NCBI GenBank assembly: GCA_963422735.1
Contig: OY730476.1
Span: 2,016,001-2,080,000 of the forward strand
Reading direction: 5' to 3'
Source of the DNA: Candidatus Latescibacterota bacterium
Lineage (GTDB): Bacteria; Latescibacterota; UBA2968; UBA8231
Length of the DNA: 64,000 nt
The translations under genes and the position numbers were made by a program. How positions within the stretch are numbered: the stretch's first letter is position 1; every line of letters starts with the position of its first letter. Shown piece by piece: positions 1 through 64,000 of the stretch. The notes beneath the pieces were generated by a model that saw only the letters and a program-made list of their open reading frames with translations, was not told the DNA's origin and did not search any database.

Positions 1-1
1 A

Positions 2-283
2 GACGAAGACCGGCTCGCGCTGGCCCGCCGAGCGGTCGAGGAAAAAATGACCGTCCGCGAAGTCGAAAAGGCGGTCGCCGATCAGCGCGCGGGCCGCGGC
101 AAAAAGAAGCCTCCCAAAGAAGTCCACAGCGACCCCCACATACGCGACTATGAGGATCGGTTGCAGCACCGCTTCGGCACGGCGGTCAACATCCGCCGCA
201 AGGCAAACAAGGGGTGGATCCAGGTCGCATTTTACAACGATGGCGATCTAGAGCGGATACTCGATCTGCTCGACGGCGAATGA
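2..283 (+). CDS. parB: ParB/Spo0J chromosome partitioning protein, C-terminal part (5' end outside window)
   Basis: Frame open from base 2; LALARRAVEEKMTVREVE...LQHRFGTAVNI...KGWIQVAFYNDGDLERILD is the typical ParB C-terminal dimerisation region. Confidence 0.9.
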   Translation, partial: DEDRLALARRAVEEKMTVREVEKAVADQRAGRGKKKPPKEVHSDPHIRDYEDRLQHRFGTAVNIRRKANKGWIQVAFYNDGDLERILDLLDGE

Positions 284-1659
284 ACCTCGATTGGCGCTTC
301 TTGGCCCCACTCCTCGCCCTCGGTGCCTGTAGCTTGCTCCACGACGAGTTCCCCAACGATCCCCCGACCGTGCATTTGGCGCGGATGACCTGCCAGTCGC
401 CGGACAAGGCTTTCCTAGATACCCTGATCAATGGCGCGGATGTGGCCTGTCGGGTCCAGCGCGGCGGCGAGATTCGCTTTGAGGTACGCGCGACCGACGA
501 GGACGACGACCCCTTGTTCTACGAGTGGAGAGCCCCATCTGGAGGTAGCTTACGCGATCCGCAGGCCCAAGAAATCAACTCTTGGTTCGCCCCCCAAACC
601 ATCGCCAGCTCCAGCGAGCAATTTGTCGTGCAAGTCCTCATAGCCGACCGCAACTGCGATGTCGTACCCGATCTAGCCGACCGCCAGCACTGCGCCGAAG
701 ACGCACGAGTGCTGGTCGAAAACTTCCTCGTGGAGGTCGTGCAGCGCGAACCCGTGCTGGAAGTAACGACCGACGCGACCAGCGTGTTTAGCGCGCCGCA
801 GATATTTATCGACGCGTTTGGCATCGATCCAGACGGAGATCGGCTCGAATACCATTGGGGGCAGGTGGTCGGGGACAGCCTCAGCCTCTGGCCGGAGGCC
901 ATTCGCGACGAGGAAACCGGTCGGCAAATTGGATCGCGCGCCGTCGTCGTCGCCTTCTTTCCCGGCAGCCACAAACTGCGCGTTTCCGCCAGCGACGGCG
1001 CAGCGAGCACGGAGCGCGAAATCGCTTTCCACGTTCCAATCGAGCCGCCACTGCCGGCTGGCGGCATGGTCAGCCTCACTCTGCCAACGGATCAGGTATA
1101 TGAGATTGACGCGTACGAATACCCCAACGCCAAGGGCGAGTGGCCGCAGTCCGCTTCGTTTTTCCAAGCGGCGAGCTTATGTGCAGCCGAAGGCAAACGC
1201 CTATGCAGCCCGAGCGAGTGGAGCGCAGCTTGTCAAGCTGGCCAAATGCAGCGCTTTTCTTCAACCGACGACGTGGCAGCCTATGAAGGCCGCGACCACT
1301 TTGGCGTACGCTTCTGCAACGTGCCGGGTTCGGTCTTTTCCCAATTCAGGAACGACCCAGCCGCACAGCTTGCGCCCTCCGGCTCGTTTCCCAACTGCGG
1401 CGGCGCGACCGGCGTCTTTGACTTGACGGGCAACATAAACGAGTGGATAGCCGCTATCGACGACGCCGGAGACCTAGCGGTGTACGTCGCTGCAAGCAGT
1501 GTATCTGCTAGCGGTGCCTGCGACGGAGCGACCCTTGTGGGCACTCTGTCCATCGAGAGCCAAGACCCGTACGATATAGAGGTCTTAGCAGAAATCGTTG
1601 CCGACTCGCCCTTGCAAAACTACGAGCAGCCCCCCCTTGGGTTCCGCTGCTGCCGTTGA
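280..1659 (+). CDS. Putative lipoprotein with Ig/PKD-like N-terminal region and C-terminal FGE/sulfatase-modifying-factor-like domain
   Basis: ATG at 280 overlaps the parB TGA (ATGA); lipobox LGA-C; motifs [38 protein letters not shown] and terminal GFRCC. Confidence 0.75.
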
Positions 1660-1675
1660 TCCCACTTTCCCAGCC

Positions 1676-2431
1676 ATGGACCAAGACCAACTCCGCCAAC
1701 TGATAGAACAAGTCGCCACCGGTGAACTCGCGCCGAGCCAAGCCTTAGAGCGGCTTAGGAACCTGCCCTTTGAGAACCTTGGGTTTGCCCACGTCGATCA
1801 CCATCGCGCCCTGCGAACTGGTTTCCCGGAAGTCATTTTCGGCCAAGGCAAGACCTGCGAGCAGGTGCTGGCCATCGCCGAGCGCATAACCGCACATGGC
1901 GCACAGATGCTGGCCACCCGCGTCGAAGTGGCCACGGCCCACGCACTCATCGAGCGCTTTGACCGCGCCGAGCACGACCCCCTCGCCCGCACAGTCCTAG
2001 TACCAGGAGCCGAACGCCCCGCGTCTGAGGGCCTAGTGGCCGTCGTCACAGCCGGTACCTCGGACTTGCCCATAGCTCGCGAAGCCGTCGTCACAGCCCG
2101 CTCCATGGGCGCGCATGTCGAGGAGATTTTCGATGTCGGCGTCGCCGGCCTGCACCGACTCCTAGCGTACCGCGAGCTCTTGCAACGGGCGCGGGCCATC
2201 GTCGTGGTCGCTGGAATGGAAGGCGCGCTCGCCAGCGTCGTCGGTGGGCTGGTGGATGTTCCGGTTGTGGCCGTGCCGACTAGCGTGGGGTACGGCGCGA
2301 GTTTCCACGGCCTCGCCGCTCTCTTGGCCATGCTCAACTCCTGTGCGGCCGGCGTGGTCGTCGTCAATATCGACAATGGCTTTGGCGCCGGGTACGCGGC
2401 AGCTCAAATCAACCGCCGCCCCAGCCAGTGA
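1676..2431 (+). CDS. larB: Nickel-pincer cofactor biosynthesis protein LarB (PurE-like carboxylase)
   Basis: [59 protein letters not shown]. Confidence 0.92.
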
Positions 2432-3036
2432 TCCACATCGCCATACTAGCCGGCGGCCAGAGCCGACGCATGGGCCGCGACAAGGCCCTCCTGCCACTAG
2501 GCGGCCAGGCCCTGATTGAGCGCGTCCTCGCTGCGGTACGCCCCCTCGCCTATCCCTGCCTCATCATTGGCGACCACGCCGCCTATGCTCACCTCGGGCG
2601 ACCCGTCCATCCCGACCGCTGCCCCGGACTCGGGCCATTGGGAGGCCTGTACACCGCGCTCAGCACAACCGCCGCGCCTGTGCTCCTCCTCGCCTGCGAC
2701 TTGCCCTTTCTCACTCCGGACTTCCTCGGCCACCTCGCCGACCGGCGCGGGCCGCATCAAGCGGTCGTGCCCTACACGGCCACAGGACTGCAACCGCTCT
2801 GCGCGCTCTACGAGCCATCCTGCTTGGCAGCCGTAGAAGCGGCCATACAGGCCGATAGGCTCGGCATGCGCGACCTGCTGGGCAATCTGAGTCTGGATTT
2901 GGTAAGGGAAAAGGATTGGCGGCCCTACGACGAGCGCGGCCTGCTTTTTGCCAATCTCAACGCGCCCGAGGAGTACGAGCAGGCACAAGCCGCACTCCTA
3001 AAACCCGGCATCCACCACGCTCAACACCAGCAATAG
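2428..3036 (+). CDS. mobA: Molybdenum cofactor guanylyltransferase
   Basis: [35 protein letters not shown]; GTG start overlaps larB stop. Confidence 0.88.
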
Positions 3037-3858
3037 CGGTAGGTAAAGGACCGAAGCCTTGAGCAGCCGCCGCGCACTAGTCACAGAGCGCGAGATGCCA
3101 AGCGCGAGACCGGAGGCGAGAAATAGTGCGCCCAACACTAGCGCCCCGACTAGATAGAACGGCCCGGTGAGGCCCATAAAAGAAGGCAACACCGAAAAAA
3201 TCAGCAGCAGCACTAAGTAGCCCACGACCTGCCAGCAAGTGCTGTTCCCATCCGGCTCGACAACGGGTAACATCTTGAAACCGCCGCGTCGATAGTCGTC
3301 GCGGAAGATCCATGCGATGGCGTAGAAATGAGGGTGCTGCCAAGCAAAGAGAATGAGAAAGAGGACCACGGACCCTGGGTCAATCGCGCCGGTCGCCGCC
3401 GTCCAGCCCCCTACCGGCGGCAGGGCCCCCGGCACGGCCCCCAGCGAGGTGTTGAGCCAATTTTGCCGCTTCATCGGGGTGTACACCACCACGTAGAGAA
3501 ATGCGGAGAGGAGTGCCAAAAACGCCGTCAATAGCCCAGCGGTAAAAAGCAGGAAAAACACCCCGCTTAAAACCAGCGCAAAACCCATCGACAGCGCGGT
3601 GCCCGGCTTGACGCGCCCGGTGGGCAGGGGCCGGTTGCGGGTGCGCTTCATCAAACCATCGACATCGCGTTCCAGATAGTGGTTGAGCACCGACGAGCCG
3701 GATGTGGTTAGACCCGTGCCGACGAGCAGGCAGCAAAAAAGCAGCGGCGCGTGGATGCCTTGCCCGCCCCAGAAAAACCCCAAAGCGGCCGTAACCAGTA
3801 CCAAAAAGGCAATTCTCGGTTTAGTCAGTTCCCAGTAGTCGTGCCAAGTAGCAGTCAT
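2998..3858 (-). CDS. cyoE: Protoheme IX farnesyltransferase (heme o synthase)
   Basis: ELTKPRI, D..MKRTRNRPLPTG, YTPMKR, GAVPGALPP, WQHPHF, DYRRGG; 39-bp convergent overlap with mobA. Confidence 0.93.
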   Translation of the reverse strand: MTATWHDYWELTKPRIAFLVLVTAALGFFWGGQGIHAPLLFCCLLVGTGLTTSGSSVLNHYLERDVDGLMKRTRNRPLPTGRVKPGTALSMGFALVLSGVFFLLFTAGLLTAFLALLSAFLYVVVYTPMKRQNWLNTSLGAVPGALPPVGGWTAATGAIDPGSVVLFLILFAWQHPHFYAIAWIFRDDYRRGGFKMLPVVEPDGNSTCWQVVGYLVLLLIFSVLPSFMGLTGPFYLVGALVLGALFLASGLALGISRSVTSARRLLKASVLYLPLLLVLSVVDAGF

Positions 3859-3887
3859 ATCTATCTCGTTCCGCAAGAAAAATATAA

Positions 3888-6277
<2,390 letters not shown>

Positions 6278-6285
6278 CTCCTAGC

Positions 6286-7719
6286 TCAGGCCAACGACGC
6301 AAATTCCCATTCCTCCAATTCCACCATCCCATCCACTACCACCGGCATTCCCACACCCAAACCTGCCCCTTGCAGCGACCCCACCTCAATCTTTCCTTCC
6401 CGCACATCCAAGGCCACCAACCCACTGCCCAACGCCCGATAGAGCTTCCCGTGCGTGGCCAAGCAGACCGCCTGCTCGTCCGCGGTCAAGTGATCCAACC
6501 CCCGCACGTAGTGATGTCCATTGCGCTCGACATGCGCGATCCCCAGCGCCGCCACATGCGCCAAATCTTGGTGCAAGGGTACCACCGGCAGATTCATCAG
6601 GTCCTCGCCCGAGAGAAAACAGCCCTCCCGCCGCGCCAACGCCAGATTGGCCAGTGCCTTGACCAGCCCTTTGCACGCCTTGGACGAAACGCCTTCGTAT
6701 CCCAGTGCTAACGCCCGACGAAAGGTGTCCAGCGCATCGTCCGACTCGTCAATGAGCAAGGGACGACGCGCAGCGGCGGCCCGGATGCCCGGTTCTAGGG
6801 CAGCATCCAAAGCCACGCTCCGCTCTAGGGGCTGCTCGACATAGATAATGCGCTCGTACAAACGCGGATGTGCGGCTGCAATGCCATCGATCAAGCCGAT
6901 GAGAGAGTCCATTTCCCGGTATTGTTCGTTGCCGTCGAGCGTGACCTTGTACTCGGCGTCGCGCCTGTCCAACACCTCGGCAATCGCGGCCAACCGCGCC
7001 AAGTCGGCCTCCAAGTCGCCATTTACCTTGATCTTGAAGTACGTCAATCCCTGGCACTCGACGCAATCGGCCAGTGATTGCGGCAACCCGTCGTCCAACC
7101 GCTCCTCGGGTGCAATATCGCTTGGGACAATCGGATCGGACAATCCCACCGTGTGCCGCACGTGCAACTGCGCGAGTGGCGCAGCCCCTATCACTTGGCT
7201 GGGCTCTACCCCTTGCAACTCGGGGTGAATCGCCCCTAGCTCCAAGCCGAGGAGATTGGCCTTGAGCAACTCAAAGTAACTCGCGCCTACCCCGCATCCC
7301 ACTGCGTCGATCAGGGCGCGCTCCATCAGCGTACTGCCGTGGACAGCGGTCAACCGATTCAGGCCGTGTGCGTCGCCAGCGGATACCGTCTGTGCATAGC
7401 CGGCCTGCCATATTGTAAAGAATGGCTGAGGGGACCGCGCCGCATCCAAATACGCTGCGCGCGCTGCACGCGCCGCCCACAGCAAGTCAGCGACATTGTC
7501 TTCGTAGCTTTTGGCCGGGTCCTTGTCGAACCACTTAGGTGGGAGGATGTCGGCTGCAACCCCTTGTACCGGAGTACCATTTTTTAGAGCCCCCTGAGCC
7601 ACCACGTGGAGGATCGGCACGGCGGTCAGCACGGCCGCGCCGTATTTGAAGGGCATGCGGGTATGCACATTCCGCATGTAGAACCGCACCTCCTCAAGCT
7701 TTATTTTTACGGCATTCAC
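6286..7719 (-). CDS. Enolase-superfamily (MR/MLE-like) protein, paralogue B
   Basis: YFKIK (KxK), LDGNEQY, YVEQP, IDESD, SKACKG, ERNGHHY; 4-nt overlap with upstream paralogue. Confidence 0.8.
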   Translation of the reverse strand: MNAVKIKLEEVRFYMRNVHTRMPFKYGAAVLTAVPILHVVAQGALKNGTPVQGVAADILPPKWFDKDPAKSYEDNVADLLWAARAARAAYLDAARSPQPFFTIWQAGYAQTVSAGDAHGLNRLTAVHGSTLMERALIDAVGCGVGASYFELLKANLLGLELGAIHPELQGVEPSQVIGAAPLAQLHVRHTVGLSDPIVPSDIAPEERLDDGLPQSLADCVECQGLTYFKIKVNGDLEADLARLAAIAEVLDRRDAEYKVTLDGNEQYREMDSLIGLIDGIAAAHPRLYERIIYVEQPLERSVALDAALEPGIRAAAARRPLLIDESDDALDTFRRALALGYEGVSSKACKGLVKALANLALARREGCFLSGEDLMNLPVVPLHQDLAHVAALGIAHVERNGHHYVRGLDHLTADEQAVCLATHGKLYRALGSGLVALDVREGKIEVGSLQGAGLGVGMPVVVDGMVELEEWEFASLA

Positions 7720-9152
7720 GAGAATTGCGCCTCCGCCAGCGGCTTCATAGCCGCGATATCGACCGCGCCATCAACCGCGAGACCAGGCCGTTGTAGCGAG
7801 CCGACCGCGATTTGGCCCTCGCGAATGTCGAGAAAGCCACTCTGGCCCTCAAAGCGGTACAGATCGCCGTGCCGCTCAAAGCACCACGCCCGCTCGGCGG
7901 CCGACAAGTGGTCCAGCCCCCGCACGTAGTGGTGCCCATTGCGCTCAACGTGTCTGATCCCCAACGCCGCCACATGCGCTAAATCCTGGTGTAGCGACAC
8001 CACCGGCACCGCAGTCAAATCCTCGGCCGAGACAAAGCAGGGACAGCCTGCAGTTGTGCGCTGCGAGGCGAGCGCACTGTTGGCCAGTGCCTTGACCAAC
8101 CCCTTGCAACACTTGGACGAGACGCCGCTGTATCCCAAGTCCAACGCGCGGCGGAAGGAGTCCAAGGATTCGTCCGACTCGTCGATCAGCAGGGGGCGTT
8201 TCGCCGCCAACACCTCAAGGTCGCTCTTTAGCGCGGGATCGAGGGAAAGGGCGCGGTCCATGGGCTGCTCGACGTAGAGGATGCGGTGGTAAAACGCCCC
8301 CACGTCCTTTTCAACCTGCTCCAGCAAAGCCAGCAAATCGGCCGCGTTGCCGTACTGTTCGTTGCCGTCGAGCGTGATGTAGTACTCCGCGCCGCTCTCG
8401 TCCAACAGCGAGGCAATTTCTGCTAAGCGGTCGAAATCGGCCGCGGGATCGCCGCCGATTTTGAGCTTGAAATAGCGCAGACCCTGGCACTGAATGCATT
8501 CTTCCAAGGACTGCGGCAACCCGTCGTTCAACCGCTCCTCGGGCGCAATCGCGGCCGTGCGGATGGGATCAACCAAGCCGACCGTATGGCGGACATACAG
8601 CGAGCGCACCGGCTCCGCCGGCAGTACCGCCGCAAGCTCCAACCCCTCTAGCTGCGGGTGAATCCCCCCCAGCACCAACCCGAGGACATTGCCCTGCAAC
8701 AGTGCAAAATAGGGCTGCCCCAAAGCAACCCCCAAGCCGTCGATGAGTGCCCGCTCCATCAGGGCCGCGCCGTTGGACGCCAGAAGGTAGTTCGTGCCCC
8801 GCGCCCGGCCCCACGCCCGACTAGCCTCGTAGCCTGCCTCCCATATTGCGAATGGGGTCGCGCCTGTTCGACCCGACTCCCGATAAGCAACGGCGGCCGC
8901 TCGCGCTCCATCCACCAAGTCCCGGAGGCCCTCGGCGATCGACTTGCTTGGGTTTTTGTCGAACCACTTAGGCGACAGCATGTCCGCAGCCCAACCCCGC
9001 GCTCGACGGCCATTGCCCAGCTCTAGGTCCATGGCCACGTGTAGCGCGGTCAGGCTATCAGCGACCACGTTGCCGAACTTAAAGGGCATGCGCATCGGCA
9101 TGTCGCGCACGTAAAATTCGATGTCTTTAATCGCCACCAACATTCGGCTCAA
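7716..9152 (-). CDS. Enolase-superfamily (MR/MLE-like) protein, paralogue A
   Basis: YFKLK, LDGNEQY, YVEQP, IDESD, SKCCKG, ERNGHHY; collinear with 6286-7719; TTG start overlaps argH stop (alternative ATG at 9143). Confidence 0.8.
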   Translation of the reverse strand: MSRMLVAIKDIEFYVRDMPMRMPFKFGNVVADSLTALHVAMDLELGNGRRARGWAADMLSPKWFDKNPSKSIAEGLRDLVDGARAAAVAYRESGRTGATPFAIWEAGYEASRAWGRARGTNYLLASNGAALMERALIDGLGVALGQPYFALLQGNVLGLVLGGIHPQLEGLELAAVLPAEPVRSLYVRHTVGLVDPIRTAAIAPEERLNDGLPQSLEECIQCQGLRYFKLKIGGDPAADFDRLAEIASLLDESGAEYYITLDGNEQYGNAADLLALLEQVEKDVGAFYHRILYVEQPMDRALSLDPALKSDLEVLAAKRPLLIDESDESLDSFRRALDLGYSGVSSKCCKGLVKALANSALASQRTTAGCPCFVSAEDLTAVPVVSLHQDLAHVAALGIRHVERNGHHYVRGLDHLSAAERAWCFERHGDLYRFEGQSGFLDIREGQIAVGSLQRPGLAVDGAVDIAAMKPLAEAQFS

Positions 9153-10534
9153 CTCGCGGCCAAGGCACGCCGCGCCTTTTCCATCTGTTCGGCCACGGCC
9201 TGCGGGCCGGTGCCGCCTTCTATATTACGGCGCGCCAAGCTGTGGCGCACATCGAGCAGGCCCATCGCGTCCTCGCCGAAATCCGCGCTGTGTGTGCGCA
9301 GATCGTCCAAGCAGAGATCGGTGAGGGCGCGGCCTTGCTCTAGCGAGTCTCGCACCAAGCGGCCGACGACGCGATGGGCCTCGCGGAAAGGCACCCCTTG
9401 GCCCACCAAATGGTCGGCCAAATCCGTTGCCAAGGCCGTGGAATCCACCGCGGACTCCATCCGCTCGGCATGCACCTCCATGCTCTCCCAAGCACCGGCG
9501 AAAACCTCTAGGCAAATAGCCGATGTTTCCAGCGCGTCGAAGAGCGGCTCCTTGTCTTCCTGCAGATCCTTGGCATAAGTCAACGGTACGGCCTTCATCG
9601 TCGTCAGCAACGCCATCAGGCTGCCGTACACCCGGCCGGTTTTGCCGCGCACCAGCTCCAGCGCGTCCGGGTTTTTCTTTTGCGGCATCATGCTAGAGCC
9701 GGTGGCAAAGTGATCGTCGAGCTCGACAAAGCCAAACTCCGACGACGACCAGAGGATCAAATCCTCACAGAAGCGGCTCAAGTGCATCATTAGGATCGCC
9801 AGCGCGGACAGGGTCTCGAGCAGAAAATCGCGATCGCTGACCGCGTCGAGGCTGTTAGGAGTAACCTGCGAAAACCCGAGTTCGCGGGCGAGGAAGGCTC
9901 GGTCGAGCGGAAACGCGCTCCCAGCCAACGCCCCGGAACCCAACGGCAGAAAGTCGGCCCGACGCCAAGCGTCCCCCAGCCGCCCGCGGTCGCGCTCCAG
10001 CATCCAGAACAGCGACAGCGCGTAGTGGGGAAAAAGCACCGGTTGCGCCTGTTGTAAGTGAGTGTAGCCGGGCAGCACCACGCGACTGTGCCGCTCGCCC
10101 GACGCCAGCAGCACGCCTTGCAGGTGGCGAATCTGAGCCTGAAGCGACGCAATCGCGCCCCGCAGGTAGAGCCGCTCGTCTAAGTTGACTTGGTCGTTGC
10201 GGCTGCGCCCGGTGTGCAATTTGCCCCCGGCTGGCCCGATCAGCTCGGTCAGCCGCTGCTCCACCGCCATGTGGATGTCTTCAAGCGCGTCGGGAAGTGT
10301 GCAGTCCGGGGCTGAAAATTCTTCCTGCACCTGCCTTAGCCCCACTTCGATCTGCTCCAATTCCCCAGCACTGAGGATGCCGGCCCGCTGCAGAGCGCGG
10401 GCGTAGGCCACGCTGCCCGCAACATCGGCCTTCAACAGCTTGCGGTCGAAGCCAATAGAGGCGTTGAAGCGCTCCATCAACTCGGCCGGCGCGGACTGAA
10501 ACCGCCCGCCCCAAGGCGTTTGTACCTCGGCCAT
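9149..10534 (-). CDS. argH: Argininosuccinate lyase
   Basis: WGGRF, EDIH, LHTGRSRNDQ, PGYTHLQ, GSSMMPQKKNPD signature. Confidence 0.98.
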   Translation of the reverse strand: MAEVQTPWGGRFQSAPAELMERFNASIGFDRKLLKADVAGSVAYARALQRAGILSAGELEQIEVGLRQVQEEFSAPDCTLPDALEDIHMAVEQRLTELIGPAGGKLHTGRSRNDQVNLDERLYLRGAIASLQAQIRHLQGVLLASGERHSRVVLPGYTHLQQAQPVLFPHYALSLFWMLERDRGRLGDAWRRADFLPLGSGALAGSAFPLDRAFLARELGFSQVTPNSLDAVSDRDFLLETLSALAILMMHLSRFCEDLILWSSSEFGFVELDDHFATGSSMMPQKKNPDALELVRGKTGRVYGSLMALLTTMKAVPLTYAKDLQEDKEPLFDALETSAICLEVFAGAWESMEVHAERMESAVDSTALATDLADHLVGQGVPFREAHRVVGRLVRDSLEQGRALTDLCLDDLRTHSADFGEDAMGLLDVRHSLARRNIEGGTGPQAVAEQMEKARRALAAS

Positions 10535-11730
10535 CAGACACTTTGACGCAAGATCTCGTCGAATACATCTACTACTTCGTCGATGCGATCCCGCTCGACG
10601 ACCAGCGGCGGCAAAAAGCGCACCACATCGGCCCCGGCCGTGGCCACTAAGATGTCGCGCTGGCGGAAGGCGGTTAGGTAGTCGGCGGCCGGCTGGCGAG
10701 TGACCGCGCCGACTATCAGGCCTTTGCCACGGATTTCGGCGATGTGCTCAGGCCAGCGCTGTTGCAGCTTTTGCAGGCGACCGATTAGGTATTCGCCTTT
10801 TTCGCGCACCTCGTCGATAAAGCCCGGCTCCAGCAGCTTGCCCAAGACCGAGGTCGCCGCGGCGCAAGCCACGGGATTGGCACCGAATGTCGCGGCGTGA
10901 TCACCGGCCTCGATGGCGTCGGCGACCTTCTGCCGCAAGAGCGCGACGCCGATTGGCAAGCCACCGCCGAGGGCCTTGGCCAAGGTCATAATATCCGGCT
11001 CAACCCCGTATTGTTGATAGGCCCACAGCGAGCCTAAGCGCCCGCACCCCACTTGGATCTCGTCGAAAACCAGCAGCATCTCCCGCTCGTCGCACAGGTG
11101 CCTCAGCCCGGCGAGAAATTCCCCAGTCGCGGCGTGGATCCCACCCTCGGCTTGCAACGGCTCGACCAAAATCGCGCAGGTCTGATCTGTGACCAGCGAC
11201 TCCACGGAGGCCAAATCATTGAATTGGGCGAAGTCGATGCCCGGCAGCAGCGGCTCGAACCCCTTGTGGTACTTGGGCTGGCCGGTCGTCGAGATGGATC
11301 CATACGTCCGCCCGTGAAAGGAATTTTCAAAGGCGATGAGGCGGTTTTTGGGTGGGTCGTGGGTGGTGTTGCCCCACTTGCGGCAGAACTTGAGCGAAGC
11401 CTCCCATGCCTCGGTGCCGCTGTTGCAGAAGAACACCCGGTCGGCAAACGAGTGCTCGACCAGCCGCTGCGCCAGTGTTACCGAGGGGATTGTGTGGTAG
11501 AGGTTAGACACGTGCATCAGCTTGGAGGCCTGGGTCTCAATGGCCTTGAGCACCTCGTAGTCGCCATAGCCCAGCGCGTTGACCGCCAAGCCGCTGACAA
11601 AATCGAGGTAGCGGTTGCCGTTCATGTCGAAGAGATAGACCCCATTGCCTCGCTCTAGTACGAACTCGGGCCGACCATAGGTCTGCAAAATGTATTGCGC
11701 TTCGCCCTTGATAATGTCTTCGGTTTTCAT
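10534..11730 (-). CDS. argD: Acetylornithine aminotransferase (class III PLP)
   Basis: FFCNSGTEA, SFHGRT, EPLQAEGG, FDEIQVG, AKALGGG; arg operon context. Confidence 0.93.
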   Translation of the reverse strand: MKTEDIIKGEAQYILQTYGRPEFVLERGNGVYLFDMNGNRYLDFVSGLAVNALGYGDYEVLKAIETQASKLMHVSNLYHTIPSVTLAQRLVEHSFADRVFFCNSGTEAWEASLKFCRKWGNTTHDPPKNRLIAFENSFHGRTYGSISTTGQPKYHKGFEPLLPGIDFAQFNDLASVESLVTDQTCAILVEPLQAEGGIHAATGEFLAGLRHLCDEREMLLVFDEIQVGCGRLGSLWAYQQYGVEPDIMTLAKALGGGLPIGVALLRQKVADAIEAGDHAATFGANPVACAAATSVLGKLLEPGFIDEVREKGEYLIGRLQKLQQRWPEHIAEIRGKGLIVGAVTRQPAADYLTAFRQRDILVATAGADVVRFLPPLVVERDRIDEVVDVFDEILRQSV

Positions 11731-11746
11731 GGTTTGCTCCGTCGTC

Positions 11747-12637
11747 CTACTGGACAATTTGGGTCCCAATGCCCTGCCGGGTGTAAAACTCGAGTAACAT
11801 CGCATGCGGCACGCGCCCGTCAATGACGTGAGTTTTGCGCACGCCGGCTTTGACGGACTTGACACAGGCTTCTACCTTGGGAATCATACCACCGCGGATC
11901 ACCCCTTGATCAATCAACTCGCCCACCTCAGAGACGCGCACAGTTGACAGCAGAGATGCATCGTCTCCGAGATCCCGCATGACGCCCTGCACGTCCGTCA
12001 AAAAAACCAATTTCTCCGCGTGTAGGGCTACGGCAATTTCCCCGGCCGCTGTATCGGCGTTGACGTTGAAGCTCTCGCCTTCCGGGCCGCGACCAATCGG
12101 CGCAACCACCGGGATCATGCCCTTGTCTATCAAGTTCAACAAAGGCGCGGTATCCACGTGCTTGACATCGCCGACGTAACCGATGTTCATGGCACCGCCA
12201 TCGGTCTGGACCCAGTGCTTGTGCACCTGCATGATCCCGGCATCCTTGGCCGAAACGCCCACGGCTCGCCCGTCCAGTTCGCCAAGCTCGCGGACGATCA
12301 GCGCGTTGACCTCGCCAAAGAGCACATCCTCAACCACCTTCATCGTCGCCTCGTCCGTCACCCGCAGCCCAGCTACGCGCTGGCTCTCAATACCCAACTC
12401 TTGCAGGCGGCGAGTGATGGCCGGACCACCTCCGTGGACCACGACCGGATAGATCCCGACCGCCTGCATGAAGACAATGTCCTTGTGTACGGTGTCTCCA
12501 CTGCCCATGGTGCTGCCGCCGTATTTGACGACCATCACTTTGCCGCGGAATTCCTGTAGATACGGCAGGGCCTCGATCAGTGTCTCGGCTTTGCCGATAT
12601 GGACTTGCAAGTCCTGCAAGACTTCGGCGTCCATCAC
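11747..12637 (-). CDS. argB: Acetylglutamate kinase
   Basis: VVKYGG, VVHGGGP, GLRVTD, NVNADTAA, LTDVQG, GGMIPK. Confidence 0.95.
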   Translation of the reverse strand: MMDAEVLQDLQVHIGKAETLIEALPYLQEFRGKVMVVKYGGSTMGSGDTVHKDIVFMQAVGIYPVVVHGGGPAITRRLQELGIESQRVAGLRVTDEATMKVVEDVLFGEVNALIVRELGELDGRAVGVSAKDAGIMQVHKHWVQTDGGAMNIGYVGDVKHVDTAPLLNLIDKGMIPVVAPIGRGPEGESFNVNADTAAGEIAVALHAEKLVFLTDVQGVMRDLGDDASLLSTVRVSEVGELIDQGVIRGGMIPKVEACVKSVKAGVRKTHVIDGRVPHAMLLEFYTRQGIGTQIVQ

Positions 12638-13101
12638 TGCTCCTCACTGCACACCGCGTTGATCTTATAGACTAACGCAGCCGCATCTTGCTCGGAACGA
12701 GTGACGATAAAGATCGTGTTCTCGCCGGCAAGCGTGCCCGCGACCTCAGCCCAACCAATGCGATCAATGGCCTCACAGACGCTCTGGGCGTGCCCCGACG
12801 AGGTCCGCACCAGCACCATGTTGATCACTTGTTCGGTCTGGACCAAGAAGTCCTGCAACTCTCGCTCTATAATGTGTAGGTCGCGTAGCGTAGCCCCAGC
12901 TCCGGGCAGCGTATAGCGAAATCCCCCATCGGCCTGCGGCACCCGGACCACGCCTATTTCGCGCAAGTCTTTCGACAAGGTTGACTGGCTGACCTCAATG
13001 CCCTGTTGCTGGAGGACCTCGGCCAATTTCTCGTGCGTATCAATGGCACTTCTGTAGATCAGATCCCGTATGCGAGCCTGCCGCATCTGTTTATTTCGCA
13101 T
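12634..13101 (-). CDS. argR: Arginine repressor
   Basis: RQARI, SQSTLSKDLREIG, GTLAGENTIF. Confidence 0.93.
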   Translation of the reverse strand: MRNKQMRQARIRDLIYRSAIDTHEKLAEVLQQQGIEVSQSTLSKDLREIGVVRVPQADGGFRYTLPGAGATLRDLHIIERELQDFLVQTEQVINMVLVRTSSGHAQSVCEAIDRIGWAEVAGTLAGENTIFIVTRSEQDAAALVYKINAVCSEEQ

Positions 13102-13162
13102 AATTTTTATTATTTAATTGAAATAAAAATTTAAAGTTAGCGCACCGTAGGGACTGTGTCAA
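13102..13162 (-). promoter_or_regulatory. arg operon promoter and candidate ArgR operator
   Basis: TTGACA (13162-13157)-17 nt-TAACTT (13139-13134), followed by AT-only inverted repeat AATTTTTAT/ATAAAAATT (13102-13110 / 13123-13131). Confidence 0.7.
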
Positions 13163-13178
13163 GAAAAACGCAGCCGCA

Positions 13179-13961
13179 CTACGCTCGGCCCGAGGCCATC
13201 TGCTCTTGCAGACGCAGCTTGAGCTGTCGGCGGTCCAGCCCCCGCCAAAAGACCCCGCCAATGGCCAATGAAATGATGCTGTTCTCCTCGGAGACGACGA
13301 TAATCACCGCGTCCGATTCCTGCGATAGACCCAATGCCGCCCGATGTCGGGTTCCCAGCCGCTGGTCTTCGACCTCTTCCGCCAGAGGCAAGGTGCAGCG
13401 AGCCGCCACCAAACGCTCACCTTGAATAACGACGGCTCGGTCGTGCAGCGGGGTGCGCGGGCTGAAGATGGTGGCCAGCAAATCACCCGACACCTCCGAG
13501 TTCAGAGGCACTCCGGTCTCAATGACCGGTCTGATCTGGACTTGGCGCACCAGCACGATCAGTGCCCCGTACCCCAAGTCGGCCAAGCGTCCCACTCCAC
13601 TGACGACCTCGTCGATGATCCGCGATGGCTCGGCCTTGTAAAACCAGCGGAACGCCGGGGTCTGCCCCAAGACTTGGAGGAGCCGCCGCAGCTCGGGCTG
13701 AAAGAGGATGACCAGTAGGATTAGCAAAATGGAGCGCGCCTGCTCCAGCAGCCAAGACAGGGCGTTCATCTTGAGCCAAGGCGCGGCCAAGGCCACGATC
13801 ACCATTAGCAGTAGCCCGGCGACCATGTGCGCTGCTCGGGTCTCCTTGATTAGGGAGAGCAAGCGAAAAAAGATAAAGGCCACCAGCAGGATATCCGCCA
13901 CGGAGGTCAGCGAGACGGGCAGAAAGCCAAAGAGGTGAAACAGGACCGGGTCTTTTAGCAC
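13179..13961 (-). CDS. cdaA: Diadenylate cyclase CdaA (DGA motif reads DRA)
   Basis: Three N-terminal TM helices, FQPELRR, GALIV, TPLHDRA, LGTRHRAA, VSEE; GTG start overlapping folP end. Confidence 0.9.
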   Translation of the reverse strand: MLKDPVLFHLFGFLPVSLTSVADILLVAFIFFRLLSLIKETRAAHMVAGLLLMVIVALAAPWLKMNALSWLLEQARSILLILLVILFQPELRRLLQVLGQTPAFRWFYKAEPSRIIDEVVSGVGRLADLGYGALIVLVRQVQIRPVIETGVPLNSEVSGDLLATIFSPRTPLHDRAVVIQGERLVAARCTLPLAEEVEDQRLGTRHRAALGLSQESDAVIIVVSEENSIISLAIGGVFWRGLDRRQLKLRLQEQMASGRA

Positions 13962-14803
13962 GGTACTTGGCCCCGCACGGCCTCGACTAAGCGGACGGCT
14001 CTCAACGTCGCGGCCACGTCGTGGACTCGCAGTACGTGGACGCCCGCCCCGGCGGCCAGAGCTGCAGCAGCCAAGCTGCCCTCCAAGCTCTCGGCTGCCG
14101 AGAGCCCGAGCGTCTTCCATATAAAGGACTTGCGCGAAGCCCCCACCACCAGTGGACGCTCTAAGCCCAAGAAGCACTCTAACGTCCCCAACAAGGCGAG
14201 GTTGCCCTCCGGCGACTTGCCGAACCCCAAGCCTGGATCCACGGCCACGCACTCGACGCCCTGGGCGTGGGCGACGCGTACGCGCTCTTGTAGGAAAGCA
14301 TACACCGTCCCAGGCAAGTCGTCGTAGTGGGTATTCTGCTGCATGGTAGCCGCCGTGCCCCGGCGGTGCATCAGTACCACGGGGGCCTTGGCCTGTGCGG
14401 CGACCTCGGCCATGGCCGGATCGTGCCGCAGGGCACTAATGTCGTTGATAATATCAGCCCCTACCCCAAGGGCCCGGAACGCCACCGCGGCCTTGACCGT
14501 GTCAACCGATATGGGCACAGCGCTCTGGCGGCGGAGGCCCTCGACGATCGGGAGAACCCGAGCGCACTCCTCGGCAACCGAAACGTCTTCGGCGACTCCG
14601 TACATCGGCGGCCGCGACGATTCTCCGCCTATATCGACGATCGCCGCTCCTTCCTCCACCATCTCCAAGCCGCGCTCCACCGCGGCCCTCGGATCGCAGT
14701 AGCAACCCCCGTCGTAAAACGAATCGGGCGTCGCATTGAGGACGCCCATGATCTGCACTTGATCGCCAAAGTGGAGGACGCGGCCTCCCAACTCCCAGAT
14801 CAC
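13955..14803 (-). CDS. folP: Dihydropteroate synthase
   Basis: MGVLNATPDSFYDGG, DIGGESSRP, INDIS, DPGLGFGK, SRKS, RVHDV. Confidence 0.96.
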   Translation of the reverse strand: MIWELGGRVLHFGDQVQIMGVLNATPDSFYDGGCYCDPRAAVERGLEMVEEGAAIVDIGGESSRPPMYGVAEDVSVAEECARVLPIVEGLRRQSAVPISVDTVKAAVAFRALGVGADIINDISALRHDPAMAEVAAQAKAPVVLMHRRGTAATMQQNTHYDDLPGTVYAFLQERVRVAHAQGVECVAVDPGLGFGKSPEGNLALLGTLECFLGLERPLVVGASRKSFIWKTLGLSAAESLEGSLAAAALAAGAGVHVLRVHDVAATLRAVRLVEAVRGQVPC

Positions 14804-16737
14804 GCCCCATCCTCGTCAGTCAAGTCGCGCACTGGTTTGCGGGCGAGAGGCTCTCCGGCCAAGACCTGGTCGATCTCCGGGTCGTCGAGGACCTCGTATG
14901 CGAGGAGGGCGCGAGCCAAGGAGTGGAGCTTGTCCTCGTTGTCCCCGAGGATGCGCAGTGCGGCTTCCTCGGCCTCCACCACCAGCTTGCGGATCTCGCG
15001 ATCGACAGCTTGAGCGGTCTCCTCACTCATGTGGGGGCTGCGGACGAATTCCTTGCCGAGGAAGACCTCGTCGTCGCCGCCGCCCAACGAAAGGGGGCCA
15101 ATATCTTCGTTCATGCCCCAATCGCAGACCATCGAACGAGCCAGGCGCGTCACTTGCTGGTAGTCGCCTTGGGCTCCAGTCGAGCGCTCGGCAAAGATCA
15201 ATTTCTCGGCTGCGCAACCGCCCAGTGCCGTGGCCAAGTGCGCCTTTAACCGAGTCTCGGTCAGCGAACGCCGCTCATCGGCCAAAAAGGCTACCATCCC
15301 CATAGCCTGCCCCCGCGGGATGATGGTAGCCTTGCCAATGGCCGGGCCGCCTTTGATGCTCTTGGCGACCAAGGCGTGGCCCGCTTCGTGGTATGCCGAA
15401 AGCCACTGATCCTCTTCGGTCAGGACCATGCTGCGGCGCTCGGCTCCAAGCATCACCTTGTCTTTGGCTGCCTCAAAGTCGCCCATGTCAACGGTCTTGC
15501 GATCGCGCCGCGAAGCCAGCAAGGCCGCTTCGTTGACCAAGTTCTCCAAATCGGCTCCGGAAAGCCCAGGCGTACCCTGCGCCACCTTTTGCAAATTGAC
15601 GTCCGGATCCAGCGGCACTTTGCGCACGTGGACCTTGAGTACGCCCTCCCGACCCCTGACGTCGGGTAGGTCAACCACCACCCGGCGGTCGAAGCGACCG
15701 GGCCGCAAAAGCGCCGGGTCGAGTACGTCTGGGCGATTGGTCGCGGCGATGAGAATGACGCCGTCATTGGACTCAAAGCCGTCCATTTCTACTAGAAGCT
15801 GGTTGAGGGTCTGCTCGCGCTCGTCGTGGCCGCCGCCAATGCCCGCACCTCGGTGGCGGCCCACCGCGTCGATCTCATCGACGAAAATTAGGCACGGGGC
15901 ATTGGCCTTGCCCTGTCCAAAGAGATCGCGCACGCGCGAAGCCCCAACGCCGACGAACATCTCGACGAAGTCCGAACCGCTAATCGAAAAGAAGGGCACA
16001 CCCGCTTCGCCGGCTACCGCACGCGCCAAGTGCGTCTTGCCCGTACCCGGCGGCCCGACCATCAAGACGCCCTTGGGAATCCGCCCGCCGAGACGCTGAA
16101 ACCGGTGCGGATCCTTGAGAAATTCAATGATCTCCTCCAGCTCTTTCTTGGCCTCGTCGGCCCCGGCCACGTCGGCAAAGGTAGTCTTGTGCTTATCTTC
16201 CAACAGGAGCTTGGCCCGACTTTTGCCAAAGGAAAACAGCCCGCGCGCGCCGCCCTGCATCTGCCGCAACATGAATATCCAGAAGGCGATAAACAGCAGC
16301 CACGGCAAAAAGCTGAAGAGGAAATTGTACCACCGGAATGGTTCTTCCTCAAAGCGAAAATCGACCCCTTTTTCCTCCCACTCGCGCCTGGTCTCCGCGT
16401 CTATTGGACCCAAGTTGACCACAAAGCGGGTCCGGTCGTGCAAGACGCCCTCGAACTCGCGCTCGCCGACAATGACGGCCTCGGCGATGCGGCCCTCCTC
16501 CAAGTATTGGCGGTATTCCTTGTAGGAAACGAGCTGAGGCTCGGAGGGTTTGCTGCTAAAGAATTTGGCGGCGAAAATCATAACCAACACGAAGAAGAGC
16601 CAAAACGCCTGAGTGCGCGAAGGGCGGCGCCAGCGGCGCGGCTTGTCTTCGCCATCGGTCTGCTGGCGATCCGGTTCGCGTTCGTCCCTAAGGCGCGTGG
16701 GGCGCTCCTCCTCGGCCTGCTTTTTTCGTCCCTCCAT
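14800..16737 (-). CDS. ftsH: ATP-dependent zinc metalloprotease FtsH
   Basis: [32 protein letters not shown]. Confidence 0.98.
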
Positions 16738-16754
16738 GACAGATGCTCTAGGTC

Positions 16755-18128
16755 TCAGTCGCCGTCCCAACGCCTCAGCGTACACAAGGCGATGCGGCTC
16801 GTAGTGGATTTTATTCTGAAGGCATGACTAGAACGAAGGGGCGCGACCCAAGCTATTTTCTCTCCCCGGGTCAGCACCAGCACTTCGTCGCGCGAGATTT
16901 TCGGCCACTTGGCGTCGATGAGAAAGTCGCTCAGTTTTTTGTGCCCTTCCATGCCCAGTGGCTGGAAACGATCGCCCGGCCGCAGGCTGCGCACTTGCAC
17001 CCGCTCGCCGAGGCGATTCGCGTCTAAAGCCACCTGCGCACCTCCTAGCTGGGCCTTGTCGAAGTACTTCGGCGAGACGATTTGGACGCGGATTTCCGCA
17101 CCGTGCTCTCTTAGCACCAGCGCGCCGGGTATGTCGAAGCCGCACACAACCGGCGGCCGCTGCCCGCGACGTAGGATATAGCGCGTGCCACAGCCCTGCC
17201 CCCTCAGCCCAGCACCCAACACCCGCAGGCACTTGTCGCCGGCCCCAATCCAGCCCCGCACTCGCTCGACGCGGACAAAATCAAAAGGACCATCTGTGGC
17301 GGCGAGGCCCTGGAGCGCGGCGCGCAGTACGCGCCTTTGTACGGCTATATGATAAGCGAGAAGCCTAGTACTATCAAGGGCTACCTTGTCGTTACAACGC
17401 TCACAAACCACTGTATCTAAAGCCTCTTGGGTTAGCTCGGCGATCAGGTTGTCCTCGGCTTTGAGAAGCGCGGCCGTGCGATTTAGAACCTCGGCGATGT
17501 TAGGGTTATAGCTCTTGAGCAAGGGCATTAGTTGCCCACGCACCCGATTGCGCAAAAATCGCGGGTCTCGGTTGGAGGGATCCTCTCGGTAGCGCAAGCC
17601 CCGCTGGTGTGCGTATTTTTCAATCTCAGCGCGCCGCACGCGCAGCAGCGGCCGCAGATAGCGGCCCTCGCGCACAATCTCCATCCCCCCTAAGCCGGTG
17701 GCACCGCTACCGCGCAACAGGCGCAAGATCACGGTCTCGGCTTGGTCGTCGGCGTGGTGCCCCAAGATGATGAATTCGGCCCCGACCCGGTCGGCGACTT
17801 GGTCGAGAAAGGCGTAGCGCTGCCGCCGACCCGCTTCCTCCAGCGACAGACCCTCGGTTCGGGCGTAAGTCCTCACGTCGCGCCGCTCTAGCGAACAGGG
17901 CAACCCGCGCCGCTTTGTCTCGCCGGCGACAAAGCGGCTGTCGGCCGCCGAATCCGGCCGCAGCGCGTGGTCCAAGTGCGCCACGTGCAACCGGTGCCCT
18001 AGGCCATCCAAGACATCGAGCAGCACGGTCGAATCGACGCCACCCGATGCGGCGACGACTACGCCAGCACCTGCCTCTAATCCTGCCTCCTGTAGCACTT
18101 GCCACACACTGGCGACTATCGCTTCCAT
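16755..18128 (-). CDS. tilS: tRNA(Ile)-lysidine synthetase
   Basis: SGGVDS PP-loop, HHADDQAET, RPLL, DPSN, RNRVR; tilS-ftsH synteny. Confidence 0.95.
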   Translation of the reverse strand: MEAIVASVWQVLQEAGLEAGAGVVVAASGGVDSTVLLDVLDGLGHRLHVAHLDHALRPDSAADSRFVAGETKRRGLPCSLERRDVRTYARTEGLSLEEAGRRQRYAFLDQVADRVGAEFIILGHHADDQAETVILRLLRGSGATGLGGMEIVREGRYLRPLLRVRRAEIEKYAHQRGLRYREDPSNRDPRFLRNRVRGQLMPLLKSYNPNIAEVLNRTAALLKAEDNLIAELTQEALDTVVCERCNDKVALDSTRLLAYHIAVQRRVLRAALQGLAATDGPFDFVRVERVRGWIGAGDKCLRVLGAGLRGQGCGTRYILRRGQRPPVVCGFDIPGALVLREHGAEIRVQIVSPKYFDKAQLGGAQVALDANRLGERVQVRSLRPGDRFQPLGMEGHKKLSDFLIDAKWPKISRDEVLVLTRGEKIAWVAPLRSSHAFRIKSTTSRIALCTLRRWDGD

Positions 18129-18209
18129 GGCCGTCGTTCCCGTGGCGCGAAAACAGAAAATTCTCCTGAGCAAGTAATGGAGAGGGCAAATTAGACGAAG
18201 AGGTGCCCC

Positions 18210-18238
18210 TTGACAAATGAACTAATGTGCAGTATATA
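18210..18238 (+). promoter_or_regulatory. lexA promoter with candidate SOS box
   Basis: TTGACA-17 nt-TATATA; the spacer contains TGAAC-TAAT-GTGCA (18218-18231). Confidence 0.65.
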
Positions 18239-18288
18239 TAATTTCAGGTTTGCTTTCACTTTTCCTCCCCAGTTATGGAGGTACACTC

Positions 18289-18915
18289 ATGCCCAAACCC
18301 CTAACCGAGCGCCAACAGGCGATTTACGACTTCATCGCTGATGCAATCCGCTCTGGGGGCCCCCCCACTATCCGCGAGATCATGGATGTCTTTGACATCA
18401 ACTCCACCAATGGCGTCCGCACCACCTTGGAGGCTTTAGAAAAAAAAGGCTACATCCGCCGCCGGGCGCGCCGTTCCCGGGGCATAGAGCTCGTCGATTA
18501 CGTCAGGCCCGCCTCCCTTTCCACCGACCTGCGCGAAGTGCCCCTAATTGGCCGGGTCGCCGCGGGCACTCCCATCCTGGCTACTCAAAACATCGAGAAC
18601 ACGCTCAACGTCGATGCATCGCTCGTTCCCGCTTCGGGCGATGTCTTCGCGCTGCGCATCCACGGCGAGAGCATGTGCAACGCCGGGATTCTCGACGGCG
18701 ACATCGTCATAGCCCGCCAGCAAGACCGCGCCGAGCACGGCGATATAGTCGTCGCGCTGCTCGACGATGAAGCCACGATCAAGCGCTATGCACCCGAATC
18801 CGACGGCATCCGGCTCCTGCCTGAAAACGAGGCGTTCGACCCCATCGTCGTCCCGCCCAACGCCGACGGGTTCAGCATCGCTGGCAAAGTAGTGGGCCTC
18901 ATGCGCCGCTTTTAG
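18289..18915 (+). CDS. lexA: SOS repressor LexA
   Basis: LTERQ, PPTIREI, LEKKGYI, VAAG cleavage site, GESM catalytic Ser, ATIKR catalytic Lys; GGAGG RBS. Confidence 0.96.
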   Translation: MPKPLTERQQAIYDFIADAIRSGGPPTIREIMDVFDINSTNGVRTTLEALEKKGYIRRRARRSRGIELVDYVRPASLSTDLREVPLIGRVAAGTPILATQNIENTLNVDASLVPASGDVFALRIHGESMCNAGILDGDIVIARQQDRAEHGDIVVALLDDEATIKRYAPESDGIRLLPENEAFDPIVVPPNADGFSIAGKVVGLMRRF

Positions 18916-18925
18916 GTGTGCTTAG

Positions 18926-20254
18926 GTGGATGCTGCTTTGCGGCGCGCCCACGCACGCGCCATTTTTGACGCCGGGGTCGCGGCTGCCGATCCCGGCCAT
19001 TGCGTCCACCAAGCCCTCGCGGTCGCAGGCGATAAGTTGCGCTGTGGTCCACTTTACTTCCCCCTCGATACCATTTCCAGCCTGCGCCTAGTCGGTGCTG
19101 GCAAGGCCACCGCGGCTATGGCCGCGGCCGCTGAAGCAATCCTCGGCGACCGCATTGAGTGTGGGGCCATCAACACCAAGTACGGCCACGCGCTGCCGTT
19201 GGCGCGAGTCGAGACTTTTGAAGCCGGGCATCCGGTCCCGGACGAAGCCGGCGTGGCTGGTGCGCGACGCCAGCTTTCACTGTTGGCGAACTTGGATCCC
19301 AACGCGCTGGTCCTTGGCCTCTTCTCCGGCGGGGGCTCGGCCCTGCTGCCCGCCCCAGCCGAGGGCCTGACCCTCGCAGAAAAGCAAGAAACCACTCGCC
19401 TCCTGCTCGCCTGCGGCGCGACCATCAACGAAATCAACGCCCTGCGCAAACACCTCTCAGCCATCAAGGGCGGGATCCTCGCCCGCGCGGCCGCGCCCGC
19501 CCGCACGGCCGCCCTCATGCTCTCGGACGTCATCGGCGATCCCCTCGACACCATTGCCTCCGGCCCGACCCACCCAGACGCCACGACCTTTGGTGATTGC
19601 CTGGCGATAGTCGATCGCTACGACCTGCGCCACCAGCTTCCCGCCCCAGTCCGTCAGCACCTCGAAGCCGGTGCCCGAGGGGAGCGGCCGGAAACCCCCA
19701 AACCCGGGGATTCCTGCTTTGCCCGCGCCGAAAGTTTGGTCATTGGCAACAGCCGCTTGGCCATTGACGCGGCCGCGCACAAAGCCAGCGCGCTAGGCTA
19801 CGAGGTGCTCGTCCTCACCAGTCGCTTACAGGGCGAGGCGCGCCATGCCGCCGCCGCATTGGTCTCCATCGCCCAAGAAACCGCAGAGACCAACTGTCCC
19901 ATCGCTCGGCCCGCCTGTCTCATCGCCGGCGGCGAGACGACCGTCACCCTCCGCTACAATGGCAAGGGCGGGCGCAACCAAGAATTGGCCTTAGCCGCGG
20001 CCCTGCAACTCGACGGTTGGCCTGCCATCACCCTGCTGTCCGGCGGCACCGATGGCACCGACGGCCCCACCGATGCCGCCGGTGCCCTAGCCGATGGCCA
20101 GACCTTGAGCCGCGCCCGCGCCCAAGGTCTCGACGCCCGTGCCTTTCTCGATCGCCACGACTCCTATCGCTTCTTCGCGGCGTTGGACGACCTCGTCATT
20201 ACGGGCCCTACGGGCACCAACGTCATGGATCTGCAAATCGTCCTCATATCCTGA
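18926..20254 (+). CDS. Glycerate 2-kinase (MOFRL/TtuD family)
   Basis: GAGKA, AGHPVPD, SGGGSAL, RKHLSAIKGG, IASGP, GGETTV, GGRNQE, TDGTDG, TGTNVMD. Confidence 0.92.
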   Translation: MDAALRRAHARAIFDAGVAAADPGHCVHQALAVAGDKLRCGPLYFPLDTISSLRLVGAGKATAAMAAAAEAILGDRIECGAINTKYGHALPLARVETFEAGHPVPDEAGVAGARRQLSLLANLDPNALVLGLFSGGGSALLPAPAEGLTLAEKQETTRLLLACGATINEINALRKHLSAIKGGILARAAAPARTAALMLSDVIGDPLDTIASGPTHPDATTFGDCLAIVDRYDLRHQLPAPVRQHLEAGARGERPETPKPGDSCFARAESLVIGNSRLAIDAAAHKASALGYEVLVLTSRLQGEARHAAAALVSIAQETAETNCPIARPACLIAGGETTVTLRYNGKGGRNQELALAAALQLDGWPAITLLSGGTDGTDGPTDAAGALADGQTLSRARAQGLDARAFLDRHDSYRFFAALDDLVITGPTGTNVMDLQIVLIS

Positions 20255-20293
20255 AGATCGCCCCCTTTGCGGGAGGTGATGCAGTAAGCCGAT

Positions 20294-20322
20294 TTGACAC
20301 TCCGCCACCCTTCCGCTAGCTT
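20294..20322 (+). promoter_or_regulatory. Putative sigma70 promoter
   Basis: TTGACA-17 nt-TAGCTT, 10 nt before ATG 20333. Confidence 0.6.
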
Positions 20323-20332
20323 TTTACAACCC

Positions 20333-21259
20333 ATGCCCAAGAGCCTTCTTCCGCTTACATTGGCCCTGTTGCTGACCGGGGCTGCACACGCCGCCTCGCG
20401 CTACGCTGGCGAGTTCCTCGGCTTGGGCGCGGGTGCCCGCTCTGCGGCCTTGGGCAGCGCCTATGTGGCCCTTGCAGACGACGCCACCGCGGGCTATTGG
20501 AATGCGGCCGGCCTATCCGCCCTCAGCAGTCGCCAAGCGCTCCTGACGCATGCTGAACACTTCTCTGGCCTCATTCAGCGCGATTTTGTCGCCGTCGCCC
20601 GGCCGGGCCGCCTCTTGCACGGTATGGCCCTGAGCTTAGTGCGCATGGGCATTGGCGACATCCATTTTACCGAACTGCCAGATCCCCTCCAGCCTCCAAG
20701 CACCGACAACCGTCCTCGCATCGCCTCGACCGAGCAAAGCGTGGATTACGCCCTGTATCTGTCGGGCAGTCGCCGACTCGGTGCGCGCCTATCCCTCGGG
20801 CTAAGCACCAAGGCCATTTACCGCCACGTCGCCTCCATCAACGCCTACGGCTTCGGCCTAGACCTAGGCGCACGCTACCAATTGAGCGACCAAATCGCGA
20901 TAGCGGCGAACGTGCGCGACATTACCACCACGCCCATCGTCTGGAATACGGACAGCACCGACCGCATTCAGCCCTCGCTGCTGTTGGGCGTAGCGTACGC
21001 CATACCCATGGCCAGGGGCCAAACCACCGCCCTCCTAGCCACCCATTCCGGCGGCGACACTGCGACCGCCGACGTCCCGCTCAACGCCGGGCTAGAATAC
21101 CGCCACCATTATATCGCCCTGCGGGCCGGGCTAGAGGAAGGCCGCCAGTCCTTTGGGCTAGGGCTTACCCCCCACCGCAACCTCGATCTCGACCTCGCCT
21201 ATTTGCAGCACGATGCGCTCGAAGCAACCTACCAGTTGTCCGCCAGCTTCTGCTTCTGA
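20333..21259 (+). CDS. PorV/PorQ-family outer-membrane beta-barrel
   Basis: Signal peptide (AHA); FLGLGAGARSAALGSAYVALADDATAGYWNAAGL is the PorV/FadL-like N-terminal motif; terminal Phe. Confidence 0.8.
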   Translation: MPKSLLPLTLALLLTGAAHAASRYAGEFLGLGAGARSAALGSAYVALADDATAGYWNAAGLSALSSRQALLTHAEHFSGLIQRDFVAVARPGRLLHGMALSLVRMGIGDIHFTELPDPLQPPSTDNRPRIASTEQSVDYALYLSGSRRLGARLSLGLSTKAIYRHVASINAYGFGLDLGARYQLSDQIAIAANVRDITTTPIVWNTDSTDRIQPSLLLGVAYAIPMARGQTTALLATHSGGDTATADVPLNAGLEYRHHYIALRAGLEEGRQSFGLGLTPHRNLDLDLAYLQHDALEATYQLSASFCF

Positions 21260-22139
21260 GCAACCCCGCGTCGGCTACGTAGCCTTAGCTGGTCGCCCCA
21301 ACGCGGGTAAATCTACCCTCTTCAACGCCTTCTTGGGCCAGCGGCTCTCCATCGTCACCGCCAAACCGCAGACGACTCGCAGCCGCATCCTCGGCATCCT
21401 CACTCGTCCACAGAGCCAAGTGATTTTCTTAGACACGCCGGGCCTGCTCAACGCCTCCTACAAGCTACACGAGACCATGGCGCACCAGATCGACCAAGCC
21501 GTCCGCCAAGCCGACCTCGTCTTGCTGCTGTTCGACGCCTCCCGTCCCAAAGATCGCGGTGCGCTAGTGAAGCACTTCATAGCGCACACACGGGCACCAG
21601 TCTTGGCCGCGCTCAACAAGATCGATCTAGTACAACCCACCCAGCTAGACGCCTTGCAAAAAAGCCTCGCGGACGAGTTCGGCATCTCAAGCCCTATCCC
21701 GGTCTCCGCCCGGCGCGGCGACGGACTCGGCAAATTGCTGTCGTGCTTAGAGGCCCAGCTACCCTGCGGCCCCAAGCTCTACCCGGACGACATGGTAGCC
21801 GAACAGCCCGAACGGTTTTTTGCCGCCGAACGCATCCGCGAGGTAGCTTTTGAGCACCTTGAGGACGAGCTACCCTACGCCATCAACATCCACATCGAGG
21901 AATTCCGCCAGCGCCCAGGCCACAAAACCTACATTCGCGCCATTATCTACGTCGGGCGCGAGAGCCAGAAGGGCATCGTCATCGGCAAGAAGGGGATGCG
22001 CCTGCGGTCCATCGGACGCCAAGCCCGCGCTGCCTTAGAGGAACTACTCGAAGCGCCTGTCTATGTAGAACTATGGGTAAAAGTCCGCCCAGACTGGCGC
22101 GACAAAGAGCGCGATTTGCGAGAATTTGGGTATCTCTGA
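21213..22139 (+). CDS. era: GTPase Era
   Basis: GRPNAGKST, PQTTR, DTPG, NKID, KH domain IVIGKKG, LWVKV; start uncertain (47-nt overlap). Confidence 0.95.
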   Translation: MRSKQPTSCPPASASEQPRVGYVALAGRPNAGKSTLFNAFLGQRLSIVTAKPQTTRSRILGILTRPQSQVIFLDTPGLLNASYKLHETMAHQIDQAVRQADLVLLLFDASRPKDRGALVKHFIAHTRAPVLAALNKIDLVQPTQLDALQKSLADEFGISSPIPVSARRGDGLGKLLSCLEAQLPCGPKLYPDDMVAEQPERFFAAERIREVAFEHLEDELPYAINIHIEEFRQRPGHKTYIRAIIYVGRESQKGIVIGKKGMRLRSIGRQARAALEELLEAPVYVELWVKVRPDWRDKERDLREFGYL

Positions 22140-22158
22140 GCCTCAGAAAGGAACGCCA

Positions 22159-23460
22159 ATGAACATCCTAGTCGTCGGCAAGGGAGGGCGCGAACACGCC
22201 CTCGTGTGGAAGCTGGCGCAGAGCCAGCGCATCGACAAACTCTACGTCGCCCCCGGCAATCCCGGCATGGCCTCCCTCGCTGAATGCGTCGATATCCGCG
22301 TTGACACGCCCGTGGCTGAACGCGAAAAACTCGTCGGCGAAATCGAGCGCCTAGTCGCCTTTGCTCACGAGCGGCAAATCGGGCTGACCGTCGTCGGCCC
22401 AGACGACGCCCTAGCCGGCGGCATAGTCGATCGCTTCCGCGCCAGCGGCCTGGCGATCTTTGGCCCTACTGAGGCCGCCGCCCGCATCGAAAGCAGCAAG
22501 GTCTTCGCCAAGGAGCTAATGCAGCGCGTCGGCGTCCCCACCGCCCGGCACCATAGCTTCACCGATAGCCAAGCCGCCAGTGCCTATATCCGCGCCCAAG
22601 GGGCCCCGATCGTGGTCAAGGCCAGCGGCCTAGCCGCCGGCAAGGGCGCGGTCGTCTGCGAGAGTGTAGATCAAGCTCTCGCAGCAGCGCACGAAATGCT
22701 CAACGAAAACATTTTAGGCGGGGCCGGCCACCATATCGTCGTCGAGGAATACATGGCCGGCGAGGAAGCCTCGCTCTTTGCAATCTGCGATGGCGAACAT
22801 TTTATCACTCTGACGCCCGCCCAAGACTACAAAGCTATCTACGACGGAGACAAAGGCCCCAACACCGGCGGCATGGGGGCCTATGCGCCGGCACCTGTGA
22901 TGACGCCCGCCTTAGTGCGCGAGGCTGAGGAGCGAATCATCCGACCCGTGCTGGCCGAAATGCGCCGGCTGGGCACCCCGTACCAAGGTGTGCTTTACTG
23001 CGGGCTGATGCGTACCGAAGCGGGCGTTAAAGTCGTAGAGTTCAATGCCCGCTTCGGCGACCCCGAATGCCAGATTCTCATGCCCCTCCTCAAAACCGAC
23101 CTCGTCGATTTGCTCATTGCCGCCTGCGACGGCCGCTTAGACCAGGTGCAAGTCGAATGCGCCCCTCGGGCGGCCGTCTGCGTGGTCATGGCCTCGGACG
23201 GTTATCCGCAAGCCTATGAGAAGGGCTTTGAGATCCGCGGCTTGGAAACCTTTGCTGACCGCGACGATATCCTCGTCTTTCACGCCGGCACGGCCCAGCG
23301 CGACGGTCGCTTCATTACGGATGGCGGCCGGGTGCTCTGCGTGACGGCCACGGGCACCGATATCCAAGCCGCCGTCGCCAAAGCCTACTCGGCAGTCGAT
23401 CAGATCGCCTTCGACAACTCCTATTGCCGCCGCGACATCGCCTATCGCGCCCTAAGATAG
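22159..23460 (+). CDS. purD: Phosphoribosylamine-glycine ligase
   Basis: GGREHA, APGNPG, GLAAGKG, GPNTGGMGAY, EFNARFGDPE, GGRVL. Confidence 0.97.
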   Translation: MNILVVGKGGREHALVWKLAQSQRIDKLYVAPGNPGMASLAECVDIRVDTPVAEREKLVGEIERLVAFAHERQIGLTVVGPDDALAGGIVDRFRASGLAIFGPTEAAARIESSKVFAKELMQRVGVPTARHHSFTDSQAASAYIRAQGAPIVVKASGLAAGKGAVVCESVDQALAAAHEMLNENILGGAGHHIVVEEYMAGEEASLFAICDGEHFITLTPAQDYKAIYDGDKGPNTGGMGAYAPAPVMTPALVREAEERIIRPVLAEMRRLGTPYQGVLYCGLMRTEAGVKVVEFNARFGDPECQILMPLLKTDLVDLLIAACDGRLDQVQVECAPRAAVCVVMASDGYPQAYEKGFEIRGLETFADRDDILVFHAGTAQRDGRFITDGGRVLCVTATGTDIQAAVAKAYSAVDQIAFDNSYCRRDIAYRALR

Positions 23461-23461
23461 G

Positions 23462-23556
23462 GGTCGGTGGTCAGTGGCCAGAGACCAGCCCCAGCACCAC
23501 GCCCGGTGGCCGGGACGGGGGACTGATCACTGGCCACCGGAAACAGGCTACTAAAT
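23462..23556. repeat. Intergenic inverted repeat with 7-nt periodicity
   Basis: CGGTGGTCAGTGGCCA pairs imperfectly with TGATCACTGGCCACCG; heptads actgatc-actggcc-accggaa-acaggct-actaaat. Confidence 0.55.
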
Positions 23557-23922
23557 ATGCCCAGCGACGCGCTTCGCCTGCGCAATATGCGCTTTTTTGC
23601 CTACCACGGGTTTTTCCCCGAAGAGACCGCACTCGGTCAGCACTACGAAGTCGACGTCGAACTCTACGGCGATTTTCGCCAAGCAGGACGCAACGACGAT
23701 ATTGACGCAGCGATTAACTATCCGGAGGTGTACGCGCTGGTGGCCGAGCAAGTCACCGGCTCGCCCTGTAAATTGGTCGAAACCCTCGCCGAGCGCATCG
23801 CCGAGAAGGTGGGTACCCACTGCGCCCCGGTCGAACTCATCGTCCGCGTACGCAAACCCAACCCCCCGGTCGCCGCGCACTTTGACGGCATCGAAATCGA
23901 AATACACCGTTCCTATGCCTGA
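23557..23922 (+). CDS. folB: Dihydroneopterin aldolase
   Basis: FFAYHG..PEE..LGQ, INYPEVY, LVETLAE, KPNPP. Confidence 0.93.
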   Translation: MPSDALRLRNMRFFAYHGFFPEETALGQHYEVDVELYGDFRQAGRNDDIDAAINYPEVYALVAEQVTGSPCKLVETLAERIAEKVGTHCAPVELIVRVRKPNPPVAAHFDGIEIEIHRSYA

Positions 23923-24427
23923 GCGAGCCTATATAGCCATCGGCAGCAACCTCGGCGACCGTCGGGCGTACCTCGAAGCCGGGATCAGGGAAGTAGCCGC
24001 GCTCCCCGGCACGCGCCTCGCGGCGACCTCCCGCGCCTACGAAACCCGGCCGCTGGGGCCGGTCGCGCAACCGGATTTCCTCAACGCTGTCTTTGCTATA
24101 GAAACTTCGCTCACCCCCGAGCCGCTGCTAGCAGCCCTGCTCGCCGCAGAAAAAAAACACCAGCGGCAACGCCACATTCACTGGGGGCCGCGCACTCTCG
24201 ATCTCGACCTTCTCCTCTATGGAGAGCGCATCGTCGAAAGCGCGGATCTGACCCTGCCGCATCCGCGCATGAACGAGCGCCGCTTCGTGCTAGTGCCCCT
24301 CTGCGAAATCGCCCCTGACCTGCACCATCCCATCACCAGCCTACCCTTCGCTACCCACCTCGCCGCACTCGCTGACGGCGGGGACGCCCGCACCGTCGGC
24401 CCTCTCACCCTCCCCACCATTCCATGA
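23915..24427 (+). CDS. folK: 2-amino-4-hydroxy-6-hydroxymethyldihydropteridine diphosphokinase
   Basis: IGSNLGDR, QPDFLN, WGPRTLDLDLL, LPHP, RFVLVPL. Confidence 0.95.
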   Translation: MPERAYIAIGSNLGDRRAYLEAGIREVAALPGTRLAATSRAYETRPLGPVAQPDFLNAVFAIETSLTPEPLLAALLAAEKKHQRQRHIHWGPRTLDLDLLLYGERIVESADLTLPHPRMNERRFVLVPLCEIAPDLHHPITSLPFATHLAALADGGDARTVGPLTLPTIP

Positions 24428-25278
24428 AACGCATACACACAGTCGCGGAAATGCAGGCTCAGTCCGACGCTTGGCGCGGCGCGGATTTGTGCATCGGGCT
24501 GGTGCCGACGATGGGGTTTTTGCACGAGGGGCATCTCAGCTTGGTCGATCACAGCCTTGAAGCCGCGGCTCGCACGGTCGTCAGTATCTTCGTCAATCCG
24601 CTGCAATTCGGACCGAAAGAAGACTACGCCATCTATCCGCGCGACATGGAGCGCGACCTCGACCTGCTGTCTCGCCGCGGGGTCGATGCGGTCTTCCACC
24701 CGCGGACAGCGGAATTCTATCCCTCCGATTTCTCGACCTTCGTCGAGGTCGAAGAGCTAACCAAGGGCCTGTGCGGCCCTTTTCGCCCCGGGCACTTCCG
24801 CGGCGTCACCACCGTAGTGACCAAGCTATTCACCGCTGTCAAACCGCACCTAGCCGTCTTCGGCCAGAAAGACTACCAGCAGGCGACCGTCATTCGCCGG
24901 TTAGTGCGCGATTTGAATTTGGATTTGCGCATCGAGGTCGCTCCCACCATGCGCGAGGCAGACGGCTTGGCCATGAGCTCGCGCAACATTCTTCTCAGCG
25001 CAGAGGACAGACAGCGTGCATCGGCCCTCTGCGAAGCGCTCACAATGGGCCGAGAACGGGTCGAACAGGGAGAGCGCGACGCCAGCCGGATCATAGCCGA
25101 GATGCGGGCGCATATCGAGCGCGCGCTCAGCCCGCGCATTGACTACATTTCTATCGCCCACCCGGACACGCTCGAAAGAGTGGCCCATATCACCGGCCCG
25201 GTCGTCCTTGCACTAGCCGTGCGCCTGTCCAACGTCCGGCTGATTGACAACATCGTCGCCGCGCCGATCGGCCACTAA
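24424..25278 (+). CDS. panC: Pantoate-beta-alanine ligase
   Basis: PTMGFLHEGH, FVNPLQF, RPGHFRGV, FGQKDYQQ, GLAMSSRN, RLIDN. Confidence 0.97.
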   Translation: MKRIHTVAEMQAQSDAWRGADLCIGLVPTMGFLHEGHLSLVDHSLEAAARTVVSIFVNPLQFGPKEDYAIYPRDMERDLDLLSRRGVDAVFHPRTAEFYPSDFSTFVEVEELTKGLCGPFRPGHFRGVTTVVTKLFTAVKPHLAVFGQKDYQQATVIRRLVRDLNLDLRIEVAPTMREADGLAMSSRNILLSAEDRQRASALCEALTMGRERVEQGERDASRIIAEMRAHIERALSPRIDYISIAHPDTLERVAHITGPVVLALAVRLSNVRLIDNIVAAPIGH

Positions 25279-25312
25279 GTAGCCCACTCTCTTAAAGGGA
25301 GGACAAAACGCA

Positions 25313-25946
25313 ATGGCTTCGAATATCGCCAAAGTGGATAAGCGATTCTTGTGCCCTGGGTCGCCCCCGATGGCCTATAGGTCATCGGCCAAGGCGATCA
25401 CAAAGTGTACAAGTTGGATTATGAAACCGGCGAAACCTTGTTCGCAGCCCAGACCAATACGGTCCACGCCAGCGGCATTACCGCGGGGGGCGGGTATCTG
25501 TGGATCGCCTCTACCTATGAACCCAAAATCGCCAAACTAGAACTGGCAACGGGCCGCACCATCGCCAAATACGACTCGCCCGGTACCGGCATCGCAGCGC
25601 CTCGAGAGGGTATCGCAGACGCACACCCCACCGGCTCCCACGGCTTGGAATGGAAAGACGGCAAGCTGTATGTGGCCACGCCGCCCTCCCAAATGGTCCA
25701 CGTCATAAACCCCGACATCTCGGAAGAAGAACGCCAATTTCGCACCCCCGGCATCGCTTGGGGCCGAACGACAGGTTGTTGGTGGCCGGCACCGTCAGTC
25801 TGCTCGACACCAAGGATGGGCGAGTCTATGACGTCATCCGGGTGGCCGCCCCCGATGAGGTACACGGATTGACCGCGCACCAAGGCGTCTTGTGGTACTG
25901 CGACGCCCATACCCGCGACATTGGCACCCTAGAGTTGGAGGATTGA
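25313..25946 (+). pseudogene. Degraded beta-propeller-repeat protein gene
   Basis: GGAGG RBS and ATG; protein-like sequence runs across three frames (SGITAGGGYLW, SHGLEWKDGKLYV, VHGLTAHQGVLWYCD) with frameshifts near 25368 and 25765 and an in-frame TAG at 25378-25380. Confidence 0.7.
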
Positions 25947-26016
25947 GTTCCCCGGACATCGTAGATGGTCAGGCGCACCGGGGCCGGCGCATGTATCTGA
26001 TAGGGAATCCTCTTAC

Positions 26017-26150
26017 TACACGACAGTAATCCAATGGCCGTTACGCATGGGCTTCTTGCGCTGCGCTCAGCGCGACCTTGGGAAGCAGCGCACCAGCTCT
26101 TGTTATGCTGAGCAGAGCGCAGCAGCTCATACCCCTTCTACTGTCGTGTA
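26017..26150. repeat. MITE/REPIN-like nested inverted repeat
   Basis: Perfect 12-bp IR TACACGACAGTA / TACTGTCGTGTA enclosing the imperfect pair GCTGCGCTCAGCGCGAC / GTTATGCTGAGCAGAGCGCAGC. Confidence 0.65.
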
Positions 26151-26170
26151 CTTAACGGTTAGTCCAACCT

Positions 26171-27760
26171 TCACCGGACCAGCATCAACCGGCGCGTCCG
26201 CGTCTCTCCACCCGCCTTCAACACGGCCCAATACGCCCCGCTGGCCGCGCGTTCACCGCTCCAGCGCGCCAAGTGCTTCCCGGCCGCGAGCCGCTCCGCC
26301 ACCAAAAGGGCCGTGCGCTGGCCCAAAGCATTGTATATCGCCAGTTCGATGTCCGCTTCCCTTGCCAAGCGAAAGGGTAGGTTCACCGCGCTATTGGCCG
26401 GGTTCGGATACGCCGGTGCCAAGTCACTGGCCCCGGCCCGCTCCTCGGCCTGCATGGCTACAACCGTGGGTGTAACATACCGGGCCGCGAGGACAAAATT
26501 TCCGCCCGTCGGCGAGGCTCTGCCGACGATAACCGTTGCGCTATCTACGTCCGTGGCCTGCACCTGCCCTGCGTTGTCCTCGCTAAGTTCCATCGCTACC
26601 AGCTCGCCGTGCTGGCCGCGCATGGCGTACACCCACACGGCATAGTGCCCCTCGGCCGCCCCGACGAAATCAACGGCTACATCGCCTTCCGAGCGAATGA
26701 TCACATTAGCCGCGCCCCATTGATCTCTGACCTCGCCAGCCAGTGCCGCGAAGGGGATCTCGGGCGCGGCAATCGCGGCTGCACGGCGGCCGCGCAGGGC
26801 CTCGTACCCAGCCGCATAGTTGGCCGCGATCCACAAGCGCCAAGCACCCGCGTAGTTCTCGATCCAGTCTTGACTTTTGAAAGCGTCGTCAATGCCCAAA
26901 ATGCCGTTGCGCGGCTCGGCGACGATTTGGCGAATCAGCCCCGGGCCATAGCGCTCGGCCAAAAATGAGGCGAACAAATAGGTCTTGCCGTAGCTTGCTG
27001 ACTCAAACGTCCAACTCGTTAGATTGCGGCTGGGATCCTCAAGAAAACTCGGCACCATGCGTGGATTGGCTTCGGGGAAACCCACCAACTCTTCGGCGTA
27101 TCCAGAAAGCCCTTCGTCAATCCATGCCTCCTCGTCGGAATCGCGGCCCCAGTGAATCAGGTGCTGGAATTCGTGCGCTAAAGTCGCGTGAGCGAGATAG
27201 GCACTGAAGACCAGCTTGTGCGCGTCGAGGTAAATCGTATCGCGCCGCAAGTCGGGCTGCGATACCCGGTCATACAGCGTACCGTCAAAATAGCCGACTA
27301 TCTCCTCGCCGGGCAGGTCCAAAATCAGGATAAAGATGCGGGGATCGCCGTCCTCATCAACAGGCTCGCCAAAGGCATCAACCGCTATTTCAAATATCCC
27401 GCGCTCGGGATCGGCCGGGGTCTCCGCGTCGAAAAGCGTACCCAGCTTATCCACATCCTCCTGGGCCGCTTTAATGTCCCACTGGCTCTCCTCGACGAAG
27501 ATATAGCAATGCGTCCCCTTGTAGCGGCAGGTGGCCCACTTGAGCACGGGTTCGGTCGGAGCGTAAAAGGCGAGTTGGGTCCCCACTTCAATGGGGCCCA
27601 GTTCTTGACTTGCCCCGACTGCCTTGGCGGCCGGCGTGGGGAAGGACACGCGGTGCTGATCGAGCCAACGCGTCCCGCAGATCCGCCCTTCGGCTGCGGC
27701 CGCCAACGGCAACGAGAGCATCCACGTGGCCAAGGCCACCCGCGAGAAAAAGCAGGCCAT
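26171..27760 (-). CDS. Secreted zinc metalloprotease (M30/M6-like) with T9SS type A C-terminal domain
   Basis: Signal peptide; ICGT pro-motif; AHEFQHLIH...WIDEGLS; C-terminal YPNP...IYNALGQ...SGAYW...RRLMLVR; TGATG coupling to upstream gene. Confidence 0.82.
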   Translation of the reverse strand: MACFFSRVALATWMLSLPLAAAAEGRICGTRWLDQHRVSFPTPAAKAVGASQELGPIEVGTQLAFYAPTEPVLKWATCRYKGTHCYIFVEESQWDIKAAQEDVDKLGTLFDAETPADPERGIFEIAVDAFGEPVDEDGDPRIFILILDLPGEEIVGYFDGTLYDRVSQPDLRRDTIYLDAHKLVFSAYLAHATLAHEFQHLIHWGRDSDEEAWIDEGLSGYAEELVGFPEANPRMVPSFLEDPSRNLTSWTFESASYGKTYLFASFLAERYGPGLIRQIVAEPRNGILGIDDAFKSQDWIENYAGAWRLWIAANYAAGYEALRGRRAAAIAAPEIPFAALAGEVRDQWGAANVIIRSEGDVAVDFVGAAEGHYAVWVYAMRGQHGELVAMELSEDNAGQVQATDVDSATVIVGRASPTGGNFVLAARYVTPTVVAMQAEERAGASDLAPAYPNPANSAVNLPFRLAREADIELAIYNALGQRTALLVAERLAAGKHLARWSGERAASGAYWAVLKAGGETRTRRLMLVR

Positions 27761-28365
27761 CAGTAGAAATGCCGCACGAGGAAGAAAGCCGCTCCCGCAG
27801 GACCCACCACCACCTTGGGCGCGAAGCTGGTCTGAGCTTGATCCGCGCCAGCCACCCGCGCCGCATGGATAGCGGCCACGAGGTGATTGACAATTACCAA
27901 CCCCGTCATATAGAGCGCCTGCCGATGCGCGTGCTGGCTCGCATTGCGCAAACCTCGATAGCGCTGGCGCGACTCGCCGCGATCCCATTCCCAGAAGAAG
28001 TCCGCGTCCACAGGATATAGCTCTGCCTCTGGGCCGTCCTCGTAGCGGGCAAACTGGTTGTGCTCCAGCCGGCTCGCATAAAACCCCAAGTCGTCGAAAT
28101 ACTCGCGCCCCTTGCCCTCTGGCCGCGCACCCGCGCGTTCCGCCGCATGCGCCCGGTACTGATCGCGGCGCACTTGGCCCAGCCACTCAAAGCCCCAATA
28201 TCCGCCCCAAAGCGCCAACTCAGCGGCCAAAAAGCCACCGCCGCCGCTTTGGGCGTATTTCTGCCCCCAACCGGGCACCAGCAAGGAGCGCCAAAATGCC
28301 CCTTGGGCCTTCCCGGCCTCAGCCACGCCGGGCAGTAGCAAAACTAACGCAATCCATCGCCACAT
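27760..28365 (-). CDS. DUF5683-like exported/membrane protein
   Basis: Signal peptide; AFWRSLLVPGWGQ.Y; C-terminal NHLVAAIHAA. Confidence 0.7.
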   Translation of the reverse strand: MWRWIALVLLLPGVAEAGKAQGAFWRSLLVPGWGQKYAQSGGGGFLAAELALWGGYWGFEWLGQVRRDQYRAHAAERAGARPEGKGREYFDDLGFYASRLEHNQFARYEDGPEAELYPVDADFFWEWDRGESRQRYRGLRNASQHAHRQALYMTGLVIVNHLVAAIHAARVAGADQAQTSFAPKVVVGPAGAAFFLVRHFY

Positions 28366-28369
28366 CGGC

Positions 28370-29308
28370 TCAATCCAATGGCTTGTACGCCACGAGCATG
28401 GGCACGCGCGCCCGCACCCAAGGCTGCATGACCAACGCAAAGCGCGTCCGCCGCCGCAGGGCTGCTTCGTCTGCGCCCGCAGCGCGTACGCGCGCCACCC
28501 GCGCTGCATCAATGGCACTGATAACGTGGTTTATTAGAATGACTCCGCTTACCGTGGAGGCTCGCTTGAGAAAGCGATTGCTCTCGTCGCGTTGGTCTTC
28601 GTAACGGGGTCGTCGCGCGGAATGGAAATTTTCGACTGAATCGACTTCAGTAGGCTTGGCGGGATTGCCAGTACTGCGCCTCACTAGATCGGTCCAACCG
28701 GCTGCGAATTGGTCATATTTGCCAATCAACTCGTAGTATTGCTGGATCTGGCTCGGCGCACATTCGCCAAAAGCCGCACTACCCAGCCCACTTGATTTCT
28801 GCTGCTGCATCCACTCGTTTCGCGCCGGAATGTACACTTCGACGACTTGGCTGACTTGGCTACTACACGGCAACGCATGCGTGATTGACGAATTGTTCGA
28901 AATCGCCGAGCCTCGCCAAGCCAAATAGTTGTGCGGATTCCAGTGTTCGTCGGCTACTGCCCGGAACTCTTCCTCCACGTCGTTGCCCTTGCCCTTCCAA
29001 GCCACCCATAAGCCCACCAGTGCGGCTTCGGCCCCTAAGAACACCAACCCCCGCTTCTTCGACCCCGCATACCACTCGCCCAACCCCGGTACCAGCGCGG
29101 AAAGCAAAAACGCCCGCTTTGACGACTTGCCCTTGTGCGCCTCTGTGCGCGGCATCGGTGCCGGCTCAGGATCAGCACCACCTTCCACCGCCTGCAATCC
29201 CACCAAGAACGCCTGCCCCTCTTCACTCAAAATACTCGGCAATCCCTCAGCCCAGACGCTGGCGGCGGTTAGCGCGGCAACCAGCAGCGCGAGCCCTGTC
29301 CTCGTCAT
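28370..29308 (-). CDS. DUF5683-like exported/membrane protein (paralogue)
   Basis: Signal peptide; KRAFLLSALVPGLGEWY; NHVISAIDAA; AGGAG RBS. Confidence 0.72.
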   Translation of the reverse strand: MTRTGLALLVAALTAASVWAEGLPSILSEEGQAFLVGLQAVEGGADPEPAPMPRTEAHKGKSSKRAFLLSALVPGLGEWYAGSKKRGLVFLGAEAALVGLWVAWKGKGNDVEEEFRAVADEHWNPHNYLAWRGSAISNNSSITHALPCSSQVSQVVEVYIPARNEWMQQQKSSGLGSAAFGECAPSQIQQYYELIGKYDQFAAGWTDLVRRSTGNPAKPTEVDSVENFHSARRPRYEDQRDESNRFLKRASTVSGVILINHVISAIDAARVARVRAAGADEAALRRRTRFALVMQPWVRARVPMLVAYKPLD

Positions 29309-29391
29309 AAGAATCTCCTTTCTATTGCGGCAGCGCCCAACAGCGCGACCGGCTATTACACTCTAGTTGCCTTCACATTCGAGATGATTTC

Positions 29392-30270
29392 TCAACACAT
29401 TAGGGAAAGCGAGCGGGGAAGCGACTTGCCGTGACTTTTTTCGCCGGTTTTCCCGTTGTAGCTCGCCATGTACGAAAGCCCCTGGTCGTTCATGGCTTGC
29501 AGCGCGTCTGAGAACTCATCATAGCTCCCTGTGATCTCTCGTAAAGGACGTACCCTGATAGGGCGGGTCCAAGTAAATGAGGTCCTCTTTCGCAGCCTCT
29601 GCGACCACCTTGCGAAAAGCGACGTTTTTCCGGCGAGCAGCGAGTGCGCGGTGCGCTGCTTGGAGGTCCAGAACTCATTGACGAATACGGGGATGCCGTC
29701 GCATTCTTCGACGACCGTCTCCTTGTCGTAGCACCGCCATTGTTCAAGCTCGCGTTTGAACTCGTCGAGGGTCAGGCGATCACTATCGGTGAAAGGGAGT
29801 TGGCGTTCCCAGCAATTTGAGTGTTTTAGATCGATATACAGTATAGTTCCAGCGCCGAGCATTCCCCGTTCATACCAATAGCGAACAGTCGGCTCGAAGA
29901 TCTTCCATACGGGTATCTTGGAGAATTTCTCGACATCGCCGACGAATTAGCCTTCGATTTCGGACAACTTGGCCATGAAACCATCTTCGTCGAACTTACG
30001 ACCTGAACCGACCATGTAGCTGGGACAGAAATATATCTTGCTCGTTATGGATCGCACTCCCCACTTGTGACCATCTCCGTCGAGCAATCAAAACCCGCAC
30101 CTTCGCTTGGCGATAGCGTTCCTTGCAGATACGTCGTTCAAGAATGAATGAAACGTGATGTCGTCGATGAAGTATTTCCGTACTTCGCTTTGGGTAAGGT
30201 GCAAGGATTGGGCGACATTCTCCAAGTCCCACCCCAGACACCTACTTGCTCAATCTCGATCGTGCGAATT
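29392..30270 (-). pseudogene. Decayed restriction-modification islet (endonuclease-like and two methyltransferase fragments)
   Basis: Lower GC; EDLIYLDPPYQG (DPPY at 29558-29569); VFVNEFWTSKQRTAHSL; LLDGDGHKWGVRSITSKIYFCPSYMVGSGRKFDEDGF with in-frame TAA at 29947-29949 and frameshifts. Confidence 0.65.
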
Positions 30271-30297
30271 CCTCCGATCCTATACAACAGTGCATCC

Positions 30298-33200
30298 CTA
30301 CAAATACCCGAACAACACGGTAAAATACGATTTCCAACGCCCCTTATCTCGCACCTCGTCAATCCCGTAAGCCACATCCACCTGTACCCGCGCCGGCACA
30401 CTGTAATAAGAAATCAAATCAAAACGCAACTGCCCCCCCACATCCCGCAGCGGGCCGTCGCGTCCATACCGTTCGTTCCACTCGCCTATATCTCGGTCCC
30501 AAGCCTTGCCCATGCTAGCGTACACCGCGCCATACACTTTGTCGAAATATAGCTGTGCAACGCGCTTGCCCATATCCGGTAGCAGGGGAAAGCGCAGCGT
30601 CGCCGTACCCATCAGGGCCTTGCGCCCCTCAGTGCTGTAAAAAGTATAGCCCTTCATAAAACTGAGGCCGCCGAGGCGGTAGTCGAAGAAATCGCCGACC
30701 CGCGTCGTGTCGTTCACCGCGTCGCTGTCGATCCAGCCGCCGTACAGCCGTAGGCCCAAGCGGGTATTGCCGGGCATGCCGATGTACTCTTTCCAATCGA
30801 CGGTAAATTGGTTGTAAAAGAGCTTGATATACTCCTCGTCGATAAAGGACGCCTGCTCGTTAAAGCCATCTAGAAAAAAGTTGAACATCCGGTCATAGCG
30901 CGCGTAGAGCTGGCGGCCCACAGGGCTTATATCGCGGTCACGCCGCCGCGCAATCAGCTCCATCCGATAGGCCAACCCCAAGCCAAAGCCATTGAGATAG
31001 GTATAGCCAAAGGGCCTTTGCCGCTGGCGCTCAAAGCCGATGCCGCCGTCTCGGCGCGGCATAAAAGCCTCCCATTGGACACTGGCATCGTAGCGGTCGT
31101 ACGTGGCCGAGGCCGTCAGCTCCCCATGGCGTCCCAACTTGCCGCGCACCCCCACGCCGAGCTGGCTCAAGCTGTAGTTGACGGCGTTGACAATGCCCGC
31201 CCGCGCCTCCGTGCTATCGCCGCGGGCCGAGCGCCGACGCTGGTTGAATACCTCTAAAAAGAAAGTGGGACGGAATCCCTTGAACTCGTATATAGCGAAC
31301 AGATCGCGGTCGGCATTGGCCGGCGCGATGGCACCCCCGGCGAATACGCTCTGGCGATTGAGCACATCGCCAGAGGTGAGGTACGCGCCCGCTTTGAAAT
31401 GCCCTTCATCTATGGCCAGCCTCGGCAGGATCCCGGTCTTGAGAAAGTCAATGCCATACGCTTGGGGCGCACTTGGCAAAGCGGGTGCAGACGCGCCGCG
31501 CCAATCCAGCGGCATGTCTTGAAAAAACCACGCATCTTCAGCCGCCACCGGCGTCCCCTCGTCCTGTAATCGGCGAATCTCAAAGCCAGCCGCCGTATAA
31601 GCCGCAAAGACGACCTCGCCCTCCGGGCCAACCGACGGGTTGAACGCGCCACCGATGGTGTTGGTTAGCTGCCGCAGCGCGAGCGTTTCCAAGCTCAGAG
31701 CATAGATATTGAAAATGCCGCTGAAATCCGACGCGAAGACAATCTCCTCGCCATCCGCGCTCCACGCTGGGTCGCGGTCTGTGCCGGGCGTAGCAATTAC
31801 CCGCCCGGTCCGTAGGGGCAACCCTTGTGGTTGCCCTATTGGATCACCAGCCCAATCGCCATCAGTCCCCAATTCCACCACGGCGATGTCGCGCTGTCCC
31901 TCGCGCGAGATCGCAAACGCCAGCTTGCGTCCGCCGGGCGAAAAGCGCGGCGTGTAGAGCTGGGTGCCGTCCGCGAAATGGGTTAGATAGCGCAGTCCCG
32001 TGCCGTCGGCCCGCATCAGCGCCAAGTTGTTGCTAGTACCCTCGTTTTGCACGAAAACAATCCATTCGCCATCGGGCGAATAGGCCGGGTACAGCGCGCG
32101 CATACCGCGCGTCAGCCGCTTGACGCGCGGCGTCTCCGGTGCCGTGCCGCTGACCATGGTTGGCACCAACCACAGCATACCGCGCCAAAAACTGGGGCCG
32201 GCGGCAGCGGAATTCCACTCGTAGATATCCGCTTGCCGCGAACCGTATTTGTCGGCCCGGTCAATGCGCGAAAAGAGCAGCTTGCGTCCATCCGGCGACC
32301 AATCCACGGTCGAAGCCGCCGCTGGGAAGGCTGCGACTTCCTCCTCGCCTGTAGCGAGGTCACGCACTACCAAGCCGTGCGGCCCGTGGTGCCGCTTGCG
32401 CGTCGATAGATACGCCAATTTCTCGCCGTTAGGTGCAACCTGCGGCCGCAGGTTGGAAAAGCCGACATCCACGATCTGCTCGCCCTCGCGCAGCGGCCCC
32501 AACGCCGCTACCTGTGCCCGATAGCCCTGCCGCAAGGACTCGATCCACTCGTCGTACAGCGCGTCCGCGCTCTTGCCCAAAACCTTTTTGTACGCCCCAT
32601 CAATGGCGAGGGTGTGCCACTGCGACGCGGCTTGGTACAGCGCGGCGATTTTTTCTTCGCCGTACGTCTCGGCGATGTAGCGCACCAAGCCAAAGCCGTG
32701 GTCGTACACGTATTCGTTGCCAAAGCCCTGCTTGCCAAAGACGCCCATCTGGTCGAAGGATAGCTGCTCATCTGCAAGCACTAAGGATCGGAGCACCATG
32801 TCGCGATTGGCGTCCCAGCGGTCGTGAGCCGTAGTCGCAGTCCCGTACTGGGCCGCGCCCTCGGCCAGCCACATCGGCACCACCGTGCCCATCACCGGAT
32901 AAGAAGCGATGACGTCTGGATAGCCAATGAGAATGTCCGGCCGATTCTTCTCCCTCTGGTAGCCAAAGTACTGCAAGTAGAGCGCGGGGACGCGCTGCAC
33001 GCCTTTGCGCGCAGCACCCAGCGAAACGATGTGGGCAAATTCGTGGGTTATTACGTTGCGCAGCCAGTCTGAACTGCCGCGCAAGTCGAAGTCGTGGTCG
33101 AGCGACGTGGCCCAAATCTCAATGGTGTCTTGATAGAAAAAAGCCGCGCCATTGGCGTAATCGTCGTGGTCTTTGAGCACGATCCGCACGCGCCCGTCGG

Positions 33201-33426
33201 GTGCGTACCCATACAGTTCGGTAATAGGTGCGTACGCGGCTTCGGCAATGTGCGCGGCCCGCGCCGCCGCCCTCTCTAGCCCCTCGTGGTAAAAAATGCG
33301 GAAGTGCTCGGTCTCTACCACCTGCCACGCCAGCTCCGGGTGGTTTTGGGCGAGGGATGAGCTCGCCCAGCTAATCAGCAAACAAAATGCACACAGGCCG
33401 GCCAGCAGAGTCGTCAGTTTCCCCAT
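30298..33426 (-). CDS. Outer-membrane protein: gluzincin (peptidase MA-like) domain + PD40/TolB-like propeller + Omp85/BamA-like barrel
   Basis: Signal peptide; THEFAH...WLAEG; repeated WSPDG/YSPDG/FSPGG/WSADG; C-terminal amphipathic strands, LGGLSFMKGY loop, ending YFTVLFGYL. Confidence 0.8.
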   Translation of the reverse strand: MGKLTTLLAGLCAFCLLISWASSSLAQNHPELAWQVVETEHFRIFYHEGLERAAARAAHIAEAAYAPITELYGYAPDGRVRIVLKDHDDYANGAAFFYQDTIEIWATSLDHDFDLRGSSDWLRNVITHEFAHIVSLGAARKGVQRVPALYLQYFGYQREKNRPDILIGYPDVIASYPVMGTVVPMWLAEGAAQYGTATTAHDRWDANRDMVLRSLVLADEQLSFDQMGVFGKQGFGNEYVYDHGFGLVRYIAETYGEEKIAALYQAASQWHTLAIDGAYKKVLGKSADALYDEWIESLRQGYRAQVAALGPLREGEQIVDVGFSNLRPQVAPNGEKLAYLSTRKRHHGPHGLVVRDLATGEEEVAAFPAAASTVDWSPDGRKLLFSRIDRADKYGSRQADIYEWNSAAAGPSFWRGMLWLVPTMVSGTAPETPRVKRLTRGMRALYPAYSPDGEWIVFVQNEGTSNNLALMRADGTGLRYLTHFADGTQLYTPRFSPGGRKLAFAISREGQRDIAVVELGTDGDWAGDPIGQPQGLPLRTGRVIATPGTDRDPAWSADGEEIVFASDFSGIFNIYALSLETLALRQLTNTIGGAFNPSVGPEGEVVFAAYTAAGFEIRRLQDEGTPVAAEDAWFFQDMPLDWRGASAPALPSAPQAYGIDFLKTGILPRLAIDEGHFKAGAYLTSGDVLNRQSVFAGGAIAPANADRDLFAIYEFKGFRPTFFLEVFNQRRRSARGDSTEARAGIVNAVNYSLSQLGVGVRGKLGRHGELTASATYDRYDASVQWEAFMPRRDGGIGFERQRQRPFGYTYLNGFGLGLAYRMELIARRRDRDISPVGRQLYARYDRMFNFFLDGFNEQASFIDEEYIKLFYNQFTVDWKEYIGMPGNTRLGLRLYGGWIDSDAVNDTTRVGDFFDYRLGGLSFMKGYTFYSTEGRKALMGTATLRFPLLPDMGKRVAQLYFDKVYGAVYASMGKAWDRDIGEWNERYGRDGPLRDVGGQLRFDLISYYSVPARVQVDVAYGIDEVRDKGRWKSYFTVLFGYL

Positions 33427-33525
33427 AGAAGAGTTCTCCTCAGCTCGGAATACAATGATGCCTCTGTTACTAAGGCGATCTCACTGCTGCAAAGGCACTC
33501 CCCTCGCAATACCCACTTGGCGACC
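33389..33525. repeat. Copy 1 of duplicated leader/signal-peptide segment
   Basis: Aligns with 37354-37504; 24-nt identical core ATCTCACTGCTGCAAAGGCACTCC. Confidence 0.9.
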
Positions 33526-33543
33526 AAGCAAAACGCCAACCCC

Positions 33544-36339
33544 TCACTGGCTCACCGCCATTTTGATCACGGCTTCTCCTCGCCGTCCGTCGTCGCCGTG
33601 CGCGATCAATCGGCATAGATACAGGCCGCTCGCATAGCCTTCCACCGACCAAGTAATTTCGTGCTCACCGGCTTCCAAGCCGTTGCTTCGGTGCTGCCAA
33701 ACGCGCCCGCCCAACGCACCGAACACCTCCAATTCGATGCGCCCGGCTGCGCTCAGCGCAAAGCGCAAATGCGCATCCTCGCCGGGGCCGACTGGATTGG
33801 GATAGCAATAGACCCGGTCTAGCAAGGACGCCTCGGGCTTTACAACGGGACGGCCAGCTACCAGCGCAACCCGCGACCCAGCCCCATCGGCACCGGCCTG
33901 AGGCCAATGAGCCGGCCCCCCGGCGTACCGCGCCGCCACCCTCTGCAGATCCCACGCATATATGGCCGTGCCATCCAAGGCTGCTAACGCCAAGCGGCCA
34001 TCGCTGCCTAAGTCCAATACCACCGGCGACGCCGTCGGAGGAGCGGCCATTAGCAGGGGAAAGCCCGCCAAGAGACGCCCATCGTCTTCTATACCAAAAA
34101 TTCCGCTGTGGCCAGCGACGAATATCTCCTGCTTGCCATCGGCATCCACGTCGCACAGCATCGGCTCGAAAACGAGATCGCCGACCTCGGCAAAGCGCGG
34201 CAAGGAGGTGGGAAAGTCGGCTTGGCGCAATCCGTCGGCGCGCAAGGCGTGTATCGTTCCACCCCGCGCAAGCAAAACCACCTCCAGCAGGCCATCGCCG
34301 TCCAAATCGCCCAGAACCGGCGGTGCGGCTAGCGAATCGCCTAACTCGACAGCATGAGACCCGATCTCGACTTGGCCGCTGGCTGTGGCGAAGACCCACT
34401 CGACTTGGCCGTCACCATCCAAATCGCTCGCGGCTGGGGGCAACGAGGCTGCAGCCACCGGTGGCCTTTGCTCCTTTAACTGGCCGCTTATGGCATCTAC
34501 CACGTAGAGCTGTTCCGCTCCGGCGAGCAGCAGCGCGGCCTCCGTGCCCGTGCTGAAACGCGCGTCCGATGGCACCTCGTTCAGCGCGAGCCGCCACAGC
34601 GGTTGGTCGGCCCCGGCGTCCCACGCGCTGACTTCTGCGTCGCGCCATAAAAAAATCGCGAGTCGGCCATCGCCGTCGCCGTCCCCAGCAGCCAGCAACC
34701 GTGCCCCTGGTACTCTCCACGGTGCCACACCATCTCCGGTTGCATAGCCGACCTCACCTCCGGCCTCAAAGAGCAACTCTTCTACTCCATCGCCGTCCAA
34801 GTCCGCGGCTTGTAGCCGGCCGTCGCCCGGCAAATCCCGCGGCCAGCCCGGGCGCGCACGTCCAAAGCGTATGGCCACCTGCATGGTATCGCCGGGAGCG
34901 GAAAGCACTTCGATCTCAATGCCGGTCTCCCACTCTCGGTTGCTGCGCGAGTCAGGTTGAGTCGCCGGGCCGAACAGCGTTTGTCCGCCGATAAAGAACG
35001 GGTCGTCGGGCCACCCCTCGACTTGTCGCTCCCACGCAAGAAACGGATCGCCAATGTCGCGGTACCCATCGGCCTCTTCCAAGGCAATGCTCTGCCAATG
35101 GGCCTGATTGTTCGCGGCACTGGGATCCGCAGCGCGGGCCATCACGCCTTCGTCTATGTGCCATATCAGCATCCCCGACCCTGGGACAAAGGCGTCGTAT
35201 TCCTCCATCGCCACCCACACGCCTTCCTCTATAGTGACCTGATCGCGGTCAATCCACACCACCTCTTCGTCCTCGCCCTCCACAACACCGCGCTGCCCGC
35301 GCTGCTGTCTGTTCTCCAGCAAGAAGTACTCGCGCGCGTCAATGGGTATGCGCACGGCCTTGGGGAGGTCGCCGCTGCGGTCGGTGGCTAGCAGCGATAG
35401 TACAGTGTCGCGCCGCACCACCACCGGCTCGATCCACCCTAGCTGCATCTTGCTCCACGCCATAGGATGCGGCGGTGCGAAGCCAATTCCCTCGAGGCTG
35501 TCCGTCCGCACGTAGCCCGAAGCGTTGACCCCCACGTCCATCAGACTCCAGCTGCCTAGGGCTGGCAGGCCGTCGACGAAATTGGACAACCCAGGCAGGC
35601 CCAACTGGTGGCCAAAGAACTTGGCCAGCAAGCCATTGAGGCCGACCCGGCCGTTGAGGCTAGGCGACTCTGGCAAGATCCACGCCTGATCGATCTGTGC
35701 TCCGCCCAAGGTTAGCGGGCCGCCGTTAAAGAGCGCAAAATCGCTCTCGGCTAGGAAGACCGAGCGAATGTCGTTCAGCCCGCCGGTCTCGTAGCCAACT
35801 CCGGCGTGGAACACGAGGAAGCTATTAAATTCGTCCAAGCGCGGGCCATCGGGATCGGCCAGCGCGGCAGCAAGAGCATCGCGCACCAGTTCAATCCACT
35901 TCGCGCCAATTTCCTCAGTCGTGCGTCCGTTGCCGTAGTGGAGCATGGGTTGGGGAAGCGCGTATGCCTGCCGCGAGGCGCGGGGGAACACCTCGGCGGA
36001 GATCGCCACCCGGCCGTCGGAAACGACCTCGTAATAGCGCGCCAACGCGGTCAAATGCCGCTCGAAGTAAGCGCGGTCGTGCGGCGGCACATCGTAGGGA
36101 AGCGCGTACTCCTCAGCCGCTTCCTCTGCCGAGCGCAGATCAAACGCGCCGACGCCAGTCGTCGTCAACTCATCTGGCCTTTCGCGCGGAAAATCCACGC
36201 GCAAGACCAAGATTCGCCACTCGGCATCGGCCGTAGTGGCCGCCGCCAACAGTAGTGAGAAGCAGAAGCCTAAGAGGAACAAGGGGGCCAAATCGCATCG
36301 TCGCCGCGCAGCAACAGGACCCGTGTCCGATTGGAACAT
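33544..36339 (-). CDS. Immune inhibitor A (M6)-like domain + FG-GAP repeats + T9SS type A CTD; HExxH degenerate
   Basis: ILVLRVDF, VFHAG, KFFGHQLGLP, WSLMD, KMQLGW, YFLLENR, LIWHID; DLDGDG repeats; YPNP...SGLYL CTD. Confidence 0.82.
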   Translation of the reverse strand: MFQSDTGPVAARRRCDLAPLFLLGFCFSLLLAAATTADAEWRILVLRVDFPRERPDELTTTGVGAFDLRSAEEAAEEYALPYDVPPHDRAYFERHLTALARYYEVVSDGRVAISAEVFPRASRQAYALPQPMLHYGNGRTTEEIGAKWIELVRDALAAALADPDGPRLDEFNSFLVFHAGVGYETGGLNDIRSVFLAESDFALFNGGPLTLGGAQIDQAWILPESPSLNGRVGLNGLLAKFFGHQLGLPGLSNFVDGLPALGSWSLMDVGVNASGYVRTDSLEGIGFAPPHPMAWSKMQLGWIEPVVVRRDTVLSLLATDRSGDLPKAVRIPIDAREYFLLENRQQRGQRGVVEGEDEEVVWIDRDQVTIEEGVWVAMEEYDAFVPGSGMLIWHIDEGVMARAADPSAANNQAHWQSIALEEADGYRDIGDPFLAWERQVEGWPDDPFFIGGQTLFGPATQPDSRSNREWETGIEIEVLSAPGDTMQVAIRFGRARPGWPRDLPGDGRLQAADLDGDGVEELLFEAGGEVGYATGDGVAPWRVPGARLLAAGDGDGDGRLAIFLWRDAEVSAWDAGADQPLWRLALNEVPSDARFSTGTEAALLLAGAEQLYVVDAISGQLKEQRPPVAAASLPPAASDLDGDGQVEWVFATASGQVEIGSHAVELGDSLAAPPVLGDLDGDGLLEVVLLARGGTIHALRADGLRQADFPTSLPRFAEVGDLVFEPMLCDVDADGKQEIFVAGHSGIFGIEDDGRLLAGFPLLMAAPPTASPVVLDLGSDGRLALAALDGTAIYAWDLQRVAARYAGGPAHWPQAGADGAGSRVALVAGRPVVKPEASLLDRVYCYPNPVGPGEDAHLRFALSAAGRIELEVFGALGGRVWQHRSNGLEAGEHEITWSVEGYASGLYLCRLIAHGDDGRRGEAVIKMAVSQ

Positions 36340-36341
36340 CC

Positions 36342-37394
36342 TCAGAAAATGAGATTCAGGGAAAACCGCGTATTGTCCTCCAGCGGCGTTATCTTACTGG
36401 CATCGACATACGCCACATCGAATTGGAAGCGGTTGTACTTTAGGCCGACGCCAAAATTCCGGGTCGCCAACTCGCCGTCGGTGTCCCGCGAAAGGCCCGC
36501 ACGCAACGCGATGAAAGCCTCGTCTTCGCGGGCGGAAAGCCCGTATCGGTATTCGCCGCCCACGTGCAAATCCATCTCCTTGAACTCATTGCTCGCGCTC
36601 TCGTCAGCCCACGCCTTGACCAAGTTGCTGACAAAAGATCCATCGGCGATTAGGGGCTTGTACAAGTCAAAGGAGAGCAGCACGTCGTTGTATTGGGTAT
36701 CCATCACCTCGTAGGCCACTCCGACGACGATGTGCTGGGGCAGCGAATCGGCCTGTTCGGCGTCTATGTAGGCGATCTTTGGGCCTAGGTTGCGTAGGGC
36801 CGCGCCCAAGCTGAGGCTCGGCGTGGCCTTCCACAAAAAACCCAAATCCGCGGCAAAGCTGTTGCCCACGCCCCGACCCCGCTCAATGCCGGCCCCCTGA
36901 TCGGCCAAATTGCTGCGGATGAACTTCAAGCCGATGCCAGCAGACGCATAGCTGCTAAGGTGCGCCCCGTAGGCCGCAGACATGGCCACATCGTAACTAC
37001 GGAAGGTGCCTTGGTGGTTGCCGCGCTCGTCGGTGCGGATCTGCTCGCCTAGGTTTAGCAGCGCGACGTTGAGACCGATATTGCCCCAGCCCTCCACGGG
37101 CATGGAATAGGCCAAAAACTCGTAGGATAAGTCGTCGGCCAGCCCGGGCAGCCACTTGCTGTGAGTGAAGTGGAGCTTTTTCTTACTCTGCCCGACGAGG
37201 GCAGCCGGATTGAAGTAGCTCGCCGTGGCGTCGTCGGCCACAGCCACGTACGACTCGCCCATGCCAATGGCGCGGGCACCCGGCTCGATCAGCAAAAAGA
37301 GCACGGCGGCGCGGCTCTCGGGCGTAGCCCGGATCTCATCGGGCAATGCGCCCGCGCACAGGCCGGCCAGCAGCAGGGTCGTCAGTTTCCTCAT
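36342..37394 (-). CDS. porV: Type IX secretion shuttle PorV-like beta-barrel
   Basis: FLLIEPGARAIGMGE..VAVADD, HSKWLPGLADDL, KFIRSNL, NLGPKIAY, PLEDNTRFSL; directly downstream of porU. Confidence 0.88.
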   Translation of the reverse strand: MRKLTTLLLAGLCAGALPDEIRATPESRAAVLFLLIEPGARAIGMGESYVAVADDATASYFNPAALVGQSKKKLHFTHSKWLPGLADDLSYEFLAYSMPVEGWGNIGLNVALLNLGEQIRTDERGNHQGTFRSYDVAMSAAYGAHLSSYASAGIGLKFIRSNLADQGAGIERGRGVGNSFAADLGFLWKATPSLSLGAALRNLGPKIAYIDAEQADSLPQHIVVGVAYEVMDTQYNDVLLSFDLYKPLIADGSFVSNLVKAWADESASNEFKEMDLHVGGEYRYGLSAREDEAFIALRAGLSRDTDGELATRNFGVGLKYNRFQFDVAYVDASKITPLEDNTRFSLNLIF

Positions 37395-37504
37395 AGCGGA
37401 GTCCTCCTCAGCTAAGAATAAGAATATAAGAATGATGCCTCCTAAGTACTAAGGCAATCTCACTGCTGCAAAGGCACTCCTCTCGCAACATTTACTTGGC
37501 GACC
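37354..37504. repeat. Copy 2 of duplicated leader/signal-peptide segment
   Basis: Spans porU last codons, intergenic leader and first ~13 porV codons; aligns with 33389-33525. Confidence 0.9.
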
Positions 37505-40500
37505 TGCAAGACAGCGCGGCGTGCGACCGTAGTACCGCTTTCCCGCTCGGCTTCTATTCGGTATAGATACGCGCCACTGGCCAAGCCCGTCGGCGGCATC
37601 CAAGGCACCTGGTTGTAGCCGGTGTGTGCCTGTCCGTCTAGCTGGTCTATCAGCCGACCAGCCAGCGAAAAAACCTCTATCTGCACAGTGCGCATGTCGT
37701 TTTCTAGCTCATACGTGAAGTAGCCGCTATCGCGCATGGGGTTCGGATAAAATAGGACCTTGGCAAGGCCCGCGTCGCCTTCGTCGTCTCCGACCGAGAC
37801 CGACACCGTCGCACGCGACGAATTGTTGAAGTTATCCCAAGCCTTCAGGCGGATCTCGTGTTTGCCCGCTTCCAATTCGGGCAGGGGAAATTCAATGACC
37901 CCCTGCCGGTAGTCCCCACCCTGCACACTGTACATATCCGTCAATGTGAAGAGCTCGCCGTCGATGGCCAGTTCGATTTCGTGCCCGGTCTCCCCGGTGA
38001 TGTTGATGCCGCTGGGATCCGCAATTGAGGCCAACAGCACCGTTTGCCGCGGAATCTTGGTGCCTTTGGCCCCCTCGAAGCGCAGGGAAATTTCCGGCCC
38101 TTCCACGTCCGCCTCCACGCCTTTGGCCGTGCCCGCCAGCACCAGTCCGTCCGCCTTGCCAAAAGCCTCGGGACTGTCATCGCTCCAGACGTAGGCGCTG
38201 ATGCGGCCGTTCTTCCCCCCATAGGTAATGTCTTTAGGGATCCGGAATGCGGCACTAAAGCGGCCCTCGGCTACTGGAAAGCGACCGCGAAAGATGGGGG
38301 CACCGGTCTGCTGGTAGGTAAATCCCTCCAACTCACTTTCTTCACTCGAATCAAATGCCTGCAACCACACTTGTCCCTCATAGTCGGTGGCCGGCGCATC
38401 AGCTGCGTCGAGGACCTGGCCGGCGATGGCCACTTCGCCGAGGGCACGGAGCGAATCGGCCACATCGATCTGCACCTGAAAGCGCGGCATGGCCAAGCGC
38501 GTCGCCGGGTCGCCAAAGAGCGAATAGCGCTGAATGTTGCGGAACGTTGTGGCACCGCTGGGGTCATACTGCGGCAGCAATAATTGCTTGGCCTCGGCGA
38601 GGGCCAGCCCAATCGGCACGTGCTCCCGTCCGGTGTGGTACATCTGCCGATAGAACTGGTTGGCCAACTCGACATTGCTGTCGTGATACCCTATCCGGGT
38701 CGCGCAAATCATGCCGATCACGCCCCCGTCTTCCTTCTTCAGAAGTGCCTCGGGGATGGAAATGCGCACTGGATCGTCGAACACCCCCACTTGACTCGCA
38801 GCCGTAAAAAACAAGGGCAGGCGACCGCCGTTGTCGATCTTGTCCAAATCGCGGGAAAGAAAAAACATGCGCTCGTGGGCCAGCACGTAAAAGCTGCCGT
38901 GCCCCACATAGGTCACAATGAGCGCACCCTTGTTGAAGAGCCGGATGAACTCGTCCCGAGCTCGTGGCTTCTCCAGCCCCTCTAGAGGGAATTGGGCGAT
39001 GTAGAGCTTGGTCAAGTCCGACGTCTCGGGCAAAACGTGCCGGGCCATGTATTCGCTATCCCTGATAAACATCGACTCTACCCTGCTCGGCTTATCTCGA
39101 TTGTTCAAGTCGTCCGAGGCCAGCACTATTCGGCTCTGCCAAGGCCCCAATTCGGGCGCGCGGTCGTAGGCGATGATTTTGTCGGCGAGCGCGTCGGCCT
39201 CGGCCGCGGTCTGCACTGGCAGCCGACCAATGGCCATGTCGGGAAACAAATCGTTGCCCACCACGCGCGTGTACCACTCATCGTACGTGCTGTCGCCGTC
39301 TTGAAAGGCCGGAATCCAATTGCCCTGACTGAGGGCCGAATTGTTCTTGTAGTCGTACGAGCCATCGCCGAACAACGTCACGAACATGGGCGCGGGATCC
39401 CAGTGCTCGGCCGCATAGGAGAGAAAATTGCGGATCGCCGCTGGGTCTAAAAGCCCACCGGAAAACTCGTCGTAGATGTCTTGTACGTCGATGGCCGCGG
39501 TCCGCAGGGGCGGGCCGAAGCGGTCGTCTGCAGCCCGCCATTGTGCCAAGCGCTCGGCGGCGGCGCGGAATTCGCGGTGGTAAATCGCCACCCAATCGGC
39601 CCCCCAAGCTCCGGTCGTCAAATGGCCGAGCAAGTCGAGTTCGATCCGCATCGGTCGCTTCCAAGTCGCCGGGCCGCCAACTGCGTACTGACGCGGCACA
39701 TCCCCGGGCTGATCCTGAAAAATTACAGTCCCAGTTTGCGCGTCGTACGCGAAGTCCACGATCTCGGCCAAGCCAGCAGAGACCTCAAAGACGCGCGGCT
39801 GCTCGTCGGCAAAACCAGCGAGGCGGAATTGAGTGGTGCCCGTCAGCGGATAGGTGAAGAGCAACTCGCCGCGCTCGGCGACAAAGCCTCGGCTGTATTC
39901 TACTTCGTACCAGTCGAAGCGGGCCGGATTACCGGAGTGAAAAAGCCCCAAGTAGTTCAGCCCCTCCTGCGCCCCTAGTGCCGCCCACAGCGTATCGGAT
40001 GCAACGTATCTCCGGCTATGCGGTTGCGCTGGGATTGCAAAAGTCTCCGTTCCAATGGTCTCTTCATTCCAGCGCACTGAAAAACGCGGCCGCGTCTCAG
40101 GTATCCCGATAAAACCCAAACGCACGGCCACCGGCTCGGGTACGGCCTGCCGCACCACCACCGGGAAATTGCGGGCATTGCCGCGAAAATCCTCCCAGTA
40201 CCAGGTGTAGCCGGACTTGATGCTAAAAAGCTGGATGAGAACGAACTGTTCGGCTTCCTCGTGGACCCGCACCCGATAGCTCGTGGGCTGCTGCGGGTCG
40301 GACGCGACTATGGCACCGCTCCTCTGCTCGGCTCGTCGCCCCTCGACTCCACCGCCAAAACCCAGCCAGTACGCATTCTCTCGCGTGTAGAGGTTGTGAC
40401 GATATTGAAACAAACCGCTAGCTTGGACGTAGTCCCAGCGGCTGACCGGCTCGGCCCAAAACAAGACGAAGTCGTCCGCGTCCAGACGACCATCGCCCCC

Positions 40501-41238
40501 GTCTTCTACGACCAAGCCCACTTCTGGCATGGCTTGGGGTGGATCCACCTTGCTAATGGACAAGGCTTTGCCACCTCCGTAATGCAGGCGCAAACTCGCC
40601 GGATCGATGTCGCCGAGCGATACCCCGGCGGCCTCTAAGTCGGCACCCGATATCCTGTACAGCCCCTCTTCCGAGACGAAGATCCGCAGCCAAGTCCCTC
40701 TCGGCAACGCGGCCTTGCGCGCCGGCCGCCGCTTAGGTGGCAATCGCCAGTTCCTCGCTTGCTCGGGATTGACGAGCATCCCTCGATAGAATGCTTCTCC
40801 CCAAGGGTCGGCAACGCGGGTGCCGCCACCGCCAGTCACGTGCAGATCAACGACGATGCGATCGTACAGGGTCCGCGTCCCGTCCGCTTCGACGCGCGGA
40901 GCAAACGCCACCGGAACGACGCGTTGGCGCCGCGCAAAGCCGCTCTCGCCGAGGAAGGCCGGCTCGGGTGTGGGCGCGTCGTCTTCAGCAGCGCGATCCG
41001 TTCGCGCCACGCGGGCTTCGACCAGCTCCAAGCGAACCCGTCCATCAATTGGGACGCCGATCAAGGCACCGCGCCCCTGCTCCAGTTCTTGGCCCTCGGG
41101 GAGCCAAACCAACCGCAGGCGCTGTGGCGTCTGTTCGCTGACGCGCAATTCCGCCATGGCCGCACTCCCGCAAAAAAGCGCAAGCGCCCAAAAGCAGCAT
41201 TTGAATCTCATAAATTTGGTATAGGTGGAATTGATCAT
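37492..41238 (-). CDS. porU: Type IX secretion sortase PorU-like (C25 gingipain clan) with Ser at the catalytic Cys position
   Basis: IYDEFSGG..DP.AIR.FL, LFGDGSYD.K, IGRLP, YVGHG, TAASQVGVFDDP, LFGDPA, D.SGIN, LKAWDNFNNSS, CTD YPNP; start may be 41211. Confidence 0.9.
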   Translation of the reverse strand: MINSTYTKFMRFKCCFWALALFCGSAAMAELRVSEQTPQRLRLVWLPEGQELEQGRGALIGVPIDGRVRLELVEARVARTDRAAEDDAPTPEPAFLGESGFARRQRVVPVAFAPRVEADGTRTLYDRIVVDLHVTGGGGTRVADPWGEAFYRGMLVNPEQARNWRLPPKRRPARKAALPRGTWLRIFVSEEGLYRISGADLEAAGVSLGDIDPASLRLHYGGGKALSISKVDPPQAMPEVGLVVEDGGDGRLDADDFVLFWAEPVSRWDYVQASGLFQYRHNLYTRENAYWLGFGGGVEGRRAEQRSGAIVASDPQQPTSYRVRVHEEAEQFVLIQLFSIKSGYTWYWEDFRGNARNFPVVVRQAVPEPVAVRLGFIGIPETRPRFSVRWNEETIGTETFAIPAQPHSRRYVASDTLWAALGAQEGLNYLGLFHSGNPARFDWYEVEYSRGFVAERGELLFTYPLTGTTQFRLAGFADEQPRVFEVSAGLAEIVDFAYDAQTGTVIFQDQPGDVPRQYAVGGPATWKRPMRIELDLLGHLTTGAWGADWVAIYHREFRAAAERLAQWRAADDRFGPPLRTAAIDVQDIYDEFSGGLLDPAAIRNFLSYAAEHWDPAPMFVTLFGDGSYDYKNNSALSQGNWIPAFQDGDSTYDEWYTRVVGNDLFPDMAIGRLPVQTAAEADALADKIIAYDRAPELGPWQSRIVLASDDLNNRDKPSRVESMFIRDSEYMARHVLPETSDLTKLYIAQFPLEGLEKPRARDEFIRLFNKGALIVTYVGHGSFYVLAHERMFFLSRDLDKIDNGGRLPLFFTAASQVGVFDDPVRISIPEALLKKEDGGVIGMICATRIGYHDSNVELANQFYRQMYHTGREHVPIGLALAEAKQLLLPQYDPSGATTFRNIQRYSLFGDPATRLAMPRFQVQIDVADSLRALGEVAIAGQVLDAADAPATDYEGQVWLQAFDSSEESELEGFTYQQTGAPIFRGRFPVAEGRFSAAFRIPKDITYGGKNGRISAYVWSDDSPEAFGKADGLVLAGTAKGVEADVEGPEISLRFEGAKGTKIPRQTVLLASIADPSGINITGETGHEIELAIDGELFTLTDMYSVQGGDYRQGVIEFPLPELEAGKHEIRLKAWDNFNNSSRATVSVSVGDDEGDAGLAKVLFYPNPMRDSGYFTYELENDMRTVQIEVFSLAGRLIDQLDGQAHTGYNQVPWMPPTGLASGAYLYRIEAERESGTTVARRAVLQVAK

Positions 41239-41263
41239 GTGGTCGCGGCGATTGGCACTTTTA

Positions 41264-41332
41264 AGGTTATTTCAAGCTCCTTTTTTGTCAAGGGCATCCC
41301 ACCTTGACTTATCGGATCAGCGCCTCTATGTT
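41264..41332. promoter_or_regulatory. Back-to-back sigma70 promoters for the porU operon (-) and rpmB (+)
   Basis: Minus: TTGACA (41291-41286)-16 nt-TAACCT; plus: TTGACT (41304-41309)-17 nt-TATGTT. Confidence 0.6.
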
Positions 41333-41358
41333 TTAGAGTTTCTTACAGGGAGGCACTC

Positions 41359-41586
41359 ATGGCCAGACAATGCAGCCTGACCAACGTCAAGGGCCTAGTT
41401 GGCAACAACGTCAGCCACTCGCAGCGCAAGACCAAGCGCGTCCAACAGCCCAACCTCATCAAAAAGCGCATCTTCATTCCCGAGGAAAACCGCACCGTTA
41501 CCTTACGCCTGACCGCCCGTGCCCTACGCACCTTAAACAAAAAAGGCATCCATCGGTTCCTCAAAGAAAATGGGATCAAGATCTGA
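41359..41586 (+). CDS. rpmB: 50S ribosomal protein L28
   Basis: GNNVSHS.RKTKR..QPNL; GGAGG RBS. Confidence 0.96.
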   Translation: MARQCSLTNVKGLVGNNVSHSQRKTKRVQQPNLIKKRIFIPEENRTVTLRLTARALRTLNKKGIHRFLKENGIKI

Positions 41587-41615
41587 GCGGGCAAAGGCCC
41601 TTGCCCTCCGCGCAC

Positions 41616-42731
41616 ATGAACCAAAGCGACGACGTAACCGATGCCATCCAAGAGCGAGTTCGCCAAGCCTTAGCTGAAGACGCGGCCTTAAAAATTTTTG
41701 CTGGCCGAACTAAGTCCTTTCTCGGACGCCGACGCGAAGGAACCCCGCTCAACCTCTCCACTCTGACTGGCGTCATCAGCTACGAGCCAAACGAGTTGGT
41801 CCTAGTCGCTCGCCCGGGTACCAAGCTGAGCGAAATAGAAGCCCTGTGCCGTAGCGAAAACCAGTACTTTGCCTTCGAACCGCCCGCTTGGGGTGCGGCC
41901 GCGACCATCGGCGGCACCGTGGCCTGCAATCTTTCAGGGCCGCGCCGCTTCAAGATGGGCGCACTGCGCGATCACTTGCTCGGCGCCGAGCTGATCGACG
42001 GCCGTGGCGAGCGAATTCGCACCGGCGGCAAAGTCGTCAAGAACGTCACGGGTTACGATATGTCTAAGGTGCTGGCCGGCTCCTTCGGAACGCTGGGGAT
42101 ACTTACTGAGGTCTGCCTAAAGGTCTGGCCGCGCCCCGAAACCCAAGCAACTCTATTCATTCACGGGCTGACGCCCGCAGCGGCGTTGGAGCAGATGCTC
42201 GACTGGGCGGCGCGGCCCCTCCAGATCACGGGCCTAGTCTGCAACGCCGACCAGTTAGCCGCCCGCGTCGAAGGCCCAGCACCAGCGGTGCGGGCGCAGC
42301 TAGCAACGCTGCGCGAAGGAGAAACAGCAGAATCGGAGATAATAGAAGAAGCCGAGTCGCACGCCTTCTGGCGGCACTGGCGCGAGCTCGAATGGCTGAC
42401 CCCAGACGCGGGCCAACAGCGCTGGCGCTTTTCTGGACTGCCGACTAAGATGGTGCAGCTAATGAAAGCACTAGAGGCCGAGGGGCTGAGTCGTTGGGGG
42501 CTGGACTGGGCCGGCGGCTTGCTATGGGCACTGTTGCCGGTCGCTACCCAAGCCTCGCGCTTGTACCGCACCGCTGCGCGTCACCAAGCCCTCGGTTGGC
42601 GCTTCGCAGCCGACGAGCACAACGAAGACGCCTTTACCCCGCTCAGTGCTGGCACGGCGCGCATGAACCAGATGCTCAAGCGCGCTCTCGACCCACAAGG
42701 CATTTTCAACCCAAGCAAAATGTACGCCTAA
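41616..42731 (+). CDS. glcE: Glycolate oxidase FAD-binding subunit GlcE
   Basis: YEPNELV, ATIGG, SGPRR, GGKVVKNVTGYD, GSFGTLG, DPQGIFNP. Confidence 0.88.
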   Translation: MNQSDDVTDAIQERVRQALAEDAALKIFAGRTKSFLGRRREGTPLNLSTLTGVISYEPNELVLVARPGTKLSEIEALCRSENQYFAFEPPAWGAAATIGGTVACNLSGPRRFKMGALRDHLLGAELIDGRGERIRTGGKVVKNVTGYDMSKVLAGSFGTLGILTEVCLKVWPRPETQATLFIHGLTPAAALEQMLDWAARPLQITGLVCNADQLAARVEGPAPAVRAQLATLREGETAESEIIEEAESHAFWRHWRELEWLTPDAGQQRWRFSGLPTKMVQLMKALEAEGLSRWGLDWAGGLLWALLPVATQASRLYRTAARHQALGWRFAADEHNEDAFTPLSAGTARMNQMLKRALDPQGIFNPSKMYA

Positions 42732-43912
42732 TATATCTCGCCTGGACGATAGTCCGGCGGCGGCATTTCCCGTTCGCTGAGCCACTGTGCCCGCCCAACC
42801 CGCGCTTGGATATATTGATAGTCATAGCTCGTGTCCGGAGCGGAGATGTTGCCCTGGGACGGGTATTGGGCAATCGCCTCCTCGACAAGGTCCACGCCCA
42901 GCCCAGGCGCATCCGGCACCGCGATATGGCTATCGACGATCTCGGGCTGGCCGGTCATCACCTCGTAGCGCTGCGGCACATCGTCGACTAGGTGCTCCAA
43001 GATCAGGAAGTTGGGCAGCGTGGCCATTAGATGCACGGCCGCCATTTCGGCCACCGGTCCCAACGAACCGTCGTGCGGGGCCACTGTGCAGTAGTGGGCC
43101 TCGGCCATAGCGGCGATCTTCTTCATCTGCCACAGGCCCCCAGCGCGGCCCGTATCGGGCTGTACCACATCGATGATTTCGCGCTCAATCAGCTCCTTTA
43201 CTCCCCAAATGGTGGCATGGCGTTCGCCCGCGGCAATGGGAATGTCCACTGCGTCGGCAACCCGAGCGAGGGCGTTGATGTTTTCAGGGGCTACAGGATC
43301 TTCGTAAAACAGCAGGTCGTAGTCTTCAAGCGCGTGGCCCAAGGCAATGGCGTCGCGCGTCGTCAGCCAAGGCGGTCCGTGGACATCAACCATGATATCC
43401 ACCTCGTCGCCGACCTCTTTGCGGATGGCGGCAACCGTCTCGACGCAGTTTTTGATTCCCCCGGTCTTTATCGCCGTATAGCCTTGATCGACCAAGGCTC
43501 GTGCCCGCTCTTTCTCGTGCGCGTGAGCATAGACCCGCACCTGGTCACGCATCTTGCCGCCGAGGAGGTTCCACACCGGCTGCCCGAGGGCCTTGCCCTT
43601 GATGTCCCAGAGGGCCATCTCAATGCCGGTCATGGCACCAGAGCCGACGATGCCGGTCATGCCGTGGCCCATCATCGCCACCTGCATCTTGCCCCACAGC
43701 CGCTCAATGTGGAAGGGGTCCTCACCGATCATCAAAGGCGTCAGGTCGTGGATGGCCGTCTCGACCACGCGCGGCCACCCCGAGGCCTCGCCCACGCCGT
43801 AGATGCCTGCGTCAGTCTCGATCTTGACAAAGAGCCAGTTGCGTGCTGACCAACCGCTCGCCTCCGGGGGTGCGCACTGCATCAAATAGGTCTTGATCTG
43901 GGTAATTTTCAT
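42728..43912 (-). CDS. Mandelate racemase/galactonate dehydratase-like enolase-superfamily enzyme
   Basis: WLFVKIETD, ALWDIKGK, DVHG, YEDP, AGER, QPD, APH. Confidence 0.85.
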   Translation of the reverse strand: MKITQIKTYLMQCAPPEASGWSARNWLFVKIETDAGIYGVGEASGWPRVVETAIHDLTPLMIGEDPFHIERLWGKMQVAMMGHGMTGIVGSGAMTGIEMALWDIKGKALGQPVWNLLGGKMRDQVRVYAHAHEKERARALVDQGYTAIKTGGIKNCVETVAAIRKEVGDEVDIMVDVHGPPWLTTRDAIALGHALEDYDLLFYEDPVAPENINALARVADAVDIPIAAGERHATIWGVKELIEREIIDVVQPDTGRAGGLWQMKKIAAMAEAHYCTVAPHDGSLGPVAEMAAVHLMATLPNFLILEHLVDDVPQRYEVMTGQPEIVDSHIAVPDAPGLGVDLVEEAIAQYPSQGNISAPDTSYDYQYIQARVGRAQWLSEREMPPPDYRPGEIY

Positions 43913-43994
43913 AGCGATCTCCCCGCGTTGCGATGGAGCGACAAGTATAAGCCATAGAGCGAAATCAATCCATTGCCAGCACCCCGTGCGCAGA

Positions 43995-44023
43995 TTGACA
44001 GGCATATTTTCAATACTTAGCTT
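43995..44023 (+). promoter_or_regulatory. Putative sigma70 promoter
   Basis: TTGACA-17 nt-TAGCTT upstream of the polyprenyl synthetase. Confidence 0.55.
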
Positions 44024-44072
44024 CTAAATTTTCTATTTGTTTAGCGATTTAATTCTGACAGATGTATTTCTC

Positions 44073-45041
44073 ATGGATCCCTGCATAGGTTTGATCGATC
44101 AAGAACTGGCCCGGTTTGAAAAGCGGCTCAACGCCGAACTCAACGCCGATGTCGAGTTGGTCCACGTCATTGCCCGCTACATGGCCACGCTCAAGGGCAA
44201 GCGCCTCCGGCCGGCCCTCATCTTGCTCGTGGCTAAAGCGTCTGGCGACTGGAACGAACAGCTAATCGACACGGCCGTGGCCGTCGAAATGATTCACGCC
44301 GCCACCATGGCCCACGATGACGTAGTGGACTCAGCGACCGTGCGCCGGGGCCGAGAGACGGTAAACGAGCGCTGGACCGGGCAGATAGCAGTACTTATGG
44401 GCGACTTTCTCCTTGCGCGTGCGTTGCGCCTACTGATCGGGGTTGGCAATCTGCAGGTCCTGAGCGTAGTCGCGCACGCTACTGAGCGGCTGAGCATGGG
44501 CGAAATATTTGAAATCCAGATCGGCACTCAATGCGATACGAGCGAAGAATCGTACTTTGCCATGGTCAGCGACAAGACGGCTTCCCTGATGTCGGCCGCA
44601 GCGCGGATTGGCGCGATCCTCTCTGGCGCATCGGACGAGGTAGTGCAATCCATGGGGCGCTATGGAGAGTCGCTCGGCCGCGCTTTCCAAGTCGCCGATG
44701 ACATACTCGACCTCACTAGCGATCAGGCGACCATGGGTAAGCCCGTCGGACACGACCTGCGCGAAGGCAAGATCACCTTGCCGTTGATACGCGCCTTACA
44801 GCAAGCCCCCTCAGGAGCGCGGGCCGAGATGGAGGCTCTTTTGGCTCAGCCGAACAAGGACGAGGCCGACTGGAAGCAGATCGTGGCCTTTGTCGACGAG
44901 CACCAAGGGGTCGCCGCCGCCACCGAGACCGCGCACGAATACGCTGCCCACGCTCAGGAATGCTTAGAGGTACTAGCCCCTTCCCCGGCCCGCGCAGTGC
45001 TAGAACGAGCCGTACAACTCGTCGTCGAACGCAACAATTGA
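44073..45041 (+). CDS. Long-chain polyprenyl diphosphate synthase (IspB/HepT-like)
   Basis: GKRLRP, HDDVVD..RRG, KTA, FQVADDILD, GK..G.DLREGK. Confidence 0.93.
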   Translation: MDPCIGLIDQELARFEKRLNAELNADVELVHVIARYMATLKGKRLRPALILLVAKASGDWNEQLIDTAVAVEMIHAATMAHDDVVDSATVRRGRETVNERWTGQIAVLMGDFLLARALRLLIGVGNLQVLSVVAHATERLSMGEIFEIQIGTQCDTSEESYFAMVSDKTASLMSAAARIGAILSGASDEVVQSMGRYGESLGRAFQVADDILDLTSDQATMGKPVGHDLREGKITLPLIRALQQAPSGARAEMEALLAQPNKDEADWKQIVAFVDEHQGVAAATETAHEYAAHAQECLEVLAPSPARAVLERAVQLVVERNN

Positions 45042-45053
45042 CGCGACCAGCCC

Positions 45054-46091
45054 ATGCTCAAGCGCAGTCTGCTGGCCGTAGGCGGTTTGGCCGTGGTCCT
45101 GTACTTTCTGCCATCGCCCCGGCCCGCCGCGCCGGTGCGCGCAGACCGCCTCTTGTTGGGAACCCTCGTCACGGTCAAGCTCTACGGAGACGAAGCAGTG
45201 GTTCGACCGCACCTAGAGGCGGCGTACGCGGAGATCGTTCGCGTCGATTCGTTGATGAGCCACTACCGCAAGGACGGAGCATTGCGGCGGCTGGAACAGC
45301 AGGCGCGGCTCGCTCCAACGCGCGGCTCGGCCGGGCTGATTGCGGTCTTGACGCGCAGCCAGTATTTCGCCGCGTTGACAGATGGAGCTTTTGACTGCAC
45401 GGTGGGGGCGTTGACGAGTCTGTGGGACTTCCCTGACGCGGTAGTGCCGCCTGCCCCGGCGCAGATTGATTCGGCACTGGCACTAGTGGGCTACGAAGGG
45501 TTGGACGTTGCGGTCCAGTCTTTTCGGATCAACAGGCCGGAGTTGCAGTTGGATCTGGGGGCGGCAGCCAAGGGCTACGCAGTTGATCAAGCCGTGGCGG
45601 CGATGCAGGAGCTAGGGGTGGAGGCCGGGGTGATCGAGGCCGGGGGCGATATTCGCTATTGGGGCGAAAAGCCAGACGGTCGGCCTTGGCTCTTTGGGGT
45701 CCAGCACCCGCGCACCTCAGAGCAATACATAACAGTAGAGGACCTCGGGCTCGCGGCGATCGCGACCTCCGGTGACTACGAGCAATACTTTGATTGGGAA
45801 GGCGAGCGCTATCACCACTTGCTTGACCCCAAGACCGGCTATCCAGCGCGGGCGTGCATAAGCGCCACCGTGTGGTCTGCGAATGCTCTGGACGCCGACA
45901 TCCTCTCGACTGCGGTCTTCGTCTTGGGGCCCGACCAAGGGCTCGCGCTCGTCGAGGGCCTAACGAATGTCGAAGGCTTCATTTTCTTTGAGCGAGACGG
46001 GCAGCTCATGCACCGGGCTTCAACCGGGATGCGCGGCCGCTTTCGCTTTTGCAATAGCAGCAAACTTTCGCCGGGCTGCGCCCGGCAATAG
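45054..46091 (+). CDS. apbE: FAD:protein FMN transferase
   Basis: GAFD.TVG, DLGAAAKGYAVD, AGGD, ATSGDYE, HHLLDP.TG. Confidence 0.93.
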   Translation: MLKRSLLAVGGLAVVLYFLPSPRPAAPVRADRLLLGTLVTVKLYGDEAVVRPHLEAAYAEIVRVDSLMSHYRKDGALRRLEQQARLAPTRGSAGLIAVLTRSQYFAALTDGAFDCTVGALTSLWDFPDAVVPPAPAQIDSALALVGYEGLDVAVQSFRINRPELQLDLGAAAKGYAVDQAVAAMQELGVEAGVIEAGGDIRYWGEKPDGRPWLFGVQHPRTSEQYITVEDLGLAAIATSGDYEQYFDWEGERYHHLLDPKTGYPARACISATVWSANALDADILSTAVFVLGPDQGLALVEGLTNVEGFIFFERDGQLMHRASTGMRGRFRFCNSSKLSPGCARQ

Positions 46092-46109
46092 TGGAGTAAA
46101 GACAAATTT

Positions 46110-48629
46110 ATGAAACGCAACCGGAAACTCGTGCTGATCGTGGCACTAATCGCCGCCGCAGTGTACTACTTGCTGCCGAGCGCGGAATTCTATCGCATGA
46201 CGGACGACCAGAGAGAGGCCATGGATATGAAGGCCCCCGAGCAGCTCGCCGATCTGAAAAAGCGCTCGCTCAACTTGGGGCTGGATTTGCAAGGCGGCAT
46301 CCACCTCGTCCTAGAGGTCAAGACCGGAGGGATGGAGCAGCAGGAGGCCCAAGATGCGGTCGCCCAAGCACAGGAAGTCATCCGCAACCGCGTCGATCAG
46401 TTCGGGGTGGCTGAGCCGACCATCCAGCGCCAAGGGGACAACCGCATCATCATCGAGTTGCCCGGCGTACAGGATGTGCAGCGCGCCAAGGATCTAGTGG
46501 GCCAGACCGCGCTCCTCGAATTCCAGCTTCTCGAACCCTCTGAAGACCGCACCCGCCTGATCCAGCGCATCGACCAAGTGCTAGCTCCTCAAAAAGAAGA
46601 GGAAGAGGAAGAAGACCTCCTCCTTTCCTCTACACAAGAAAGTGCCCCCCTTTCCTCCATGCTCAGCCTCGCCGGCGAGGACCTCACGGTCTCGGGCCGC
46701 GACTTGCAGCGCGTCAAGAACTTGCTCCACACCCCAGAGGCTCAAGAGCTCATCCCCACAGACATGGAATTTCTCTTTTCGAGTAAGCCCGCCGGGGCCG
46801 AGGGCAATGAGTTCTACTTTCTCTACTTGGTGCGCAAGAAGCCGGAGATGACCGGGCACATGATCCAGGATGCCTTTGTCTCTATCGGCCAAGTAGTAGA
46901 GTACATGGGCCAGCCTATCGTCAATTTCTCGACCACCGACGAAGGGGTGCGGCTCTTCAGCCGCATTACGGGCGTGCACGTCGGCGAGCGCATGGCCATC
47001 GTCCTCGACGAATCGGTGTACTCGGCCCCGGTCATCCAGAACAAAATCAGCGAAGGTCGAGGCATCATCACCGGCAGCGGCACCCAAGAAGAGGCCAAAG
47101 ACCTCGCCATCGTGCTGCGGGCTGGCGCACTACCGGCCGAGGTCGAGATCATCGAAGACCGCACGGTCGGCCCCTCGCTTGGGCGCGACTCGATCGAGCA
47201 AGGCAAAACCGCAGCGATCTACAGCATGGTTTTGATAGTGATCTTCATGGTCCTCTACTACCGAGCGGCCGGGCTAATCGCCGACTTCGCCCTCCTGCTC
47301 AACATGCTCTTCATCATGGCGGTATTAGCCGGTTTTCACGCCACCCTGACCCTGCCCGGCATTGCCGGCATCATCCTGACCATCGGCATGGCCGTCGATG
47401 CCAATGTGCTGATCTTCGAACGCATCCGCGAAGAACTGCGTTCGGGCAAGACCGGCCGTGCGGCCATAGATTCCGGCTACGGCCGCGCACTCTCGGCCAT
47501 CATCGACGCCAATGTGACCACGTTTCTAGTCGGCATTGTGCTCTATCAGTTCGGCACCGGGCCAATTCGCGGTTTTGCCTTGACCCTGTGCATCGGCATC
47601 ATCTCCAGCCTCTTTACGGCCTTCTTCGTGACCCGCACAATTTTCGATCTGATCACCCGGAAGTCGCAGCAATCGACCTTGAGCATCGGACCAGTTGGGC
47701 TTTTCTCCAACCTGAACATCCGCTTCCTCTCGTTGCGCAACATTGGCTTTGGTGCCTCGGCGGCCGTGCTGCTTCTCGGCGGCGTCTCCATTTTGGGCAT
47801 CAATGGCATCCGGCCGGGCATCGACTTTGCTGGCGGCACCTTGCTGGAGTTGCACTTCGATCCAGCCGTACAAGTCGAGGATATCCGCGGCCAGCTAGGT
47901 CGCGTTCCCGTGGGCGATGCCGAGCTCGACCTGAGCAAGAGCGAGATCAAGCAGTTCGGATCGGAAAACGACATCCTCATCCGCGTCAGCGAGAGCGGGG
48001 CAGGTACCGAAGTGGCCGACGGCATTATGGGGGTTCTCAAGTCCGGATTTGCCGCCAATATCGCGGAGATGGAGTGGATTCGGCGCCAAGAAAAGGTAGG
48101 CCCCAAAATCGGCAGCGAACTGAGCAGCGCGGCCGTGCGCGCGGTGCTGGTGGCACTGGGGCTGATTCTGATCTACATGGCTTTGCGCTTCCACCGCTTC
48201 CTCTACGGGATCGCCGCAGTCGTCGCGCTCTTCCACGACGTGCTCATCACCCTCGGGTTGCTCTCGCTCTTCAACATTGAGATTACCCTCGCGGTGGTCG
48301 CCGCCCTGCTGGCTATTGTCGGCTACTCGCTCAACGACACGATTGTGGTCTTCGACCGCATCCGCGAAAACCTGCATACAGCCCGCCGACAGGGCTTTGA
48401 CGGCACGGTCAACCAGAGCATCAACGAGTGCCTGAGCCGCACACTGATCACCTCGGTGACGACCCTCTTGGCGGTGCTGGTGCTGATGAGCTTTGGCGGC
48501 GAGGTCAACCGCGACTTCACCATCACCTTGATGATCGGCGTCGTTATCGGCACCTATTCGTCTATATTCGTCGCTAGCCCAGTGCTCTACTTAGGCCAAC
48601 AGCGGACCGCTGCCAAAGGGGGCGACTAA
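46110..48629 (+). CDS. secDF: Fused protein translocase subunit SecDF
   Basis: LGLDLQGG, RVDQFGVAEP, LRAGALPA, VDANVLIFERIREE, GIDFAGG, GYSLNDTIVVFDRIRE. Confidence 0.96.
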   Translation: MKRNRKLVLIVALIAAAVYYLLPSAEFYRMTDDQREAMDMKAPEQLADLKKRSLNLGLDLQGGIHLVLEVKTGGMEQQEAQDAVAQAQEVIRNRVDQFGVAEPTIQRQGDNRIIIELPGVQDVQRAKDLVGQTALLEFQLLEPSEDRTRLIQRIDQVLAPQKEEEEEEDLLLSSTQESAPLSSMLSLAGEDLTVSGRDLQRVKNLLHTPEAQELIPTDMEFLFSSKPAGAEGNEFYFLYLVRKKPEMTGHMIQDAFVSIGQVVEYMGQPIVNFSTTDEGVRLFSRITGVHVGERMAIVLDESVYSAPVIQNKISEGRGIITGSGTQEEAKDLAIVLRAGALPAEVEIIEDRTVGPSLGRDSIEQGKTAAIYSMVLIVIFMVLYYRAAGLIADFALLLNMLFIMAVLAGFHATLTLPGIAGIILTIGMAVDANVLIFERIREELRSGKTGRAAIDSGYGRALSAIIDANVTTFLVGIVLYQFGTGPIRGFALTLCIGIISSLFTAFFVTRTIFDLITRKSQQSTLSIGPVGLFSNLNIRFLSLRNIGFGASAAVLLLGGVSILGINGIRPGIDFAGGTLLELHFDPAVQVEDIRGQLGRVPVGDAELDLSKSEIKQFGSENDILIRVSESGAGTEVADGIMGVLKSGFAANIAEMEWIRRQEKVGPKIGSELSSAAVRAVLVALGLILIYMALRFHRFLYGIAAVVALFHDVLITLGLLSLFNIEITLAVVAALLAIVGYSLNDTIVVFDRIRENLHTARRQGFDGTVNQSINECLSRTLITSVTTLLAVLVLMSFGGEVNRDFTITLMIGVVIGTYSSIFVASPVLYLGQQRTAAKGGD

Positions 48630-48657
48630 AGCCAGCCAGGCGGGACCGCCTCTCGCC

Positions 48658-49869
48658 ATGAAAACGATAGTAGTAGCTATCTTTGTCCTGCTCTTGATCT
48701 ACTACGGGCCGCCACAGGATCGCTCCAGCCCCTTTGACGCCGCGTGGATGCTAGGTGCACTGGCCCTCTTGACCGCGGCTGGAGGCCAACTGGCGCAGGC
48801 GATTCGCCTGCCGGCGCTGGTGGGGTGGATCGGGGCCGGGATGTTGCTGGGCACCGGCGGCTTACAGCTCGTCGATCTAGACGCGTTCTCCCTGCACCAA
48901 ATGCTCTTCCTCACGGCGGGCCTCGGGGTCGGATTCCAAGTGGGGCTGCACGTGGTATGGCCAACGCACACTTGGCGCACGCTGGGGTTGGTAGCGGCGA
49001 TGACCGCGCTGGTTTTTGCCGCCGTGACGACGACCACCGCACTGCTCGGGCTGCCTTGGGAGCAGGCCGTACTCCTCGGCGCATTGGCCAGCTTGTGGGG
49101 GCCTTTCACCGGTGTGCCGGAATTTGGACGGCGCGGTGCGCTGGTGCTAGCCGTGTTGGGAGCGGGCTGCGCCCTCGTGGCGTTAGGGGGCGCACTGGTC
49201 TTCCTCGAAACCGGGGCTGCGGGATGGGTCGGGAGCGTCGGCCTGTCGCTTGTGGCCGGCGGCGGGCTGGGGCTGGGGCTGCGCCTTTTAGGGCGGTTCG
49301 CCACCCCAAGCGCGACCCTAGTCTCCGGCCTAGTGGGGGCTTTTTTCTTAGCAGCTCTCGCGCTGGAAGCCCTCGGGCTTATGGCGCTGCCCTGCGGGCT
49401 TATCGCCGGACTCGTGCAGGACAAACAACAAAGCCGCCGCGTGCGGTTGCTGCTGCATCGGGGGGCGCCGGTGGCTTTCATGCTCTTTTTCGCACTCGTG
49501 GGAACCGCGCTCGACCTCGGCGCACTGTGGCCTCCCGCGGCCGGGCTGTACGAGACCGCGCTCGTGCTGGTGGCCGTGCCGCTGCTTTTGCGAGGGTTGG
49601 CTCCCATGGCGTACTACCCGCTGCCCGGCCCCCATCCAGGGCGGCGCATTGGCTGGCGGCTCCTGCCGCGCGGCGCGTTGCTGTTCGAGTTGTTCTGCGG
49701 CTCGCACGGGCTGGCTTCCTACATAGAGGCCGAGGGTCTGTTGGCGCAGGCCGTGCTCTTGGACATTCTCTTTTCGACCCTGCTCTTCTCCTCCTTGGCG
49801 TCGCTCGTAGATGCGAGCCTTTTCGCGCTGGAAAAGGCCCAATCCTCAGAAGACAGCGCGGCGGCGTGA
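48658..49869 (+). CDS. Polytopic membrane protein, cation:proton antiporter (CPA)-like
   Basis: About 12 hydrophobic segments; LPALVGWIGAGMLLG, FFALVG..LDL, LLPRG resemble CPA2 motifs. Confidence 0.55.
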   Translation: MKTIVVAIFVLLLIYYGPPQDRSSPFDAAWMLGALALLTAAGGQLAQAIRLPALVGWIGAGMLLGTGGLQLVDLDAFSLHQMLFLTAGLGVGFQVGLHVVWPTHTWRTLGLVAAMTALVFAAVTTTTALLGLPWEQAVLLGALASLWGPFTGVPEFGRRGALVLAVLGAGCALVALGGALVFLETGAAGWVGSVGLSLVAGGGLGLGLRLLGRFATPSATLVSGLVGAFFLAALALEALGLMALPCGLIAGLVQDKQQSRRVRLLLHRGAPVAFMLFFALVGTALDLGALWPPAAGLYETALVLVAVPLLLRGLAPMAYYPLPGPHPGRRIGWRLLPRGALLFELFCGSHGLASYIEAEGLLAQAVLLDILFSTLLFSSLASLVDASLFALEKAQSSEDSAAA

Positions 49870-49933
49870 GCACGCCGCTGCTCGTTTGTGTCCAACTAGG
49901 CTGACTTGTATCTTTAATGGTCTAACATTTTGC

Positions 49934-50626
49934 ATGGACCACATCCGCGACAACTGGGAATTGCTGTGCGCTCGCATCGAGCGGGCGGCCGAGCGCAGCG
50001 GGCGCACGGCAAGCGCGATTGAGGTCGTCGCCGTTAGTAAAACGCGCAGCGCACGCGAAATCGAAGCGGCTTACGCCTGCGGCTTGCGCTTCGTGGGCGA
50101 AAACCGCATCCAAGAAGCAGCGGCCAAGCGCACGCAAGTCGCCGCACCCCTAGCTTGGCACTTCGTCGGTCACTTGCAGACGAATAAAGCTGGGCGGGCC
50201 GTTGAGCTTTTCGACCTCGTGCACTCGGTTGATTCTGCGCGGCTAGCGAGGGCACTCAGCCGCCGAGCTGGGCAGACCGGCCGCACCATTGAGGTGCTCT
50301 TGCAGGTAAACACGTCCGGCAGCCTGAGCCAAGCCGGAGTGGCACCCGACCAGCTCGTCGATCTAGTCGCAGCCCTCGCGCCGCTGTCGCACTTGCGGAT
50401 TCGCGGCCTGATGACCATTGCCGCCCACAGCGAGGACGAGGGCACAGTCCGGGGCTGCTTTCGGACCTTGCGCGAGCTCGGCGAAAAAGTTGCCGAGTGC
50501 GAATTTGCGGATGTGTCCATGGACTATCTGTCCATGGGCATGAGCGGCGATTTTGAACTCGCCATAGCCGAAGGGGCCAATCTGTTGCGCATCGGCACGG
50601 CGATATTCGGCCCGCGGCCGACCTGA
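49934..50626 (+). CDS. yggS: PLP homeostasis protein YggS
   Basis: VAVSKT, GENRIQE, WHFVGHLQTNK, HSVDS, GLMT, LSMGMSGD, RIGTAIFG. Confidence 0.95.
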   Translation: MDHIRDNWELLCARIERAAERSGRTASAIEVVAVSKTRSAREIEAAYACGLRFVGENRIQEAAAKRTQVAAPLAWHFVGHLQTNKAGRAVELFDLVHSVDSARLARALSRRAGQTGRTIEVLLQVNTSGSLSQAGVAPDQLVDLVAALAPLSHLRIRGLMTIAAHSEDEGTVRGCFRTLRELGEKVAECEFADVSMDYLSMGMSGDFELAIAEGANLLRIGTAIFGPRPT

Positions 50627-50642
50627 TACACAGGAGATAATC

Positions 50643-50936
50643 GTGTTCGATTACGGCGGTTTCTTTACAGACATCAAGAGCCTCCTCATCGCCCTCATCG
50701 AGATCTACAGCTATGTAGTCCTCATCCGGGTGCTGATCTCGTGGTTCAACCCCAACCCCCACAACCCGCTCGTCCAATTCCTGCGCGGCATCACTGATCC
50801 GGCCCTCGATACAGTGCGCTCCTTCTTGCCGAGGTTTTTTTGGTCAACCGGAATAGACTTTACGCCGATAGTCTTGTTTTTCTTGCTCAAGCTCGTCGTC
50901 GTCTTCCTCCACAATATCTTTCCTGTAGCCGAATGA
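50643..50936 (+). CDS. yggT: YggT family membrane protein
   Basis: RVLISW..P...P..FL..ITDP, IDFTPI. Confidence 0.9.
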   Translation: MFDYGGFFTDIKSLLIALIEIYSYVVLIRVLISWFNPNPHNPLVQFLRGITDPALDTVRSFLPRFFWSTGIDFTPIVLFFLLKLVVVFLHNIFPVAE

Positions 50937-53900
50937 GCATGGTGCCCCAAACCCCTTTTGCCCCGGTTCCGTCCCAAGTGGACTTTCCCGCTCAGGAGCG
51001 CCGCATTCTCGAATTCTGGCGCGACGGCGACCTGTATCGCAAATCCGTTGATGCCCGTTCCGTCGAGCGGCCCTTTCGCTTCTACGACGGGCCGCCCTTT
51101 GCAACTGGACTGCCCCACTACGGACACCTGCTGGCGTCCATCACCAAGGACGTGGTCCCCCGCTACTGGACGATGCGCGGGTACCGAGTGGAACGCCGCT
51201 GGGGCTGGGACTGCCACGGCCTACCCGTCGAAAACGAAGCCGAGCAGCAGCTCGGGCTCCGGTCTCGGCGCGACATTCTCGAATACGGCGTGTCCCAGTT
51301 CAACGAGGCTTGCCGAGACTTGGTGCTGCACTACACGGCCGAGTGGCAGAGGCTGATCGAGCGACTGGGGCGCTGGGTTGATTGGGACAACCAGTACCGG
51401 ACGATGGACCCCGATTTTATGGAGTCCGTCTGGTGGGTGTTCAAGTCGCTGTGGGACAAGGGGCTTATATATGAGGGCTACAAGTCCCTCGCCTACTGTC
51501 CCCGCTGCGCCACACCGCTGTCGAACTTCGAGGTCAATCAGGGCTACCAAGACACTCAGGATCCGTCGATTACGGTGCGCTTCCGCGTCGCCGACGAACA
51601 GCGCCTGTCCCTGCTCGCTTGGACGACGACCCCGTGGACTCTGCCCTCCAACATGGGCTTGGCCGTCGGCTGCAACATCGACTACGTGCGCGTCACCACC
51701 CGCGACGGGGAGCAGTCGATCCTCGCCGCTTCCCTCGTCGAAAGCATCTTCCGCCGACACGACAGCGAAGTCGCCGAGGTAACGCCGGTCGCCATTGAAG
51801 ACCTCGTTGGGCTCCGCTACGAGCCTTTGTTCGACTACTTCGCCGACCGCGCCGAAGAGGGTGCTTTCCGCGTAGTAACAGCCGATTTCGTGTCCACCGA
51901 CGACGGCACTGGCATCGTCCACATTGCCCCGGGGTTCGGCGAGGACGATTACCAACTCGGTCTGGCCGAGGGCTTGCCCGTGGTTTGCCCCATCGACGCC
52001 GACTGCTGCTTCACCGACGAGATCCCGGACTTTGCGGGTGCTTTTGTGAAGGACACCGATACGCCCATCATCCGCCGCTTGCGCGCCTCTGGTCAGCTAT
52101 TCTCCGAAGGCTCTATCGAGCACTCGTACCCTTTCTGCTGGCGCTGCGACTCGCCCCTCATCTACCGCACGATCTCCACTTGGTTCGTGAAAATCGAAGG
52201 CGAGGTGAAGGAGAAGATGCTCGCCGCCAATCAGCAGATCTGGTGGATTCCCGAGCACATCCGCGATGGCCGCTTCGGCAAGGGCGTTGAGTCGGCACCG
52301 GACTGGGCCATCAGCCGCAACCGCTACTGGGGAACGCCACTGCCGATCTGGCGCAACGAGGAGACGGGCGAAGCCGCGTGCATCGGCAGCCGCCAGGAGT
52401 TGCGCGAACTCACCGGACGCGACGTCGATGACCTGCACAAGCACTTCATCGACGACCTCGAGATTCCGGCGCCGTCCGGGAACGGCTCTCTGCGGCGCGT
52501 ACCCGAAGTCCTCGACTGTTGGTTCGAGTCTGGGTCCATGCCGTACGCGCAGAACCACTACCCCTTCGGTCGGCGTGCGGACTTCGAGGCCTCTTTCCCG
52601 GCCGACTTCATCTCCGAGAACCTCGATATGACCCGCGGGTGGTTCTACACCCTGACGATCCTAGCTGCGGCCCTGTTCGACAAGCCGGCTTTCCACAACT
52701 GCATCGTCGGCGGCATGCTGCTAGCCGCCGACGGACGCAAGCTGAGCAAGCGCTTGAAAAACTATCCCGATCCGGCTGAGATGCTCGATACCTACGGTGC
52801 CGACGCTTTGCGCCTCTACCTGCTCAACTCGCCGGCCATGAAGGCCGAGGAGATGCGCCTTACCGAAGAGGGCATTAAGCAGAGCCTGCGCGATGTCATC
52901 ATTCCCTTGTGGAATGCCTATAGCTTCTTTGTTACCTACGCGGCCATTGACGGTTGGACGCCAGACGAGGGCCGTGTGCAGACGCTGGACCACCGCCTCG
53001 ACCGGTGGATTCTTTCGGAGTTGCAGACCTTGCTCCGCGATCTCAACGCCGAAATGGAAGCCTACCGGCTCTACCGCACAGTGCCAGCGATGGTGGCCTT
53101 TATCGAGAAGCTGACCAACTGGTACATCCGCCGCAGCCGCCGCCGCTTCTGGAAGTCCGAGGACGACCAAGACAAGGCGGCCGCGTACGACACGCTCTAT
53201 CGAGTGCTGGTGACTTTCATCAAAGCCCTAGCGCCGGTCTTGCCCTTTATCACCGAGATTATCTACCAGAACTTGGTGCGCCGCGTGGATGCCGAGGCAC
53301 CCGCAAGCGTCCATCTGTGCGACATGCCGCAGGCCGACGAGTACTTGCGCGACGCCTCCTTAGAGCAGCAAATGGAACTGGCGACGCGAGCCGTGGTCTT
53401 GGGCCGCTCGCTGCGCAGCAAGCACGCGCTCAAAGTGCGCCAGCCGCTGCGGTACCTCTGGCTTTTGCCCCCCAACGAACACAGCCGCCACGGGCTGGAA
53501 CAGATGACCGACCTGCTAGCCGACGAGCTCAACGTCAAAGAAGTAGTGCTGGTGGAGGATGAGACCGAATTTAGCGAGGTCTCCTACCGGCCCGACTTCC
53601 GCGCCTTAGGGCCGCGCTTCGGCAAGCGGATGCCAGAAGTCGCCAGCCGCATCCAAGCCCTAACGGCTGCGGATGTACACCTCCTCGAGAACGGTGGCCA
53701 ACTCTCCGTAGCTGGCGGCGAGATCGGGCTGGCCGACATCGCCGTGCAGCGCCGAGAGAAAGAGGGCGTGGTGGTAGCCCTCGACAACAACCTCGGGGTG
53801 GGGCTAGACATCCAGCTCGACAACGAACTGATCGCCGAATGCACGGCACGCGAGTTCATCAACCGCGTACAGAACATGCGCAAAGACGCCGGGCTGGACG

Positions 53901-54094
53901 TCGCCGACCGCATCCACGTCTGGGTGCAGGGCGCGGCCGCTTTGGAGGAAGCGGTTCAGCAGCACAACTCGTACATCTCCGCCGAGACCCTAGCGCTGGC
54001 CCTCCACACTGGGGAATTGCCCCAAGAGGCGCTCTTGCAGCAGGAGCGGCAGGTCAACGGTCTCGACGGCATCATTGCCATCGCTAAAGGCTAG
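50933..54094 (+). CDS. ileS: Isoleucine-tRNA ligase (type 2)
   Basis: DGPPFATGLPHYGH, GWDCHGLPVE, WTTTPWTLP, DWAISR.RYWG, KLSKR. Confidence 0.97.
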   Translation: MSMVPQTPFAPVPSQVDFPAQERRILEFWRDGDLYRKSVDARSVERPFRFYDGPPFATGLPHYGHLLASITKDVVPRYWTMRGYRVERRWGWDCHGLPVENEAEQQLGLRSRRDILEYGVSQFNEACRDLVLHYTAEWQRLIERLGRWVDWDNQYRTMDPDFMESVWWVFKSLWDKGLIYEGYKSLAYCPRCATPLSNFEVNQGYQDTQDPSITVRFRVADEQRLSLLAWTTTPWTLPSNMGLAVGCNIDYVRVTTRDGEQSILAASLVESIFRRHDSEVAEVTPVAIEDLVGLRYEPLFDYFADRAEEGAFRVVTADFVSTDDGTGIVHIAPGFGEDDYQLGLAEGLPVVCPIDADCCFTDEIPDFAGAFVKDTDTPIIRRLRASGQLFSEGSIEHSYPFCWRCDSPLIYRTISTWFVKIEGEVKEKMLAANQQIWWIPEHIRDGRFGKGVESAPDWAISRNRYWGTPLPIWRNEETGEAACIGSRQELRELTGRDVDDLHKHFIDDLEIPAPSGNGSLRRVPEVLDCWFESGSMPYAQNHYPFGRRADFEASFPADFISENLDMTRGWFYTLTILAAALFDKPAFHNCIVGGMLLAADGRKLSKRLKNYPDPAEMLDTYGADALRLYLLNSPAMKAEEMRLTEEGIKQSLRDVIIPLWNAYSFFVTYAAIDGWTPDEGRVQTLDHRLDRWILSELQTLLRDLNAEMEAYRLYRTVPAMVAFIEKLTNWYIRRSRRRFWKSEDDQDKAAAYDTLYRVLVTFIKALAPVLPFITEIIYQNLVRRVDAEAPASVHLCDMPQADEYLRDASLEQQMELATRAVVLGRSLRSKHALKVRQPLRYLWLLPPNEHSRHGLEQMTDLLADELNVKEVVLVEDETEFSEVSYRPDFRALGPRFGKRMPEVASRIQALTAADVHLLENGGQLSVAGGEIGLADIAVQRREKEGVVVALDNNLGVGLDIQLDNELIAECTAREFINRVQNMRKDAGLDVADRIHVWVQGAAALEEAVQQHNSYISAETLALALHTGELPQEALLQQERQVNGLDGIIAIAKG

Positions 54095-54127
54095 TACAAA
54101 CGGACGACGTGAAGAGAGGTAAAATCA

Positions 54128-54532
54128 ATGGATGACAAACCCAATCAGATGGACAAAGAACACCTCGATTTTTTTAAGAAATTGCTACTCAAAAAAATCG
54201 CCCAGATATCGGACGACGTCGAAGCCATCGAAAACACTGCGCGCAACGACGCCCGGGAAACGGCATCCGAGGACCGCTCGACCTATTCGCTGCACATGGC
54301 CGACCACGGGACCGACGCTATGGAACGAGAAAAATCCCTACTCCTCGCCCAGCGCGGTGGCGATTACATCGACTACTTAAACGAGGCCCTGCAGCGCATT
54401 GAGAACGGCACCTTTGGGATCTGCCGCACCTGCAAGGGACCAATCGGCCGCGGCCGACTAGAGGCCGTGCCCACCGCTACCCAGTGTATTCGCTGCAAGT
54501 CCAAGCGCGAAGAGGAGTCGGACCTAGAGTGA
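54128..54532 (+). CDS. DksA/TraR C4-zinc-finger protein
   Basis: HMADHGTD, ALQRIENGTFGICRTC...RLEAVP...CIRC. Confidence 0.9.
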   Translation: MDDKPNQMDKEHLDFFKKLLLKKIAQISDDVEAIENTARNDARETASEDRSTYSLHMADHGTDAMEREKSLLLAQRGGDYIDYLNEALQRIENGTFGICRTCKGPIGRGRLEAVPTATQCIRCKSKREEESDLE

Positions 54533-55011
54533 CGTTTCTGTGGATCATACCACTGACCGTGGCCATCGATCAAGCTAGCAAGTTCATCGTCCGTGGCTCT
54601 ATGGCACGGTACCAGTCCGAGTCTGTGCTGGGCGACTTTTTCCGCCTGACCTACATCCACAACCCAGGTGCGGCCTTCGGGCTGAACTTGGGCAGCCCGC
54701 TTCTGCACACCGCCCTCTCGATCCTCGCACTCGGCATCCTCGTTTACCTCTATCGCTCGCTCGCCGAGAACGAGCGGCTCTTGCGCCTGGCCCTCTGCCT
54801 AGTATTAGGCGGTGCTGTGGGCAACATCATCGACCGCCTGTATTTGGGAGAAGTGATAGATTTCTTCGACTTCGGCCTTGGGGATTTGCGCTGGCCGATC
54901 TTCAACTTTGCCGATTCCTTCGTCACCGTCGGCGTATTGCTCTTGGCCTTGGGCTACTCGCGCCGCGAAAAAGCCCCAGCCGGCTCCACAGAGGAAGCCC
55001 CCCCCAGCTAA
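54529..55011 (+). CDS. lspA: Lipoprotein signal peptidase II
   Basis: DQASK, NPGAAFG, GGAVGNIIDR, VIDF, FNFADS. Confidence 0.95.
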   Translation: MTFLWIIPLTVAIDQASKFIVRGSMARYQSESVLGDFFRLTYIHNPGAAFGLNLGSPLLHTALSILALGILVYLYRSLAENERLLRLALCLVLGGAVGNIIDRLYLGEVIDFFDFGLGDLRWPIFNFADSFVTVGVLLLALGYSRREKAPAGSTEEAPPS

Positions 55012-55015
55012 CGCC

Positions 55016-55969
55016 ATGCACCTCGCCGTTGCCGCCGCGGCCCCCGAGCGGCTCGATCTTTTTCTGCGCCACCGCTGTCCTCAGCTTTCTCGGAGCCGCA
55101 TCCAAACGCTGATTAAGTCCGGGGCGATTCGCGTCAATGGCGCACCGACGCGCCCGGCGTACTTGGTCCAGCCCGGGGACGAGATCGCCGTCGAGCTGCC
55201 CGAGCCCGAGCCGTCAGCCGCACGCCCCGAGCCGCTGCCCCTGTCCATCGCGTACGAAGACGACGACCTGCTAGTCGTGAACAAGGCCGCCGGCATGACC
55301 GTGCATCCGGCTCCGGGCGCGACCGAGGGCACTCTCGTCAACGCGCTGTTGCACTACTGCCGCGATCTGTCGGGCATCAACGGCGCGCTCCGGCCGGGAA
55401 TCGTCCATCGGCTCGACAAGGAGACGAGCGGCTTGCTGCTAGTAGCCAAGCACAACGCCGTCCACCGAACGCTCGCCCATAGCTTGCAAGCGCGGCAAAT
55501 TGAGCGCTGTTATCTGGCCCTCGTATGGGGGGAGATGCGGGAGGCCGAGGGCCGGATCGAGGCCCCAATTGGCCGCCACCCCAAGAATCGCAAAAAGATG
55601 GCCGTAATCGCCGTCGGTCGAGCCGCGGCCACGAACTTCAAGGTCGCCGAGCGCTTCCCCTTTACCAATCTAGTCGAATGCCGCTTAGAGACCGGACGCA
55701 CGCACCAGATCCGCGTACATCTGGCCCATATCGGCCACCCGGTCTTCGGCGACCCCGTGTACGGAGGTCGCGATCAGGCGCGGGGCATCCGCCCGGAATA
55801 CCAGCGTCAAGCCAAGTGGATGCTGACCCTGATAAAACGCCAAGCCCTGCACGCCTACGCGCTGCGTTTTGCTCACCCGACAACCGGAGAGATGATGAAG
55901 TTTACCGTGCCGCCACCAGAGGATTTGCGGGCCGTATTAGAGGCGGCACGGGTGCGCTCCCTAACCTAG
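55016..55969 (+). CDS. rluD: RluA/RluD-family pseudouridine synthase
   Basis: S4 domain, GIVHRLDKETSG, LETGRTHQIR, GDPVYG, RQALHA. Confidence 0.9.
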   Translation: MHLAVAAAAPERLDLFLRHRCPQLSRSRIQTLIKSGAIRVNGAPTRPAYLVQPGDEIAVELPEPEPSAARPEPLPLSIAYEDDDLLVVNKAAGMTVHPAPGATEGTLVNALLHYCRDLSGINGALRPGIVHRLDKETSGLLLVAKHNAVHRTLAHSLQARQIERCYLALVWGEMREAEGRIEAPIGRHPKNRKKMAVIAVGRAAATNFKVAERFPFTNLVECRLETGRTHQIRVHLAHIGHPVFGDPVYGGRDQARGIRPEYQRQAKWMLTLIKRQALHAYALRFAHPTTGEMMKFTVPPPEDLRAVLEAARVRSLT

Positions 55970-56309
55970 CCCTCGTCATCGCTAAGGAGATGAAGTGGTA
56001 GCTAGCTGGACGACAGAGATGTCCAGAATGTCCGTGTGCATCATGGGCGCGGCGACTGGATGGTGTGGTGGCTGCCTCTCAAGTCTAGGCTGAATCTGCT
56101 GAACTGAGAATAGCTACTGTATCGGTGGCCAAGCCCTTAGCACACAGGGCGACGGTCTGGTCAAAGGCATAAGTGGCTTCTTCAATACCTTGAGCATTTT
56201 TATTCACGGCTCCTTTCCTCATCGCCGTACGAGTACCTGCCGAAAATGGCGTACGGCGCATCTGAATCGTACACTCGGCTGGAGCGAACTGCTCTAAAAG
56301 GAAAAAGCC

Positions 56310-57708
56310 ATGCACGAGACTAACCTACTGAGAGCCGGAGCGGCAATGATCGACATTACTCCGCCCGCGGGGACGCATCTGGCGGGCAGCGGGGCCGGCG
56401 AGTACCGCCCGGCCCAAACCGTAATGGATCCACTCTTTGCCAAGGCCATCGTCTTTGAGGCGGGCGAGCGACGCGTCTGCATGGTGATCTTGGATCTGAC
56501 TATTGTCACCGGCGACTACACGGACAAAATCCGCGCCGCCATAAGCGAGCAAACGGACTTGGCACCCGAGGCGATCATGGTCCAAGCGACCCAGACACAC
56601 TCGGCCCCGAGCCTCGGCTATTTTATGCTAGATCCAGATTTCCCATTGGAGACCATCGCAGAGACCGAGTATCTGCGCGGAGCCGAACGCGCCTACGGAG
56701 ATCGGGCTGCGGCCTCTGCGGTGGAGGCGGTAGTCGAGGCGATGGGCAAGCTGCAACCTGCGCGCATCGGTTTGGGACGCGGCGCGTTGGGGGGCTTGGC
56801 CTTCAATCGCCGCGATATTCGCCGGGACGGCACCATCGCCATGCCCAAGCCACAGGGTCGGGAGCAGCAGCCGTTCGGGATCGCGGATATCTGCTATCTC
56901 GAAGGGCCGATGGACCCGGAGGTCGGCGTGTGCTGCGTACAGGATATGGATATGCAGCCGCTGGCCTTTCTCCTGCACTACACCTGTCACCCGGTCAATG
57001 CGTTCGGATACCCCGAGACCTACCGGGCGGTGTCGGCGGATTGGCCTGGTGCTTGGGCATGGGAGATGCAGCAACTATTCGGCTCCGATGCAGTGCCGTT
57101 GGTCGTCAACGGCTGTTGCGGCAACATTAATCCCTGGCACCCCTTCGACCCGGATTGCCGGCCGGATCACCAGCGGATGGGGCGCGAACTAGCCCAGATG
57201 AGTGAACGAATCGTGCACAATATGGCGTTTGCCAACGACGCTGCGTTGGATTGTAGGATCGAAAAGGTCGGGCTACCCTATCGCGATATTCCGGCCGAGC
57301 GGTTGCAGGAGGTCAACGCGATTCTCGCAAAGGATCCGCAACCGCCGCGCGGGGAAAACGGCGCAGTGGACCCACACTGGTTCCGGGCCGCATCGACCCA
57401 TACAGCGAGACGCCGAGTTCCCCTATGAGATCCAAGCTTTCCGCATAGGCGACCTCGGCGTCATTGGCCTGCCAGGCGAACCTTTTGTCGAAGGACAACT
57501 CGCGCTCAAAACAAACTCAGCAGCACCGTTTCTCTTTTTAGCGCACCTCACGACGCACTATGTCGGCTACCTTCCGACGCGAGCGGCCTACGCCCGAGGT
57601 GGGCACGAGGCCAACGAAGACATTACCTACTGGGCCAAACTCGCCCCCGGCAGCCTCGAAACGGTAGTTGAGCAGGCCCGCACGCTGGTACAAGAGCTAT
57701 TTGTATGA
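56310..57708 (+). pseudogene. Neutral-ceramidase-like hydrolase with frameshift
   Basis: DITPP, DPLFAKA, ATQTHSAP, NRR, GPMDPEV, HYTCHP, NGCCGNINP in one frame; YEIQAFRIGD..LPGEPF, GYLPT continue in another frame after ~57400. Confidence 0.75.
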
Positions 57709-57807
57709 GCTAGGGATCACGGGCGTTAACGTGCGAGCGGATGGATGGGGTCCGATAGTGGCGAAACTGTTTGCCCGCGTATTATCTGGTGGACGCACTG
57801 CGGCGGC

Positions 57808-58839
57808 TCAGCTACTAAACCCAACTTCGCGCTCTCCCTTGTCGGCCGCCTCCTGAATGCGAAGGACGTGGCGCGTCGAGCGCAGCACCGCAGCGGTGTC
57901 GAGGCCGTTGGCGGGCACTTCGCCGGCGATGTCGTCGAGGAAGGAGCGCAGGTAGCCGCCCGCTTGGGCCGGGGGTAGCGGCTCGATCTGCACGGTGGCG
58001 TCTTCCCTGCCGAGCACTTGAATGACCTTGGCCGCAGTCGAAGTCTCGATTACTCCATCCCTTCCCCAAAACGTGGTCCGCCAGTAGTAAGGCATGGTGT
58101 AGCCCGCCCTATCAGGTGCGAAGTACGACACGTCGCCCAAGACCCCACAGCCGTTGTCCATCTCCAGCATCATCTGCCCAGCGTCCTGCAAATGAAGGTC
58201 TTGGGGGGCAAAGGCCCGCCAGCAGCGGGCGGCGTTGATTTTTGCCCACTGGCGGCCTGTAACCCAAGGCAAAGCGTCAATGGCGTGGATGCCAATATCG
58301 GCGATGGTACCGCCGTGCTTGCCCTGTTCAAAATACCAGCCGGGCCGCGTGCCCAAAAGCAGCGGGTGTTGGCCACCAAAGGCGATGGCGTGGACTTGGC
58401 CGATGCGGCCGGCTTGGATCAGGTTGCGCACGCCGATAAAAGGGGCGGCATCGCGCATAGTCAACATGCAGCCGACCTTGAGGTTTTTCTCGCGTGCCAG
58501 CACCTCAATGCGGTCGAGGTCGGCCATTTTGGTACACAGAGGTTTGTCGCTGATGACGTGTTTGCCGCGTGTGAGCGCTTCGATCAGCACCGGGCCGCGA
58601 CCGGCGAAATAGGTGCCGGTCGCGACGATATCGCAGTCCACCTCGTCGAGCATTTGTTCGATCCGGTCGTGGGTGATTGCGGCGCGGCCCTTTGCGTGGA
58701 TTTCAGCGCGCGTCTCGGTGTGCTCCTCGCATGCGGCTACCTCTTCGAGCGCAGACGAGGCGCGGGCTAGTGCGTAGAGGTCGAAGATGTGGCCGTGGCG
58801 GAAGCCGGCGAAGGCGATTTTGTGGGGGACTTCACTCAT
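57808..58839 (-). CDS. Gfo/Idh/MocA-family oxidoreductase
   Basis: GKHVISDKP, GG.IADIGIH.ID. Confidence 0.88.
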   Translation of the reverse strand: MSEVPHKIAFAGFRHGHIFDLYALARASSALEEVAACEEHTETRAEIHAKGRAAITHDRIEQMLDEVDCDIVATGTYFAGRGPVLIEALTRGKHVISDKPLCTKMADLDRIEVLAREKNLKVGCMLTMRDAAPFIGVRNLIQAGRIGQVHAIAFGGQHPLLLGTRPGWYFEQGKHGGTIADIGIHAIDALPWVTGRQWAKINAARCWRAFAPQDLHLQDAGQMMLEMDNGCGVLGDVSYFAPDRAGYTMPYYWRTTFWGRDGVIETSTAAKVIQVLGREDATVQIEPLPPAQAGGYLRSFLDDIAGEVPANGLDTAAVLRSTRHVLRIQEAADKGEREVGFSS

Positions 58840-59590
58840 CCCTACCTCTGAGCACTTTGGCTCGCGATTCCCCTTCCTCGTCGCCGTACGAGTGCCCGCC
58901 GAAGATGGCCCGCAGTTCGGCCGCGGATGTGGCTTGGCGCATCTGGGCCATGCGCTCGGCCTCGTGTTTTTGCAGGGCGCGGACGTTTCCCAGCACCGCG
59001 CTGAGCTTGTCGGCGGGGAATTTTACCGCACCGTTTTCGTCCATGTGAACTATTTCGCCTGGGGCCACATCCATGCCGGCGACCGAGACCGGCACATTGA
59101 CCGCGTGGATGGCTTGGGCACCGTGACCGGCGGTGACGCCGCTGAGCAAGTACTGGAACTTCATCGGGCGAATCTCGTCGATGTCGCGCGAGGGGCCGTT
59201 GGAAATCGCGCCAACGCAGCCAATGGCCTGCATGGCGGTAGTCATGTTGCCGCCGGCTAGGCCGACTTTGCCTTGGATTTCGGGCGGGAACTTCTGCTCG
59301 AAGACCAAGATCGTCGGCTTGGGCGAGGCGTCGAGGGCGTCGAGAACGTCCATGAAGCTAACGCCGTTGTATGTGGGGTCGGGCAAGCCGTAGGTGCAGG
59401 TGACCGCGTAGCCGACGGTGGGGCCGAGCTCGGGATACATACAGCGCAGCGACTGGTCGGTGTACCAGTTTTCGCTCCAGGGATTGTATAGCCCCAAGCA
59501 CAAGGGGTCGCCCGGATAGGTGGCCACGACATTGGTAATTGAAGGCGTGTCAAAGTTTTTCAGCTCGGCGAGCATTTCTCTAGGGGTCAT
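58832..59590 (-). CDS. RraA/HMG-aldolase family protein
   Basis: DTPSITN, GYAVT, GGNM, NGPSRD.DE, V.PG..VH.DENG. Confidence 0.85.
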   Translation of the reverse strand: MTPREMLAELKNFDTPSITNVVATYPGDPLCLGLYNPWSENWYTDQSLRCMYPELGPTVGYAVTCTYGLPDPTYNGVSFMDVLDALDASPKPTILVFEQKFPPEIQGKVGLAGGNMTTAMQAIGCVGAISNGPSRDIDEIRPMKFQYLLSGVTAGHGAQAIHAVNVPVSVAGMDVAPGEIVHMDENGAVKFPADKLSAVLGNVRALQKHEAERMAQMRQATSAAELRAIFGGHSYGDEEGESRAKVLRGRDE

Positions 59591-59632
59591 TGAAGGCTCC
59601 TGATTGCGTAATGGGGAAAGGATCGTTTCACG

Positions 59633-60445
59633 TTAATGCTGATCGCGGCGCGGCAGGATCGGCTGATTCTTCAGTTCGCGGATTAGCCCTACAAGCCCCC
59701 CGGTCGCCGCTTCTAAAAATTTTTCGCCTTTTTCCCGAGAGGCTTTAGTCGCGTCGCCCACCACGCCGCTGGCCGTCTGCTGGCTCCAGTACGGTATCAG
59801 CCGCGCACCCGATCCTTCAGGGTGCGTACCGGACAACAGGTCGGTGCGGAAGCTGGACGATAGCGGCGAGCGCTCATCAACGGCTTTGTCCATTTCGACG
59901 AGTTCCGGCTTGAGCGCGAGATAGAGCGAGGTCTCGTATTCGCCGGCGTGCGAGGTGCCGCCGTAGGACGAGTCGCGCAGTTGGTTGCCCACTCTCTTGG
60001 CGCAGCGTATATCCCAGTGATTGACCGAAGCGCAGAGGATCTGGCCCTCGTATTCGAGGACGGTGAGGCGGGCCGCTAGGTCGAGCGGCGAGGTATTGGA
60101 GCCGTGCCCATTGACGATGAGGATGCGCTCAAAGCCGTGGTGGGCCAAGCTGCAACACACGTCCTTGACATAGCGGATAAAGGTATCCCAAGTAATAGTC
60201 AGAGTACCGTGGAAATCCATGTGGTGCGGGCTGTAGCCGTGAGTGACGGGCGGGGCGAGCACAGCTTCTTCTGGGATGCGGGCCACGGCGCGCTCGCAGA
60301 TGCCGTGGCACAGCACCACGTCCGTATCCACCGGCAGATGCGGGCCGTGGTCTTCGTGCGTAGCGACAGGTAGCACGGCGACGCGGCCCGCGGCGGCGGC
60401 GTCCCGGGTTTCGTTCCAAATCATCTCGGCATAGCGGTATTTCAC
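59633..60445 (-). CDS. Creatininase-family amidohydrolase
   Basis: EDHGPHLP..D, G.SPHH..F.GT, NGHGSN, HAGEYETS, SGVVGD. Confidence 0.92.
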   Translation of the reverse strand: MKYRYAEMIWNETRDAAAAGRVAVLPVATHEDHGPHLPVDTDVVLCHGICERAVARIPEEAVLAPPVTHGYSPHHMDFHGTLTITWDTFIRYVKDVCCSLAHHGFERILIVNGHGSNTSPLDLAARLTVLEYEGQILCASVNHWDIRCAKRVGNQLRDSSYGGTSHAGEYETSLYLALKPELVEMDKAVDERSPLSSSFRTDLLSGTHPEGSGARLIPYWSQQTASGVVGDATKASREKGEKFLEAATGGLVGLIRELKNQPILPRRDQH

Positions 60446-60537
60446 GGCGGTTCGCTCCTTAAGACAATAATAGGGTCAGTGTACGAGAACGCGGAAAGAA
60501 GTACGCAATTCGCGCAGCAGGAGCAAGTTGCCATTCC

Positions 60538-60566
60538 TCGACAGTTTTCAGCATCCCTTCTATATT
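60538..60566 (+). promoter_or_regulatory. Putative sigma70 promoter of ddl
   Basis: TCGACA-17 nt-TATATT. Confidence 0.45.
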
Positions 60567-60614
60567 TTGGAAGGGGCAACTCTACTCGCAACCTAACCGA
60601 AGGGACAGCAATAC

Positions 60615-61709
60615 ATGGGTCGCAAAATACGCCTCGGTGTGCTCTGCGGTGGGCGATCGGCCGAACACGAAGTCTCGGTGATTTCGGCGCGCTCGATGTT
60701 GGAAGCCATCGACAAGGACAAGTACGAACTGGTGATGATCGGCATCTCCAAGGAAGGGCGCTGGCTGTCCGCAGCGGACACACAGCAGCTTCTGGCGTCT
60801 AGCCAAGTCCACGAGGATGGGCTAACGCCGGTGGCACTGGACTACCTGGGGACGCGCACGTTAGTGGCGCAGCAAGGCGATTGGCAGAGCCAAGCCCTCG
60901 ACGTAATCTTCCCGATCTTGCACGGTCCCTACGGCGAGGACGGCACCGTGCAGGGCCTGATGGAGTTGGCCAATATAGCGTATGTGGGGGCTGGAGTCGT
61001 CGGCTCGGCCGTGGGCATGGACAAGGAGCTGATGAAGCGGGCTTTCAAAGCCGAGGGGCTGCCGCAGGTGGATTATCAGGTAGTGCGGCGCAGCCGTTGG
61101 GAAGAGGACCGCGCCGGAGTGCGGGCCGAGATCGAAGCCGCGCTGGCCTATCCCGTCTTCGTCAAGCCGGTGAATCTTGGTTCGAGCGTCGGGGTAAGCA
61201 AGGCCCGCGATGGTGCCGAGCTAGAGCAAGCCATCGACGAAGCAGCGCAATACGACTACAAGGTCGTGGTCGAGGCCGAAGCTAGCGGCTGCCGCGAAGT
61301 CGAGGTGGCGATCTTGGGCAACGAGTCGCCAGAAGCGTCCATAGCCGGCGAGATCGTGCCGGGCAACGACTTTTACGACTACAACGCCAAATACATTGAC
61401 GACAATTCCGATCTGATTATTCCAGCGCGCATCTCGCCAGCTACCCAAGAGGCCGTGCGCAAGCTGGGCATCCGGGCCTTTCAGGCGGTGGAAGCTTCGG
61501 GGTTGGCGCGGGTGGATTTTTTTGTGCGCGAAAGCGACGAGGCGATTTTTGTCAACGAGATCAACACCATGCCGGGGTTTACGCCCATCAGCATGTATCC
61601 CAAGCTGTGGGAGGCGTGCGGAGTGAGCTACGGGGCGTTGATCGACCGGTTGGTGCAGTTGGGTATCGAGCGGCACGAAGACAAGCAGAAGACGAAGACG
61701 GCGCGGTAA
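60615..61709 (+). CDS. ddl: D-alanine--D-alanine ligase
   Basis: GGRSAEHEVS, LHGPYGEDG..QG, GSSVGV, FYDYNAKY, NEINTMPGFT. Confidence 0.97.
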   Translation: MGRKIRLGVLCGGRSAEHEVSVISARSMLEAIDKDKYELVMIGISKEGRWLSAADTQQLLASSQVHEDGLTPVALDYLGTRTLVAQQGDWQSQALDVIFPILHGPYGEDGTVQGLMELANIAYVGAGVVGSAVGMDKELMKRAFKAEGLPQVDYQVVRRSRWEEDRAGVRAEIEAALAYPVFVKPVNLGSSVGVSKARDGAELEQAIDEAAQYDYKVVVEAEASGCREVEVAILGNESPEASIAGEIVPGNDFYDYNAKYIDDNSDLIIPARISPATQEAVRKLGIRAFQAVEASGLARVDFFVRESDEAIFVNEINTMPGFTPISMYPKLWEACGVSYGALIDRLVQLGIERHEDKQKTKTAR

Positions 61710-61715
61710 GCTTCT

Positions 61716-62423
61716 ATGCAGAAAGCGCGTTGGGAAAAGGGCAACGTCAGCAACCTGATTTCGCTAGCCCTGTTGCTAGCAGGCCTATGGGGGCGCGTGG
61801 AGGGAGTTGATGGCAGCGAATGGGTGCTGGCGGTTGGGTTGTTTGGCTTTGCCGGCGGGGCGACCAACTGGTTGGCCGTAAAAATGCTCTTTGACCGGGT
61901 GCCATTGCTGTACGGGTCGGGGGTGATTCCAGCGCGGTTTCGCGCTATCAGGGAAGCGGTCAAAGACGCCATCATGCGCTACTTCTTCGACGAGGAGTAT
62001 CTAGAGCGATTCTTTGCCGAGCGGATAGTTGGAGAGGATGTGGGGGAAAAGGTGCAAACCGTGCTAGCGTCCGAGGAGGTGGACGCGATCATCGACCGCA
62101 AGCTGGAAGAGTTGGCGGCATCGCCGCAAGGAATGATGATCCAGTTGGTGGGGACGCAGACAGTCAAGCCGCTAGTCAAGCAGTTCGTGATCGGAGTCGG
62201 GAGCGAAATCGCGCCGCTTTTGGCCGACGGAGCGGGCACAGAGGTCAACGCGATGCGAACGCAGGTTGACGGACTGCTAGAGGCCAAGCTAGAGGAGCTG
62301 ACGCCCAACCGGGTCAAGGAGATGATGGAGGAAGTAATCCGCGAGCACTTGGGCTGGCTGATCCTCTGGGGCAATGTGTTCGGCGGCGCGATTGGACTGT
62401 TATCTAAAGCACTGGGGTACTAA
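61716..62423 (+). CDS. DUF445-family membrane protein
   Basis: GGATNWLAVKMLF, GSGVIP, HLGWL..WG.VFGG.IG. Confidence 0.85.
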   Translation: MQKARWEKGNVSNLISLALLLAGLWGRVEGVDGSEWVLAVGLFGFAGGATNWLAVKMLFDRVPLLYGSGVIPARFRAIREAVKDAIMRYFFDEEYLERFFAERIVGEDVGEKVQTVLASEEVDAIIDRKLEELAASPQGMMIQLVGTQTVKPLVKQFVIGVGSEIAPLLADGAGTEVNAMRTQVDGLLEAKLEELTPNRVKEMMEEVIREHLGWLILWGNVFGGAIGLLSKALGY

Positions 62424-62430
62424 AATGAGT

Positions 62431-62642
62431 CGGAATTTCCTAGTGTACGGTTGGGAATTCCGGTTTCATGTAGGCGGTATCACTCGGCCTGCCCGTCGCC
62501 CTCGTCCGGGCCCGCGCGGTCCCCCGCGTCAATGTTCCGGGGCCCGTCGCCGGGTACCCGCCGCCAAGGGGGCGGATGGAACGGACCACTGAACACTGAA
62601 CACTGAACACTGATTAAACAGTCCTTATTCTAGGAAAGTCCG
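62431..62642. mobile_element. 212-bp MITE (IS1595-family-like ends) with 8-bp target-site duplication
   Basis: TIRs CGGAATTTCCTAG / CTAGGAAAGTCCG (12/13), flanked by direct repeats AAATGAGT at 62423-62430 and 62643-62650; no transposase. Confidence 0.8.
62587..62613 (+). repeat. Heptamer tandem repeat (CACTGAA)x3 + CACTGA
   Basis: Directly visible inside the MITE. Confidence 0.9.
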
Positions 62643-62644
62643 AA

Positions 62645-63451
62645 ATGAGTCTATGGAATTTGCGCGGCGAAGTAGCGGCGGTCGTCGGTGGGACCGGCGT
62701 ATTGGGCGGAGCGATGGCCCAAGGATTGGCCGAGGCCGGAGCCTCCGTAGCAGTGTTGGGGCGAGACCACGACCGGGGGTATGAGCGCGTGGCGGCGATA
62801 GAGACAGCAGGAGGCACGGGCGTTTTCGCCGCCTGCGACGCCACGGACAAAGCGTCGCTCAAGGCAGCCCATGAAGCGGTCACCGCGGCGTTGGGTCCCG
62901 TCAATGTGCTGCTCAACGCAGCCGGCGGCAATCAGCCACAGGTGACCCTGACCGCCGATCTGGACTTTGCCGCGATAGCAACCGACGATTGGCAGCGTTG
63001 TTTCGACCTGAACTTGGGAGCTGGTGCGCTATTGCCCTGCCAAGAATTCGGGTCGGCCATGGTCGCGCAGGGCCGGGGCAGCATCATCAACATCGCCTCG
63101 GTCGCCGCTCACTTGCCGGTTTCGCGGGTGGTGGCGTATTCGGCGGCCAAAGCGGCCGTAGTGAACCTAACGCAGTTCCTCGCACGGGAGTGGGCCGACA
63201 AAGAAGTGCGGGTCAACTCCATCACCCCGGGCTTTTTCCCCGCCGAGCAAAACCGCCGCTTGCTCTTTGAAGACGACGGCACCCCAACCGAGCGCGGCAA
63301 ACAAATCCTCTCCCACACGCCCATGAACCGCTTTGGCCGCCCCGAGGAGCTGGTCGGCGCAGCGGTGTTCCTCGCGTCGGACGCGGCCAGCGGCTTTGTA
63401 ACCGGCACGGACATCCGCGTTGACGGGGGGTTTTTGGCGACGACGATCTAA
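62645..63451 (+). CDS. SDR oxidoreductase (D-mannonate/gluconate dehydrogenase-like)
   Basis: GGTGVLG, NAAGGN, YSAAK, VNSITPGFFPAEQNR, TPM.RFG. Confidence 0.9.
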   Translation: MSLWNLRGEVAAVVGGTGVLGGAMAQGLAEAGASVAVLGRDHDRGYERVAAIETAGGTGVFAACDATDKASLKAAHEAVTAALGPVNVLLNAAGGNQPQVTLTADLDFAAIATDDWQRCFDLNLGAGALLPCQEFGSAMVAQGRGSIINIASVAAHLPVSRVVAYSAAKAAVVNLTQFLAREWADKEVRVNSITPGFFPAEQNRRLLFEDDGTPTERGKQILSHTPMNRFGRPEELVGAAVFLASDAASGFVTGTDIRVDGGFLATTI

Positions 63452-63481
63452 GAAGCGCGAGAAACCACGCTTTACCGGAAA

Positions 63482-63703
63482 AAAACGTCACAGTTTGCGA
63501 TTTGTCTCAACAACGAGGGCTATGAGGCTTCCCTCGAAGTCGGAAGAGTGTATCGCGCACTTCCCGATCGGGAGGCCGTTGCACACAGATACATCCGCAT
63601 AGTGGATAAAAGTGGCGAAGATTACGCATTTGATGCCCACCGATTTTACAAGATCGAATTTCCACCGCCGGTTAAAGCAACACTAAATGCTGCGCTACAC
63701 TAG
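63482..63703 (+). pseudogene. Start-less remnant of a small conserved hypothetical protein
   Basis: QFAICLNNEGYEASLEVGRVY...IRIVDKSGEDY; no start codon between the SDR stop and this segment. Confidence 0.55.
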
Positions 63704-64000
63704 GTCATCAGGAGGCTAGGAATATGGTCTCGGACATCCGCGTTGGCTCATCCATTCTAAGCGTTGTTGCGGACAGGCTATTGGGTCGGCTAGTGATTTG
63801 GGGCAGGACATTGAGTAACGATGCCACGTCTCCTCTTTCAGCCAGCCTCACCGCAATCGCGCTGTCACTGATATACCAGTCCCCATTCAGAGCATGGCCA
63901 CTAACGTTCGCAGGTAAACGAACCTGCACAGCAGGTTGCCCGTAGGCCAAGCCGCGTATGCGGCGCAGCATTTACCCGACGTTATCTGAAGCTAATCCCA

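Follow-up and report, generated by a model that had tools for sequence, protein, structure and literature searches.

The window analysed here, a stretch of 64,000 nt from a Candidatus Latescibacterota genome, carries on its minus strand a row of seven genes including homologues of the T9SS (type IX secretion system) genes porU and porV. It raises the question of whether the genes that accompany porU and porV belong to the T9SS and whether they are specific to this lineage. As originally predicted, the seven genes are co-oriented and encode exported or membrane proteins, and all seven were confirmed as real genes:

porU, 37492-41238, minus strand: homologue of the T9SS sortase/CTD peptidase that itself bears a type A CTD, 1248 aa
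porV, 36342-37394, minus strand: outer-membrane barrel of the PorV family, 350 aa
M6i, 33544-36339, minus strand: signal peptide, M6 (InhA)-like domain lacking HExxH, FG-GAP repeats, type A CTD, 931 aa
barrel protein, 30298-33426, minus strand: signal peptide, MA-clan zinc peptidase, TolB-like propeller and Omp85/TamA-like barrel, 1042 aa
barrel/D1 gap, 29309-30297, minus strand: 989 nt with a frameshifted DNA methyltransferase remnant, outside the module
D1, 28370-29308, minus strand: DUF5683-like all-helical membrane protein with signal peptide, 312 aa
D2, 27760-28365, minus strand: shorter paralogue of D1, 201 aa
MP, 26171-27760, minus strand: exported MA-type zinc peptidase with type A CTD, 529 aa

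For MP, the reading frame of 671 aa in the ORF listing starts too early; the start that agrees with the relatives is the ATG at 27760, after which comes a stretch resembling a signal peptide. Housekeeping genes surround the row within the window.

The junctions had been described as only -1 to 4 nt, which holds for three of the six: the porV stop lies 2 nt ahead of the M6i start, D2 starts 4 nt past the D1 stop, and the MP start and the D2 stop share 1 nt (-1 nt). The others measure 97 nt (porU/porV), 117 nt (M6i/barrel) and 989 nt (barrel/D1). A GAGGAGG ribosome-binding site was found for porV. The longest gap contains orf156 (29392-29862), the frameshifted methyltransferase remnant, with the sequence FWTSKQR and, in another frame, DPPY-type motifs, which we take to be DNA methyltransferase motifs; a Pfam search of the gap gave no match, and in relatives its length ranges between about 70 nt and about 3.5 kb. 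Because of this gap with its decayed gene, the proposal that all seven genes stand behind one promoter is unproven, and a promoter and terminator scan lent it no support, the counts being no greater than in shuffled sequences (4 versus 4.2 and 18 versus 16.3). All seven genes are under purifying selection, with dN/dS values of 0.12-0.26 against 7 relatives. The three predicted type A CTD tails of the YPNP...G.Y form are present and terminate PorU, M6i and MP. Those of PorU and MP were backed by Pfam or TIGR04183 matches (29.1 bits for MP with TIGR04183, cut-off 23); that of the window copy of M6i was recognised by eye only, and the M6i orthologues in loci L049 and L052 scored above the Pfam CTD cut-off.

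By orthology, porU encodes the known sortase and porV its shuttle/anchor barrel. PorU matched NF033707 with 631.9 bits (cut-off 420) over model positions 2-1083 of 1095, a full-length match, and Peptidase_C25 with 266.5 bits. PorV scored above the cut-off with the PorV_fam model NF033709 (237.3 bits, cut-off 90), reached 65.1 bits with Pfam PorV, and stayed under the cut-off of the equivalog model NF033710 (159 bits, cut-off 250). According to Gorasia 2015 (PMC4560394), PorU has a catalytic Cys/His dyad, and a conserved Arg follows the Cys at a distance of about 32 residues. Here the dyad is not canonical: the position aligned to the Cys of P. gingivalis PorU (6za2) and of gingipain R (1cvr) holds Ser815 (codon AGT, 38794-38796), and His780 and Arg848 are retained. 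Ser was found at this position in 30/30 cluster copies of the relatives. Over 51 PorU loci, the His was present in 51 and the Arg in 50, and the Cys position was occupied by Ser in 34 and by Cys in 17; the Ser clade (the 34 loci) retains Ser, His and Arg without exception. The replacement was seen in families f1 and f5, and the Cys was kept in 16/20 PorU loci sampled across ten families of the phylum, including a second PorU copy of one f1 genome. The dN/dS of PorU (0.18-0.23) was no higher than that of its neighbours. In an enzyme of clan CD, the exchange of Cys for Ser could point to loss of activity; the conserved Ser/His/Arg and this dN/dS agree equally well or better with an active Ser-His enzyme.

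The second of the two protease folds predicted to be catalytically altered is that of M6i, which has KFFGH in place of HExxH; both alterations were thus recovered. No HExxH was found in the M6i orthologues of 33 loci. M6i matched NF052323 (T9SS-dependent M6-like inactivated metalloprotease) over residues 35-493 only, with 277.8 bits (E 1.8e-82) for a cut-off of 600, as well as TIGR03296 (82.4 bits) and FG-GAP_3 (45.8 bits). It has the features that we took from the name of the NF052323 family, an M6-like fold without zinc motif and a type A CTD. We found no solved structure for any sequence relative of M6i. M6i was also considered as a substitute for PorZ and rejected in this role, since both coexist in 19/21 carriers.

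The zinc peptidase of the barrel protein is followed by a propeller at about residues 315-620 and a barrel at about residues 665-1039. Its zinc site is formed by H128, E129, H132 and E189, the HExxH and the downstream E being invariant in 29 sequences; both this protein and MP carry the gluzincin combination of HExxH and a downstream Glu ligand. The barrel protein matched PD40 and, slightly under the gathering cut-off of 32.4, Peptidase_MA_2 (31.1 bits). Searching with its AF2 model (pLDDT 77.5, pTM 0.77), Foldseek retrieved TolB (2w8b, E 3.6e-10) as well as the barrel of TamA (8us4, E 3.1e-7, TM 0.59), and no POTRA domain was seen in the model. PF01103 occurs in relatives of the protein, which bear the name BamA/TamA family; no Pfam match to PF01103 was obtained for the window protein itself. 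Three paralogues are encoded elsewhere in the same genome, so this architecture is not T9SS-specific as such.

D1 and D2 had been predicted to be a DUF5683-like pair. Their own scores with DUF5683 (PF18935) are weak (13.7 and 15.9 bits, respectively, versus a cut-off of 26.7); the D1 orthologue of locus L049 passes the cut-off with 27.7 bits. In the nearest Atlas clusters, 46% and 25% of the members carry DUF5683. The two proteins match each other in BLASTP (E 7e-9), and D1 shows the invariant motifs S..PG.G..Y, QQYYE..GKY.Q..GW.D and NH..(S)A.DA. An AF2 model of D1 was all-alpha (pLDDT 73) and gave no Foldseek match in the PDB at E < 0.28. DUF5683 is an uncharacterised Bacteroidota family that has in common with D1 and D2 an S..PG.GQ.Y start and an N-H..A.DA end; D1 differs in having about double the length and in an insertion, a domain bearing the invariant QQYYE..GKY.Q motif. 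In 5/5 classical GldM-positive genomes the single DUF5683 gene was not near porU, and the sole functional mention of the family that we found in the literature is a listing in the P. gingivalis vesicle proteome. The MP motifs HEFQH ... WIDEG are conserved in 28 loci; its scores with NF045524 (39.4 bits) and Peptidase_MA_2 (16.0 bits versus 32.4) were under the cut-offs. MP is probably a T9SS cargo.

The original prediction named as its refutation a standard T9SS genome whose extra genes are syntenic with porU/porV in no relative, and this refutation failed. The seven genes were found in the same order in 28/32 related loci; of the remaining loci, three run into contig ends and one (L038) has no D1-MP segment within 10 kb. 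The core porU-porV-M6i-barrel-D1 recurs, partly incomplete, in MAGs that bear the labels Ignavibacteriae, Bacteroidota, Cloacimonadota and Delongbacteria (whole in locus L049, in parts in L050, L051 and L052). Such conservation of order is more than chance. Among 61 genomes of the phylum itself, the barrel gene was detected in 56, SprA in 55 and PorU in 38, with PorU within 10 kb of the barrel gene in at least 21 of the 38 PorU-bearing genomes. Among 41 genomes of the Bacteroidota phylum (the phylum of genome G062), a strong orthologue of the barrel gene (E <= 1e-70) was detected in 21. Of these carriers, 15/21 have PorU no more than 10 kb from it; in the other six PorU is not nearby, and in one of them some 860 kb of the same contig separate the two. 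An M6i-like ORF was directly upstream of the barrel gene in 12/12 loci retrieved, and D1 is its universal downstream partner.

With porV-M6i-barrel-D1 spanning at least five phylum labels, the extra genes are, contrary to the proposal, not specific to this lineage: they are a widespread T9SS-linked module. One conserved row joins porU and porV to a module of three parts (M6i, the peptidase-propeller-Omp85 protein, the DUF5683-like D1), and in this phylum it additionally has D2 and the CTD-tagged zinc peptidase MP. Only D2 (Latescibacterota-type loci and L051), MP (an addition specific to loci of this phylum) and the Ser form of PorU have a narrower distribution than the core. No canonical PorU or PorZ domain was detected in any of the 19 genomes of sister families f2 and f3, all of which (19/19) have the barrel gene and SprA, with loci of the form porV-M6i-barrel-D1(-D2, -MP); this excludes any role of the module that is bound strictly to the sortase.

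The original prediction noted that sprA, gldKLMN and porZ are not in the window and proposed a genome-wide profile search. This search located SprA outside the window, in a 2120-aa ORF at C1:2394708-2401070 (TIGR04189, 610.6 bits, cut-off 200), a 735-aa PorZ-like protein (PF21544, 31.5 bits, cut-off 27; Reg_prop, 91 bits), at least 7 PorV/PorQ paralogues and 50 CTD matches besides PorU. From the classical T9SS set, the genome has SprA/Sov as well as PorU, PorV, a PorZ-like protein and type A CTD cargo. The GldK/L/M/N (PorK/L/M/N) motor and ring were not detected in this genome, which is 95% complete, with models that may miss divergent forms: GldL, GldM and GldN gave no match, and for GldK the matches were confined to the FGE domain and did not exceed 65 bits versus a cut-off of 350. 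GldM was above the cut-off in 0/61 genomes of the phylum sample. The positive controls that worked cover GldL and GldM, both detected in the same 9/41 Bacteroidota-phylum genomes, and GldN, detected in genome G087.

The P. gingivalis attachment complex (PorU-PorV, PorZ-PorQ) is matched here by adjacent PorU and PorV homologues, by the CTD that PorU itself carries and, in the genome, by type A CTD cargo, a PorZ-like protein and further PorV/PorQ paralogues. The row described here differs in adding three to five conserved genes, in the Ser of PorU, in a PorV under the equivalog cut-off, in the undetected GldK/L/M/N, and in sister-family rows that persist without PorU/PorZ. The expectation of T9SS sorting and attachment genes accompanied by genes that are not recognised T9SS parts was borne out; that of an undescribed system held in part, since two of its elements are already catalogued. 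NCBIfam names, with NF052323, a dead M6-like CTD protein beside a PorU-like (NF052324, PorU2) and a PorV-like protein (NF052325, PorV2), three models that we infer from their names and consecutive numbers to describe one cassette. Only the N-terminal half of M6i matches NF052323, its C-terminal half being different (FG-GAP), and beside it stand the canonical PorU and a member of the PorV family in place of PorU2 and PorV2. We found no paper on PorU2, PorV2 or the M6-like inactivated metalloprotease, and no published description of this T9SS-linked module. The barrel protein, as modelled, has the design of the WD40-Omp85 subfamily of the Omp85/TpsB superfamily, in which a TolB-like propeller replaces POTRA before the Omp85 barrel and whose function is given as unknown (Heinz & Lithgow 2014, PMC4104836). 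It differs by the intact MA-clan zinc peptidase before the propeller and by its place in a conserved T9SS row, neither of which is mentioned in the available text of that article, where the 'Metallo' class is PF00149.

The propeller-Omp85 protein might be a BamA/BamB-like fusion, serving with D1 and D2 in outer-membrane protein assembly or quality control, the genes riding with porUV as general envelope-biogenesis genes with no specific T9SS role. The housekeeping surroundings, the BamA/TamA naming of the relatives, the three paralogues and the survival of the module without PorU and PorZ all agree with this, and Heinz and Lithgow liken the subfamily to BamA fused with BamB (PMC4104836). However, the specific barrel orthologue stays behind porV-M6i across five phylum labels, its constant upstream neighbour M6i has a T9SS CTD, and the barrel gene tracks SprA in the phylum sample. 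Moreover, 0/9 GldL/GldM-positive Bacteroidota-phylum genomes have a strong orthologue, so the barrel protein is not a universal envelope factor. We regard this explanation as unlikely. The display of an N-terminal enzyme at the surface, as by PlpD, is discussed for Omp85 fusions in the same source (PMC4104836), which would suit a secretion device beside the T9SS where the barrel translocates or inserts M6i or displays its own peptidase. The order of a cargo-like gene and an Omp85 barrel gene also resembles TpsA-TpsB pairs. The CTD of M6i and its position 2 nt behind porV point instead to SprA/PorV export, and the barrel protein model has no POTRA. TpsB and PlpD proteins typically have a POTRA domain, and we consider such an export pair very improbable.

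A further explanation supposes a hand-over between proteases, the Ser815 PorU being dead and either kept as a scaffold or on its way to being lost, and the Omp85-anchored peptidase or MP removing the CTDs. It is consistent with the change of Cys to Ser in f1 and f5 against its retention in most of the PorU loci sampled across the phylum, with f2 and f3 having SprA and the module and no PorU/PorZ, with the intact and conserved zinc sites of the barrel protein and MP, and with the addition of MP specifically in loci of this phylum. Against it stand the strictly kept Ser, His and Arg of the Ser clade and a dN/dS of PorU no higher than that of its neighbours. The barrel peptidase also occurs beside Cys-PorU, in L049 and other families, and its presence is therefore not tied to the Ser swap. 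N-terminal domains of Omp85 proteins are normally in the periplasm and would be expected there in this case, away from CTD cleavage at the surface. This hand-over seems to us quite unlikely.

On balance we favour, with moderate confidence, a working model in which the row is the outer-membrane, post-translocon part of the T9SS. Counting against it are the module without PorU in f2/f3, the lack of a nearby PorU in 6/21 carriers, the three barrel paralogues, the 989-nt gap and the possibility that Ser in place of Cys leaves PorU dead. Following the attachment-complex model as presented in PMC8545088, CTD cargo would exit via SprA and be bound by PorV. M6i also bears a CTD, and its gene would be coupled in translation to porV; the protein would be exported and anchored on the surface by a PorV-family barrel, possibly as a non-catalytic binding scaffold. 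PorU would remove or transfer the CTD, with a Ser-His(-Arg) site here and not Cys-His. The Omp85 barrel protein would sit in the outer membrane with its zinc peptidase and TolB-like propeller facing the periplasm, as is normal for Omp85 N-terminal domains; together with the helical D1 and D2 it may serve the same traffic, for instance by clearing CTD remnants or stalled cargo or in the assembly of T9SS barrels. MP would most simply be a cargo enzyme of the system. The row would then represent the form of this T9SS part carried by non-classical FCB lineages.

Seven genes were found in a row on the minus strand between positions 26171 and 41238 of the window, as the original prediction had claimed. 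They are listed below with the matches obtained for each.

Genes of the minus-strand row, in order of transcription
37492-41238, minus strand: porU; NF033707 at 631.9 bits (cut-off 420), Peptidase_C25 at 266.5 bits
36342-37394, minus strand: porV; PorV/PorQ family model at 237.3 (cut-off 90), PorV equivalog at 159, below its cut-off of 250
33544-36339, minus strand: M6i; NCBIfam 'T9SS-dependent M6-like inactivated metalloprotease' over residues 35-493 at 277.8 bits (cut-off 600)
30298-33426, minus strand: barrel protein; Peptidase_MA_2 and PD40 matches
28370-29308, minus strand: D1, helical membrane protein; weak DUF5683 likeness, paralogue of D2 (E 7e-9)
27760-28365, minus strand: D2, helical membrane protein; weak DUF5683 likeness, paralogue of D1 (E 7e-9)
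26171-27760, minus strand: MP, zinc peptidase; HEFQH motif, type A CTD matching TIGR04183 at 29.1 bits (cut-off 23)

M6i also carries FG-GAP repeats and a YPNP...G.Y tail. The junctions, from porU/porV to D2/MP, are 97, 2, 117, 989, 4 and -1 nt. Within the 989-nt interval separating the barrel gene from D1 (29309-30297) lies a frameshifted DNA methyltransferase remnant (orf156, 29392-29862), and in relatives the length of the same interval ranges between roughly 70 nt and roughly 3.5 kb. Because inserts at this spot vary among relatives, the interval looks like a hot spot for insertions within the row. Promoter-like and terminator-like sites were not in excess over shuffled sequences in a consensus scan covering promoters of the sigma-70 type, which thus gave no proof of the single promoter attributed to the row. 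The remaining window consists of housekeeping genes (ftsH, tilS, lexA, era, purD, secDF, ileS and others) with the exception of a PorV2-like paralogue. This PorV/PorQ-family barrel (20294-21259, plus strand) is directly upstream of era, its best match being the 'PorV2' model with 144.9 bits (cut-off 325).

Conservation of the row was assessed in 32 close loci, 25 titled Latescibacterota or Latescibacteria and 7 Gemmatimonadetes or Gemmatimonadota, in which the nearest barrel relatives come from MAGs and share 85-91% identity. The seven genes occur in identical order in 28 of these loci; three of the exceptions (L024, L032 and L035) are truncated by contig ends and the fourth (L038) has no D1 to MP genes within 10 kb. 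Partial rows were recovered under other phylum labels: porU-porV-M6i-barrel-D1 in L049 (Ignavibacteriae), porV-M6i-barrel-D1 in L052 (Cloacimonadota), M6i-barrel-D1 in L050 (a Bacteroidota MAG) and barrel-D1-D2 in L051 (Delongbacteria). The additional genes are therefore tied to porU and porV by synteny, the point on which the proposal of a T9SS-like operon depended. Beyond D1, the loci L049 to L052 continue with unrelated genes. An extra ORF of 219 aa is found between M6i and the barrel gene in two of them (L049:9254-9913 and L050:699-1358), with only a faint CarboxypepD_reg match.

Two larger samples were compared, 61 genomes of the window's own phylum and 41 genomes from the same phylum as G062, the genome whose locus L050 is titled Bacteroidota (hereafter the Bacteroidota-phylum sample). 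In the latter, 21 of the 41 genomes have a strong barrel orthologue (E <= 1e-70); PorU passes the cut-off in 20 of these carriers and in 15 shares a contig with the barrel gene at a distance of at most 10 kb, and an M6i-like ORF stands immediately upstream of the barrel gene in all 12 loci fetched. In the own-phylum sample the barrel protein was detected in 56 genomes (39 of the 40 of high quality), SprA in 55 and PorU over cut-off in 38, the barrel gene being at most 10 kb from PorU in at least 21 of these 38.

As had been proposed, the whole genome containing the window (G000, a single contig of 4.95 Mb, 95% complete) was searched with HMM profiles for T9SS components located elsewhere. SprA was recovered (2120 aa, 610.6 bits), as well as a PorZ-like protein of 735 aa (Reg_prop 91 bits, PorZ_N 31.5 against a cut-off of 27). 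The sprA gene is head to head with lptF/lptG, which encode LPS export permeases (L074, G000:C1:2388000-2406000). The genome encodes one PorU, 50 further CTD matches and at least 7 PorV/PorQ-family genes over cut-off, at G000:C1:4243003-4244703 and in five other places; the set includes a tandem pair read as one frame of 648 aa. GldL, GldM and GldN gave no match in profile searches of G000, and the GldK matches were confined to FGE domains and did not exceed 65 bits (cut-off 350); divergent forms may escape these models. GldM was over cut-off in none of the 61 own-phylum genomes. As positive controls, the same 9 of 41 Bacteroidota-phylum genomes were matched by both GldL and GldM, and G087 was matched by GldN.

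None of these 9 GldL/GldM-positive genomes has a strong barrel orthologue, and neither GldL nor GldM exceeds its cut-off in any of the 21 module carriers from this sample. Since this split follows deep lineages, whose members are not independent, it describes a pattern and does not amount to a test. Each of 5 classical genomes has a single DUF5683 gene, located away from porU. One module carrier of the Bacteroidota-phylum sample, G088, contains a row formed by a gldL-like gene (GldL_N at its cut-off with 24.0 bits), a weak gldM-like gene, a gene of unknown type and a 660-aa FGE-domain gene (L070, G088:C186:4000-20000), in an order that differs from that of gldKLMN. A phmmer search of G000 with these four proteins detected no comparable gene, returning FGE domains and one ExbB-like ORF (E 0.47), which adjoins two small ORFs that are ExbD-like by layout. 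The gldM-like protein of G088, whose sole match in the 41 and 61 genomes is itself, is uninformative as a probe.

Both altered protease folds of the original prediction were recovered, PorU having a Ser at the Cys site and M6i being devoid of HExxH, a motif absent from every M6i orthologue. By alignment, PorU of the window keeps the His (YVGHGS) and displays TAASQ at the position of TATCD in P. gingivalis PorU (6za2) and of VACVN in gingipain R (1cvr). A Cys/His dyad and an Arg located 32 residues past the Cys have been described for PorU (Gorasia et al. 2015); in the window, Arg848 is 33 residues past Ser815. All 30 PorU copies of the close cluster carry the Ser, and the Ignavibacteriae locus L049 has a Cys. 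A set of 20 PorU loci, taken from throughout the phylum, comprises 16 with Cys and 4 with Ser; families f1 and f5 account for the latter, and in one f1 genome a second PorU copy has Cys. In one genome from the family of G000, PorU is present twice, each copy carrying Ser and having a PorZ-like gene about 2 kb upstream (L098, G043:C52:43659-49276). All 51 loci compared retain the His, and 50 of them the Arg. The Ser codon, AGT, is one change away from TGT, and dN/dS against seven relatives amounts to 0.18-0.23 for PorU, the range of its neighbours being 0.12-0.26. As judged from these comparisons, the only PorU of G000 represents a Ser-His-Arg variant that is conserved and subject to purifying selection, and the strict retention of the three residues is more in keeping with an active serine enzyme than with a relic. 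The reading of PorU as a dead scaffold is kept alive by the loss of PorU in sister families. In the barrel protein and in MP, HExxH and the Glu ligand are kept throughout. MP was considered as a recent copy of the peptidase domain of the barrel protein and this was rejected, the likeness being marginal and confined to the vicinity of the WxxEG motif (E 0.04).

The module can persist without the sortase PorU. In the sister families f2 and f3 of the same class, the barrel protein and SprA are present in 19 of 19 genomes, in which neither a canonical PorU nor a PorZ domain was detected, the only PorU matches being of 225-280 bits, to proteins roughly 1,900 aa long. Three loci of these families read porV-M6i-barrel-D1-D2-MP, porV-M6i-barrel-D1 and M6i-ankyrin gene-barrel-D1-D2, the ankyrin-repeat gene of the last, PorU-less relative encoding 592 aa (L075:9271-11049). 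Proteins of a 'PorU2' type, of about 1,700-2,000 aa and with 740 PorU-like N-terminal residues (for instance G007:C1:64216-66381), are common in both phylum samples, genomes without canonical PorU included. M6i was also considered as a substitute for PorZ; since the PorZ domain occurs together with M6i in 19 of the 21 Bacteroidota-phylum module carriers, and also in G000, this was rejected.

The AF2 model of the barrel protein (pLDDT 77.5, pTM 0.77) comprises a peptidase (residues ~30-310), a TolB-like propeller (~315-620, E 3.6e-10) and a TamA-like barrel (665-1039, E 3.1e-7), with no POTRA domain. It shares the 'WD40-Omp85' design, from which it differs by the peptidase in front; this design was catalogued in 2014 with no function assigned (Heinz & Lithgow 2014, PMC4104836). 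G000 encodes three paralogues of the barrel protein. The model of D1 (pLDDT 73) consists of helices throughout, two of them long; Foldseek returned no similar PDB chain, nothing being below E 0.28, and homologue searches matched only close, unnamed relatives. Its alignment contains the invariant motif QQYYE..GKY.Q..GW.D. Beyond the close relatives of the window, in other phyla, most D1 orthologues end with an alternating hydrophobic strand and a final F or W, which resembles the outer-membrane barrel signal bound by Omp85 proteins; D1 of the window ends in ...AYKPLD. On the basis of this likeness, the complex of the barrel domain (620-1042) with D1 (55-312) was predicted, with scores of 0.38, 0.02 and 0.00 that argue neither for nor against a pairing. 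A sequence search of M6i against solved structures gave a chance match only (E 0.028).

Altogether, the row constitutes a conserved T9SS-linked outer-membrane module, for which the most economical model would be the handling of cargo after SprA. M6i would act as a surface scaffold held by PorV, the Omp85 peptidase and D1/D2 would work in barrel assembly or from the periplasmic face, PorU would be the sortase where present, and MP would be cargo. The same genes could alternatively serve general envelope biogenesis, represent a protease hand-over from PorU or form a two-partner-like exporter. A bolder proposal, which we regard as improbable, is that Latescibacterota and the other carriers have a second architectural T9SS made of SprA, PorV and CTD cargo without the GldKLMN motor/ring, with the module as the missing machinery gating, energising or unloading SprA and, in one family, a sortase whose nucleophile also changed from Cys to Ser.

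Nearly everything established about type IX secretion comes, to our knowledge, from a small number of Bacteroidota; elsewhere its presence is deduced from CTD tags and from homologues of scattered occurrence. The TXSScan survey detected T9SS in 60 of 97 Bacteroidetes genomes, without a case outside this clade (Abby 2016). The M6i model of NCBIfam, the WD40-Omp85 subfamily and the DUF5683 family are already catalogued; in the literature searched, mostly outside subscription journals, no paper tied the Omp85 fusion, DUF5683 or the M6-like dead protease to porU/porV. New are the occurrence of Ser in the only PorU of G000, the survival of the module after loss of PorU and PorZ, the D2 and MP extension and the complementary pattern with GldL/GldM. 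The three conserved proteins accompanying the sorting genes provide a testable cellular context for the peptidase-bearing WD40-Omp85 and for DUF5683, both uncharacterised. The complementary occurrence of GldL/GldM and the module in the Bacteroidota-phylum sample raises the question of what drives SprA in the carriers, and the conserved Ser-PorU offers a natural test of the need for a thiol in a sortase-like transpeptidase.

Follow-up and report, generated by a model that had tools for sequence, protein, structure and literature searches.

[quoted passage not shown] Judging from sequence conservation, we propose that this PorU is probably a working Ser815-His780-Asp710 peptidase/sortase acting on cargo C-terminal domains (CTDs), a reading to which we assign a probability of roughly 0.55. 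To our knowledge, clan CD is regarded as depending strictly on cysteine, and every characterised PorU relative has a catalytic cysteine. Because the Ser extends over a whole family-level lineage, either Ser-type PorU is the first enzyme of the caspase/gingipain fold to be driven by serine, or the T9SS operates on a dead sortase. These are the two readings offered by the first-pass annotation of the window (the whole 64,000-nucleotide stretch analysed here), and they are still the only live ones. The evidence tilts the choice toward an active serine, without settling it, because the catalytic apparatus is conserved lineage-wide, there is no second C25 gene in the genome, the set of CTD cargo is large, and the nucleophile toggles between Ser and Cys.

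An active Ser form would be a natural test case for the conversion of a Cys/His to a Ser/His enzyme, with implications for protease evolution and for ligase engineering, in which a change of nucleophile shifts the balance of hydrolysis versus aminolysis. If the Ser form is dead, T9SS lineages with 45 to 93 CTD matches run without their only known CTD peptidase, and the prevailing account of how PorV releases its cargo would be overturned. The names given by automatic annotation, "sortase PorU" or "C25 family cysteine peptidase" in the source records, leave the Ser change unmentioned.

The features of the locus are collected in Table 1. The porU reading frame is intact, and its product is matched at full length by the T9SS sortase PorU model NF033707 (model positions 2-1083 of 1095; 631.9 bits, cut-off 420). 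The database gene call gives the protein 1221 aa, and a signal-peptide-like stretch starts at Met10. PorU's own CTD is scored by PF18962 at 21.5 bits, under the cut-off of 27. An AlphaFold2 model of residues 540-925, computed from a 60-row alignment, has a pLDDT of 93.3 and a pTM of 0.93; a Foldseek comparison of the C25 model with RgpB (4ief and 1cvr) gives TM scores of 0.73-0.75 at E about 1e-21. By DSSP of the model, His780 comes after strand 774-778 and Ser815 after strand 809-813. The clan CD topology is retained in this predicted structure, and the nucleophile residue is altered, with Ser for Cys. The protein is a PorU orthologue by descent; it is not a cysteine peptidase, because the Cys of the Cys/His dyad is replaced by Ser815, with His780 present.

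Table 1. Coordinates of the porU gene, its domains and catalytic residues, and the adjoining genes in the window.
Feature	Coordinates	Strand	Basis
porU orthologue (P0001)	37492..41238	-	ORF list and translation; 1248 aa counted from first ATG
Peptidase C25 (gingipain-fold) domain, residues 551-915	38494..39588	-	Pfam PF01364, 266.5 bits
His780, catalytic His, YVGHG motif	38899..38901	-	Aligned to RgpB His211 and PorU AGHG motif
Ser815 (AGT), catalytic Cys position	38794..38796	-	phmmer alignment to PDB chains
Nucleophile segment PLFFTAASQVGVFDDP, residues 808-823	38770..38817	-	Lineage-specific: A814 (-1), Q816 (+1), V819 (+4)
Asp710	39109..39111	-	Aligned to Glu152 of RgpB
G850-Y851-H852, loop following strand 842-846	38683..38691	-	Clade-specific columns; model DSSP
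Cys845, sole Cys of mature protein	38704..38706	-	Cys of P0001 at 14, 15, 23 and 845
PorU's own type-A C-terminal sorting domain, residues 1164-1234	37537..37749	-	TIGR04183, 24.3 bits, cut-off 23
PorV-like outer-membrane shuttle gene, directly downstream of porU	36342..37394	-	NF033709 (PorV/PorQ), 237.3 bits, cut-off 90
M6-like inactivated metalloprotease homologue, next after the porV-like gene, same gene string	33544..36339	-	NF052323, PF13517

The first-pass annotation described an intact YVGHG histidine and an AGT serine codon in place of the catalytic Cys, within a segment that aligns to PorU without gaps. This description is borne out. The minus-strand translation within ORF 37492-41238 reads ...ALIVTYVGHGSFY... 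and ...RLPLFFTAASQVGVFDDPV..., the His780 and Ser815 codons lie at the positions given in that annotation, and phmmer against PDB chains aligns the segment gap-free with both P. gingivalis PorU (6za2, MPIWITATCDFANYD) and RgpB (1cvr, LPFIFDVACVNGDF). Counting along the 1cvr alignment, H780 corresponds to His211, S815 to Cys244 and D710 to Glu152.

That Ser815 is an artefact of sequencing or assembly, or a sign of gene decay, is barely credible, and nothing in favour of this was found. The intact frame and full-length model match argue against it, as does the contig support: Logan contigs of runs X4, X6 and X7, from three studies, cover 38600-39000 and have the identical codon, with no difference listed at 38794-38796; the X6 contig deviates at 38650 and at one more, unlisted place. 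Ser is also present in 25/25 same-genus loci and in 121/121 aligned proteins (the query plus its 120 best matches, at 62-100% domain identity). Thus the close relatives, in which the first-pass annotation allowed for Cys, carry Ser. Its suggestion that TCN codons be considered brought none to light: all codons are AGY in three sets of loci (25/25, 12/12 and 5/5), and the same-genus set (n=25) has AGT 19 times and AGC 6 times. RNA runs X15-X20 contain 0.05-0.10 of the sampled words.

Another cysteine might serve as the nucleophile, the candidate named in advance being the one in MICATR, Cys845. By model DSSP this residue does lie in the strand after the nucleophile strand, but it is inside strand 842-846 and not in an end-of-strand loop. 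Its column reads S19/G7/A5/C4 in 35 Ser-type proteins, and close relatives have MISATR. Because C845 is not conserved, we do not take it as an alternative nucleophile. The remaining cysteines, at 14, 15 and 23, fall in the signal-peptide region, and we consider a displaced cysteine nucleophile very unlikely.

The Ser forms make up one clade of Latescibacterota PorU, distributed over two GTDB families and with AGY codons throughout. Cys (TGY) is kept by more distant PorU and by a C25 paralogue of about 1900 aa. Loci L074 and L105 have Ser, in frames chosen with HMM guidance. When P0280, a Cys form, was used to look for its lineage in 76 genomes of family f1, the best match had 72% identity; the motif was read in 5/6 loci, with Ser in all five, and the sixth, L111, missed the motif pattern, although this gene, as L069, reads Ser.

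Across 149 Cys-type PorU proteins, 39 positions of the domain reach a conservation of 90% or more, and 38 of these also do so in 35 Ser-type proteins, the sole difference being the nucleophile. The 38 include G779, G781, D709 and E789, together with His780 and Asp710, both of which are invariant (35/35 Ser-type and 149/149 Cys-type). The neighbourhood of the nucleophile is tighter in the Ser type than in the Cys forms. That is, in 186 Ser-type proteins, A814 is found in 185, G781 in 184 and Q816 in 178, and in the loop the near-invariant G850 and H852 are found in 185 and 177, respectively. In a set of 328 proteins, the 184 His/Ser forms and the nested Cys forms (see below) never have Ala, Gly or Thr at 815.

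These counts bear on the proposal that Ser-type PorU is a non-cleaving pseudo-peptidase, i.e., a structural or CTD-binding subunit of the PorU/PorV/PorZ attachment complex, with the CTDs kept or else removed by an unrelated protease. We regard this as possible, with the odds somewhat against it. The 38 positions, His780 and Asp710 among them, have been held over a clade whose root-to-tip depth averages 0.84 changes per site (first 36-tip tree), whereas the degenerate P0190, in which both catalytic residues are lost (Gly/Ser), keeps 24/39. On the other hand, P0190, itself with Ser in place of the Cys, is evidence that catalytic residues can disappear from C25 relatives. In addition, a non-catalytic CTD-binding subunit would retain the conserved pocket residues as well. 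In clan CD, replacing Cys by Ser is a routine way of making dead mutants, and the Foldseek PDB list includes a separase C2029S entry.

Only Ser or Cys is ever found at residue 815, and the neighbouring residues vary in step with the choice between the two, which again argues against a scaffold. Cys returns at three or more places within the Ser clade. IQ-TREE trees of the full-length proteins put the Cys forms P0280, P0282 and P0324 within the Ser clade, at places that starred branches force, and the Ser label requires 4 changes. The AU test, for a group chosen after inspection of the tree, rejects Ser monophyly with p = 5.8e-7. Ala is found at +4 in 3/3 nested Cys forms versus 0/186 Ser forms, and Thr is regained at -1 in 2/3 of the nested Cys forms. 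The Cys-bearing sister group (P0132, P0272 and P0273) already has both A814 and H852, and no new residue arising with the Ser switch that could make Ser reactive was seen. The Cys reversions would equally fit a site that had been preserved while idle and was then reactivated. The nested revertants and the Cys-bearing sister group are ready natural controls.

The genomic setting provides a further line of evidence. A Pfam C25 search of the genome of this window, a 4.95-Mb single contig, found one match and thus no second C25 gene. The same genome has 45 TIGR04183 CTD matches above the cut-off, 44 besides PorU's own, a SprA at 611 bits summed (above cut-off) and, elsewhere in the genome from porU, a PorZ-like ORF at 178 bits, under the cut-off of 260. 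The porV-like gene next to porU scores 159 bits with the PorV model NF033710, below its cut-off of 250. Ser-PorU is likewise the sole C25 match in the two genomes of family f9 (G049 and G050), which also have SprA and PorZ-like genes. Their CTD matches number 74 and 93, versus 10-21 in G025, G077 and G048, and are the largest cargo sets among the genomes searched for CTDs.

Outside the window's genus, most f1 genomes have the Cys-bearing paralogue of about 1900 aa, and within the genus 5/31 do; the searches did not find it in the genome of the window, in 26/31 genomes of the genus or in either f9 genome. Its distribution can be read in favour of a scaffold, since the redundancy it provides could have permitted catalytic loss in an ancestor. 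Genomes without it, however, retain 45 to 93 CTD matches and the translocon. Moreover, in P. gingivalis the catalytic mutation C690A in porU traps cargo on PorV, still with its CTD (PMC5562754). By that precedent, and provided that the mechanism is conserved, a dead PorU with no other to replace it would be expected to jam the shuttle. On the other side, the next gene but one downstream of porU encodes an "inactivated" protease homologue itself, an M6-like protein with FG-GAP repeats (PF13517) and a C-terminal sorting-domain-like tail, which scores 277.8 bits with NF052323, below the cut-off of 600. Taken as a whole, the comparative evidence leans against inactivity of Ser-type PorU but does not decide the matter.

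For an active Ser815, a triad is formally available, because D710 aligns with Glu152 of RgpB, which we take to be the His-orienting acid of that enzyme. In the mechanism that we suggest, Asp710 would orient His780, and His780 would activate the Ser815 hydroxyl. Ser815 would then attack the linker ahead of the cargo CTD, forming an oxy-ester acyl-enzyme. Water would release the cargo, or an amine supplied via a PorZ-like partner would anchor it. The chemical activity of Ser815, the geometry of the triad and the fate of the acyl-enzyme are all inferred. The oxy-ester would replace the thioester of PorU, which is described in PMC10202324 as a Cys/His peptidase acting through a thioester intermediate. 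A Ser-PorU that is purely a hydrolase, with no anchoring of cargo, was considered and not adopted, because the Ser-only genomes (G000, that of the window, with G049 and G050) keep PorZ-like genes, as the Cys-type G048 does; this idea remains a sub-variant of the best explanation.

The broader claim, to which we give even odds, is that Ser-type PorU would be the first natural serine-nucleophile enzyme of the clan CD fold, forming an oxy-ester acyl-enzyme, with a nucleophile that has switched several times between Cys and Ser and with the -1 and +4 positions re-tuned at each switch. PMC3220528 states that, as of 2011, no caspase/gingipain-fold enzyme with a Ser nucleophile was known. Our literature search found nothing after 2011 on Ser/Cys interchange in clan CD and nothing relevant on Ser-type PorU or on T9SS in Latescibacteria.

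How does Ser-type PorU compare with known systems? P. gingivalis PorU (PG0026; 6za2) matches it with a phmmer E of 1.1e-57 across residues 557-1239, and the C25 domain, the catalytic His, the protein's own CTD and the porV neighbour are common to both. The differences are Ser815 for the catalytic Cys (C690 there; PMC5562754), Ala and not Thr/Ser at -1, a fixed Gln at +1, and a host belonging to Latescibacterota, not Bacteroidota. RgpB (1cvr/4ief; MEROPS family C25, clan CD) has the same fold and equivalent catalytic positions at about 18% identity. Its nucleophile, however, is Cys, and, unlike PorU, it is a secreted Arg-specific cysteine protease, a T9SS cargo and no sortase. Closer to home, the paralogue of about 1900 aa frequently shares a genome with Ser-PorU, and its C25 domain has 30-38% identity with the query. 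It differs in being much longer and in keeping Cys in an ...SCLNG... motif; its nearest model is NF052324, "putative PorU2", at 228-250 bits, below the cut-off of 450.

A single fold that accepts either nucleophile is known from clan PA, with chymotrypsin-like serine proteases and picornain 3C cysteine proteases (PMC3220528 cites the picornain case). It serves as the analogue for an active Ser form, although this is another fold and another clan. Within clan CD, the nearest natural precedent favours a scaffold. T. brucei metacaspase MCA4 is a pseudopeptidase with a natural Cys-to-Ser change and the His kept, inactive until Ser219 is changed to Cys; because S219C restores activity, the rest of the MCA4 site is competent (PMC3220528). 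As in MCA4, the nucleophile of our PorU is replaced and the fold is kept. In contrast, MCA4 has active paralogues beside it, by which it is processed, whereas Ser-PorU is the only C25 gene found in its genome, is fixed throughout a large clade, and has reverted to Cys on several occasions.

The window's PorU, P0001, matches the NCBIfam model for the type IX secretion system sortase PorU (NF033707) from end to end at 631.9 bits (cut-off 420), and it carries a type-A sorting domain at its C-terminus (TIGR04183, 24.3 bits; cut-off 23). The features of the gene string, and those of related genes elsewhere, are collected in the table. The M6-like homologue encoded after porV scores 277.8 bits, under the cut-off of 600, against NF052323, 'T9SS-dependent M6-like inactivated metalloprotease'. 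At the position of the HExxH motif of M6 peptidases, it reads FFGHQLGLPG. If this correspondence is right, the Ser-PorU gene string holds a second protease homologue with an altered active site. At the N-terminus of porU (window 41130-41238, minus strand), the database gene call P0004 gives 1221 aa vs 1248 aa from the first ATG; a signal-peptide-like stretch, MRFKCCFWALALFCGSAAMA, begins at Met10 of P0001, so the shorter call probably loses the signal peptide. The orthologue in genome G018 (locus L013, G018:C1:210750-214460) has an open frame of 1233 aa and one TAA towards the N-terminal end of the match; this TAA probably just precedes the real start codon.

Features of the porU gene string and of related genes in Latescibacterota genomes
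Feature	Coordinates	Strand	Basis or remark
P0001 (PorU), 1248 aa	37492-41238	-	ORF translation
Pfam C25 domain of P0001	residues 551-915	-	266.5 bits
His780 of YVGHG	38901-38899	-	minus-strand translation
Ser815, codon AGT	38796-38794	-	minus-strand translation
PorV/PorQ-family barrel gene	36342-37394	-	NF033709, 237 bits; next after porU
M6-like 'inactivated metalloprotease' homologue, 931 aa	33544-36339	-	FG-GAP repeats, CTD-like tail; gene after porV
PD40/MA-peptidase-like ORF	beyond the M6-like homologue	-	same strand as porU
Another CTD-tailed ORF	farther on than the PD40/MA-peptidase-like ORF	-	same strand as porU
PorZ-like ORF, 735 aa	L108:2595-4802 = G000:C1:2860594-2862801		Reg_prop repeats, PorZ N-terminal propeller, FlgD-Ig-like tail
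Long Cys-bearing C25 paralogue	L035-L039, L091-L093, L106, L107		other Latescibacterota genomes

The first-pass annotation had placed a Ser at the PorU catalytic Cys position in a gap-free alignment, and this is borne out. The segment containing Ser815, PLFFTAASQVGVFDDP, aligns without gaps to P. gingivalis PorU (6za2, ...MPIWITATCDFANYD...) and to RgpB (1cvr, ...LPFIFDVACVNGDF...) in phmmer searches of PDB chains, and the coordinates claimed for the His of YVGHG and for the AGT codon are exact on translation of the ORF. Counted along the 1cvr alignment, His780, Ser815 and Asp710 are His211, Cys244 and Glu152 of RgpB. In the excerpts of PMC5562754, C690A is the catalytic mutant in use for P. 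gingivalis PorU. An AlphaFold2 model of residues 540-925, from a 60-row alignment, has the gingipain fold (pLDDT 93.3, pTM 0.93; Foldseek TM 0.73-0.75 to RgpB), with His780 immediately past strand 774-778 and Ser815 immediately past strand 809-813, as is typical of clan CD. As to read support, contigs in Logan from three runs, each of a different study, cover 38600-39000 with no listed difference at the Ser codon, so the base call is supported at the level of assembled contigs.

Apart from residues 14, 15 and 23, in the signal-peptide region, the only Cys of P0001 is Cys845, the residue in MICATR that had been named as a possible occupant of the nucleophile site. That suggestion is rejected because column 845 varies among 35 Ser-type sequences (S19/G7/A5/C4) and because, by DSSP of the model, Cys845 lies inside strand 842-846.

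The source names of database matches assign the lineage to Candidatus Latescibacterota. Within the window's genus, each of the 25 loci has Ser (67-100% identity; AGT 19, AGC 6), and Ser plus His is found in 121/121 aligned proteins, that is, the query and its 120 best matches from a search of 5.8 billion proteins (62-100% domain identity). Among these close relatives, Ser is thus conserved and Cys absent; as for possible TCN codons, Ser is conserved as AGY (25/25 genus loci, 12/12 sampled loci) and TCN is absent there. Across the phylum, 163 of the 168 genomes scanned have a C25 match. Among 40 sampled loci, 12 have Ser, every codon being AGY, and come from all sampled genera of f1, the family of the window's genus, and from a second family, f9; 24 have Cys, every codon being TGY, and comprise the PorU of families f5, f6, f7, f8 and f10-f14 and a long C25 paralogue. 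Two of the remaining four also have Ser. The best 150 50%-identity representatives, drawn from 1.84 billion proteins, include 133 His/Cys, 12 His/Ser (all within the 14 best matches), one Gly/Ser (P0190) and 4 fragments. In a FastTree phylogeny of 200 sequences, rooted on the long paralogue, the Ser clade has a node support of 0.999. From this distribution and the AGY/TGY codons, we infer that the Ser state is derived from Cys through one base change, TGY to AGY, and marks a single clade. Elsewhere in f1, beyond the window's genus, several genomes (G124, G130, G147 and others) have 2-4 PorU-type copies of ~1250-1450 aa. All five copies sampled in G124 and G130 have Ser; thus, the Ser-type PorU has itself been duplicated. 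In public annotations, the Ser-type sequences are named either 'sortase PorU' or 'C25 family cysteine peptidase', and a full-text literature search brought up no account of Ser-type PorU or of a T9SS in Latescibacteria.

With the nearest Cys forms as queries, protein searches yielded three PorUs that are Cys-bearing but otherwise Ser-type-like: P0280 (TATCQVGAFDDP), P0282 (TAACQVGAFDDP) and P0324 (TVTCQVGAFDDP). In a full-length IQ-TREE phylogeny (38 rows, 1246 columns), P0280 and P0282 fall within the Ser crown, in starred sets, and an AU test rejects a tree uniting all Ser rows, a group defined after the tree was seen (delta lnL 388, p = 5.8e-7). FastTree with the nucleophile column and two neighbours masked gives the same nesting of both. 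In a 50-row tree, P0280 is sister to the Ser-type P0315 (99) in a 4-row clade that also holds P0282, whereas P0324 belongs to another major subclade. Starred branches of this tree impose three separate Cys placements, the Ser label requires 4 changes, and the entire Ser clade has the P0132 group as its sister (support 81). Position +4 is Ala in 3/3 nested Cys forms vs 0/186 Ser-type sequences (V164, P16, I2, Q2, W1, S1), and position -1 is Thr in 2/3 nested Cys forms vs Ala in 185/186 Ser forms. The pattern, from three events, too few for a statistical test, suggests that the nucleophile and its neighbours change together. Reversions to Cys are also possible from a preserved but idle site, as expected were Ser-PorU a dead scaffold, a reading that we hold to be a serious but lesser possibility.

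Across 149 Cys-type PorU domains, 39 positions reach a conservation of at least 90%. In 35 Ser-type domains, 38 of them stay at least 90% conserved, including G779-H780-G781, D709-D710, E789, D821, E830 and N855; the sole exception is the nucleophile. A useful contrast is P0190 (1709 aa), a degenerate C25 relative in the paralogue clade in which neither catalytic residue remains (Gly replaces His, and Ser replaces Cys); it retains only 24/39 positions and is likely a true pseudo-peptidase. Positions specific to the Ser clade are A814 (Thr/Ser in Cys forms), Q816, P829, G850 and H852. By DSSP of the model, G850 and H852 are in the loop past the third strand, presumably the substrate-binding loop by analogy with caspases and gingipains. 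The Cys-bearing sister group P0132/P0272/P0273, reading TAACAVGQFDHP, already has A814 and H852. No residue was seen that clearly arose with the Cys-to-Ser switch and might account for Ser activation.

The window's own genome, G000, is one 4.95-Mb contig (95% completeness), in which a Pfam C25 search found neither a second C25 gene besides porU nor the long paralogue. It has 45 TIGR04183 matches above cut-off, PorU's own included, an SprA translocon ORF (2140 aa, 611 bits summed) and a PorZ-like ORF that spans NF052228 model positions 122-757 at 178 bits, under the cut-off of 260. The latter lies directly after priA, far from porU/porV. PorZ-like matches occur in 4/4 searched genomes with PorU proper; the same search found none in G025, which has the long paralogue only. 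This paralogue (~1600-1950 aa, typically ~1900) keeps the catalytic Cys in the motif ...SCLNG... or ...TCFT..., and its ~1900-aa form scores 228-250 bits against NF052324, 'PorU2', under the cut-off of 450. It is the sole C25 match in families f2-f4, which still have SprA and 10-16 CTD matches, and it may be the sortase of these families. Most f1 genomes outside the window's genus have it alongside Ser-PorU; 26 of 31 genomes within the genus have a single C25 match. In family f9 (G049, G050), Ser-PorU is the only C25 match, SprA and PorZ-like genes are present, and CTD matches number 74 and 93, the largest among the genomes searched, vs 10-21 in G025, G077 and G048. Runs labelled sponge or marine metagenome contain 0.05-0.17 of the words of window 38400-39200, only a hint of such a habitat for the porU-bearing bacteria.

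The two alternatives of the first-pass annotation, a serine-nucleophile sortase or an inactive scaffold, are the two readings that survive, the remainder of the probability resting on minor alternatives. We favor an active serine enzyme, at a probability of about 0.55, because all conserved positions but the thiol are strictly retained, the site holds Ser or Cys only, constraint around Ser is tighter than around Cys, and two lineages have cargo-rich T9SS genomes without another C25 gene. On this reading, Ser815, His780 and Asp710 would act as a functional triad on a clan-CD scaffold, and an oxy-ester would take the place of the thioester intermediate through which PorU acts (PMC10202324). The dead-scaffold reading has a precedent in T. 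brucei MCA4, which has Ser for Cys, keeps its His and is inactive, S219C restoring activity; the authors of the MCA4 paper state that no Ser-nucleophile protease was known in the caspase fold (PMC3220528). Yet in P. gingivalis porU C690A, again in excerpts, cargo remains PorV-bound and retains its CTD (PMC5562754); it follows that a dead sole PorU should be harmful. P0001 is a PorU orthologue by descent, yet it pairs its His with Ser where the family is defined by Cys/His.
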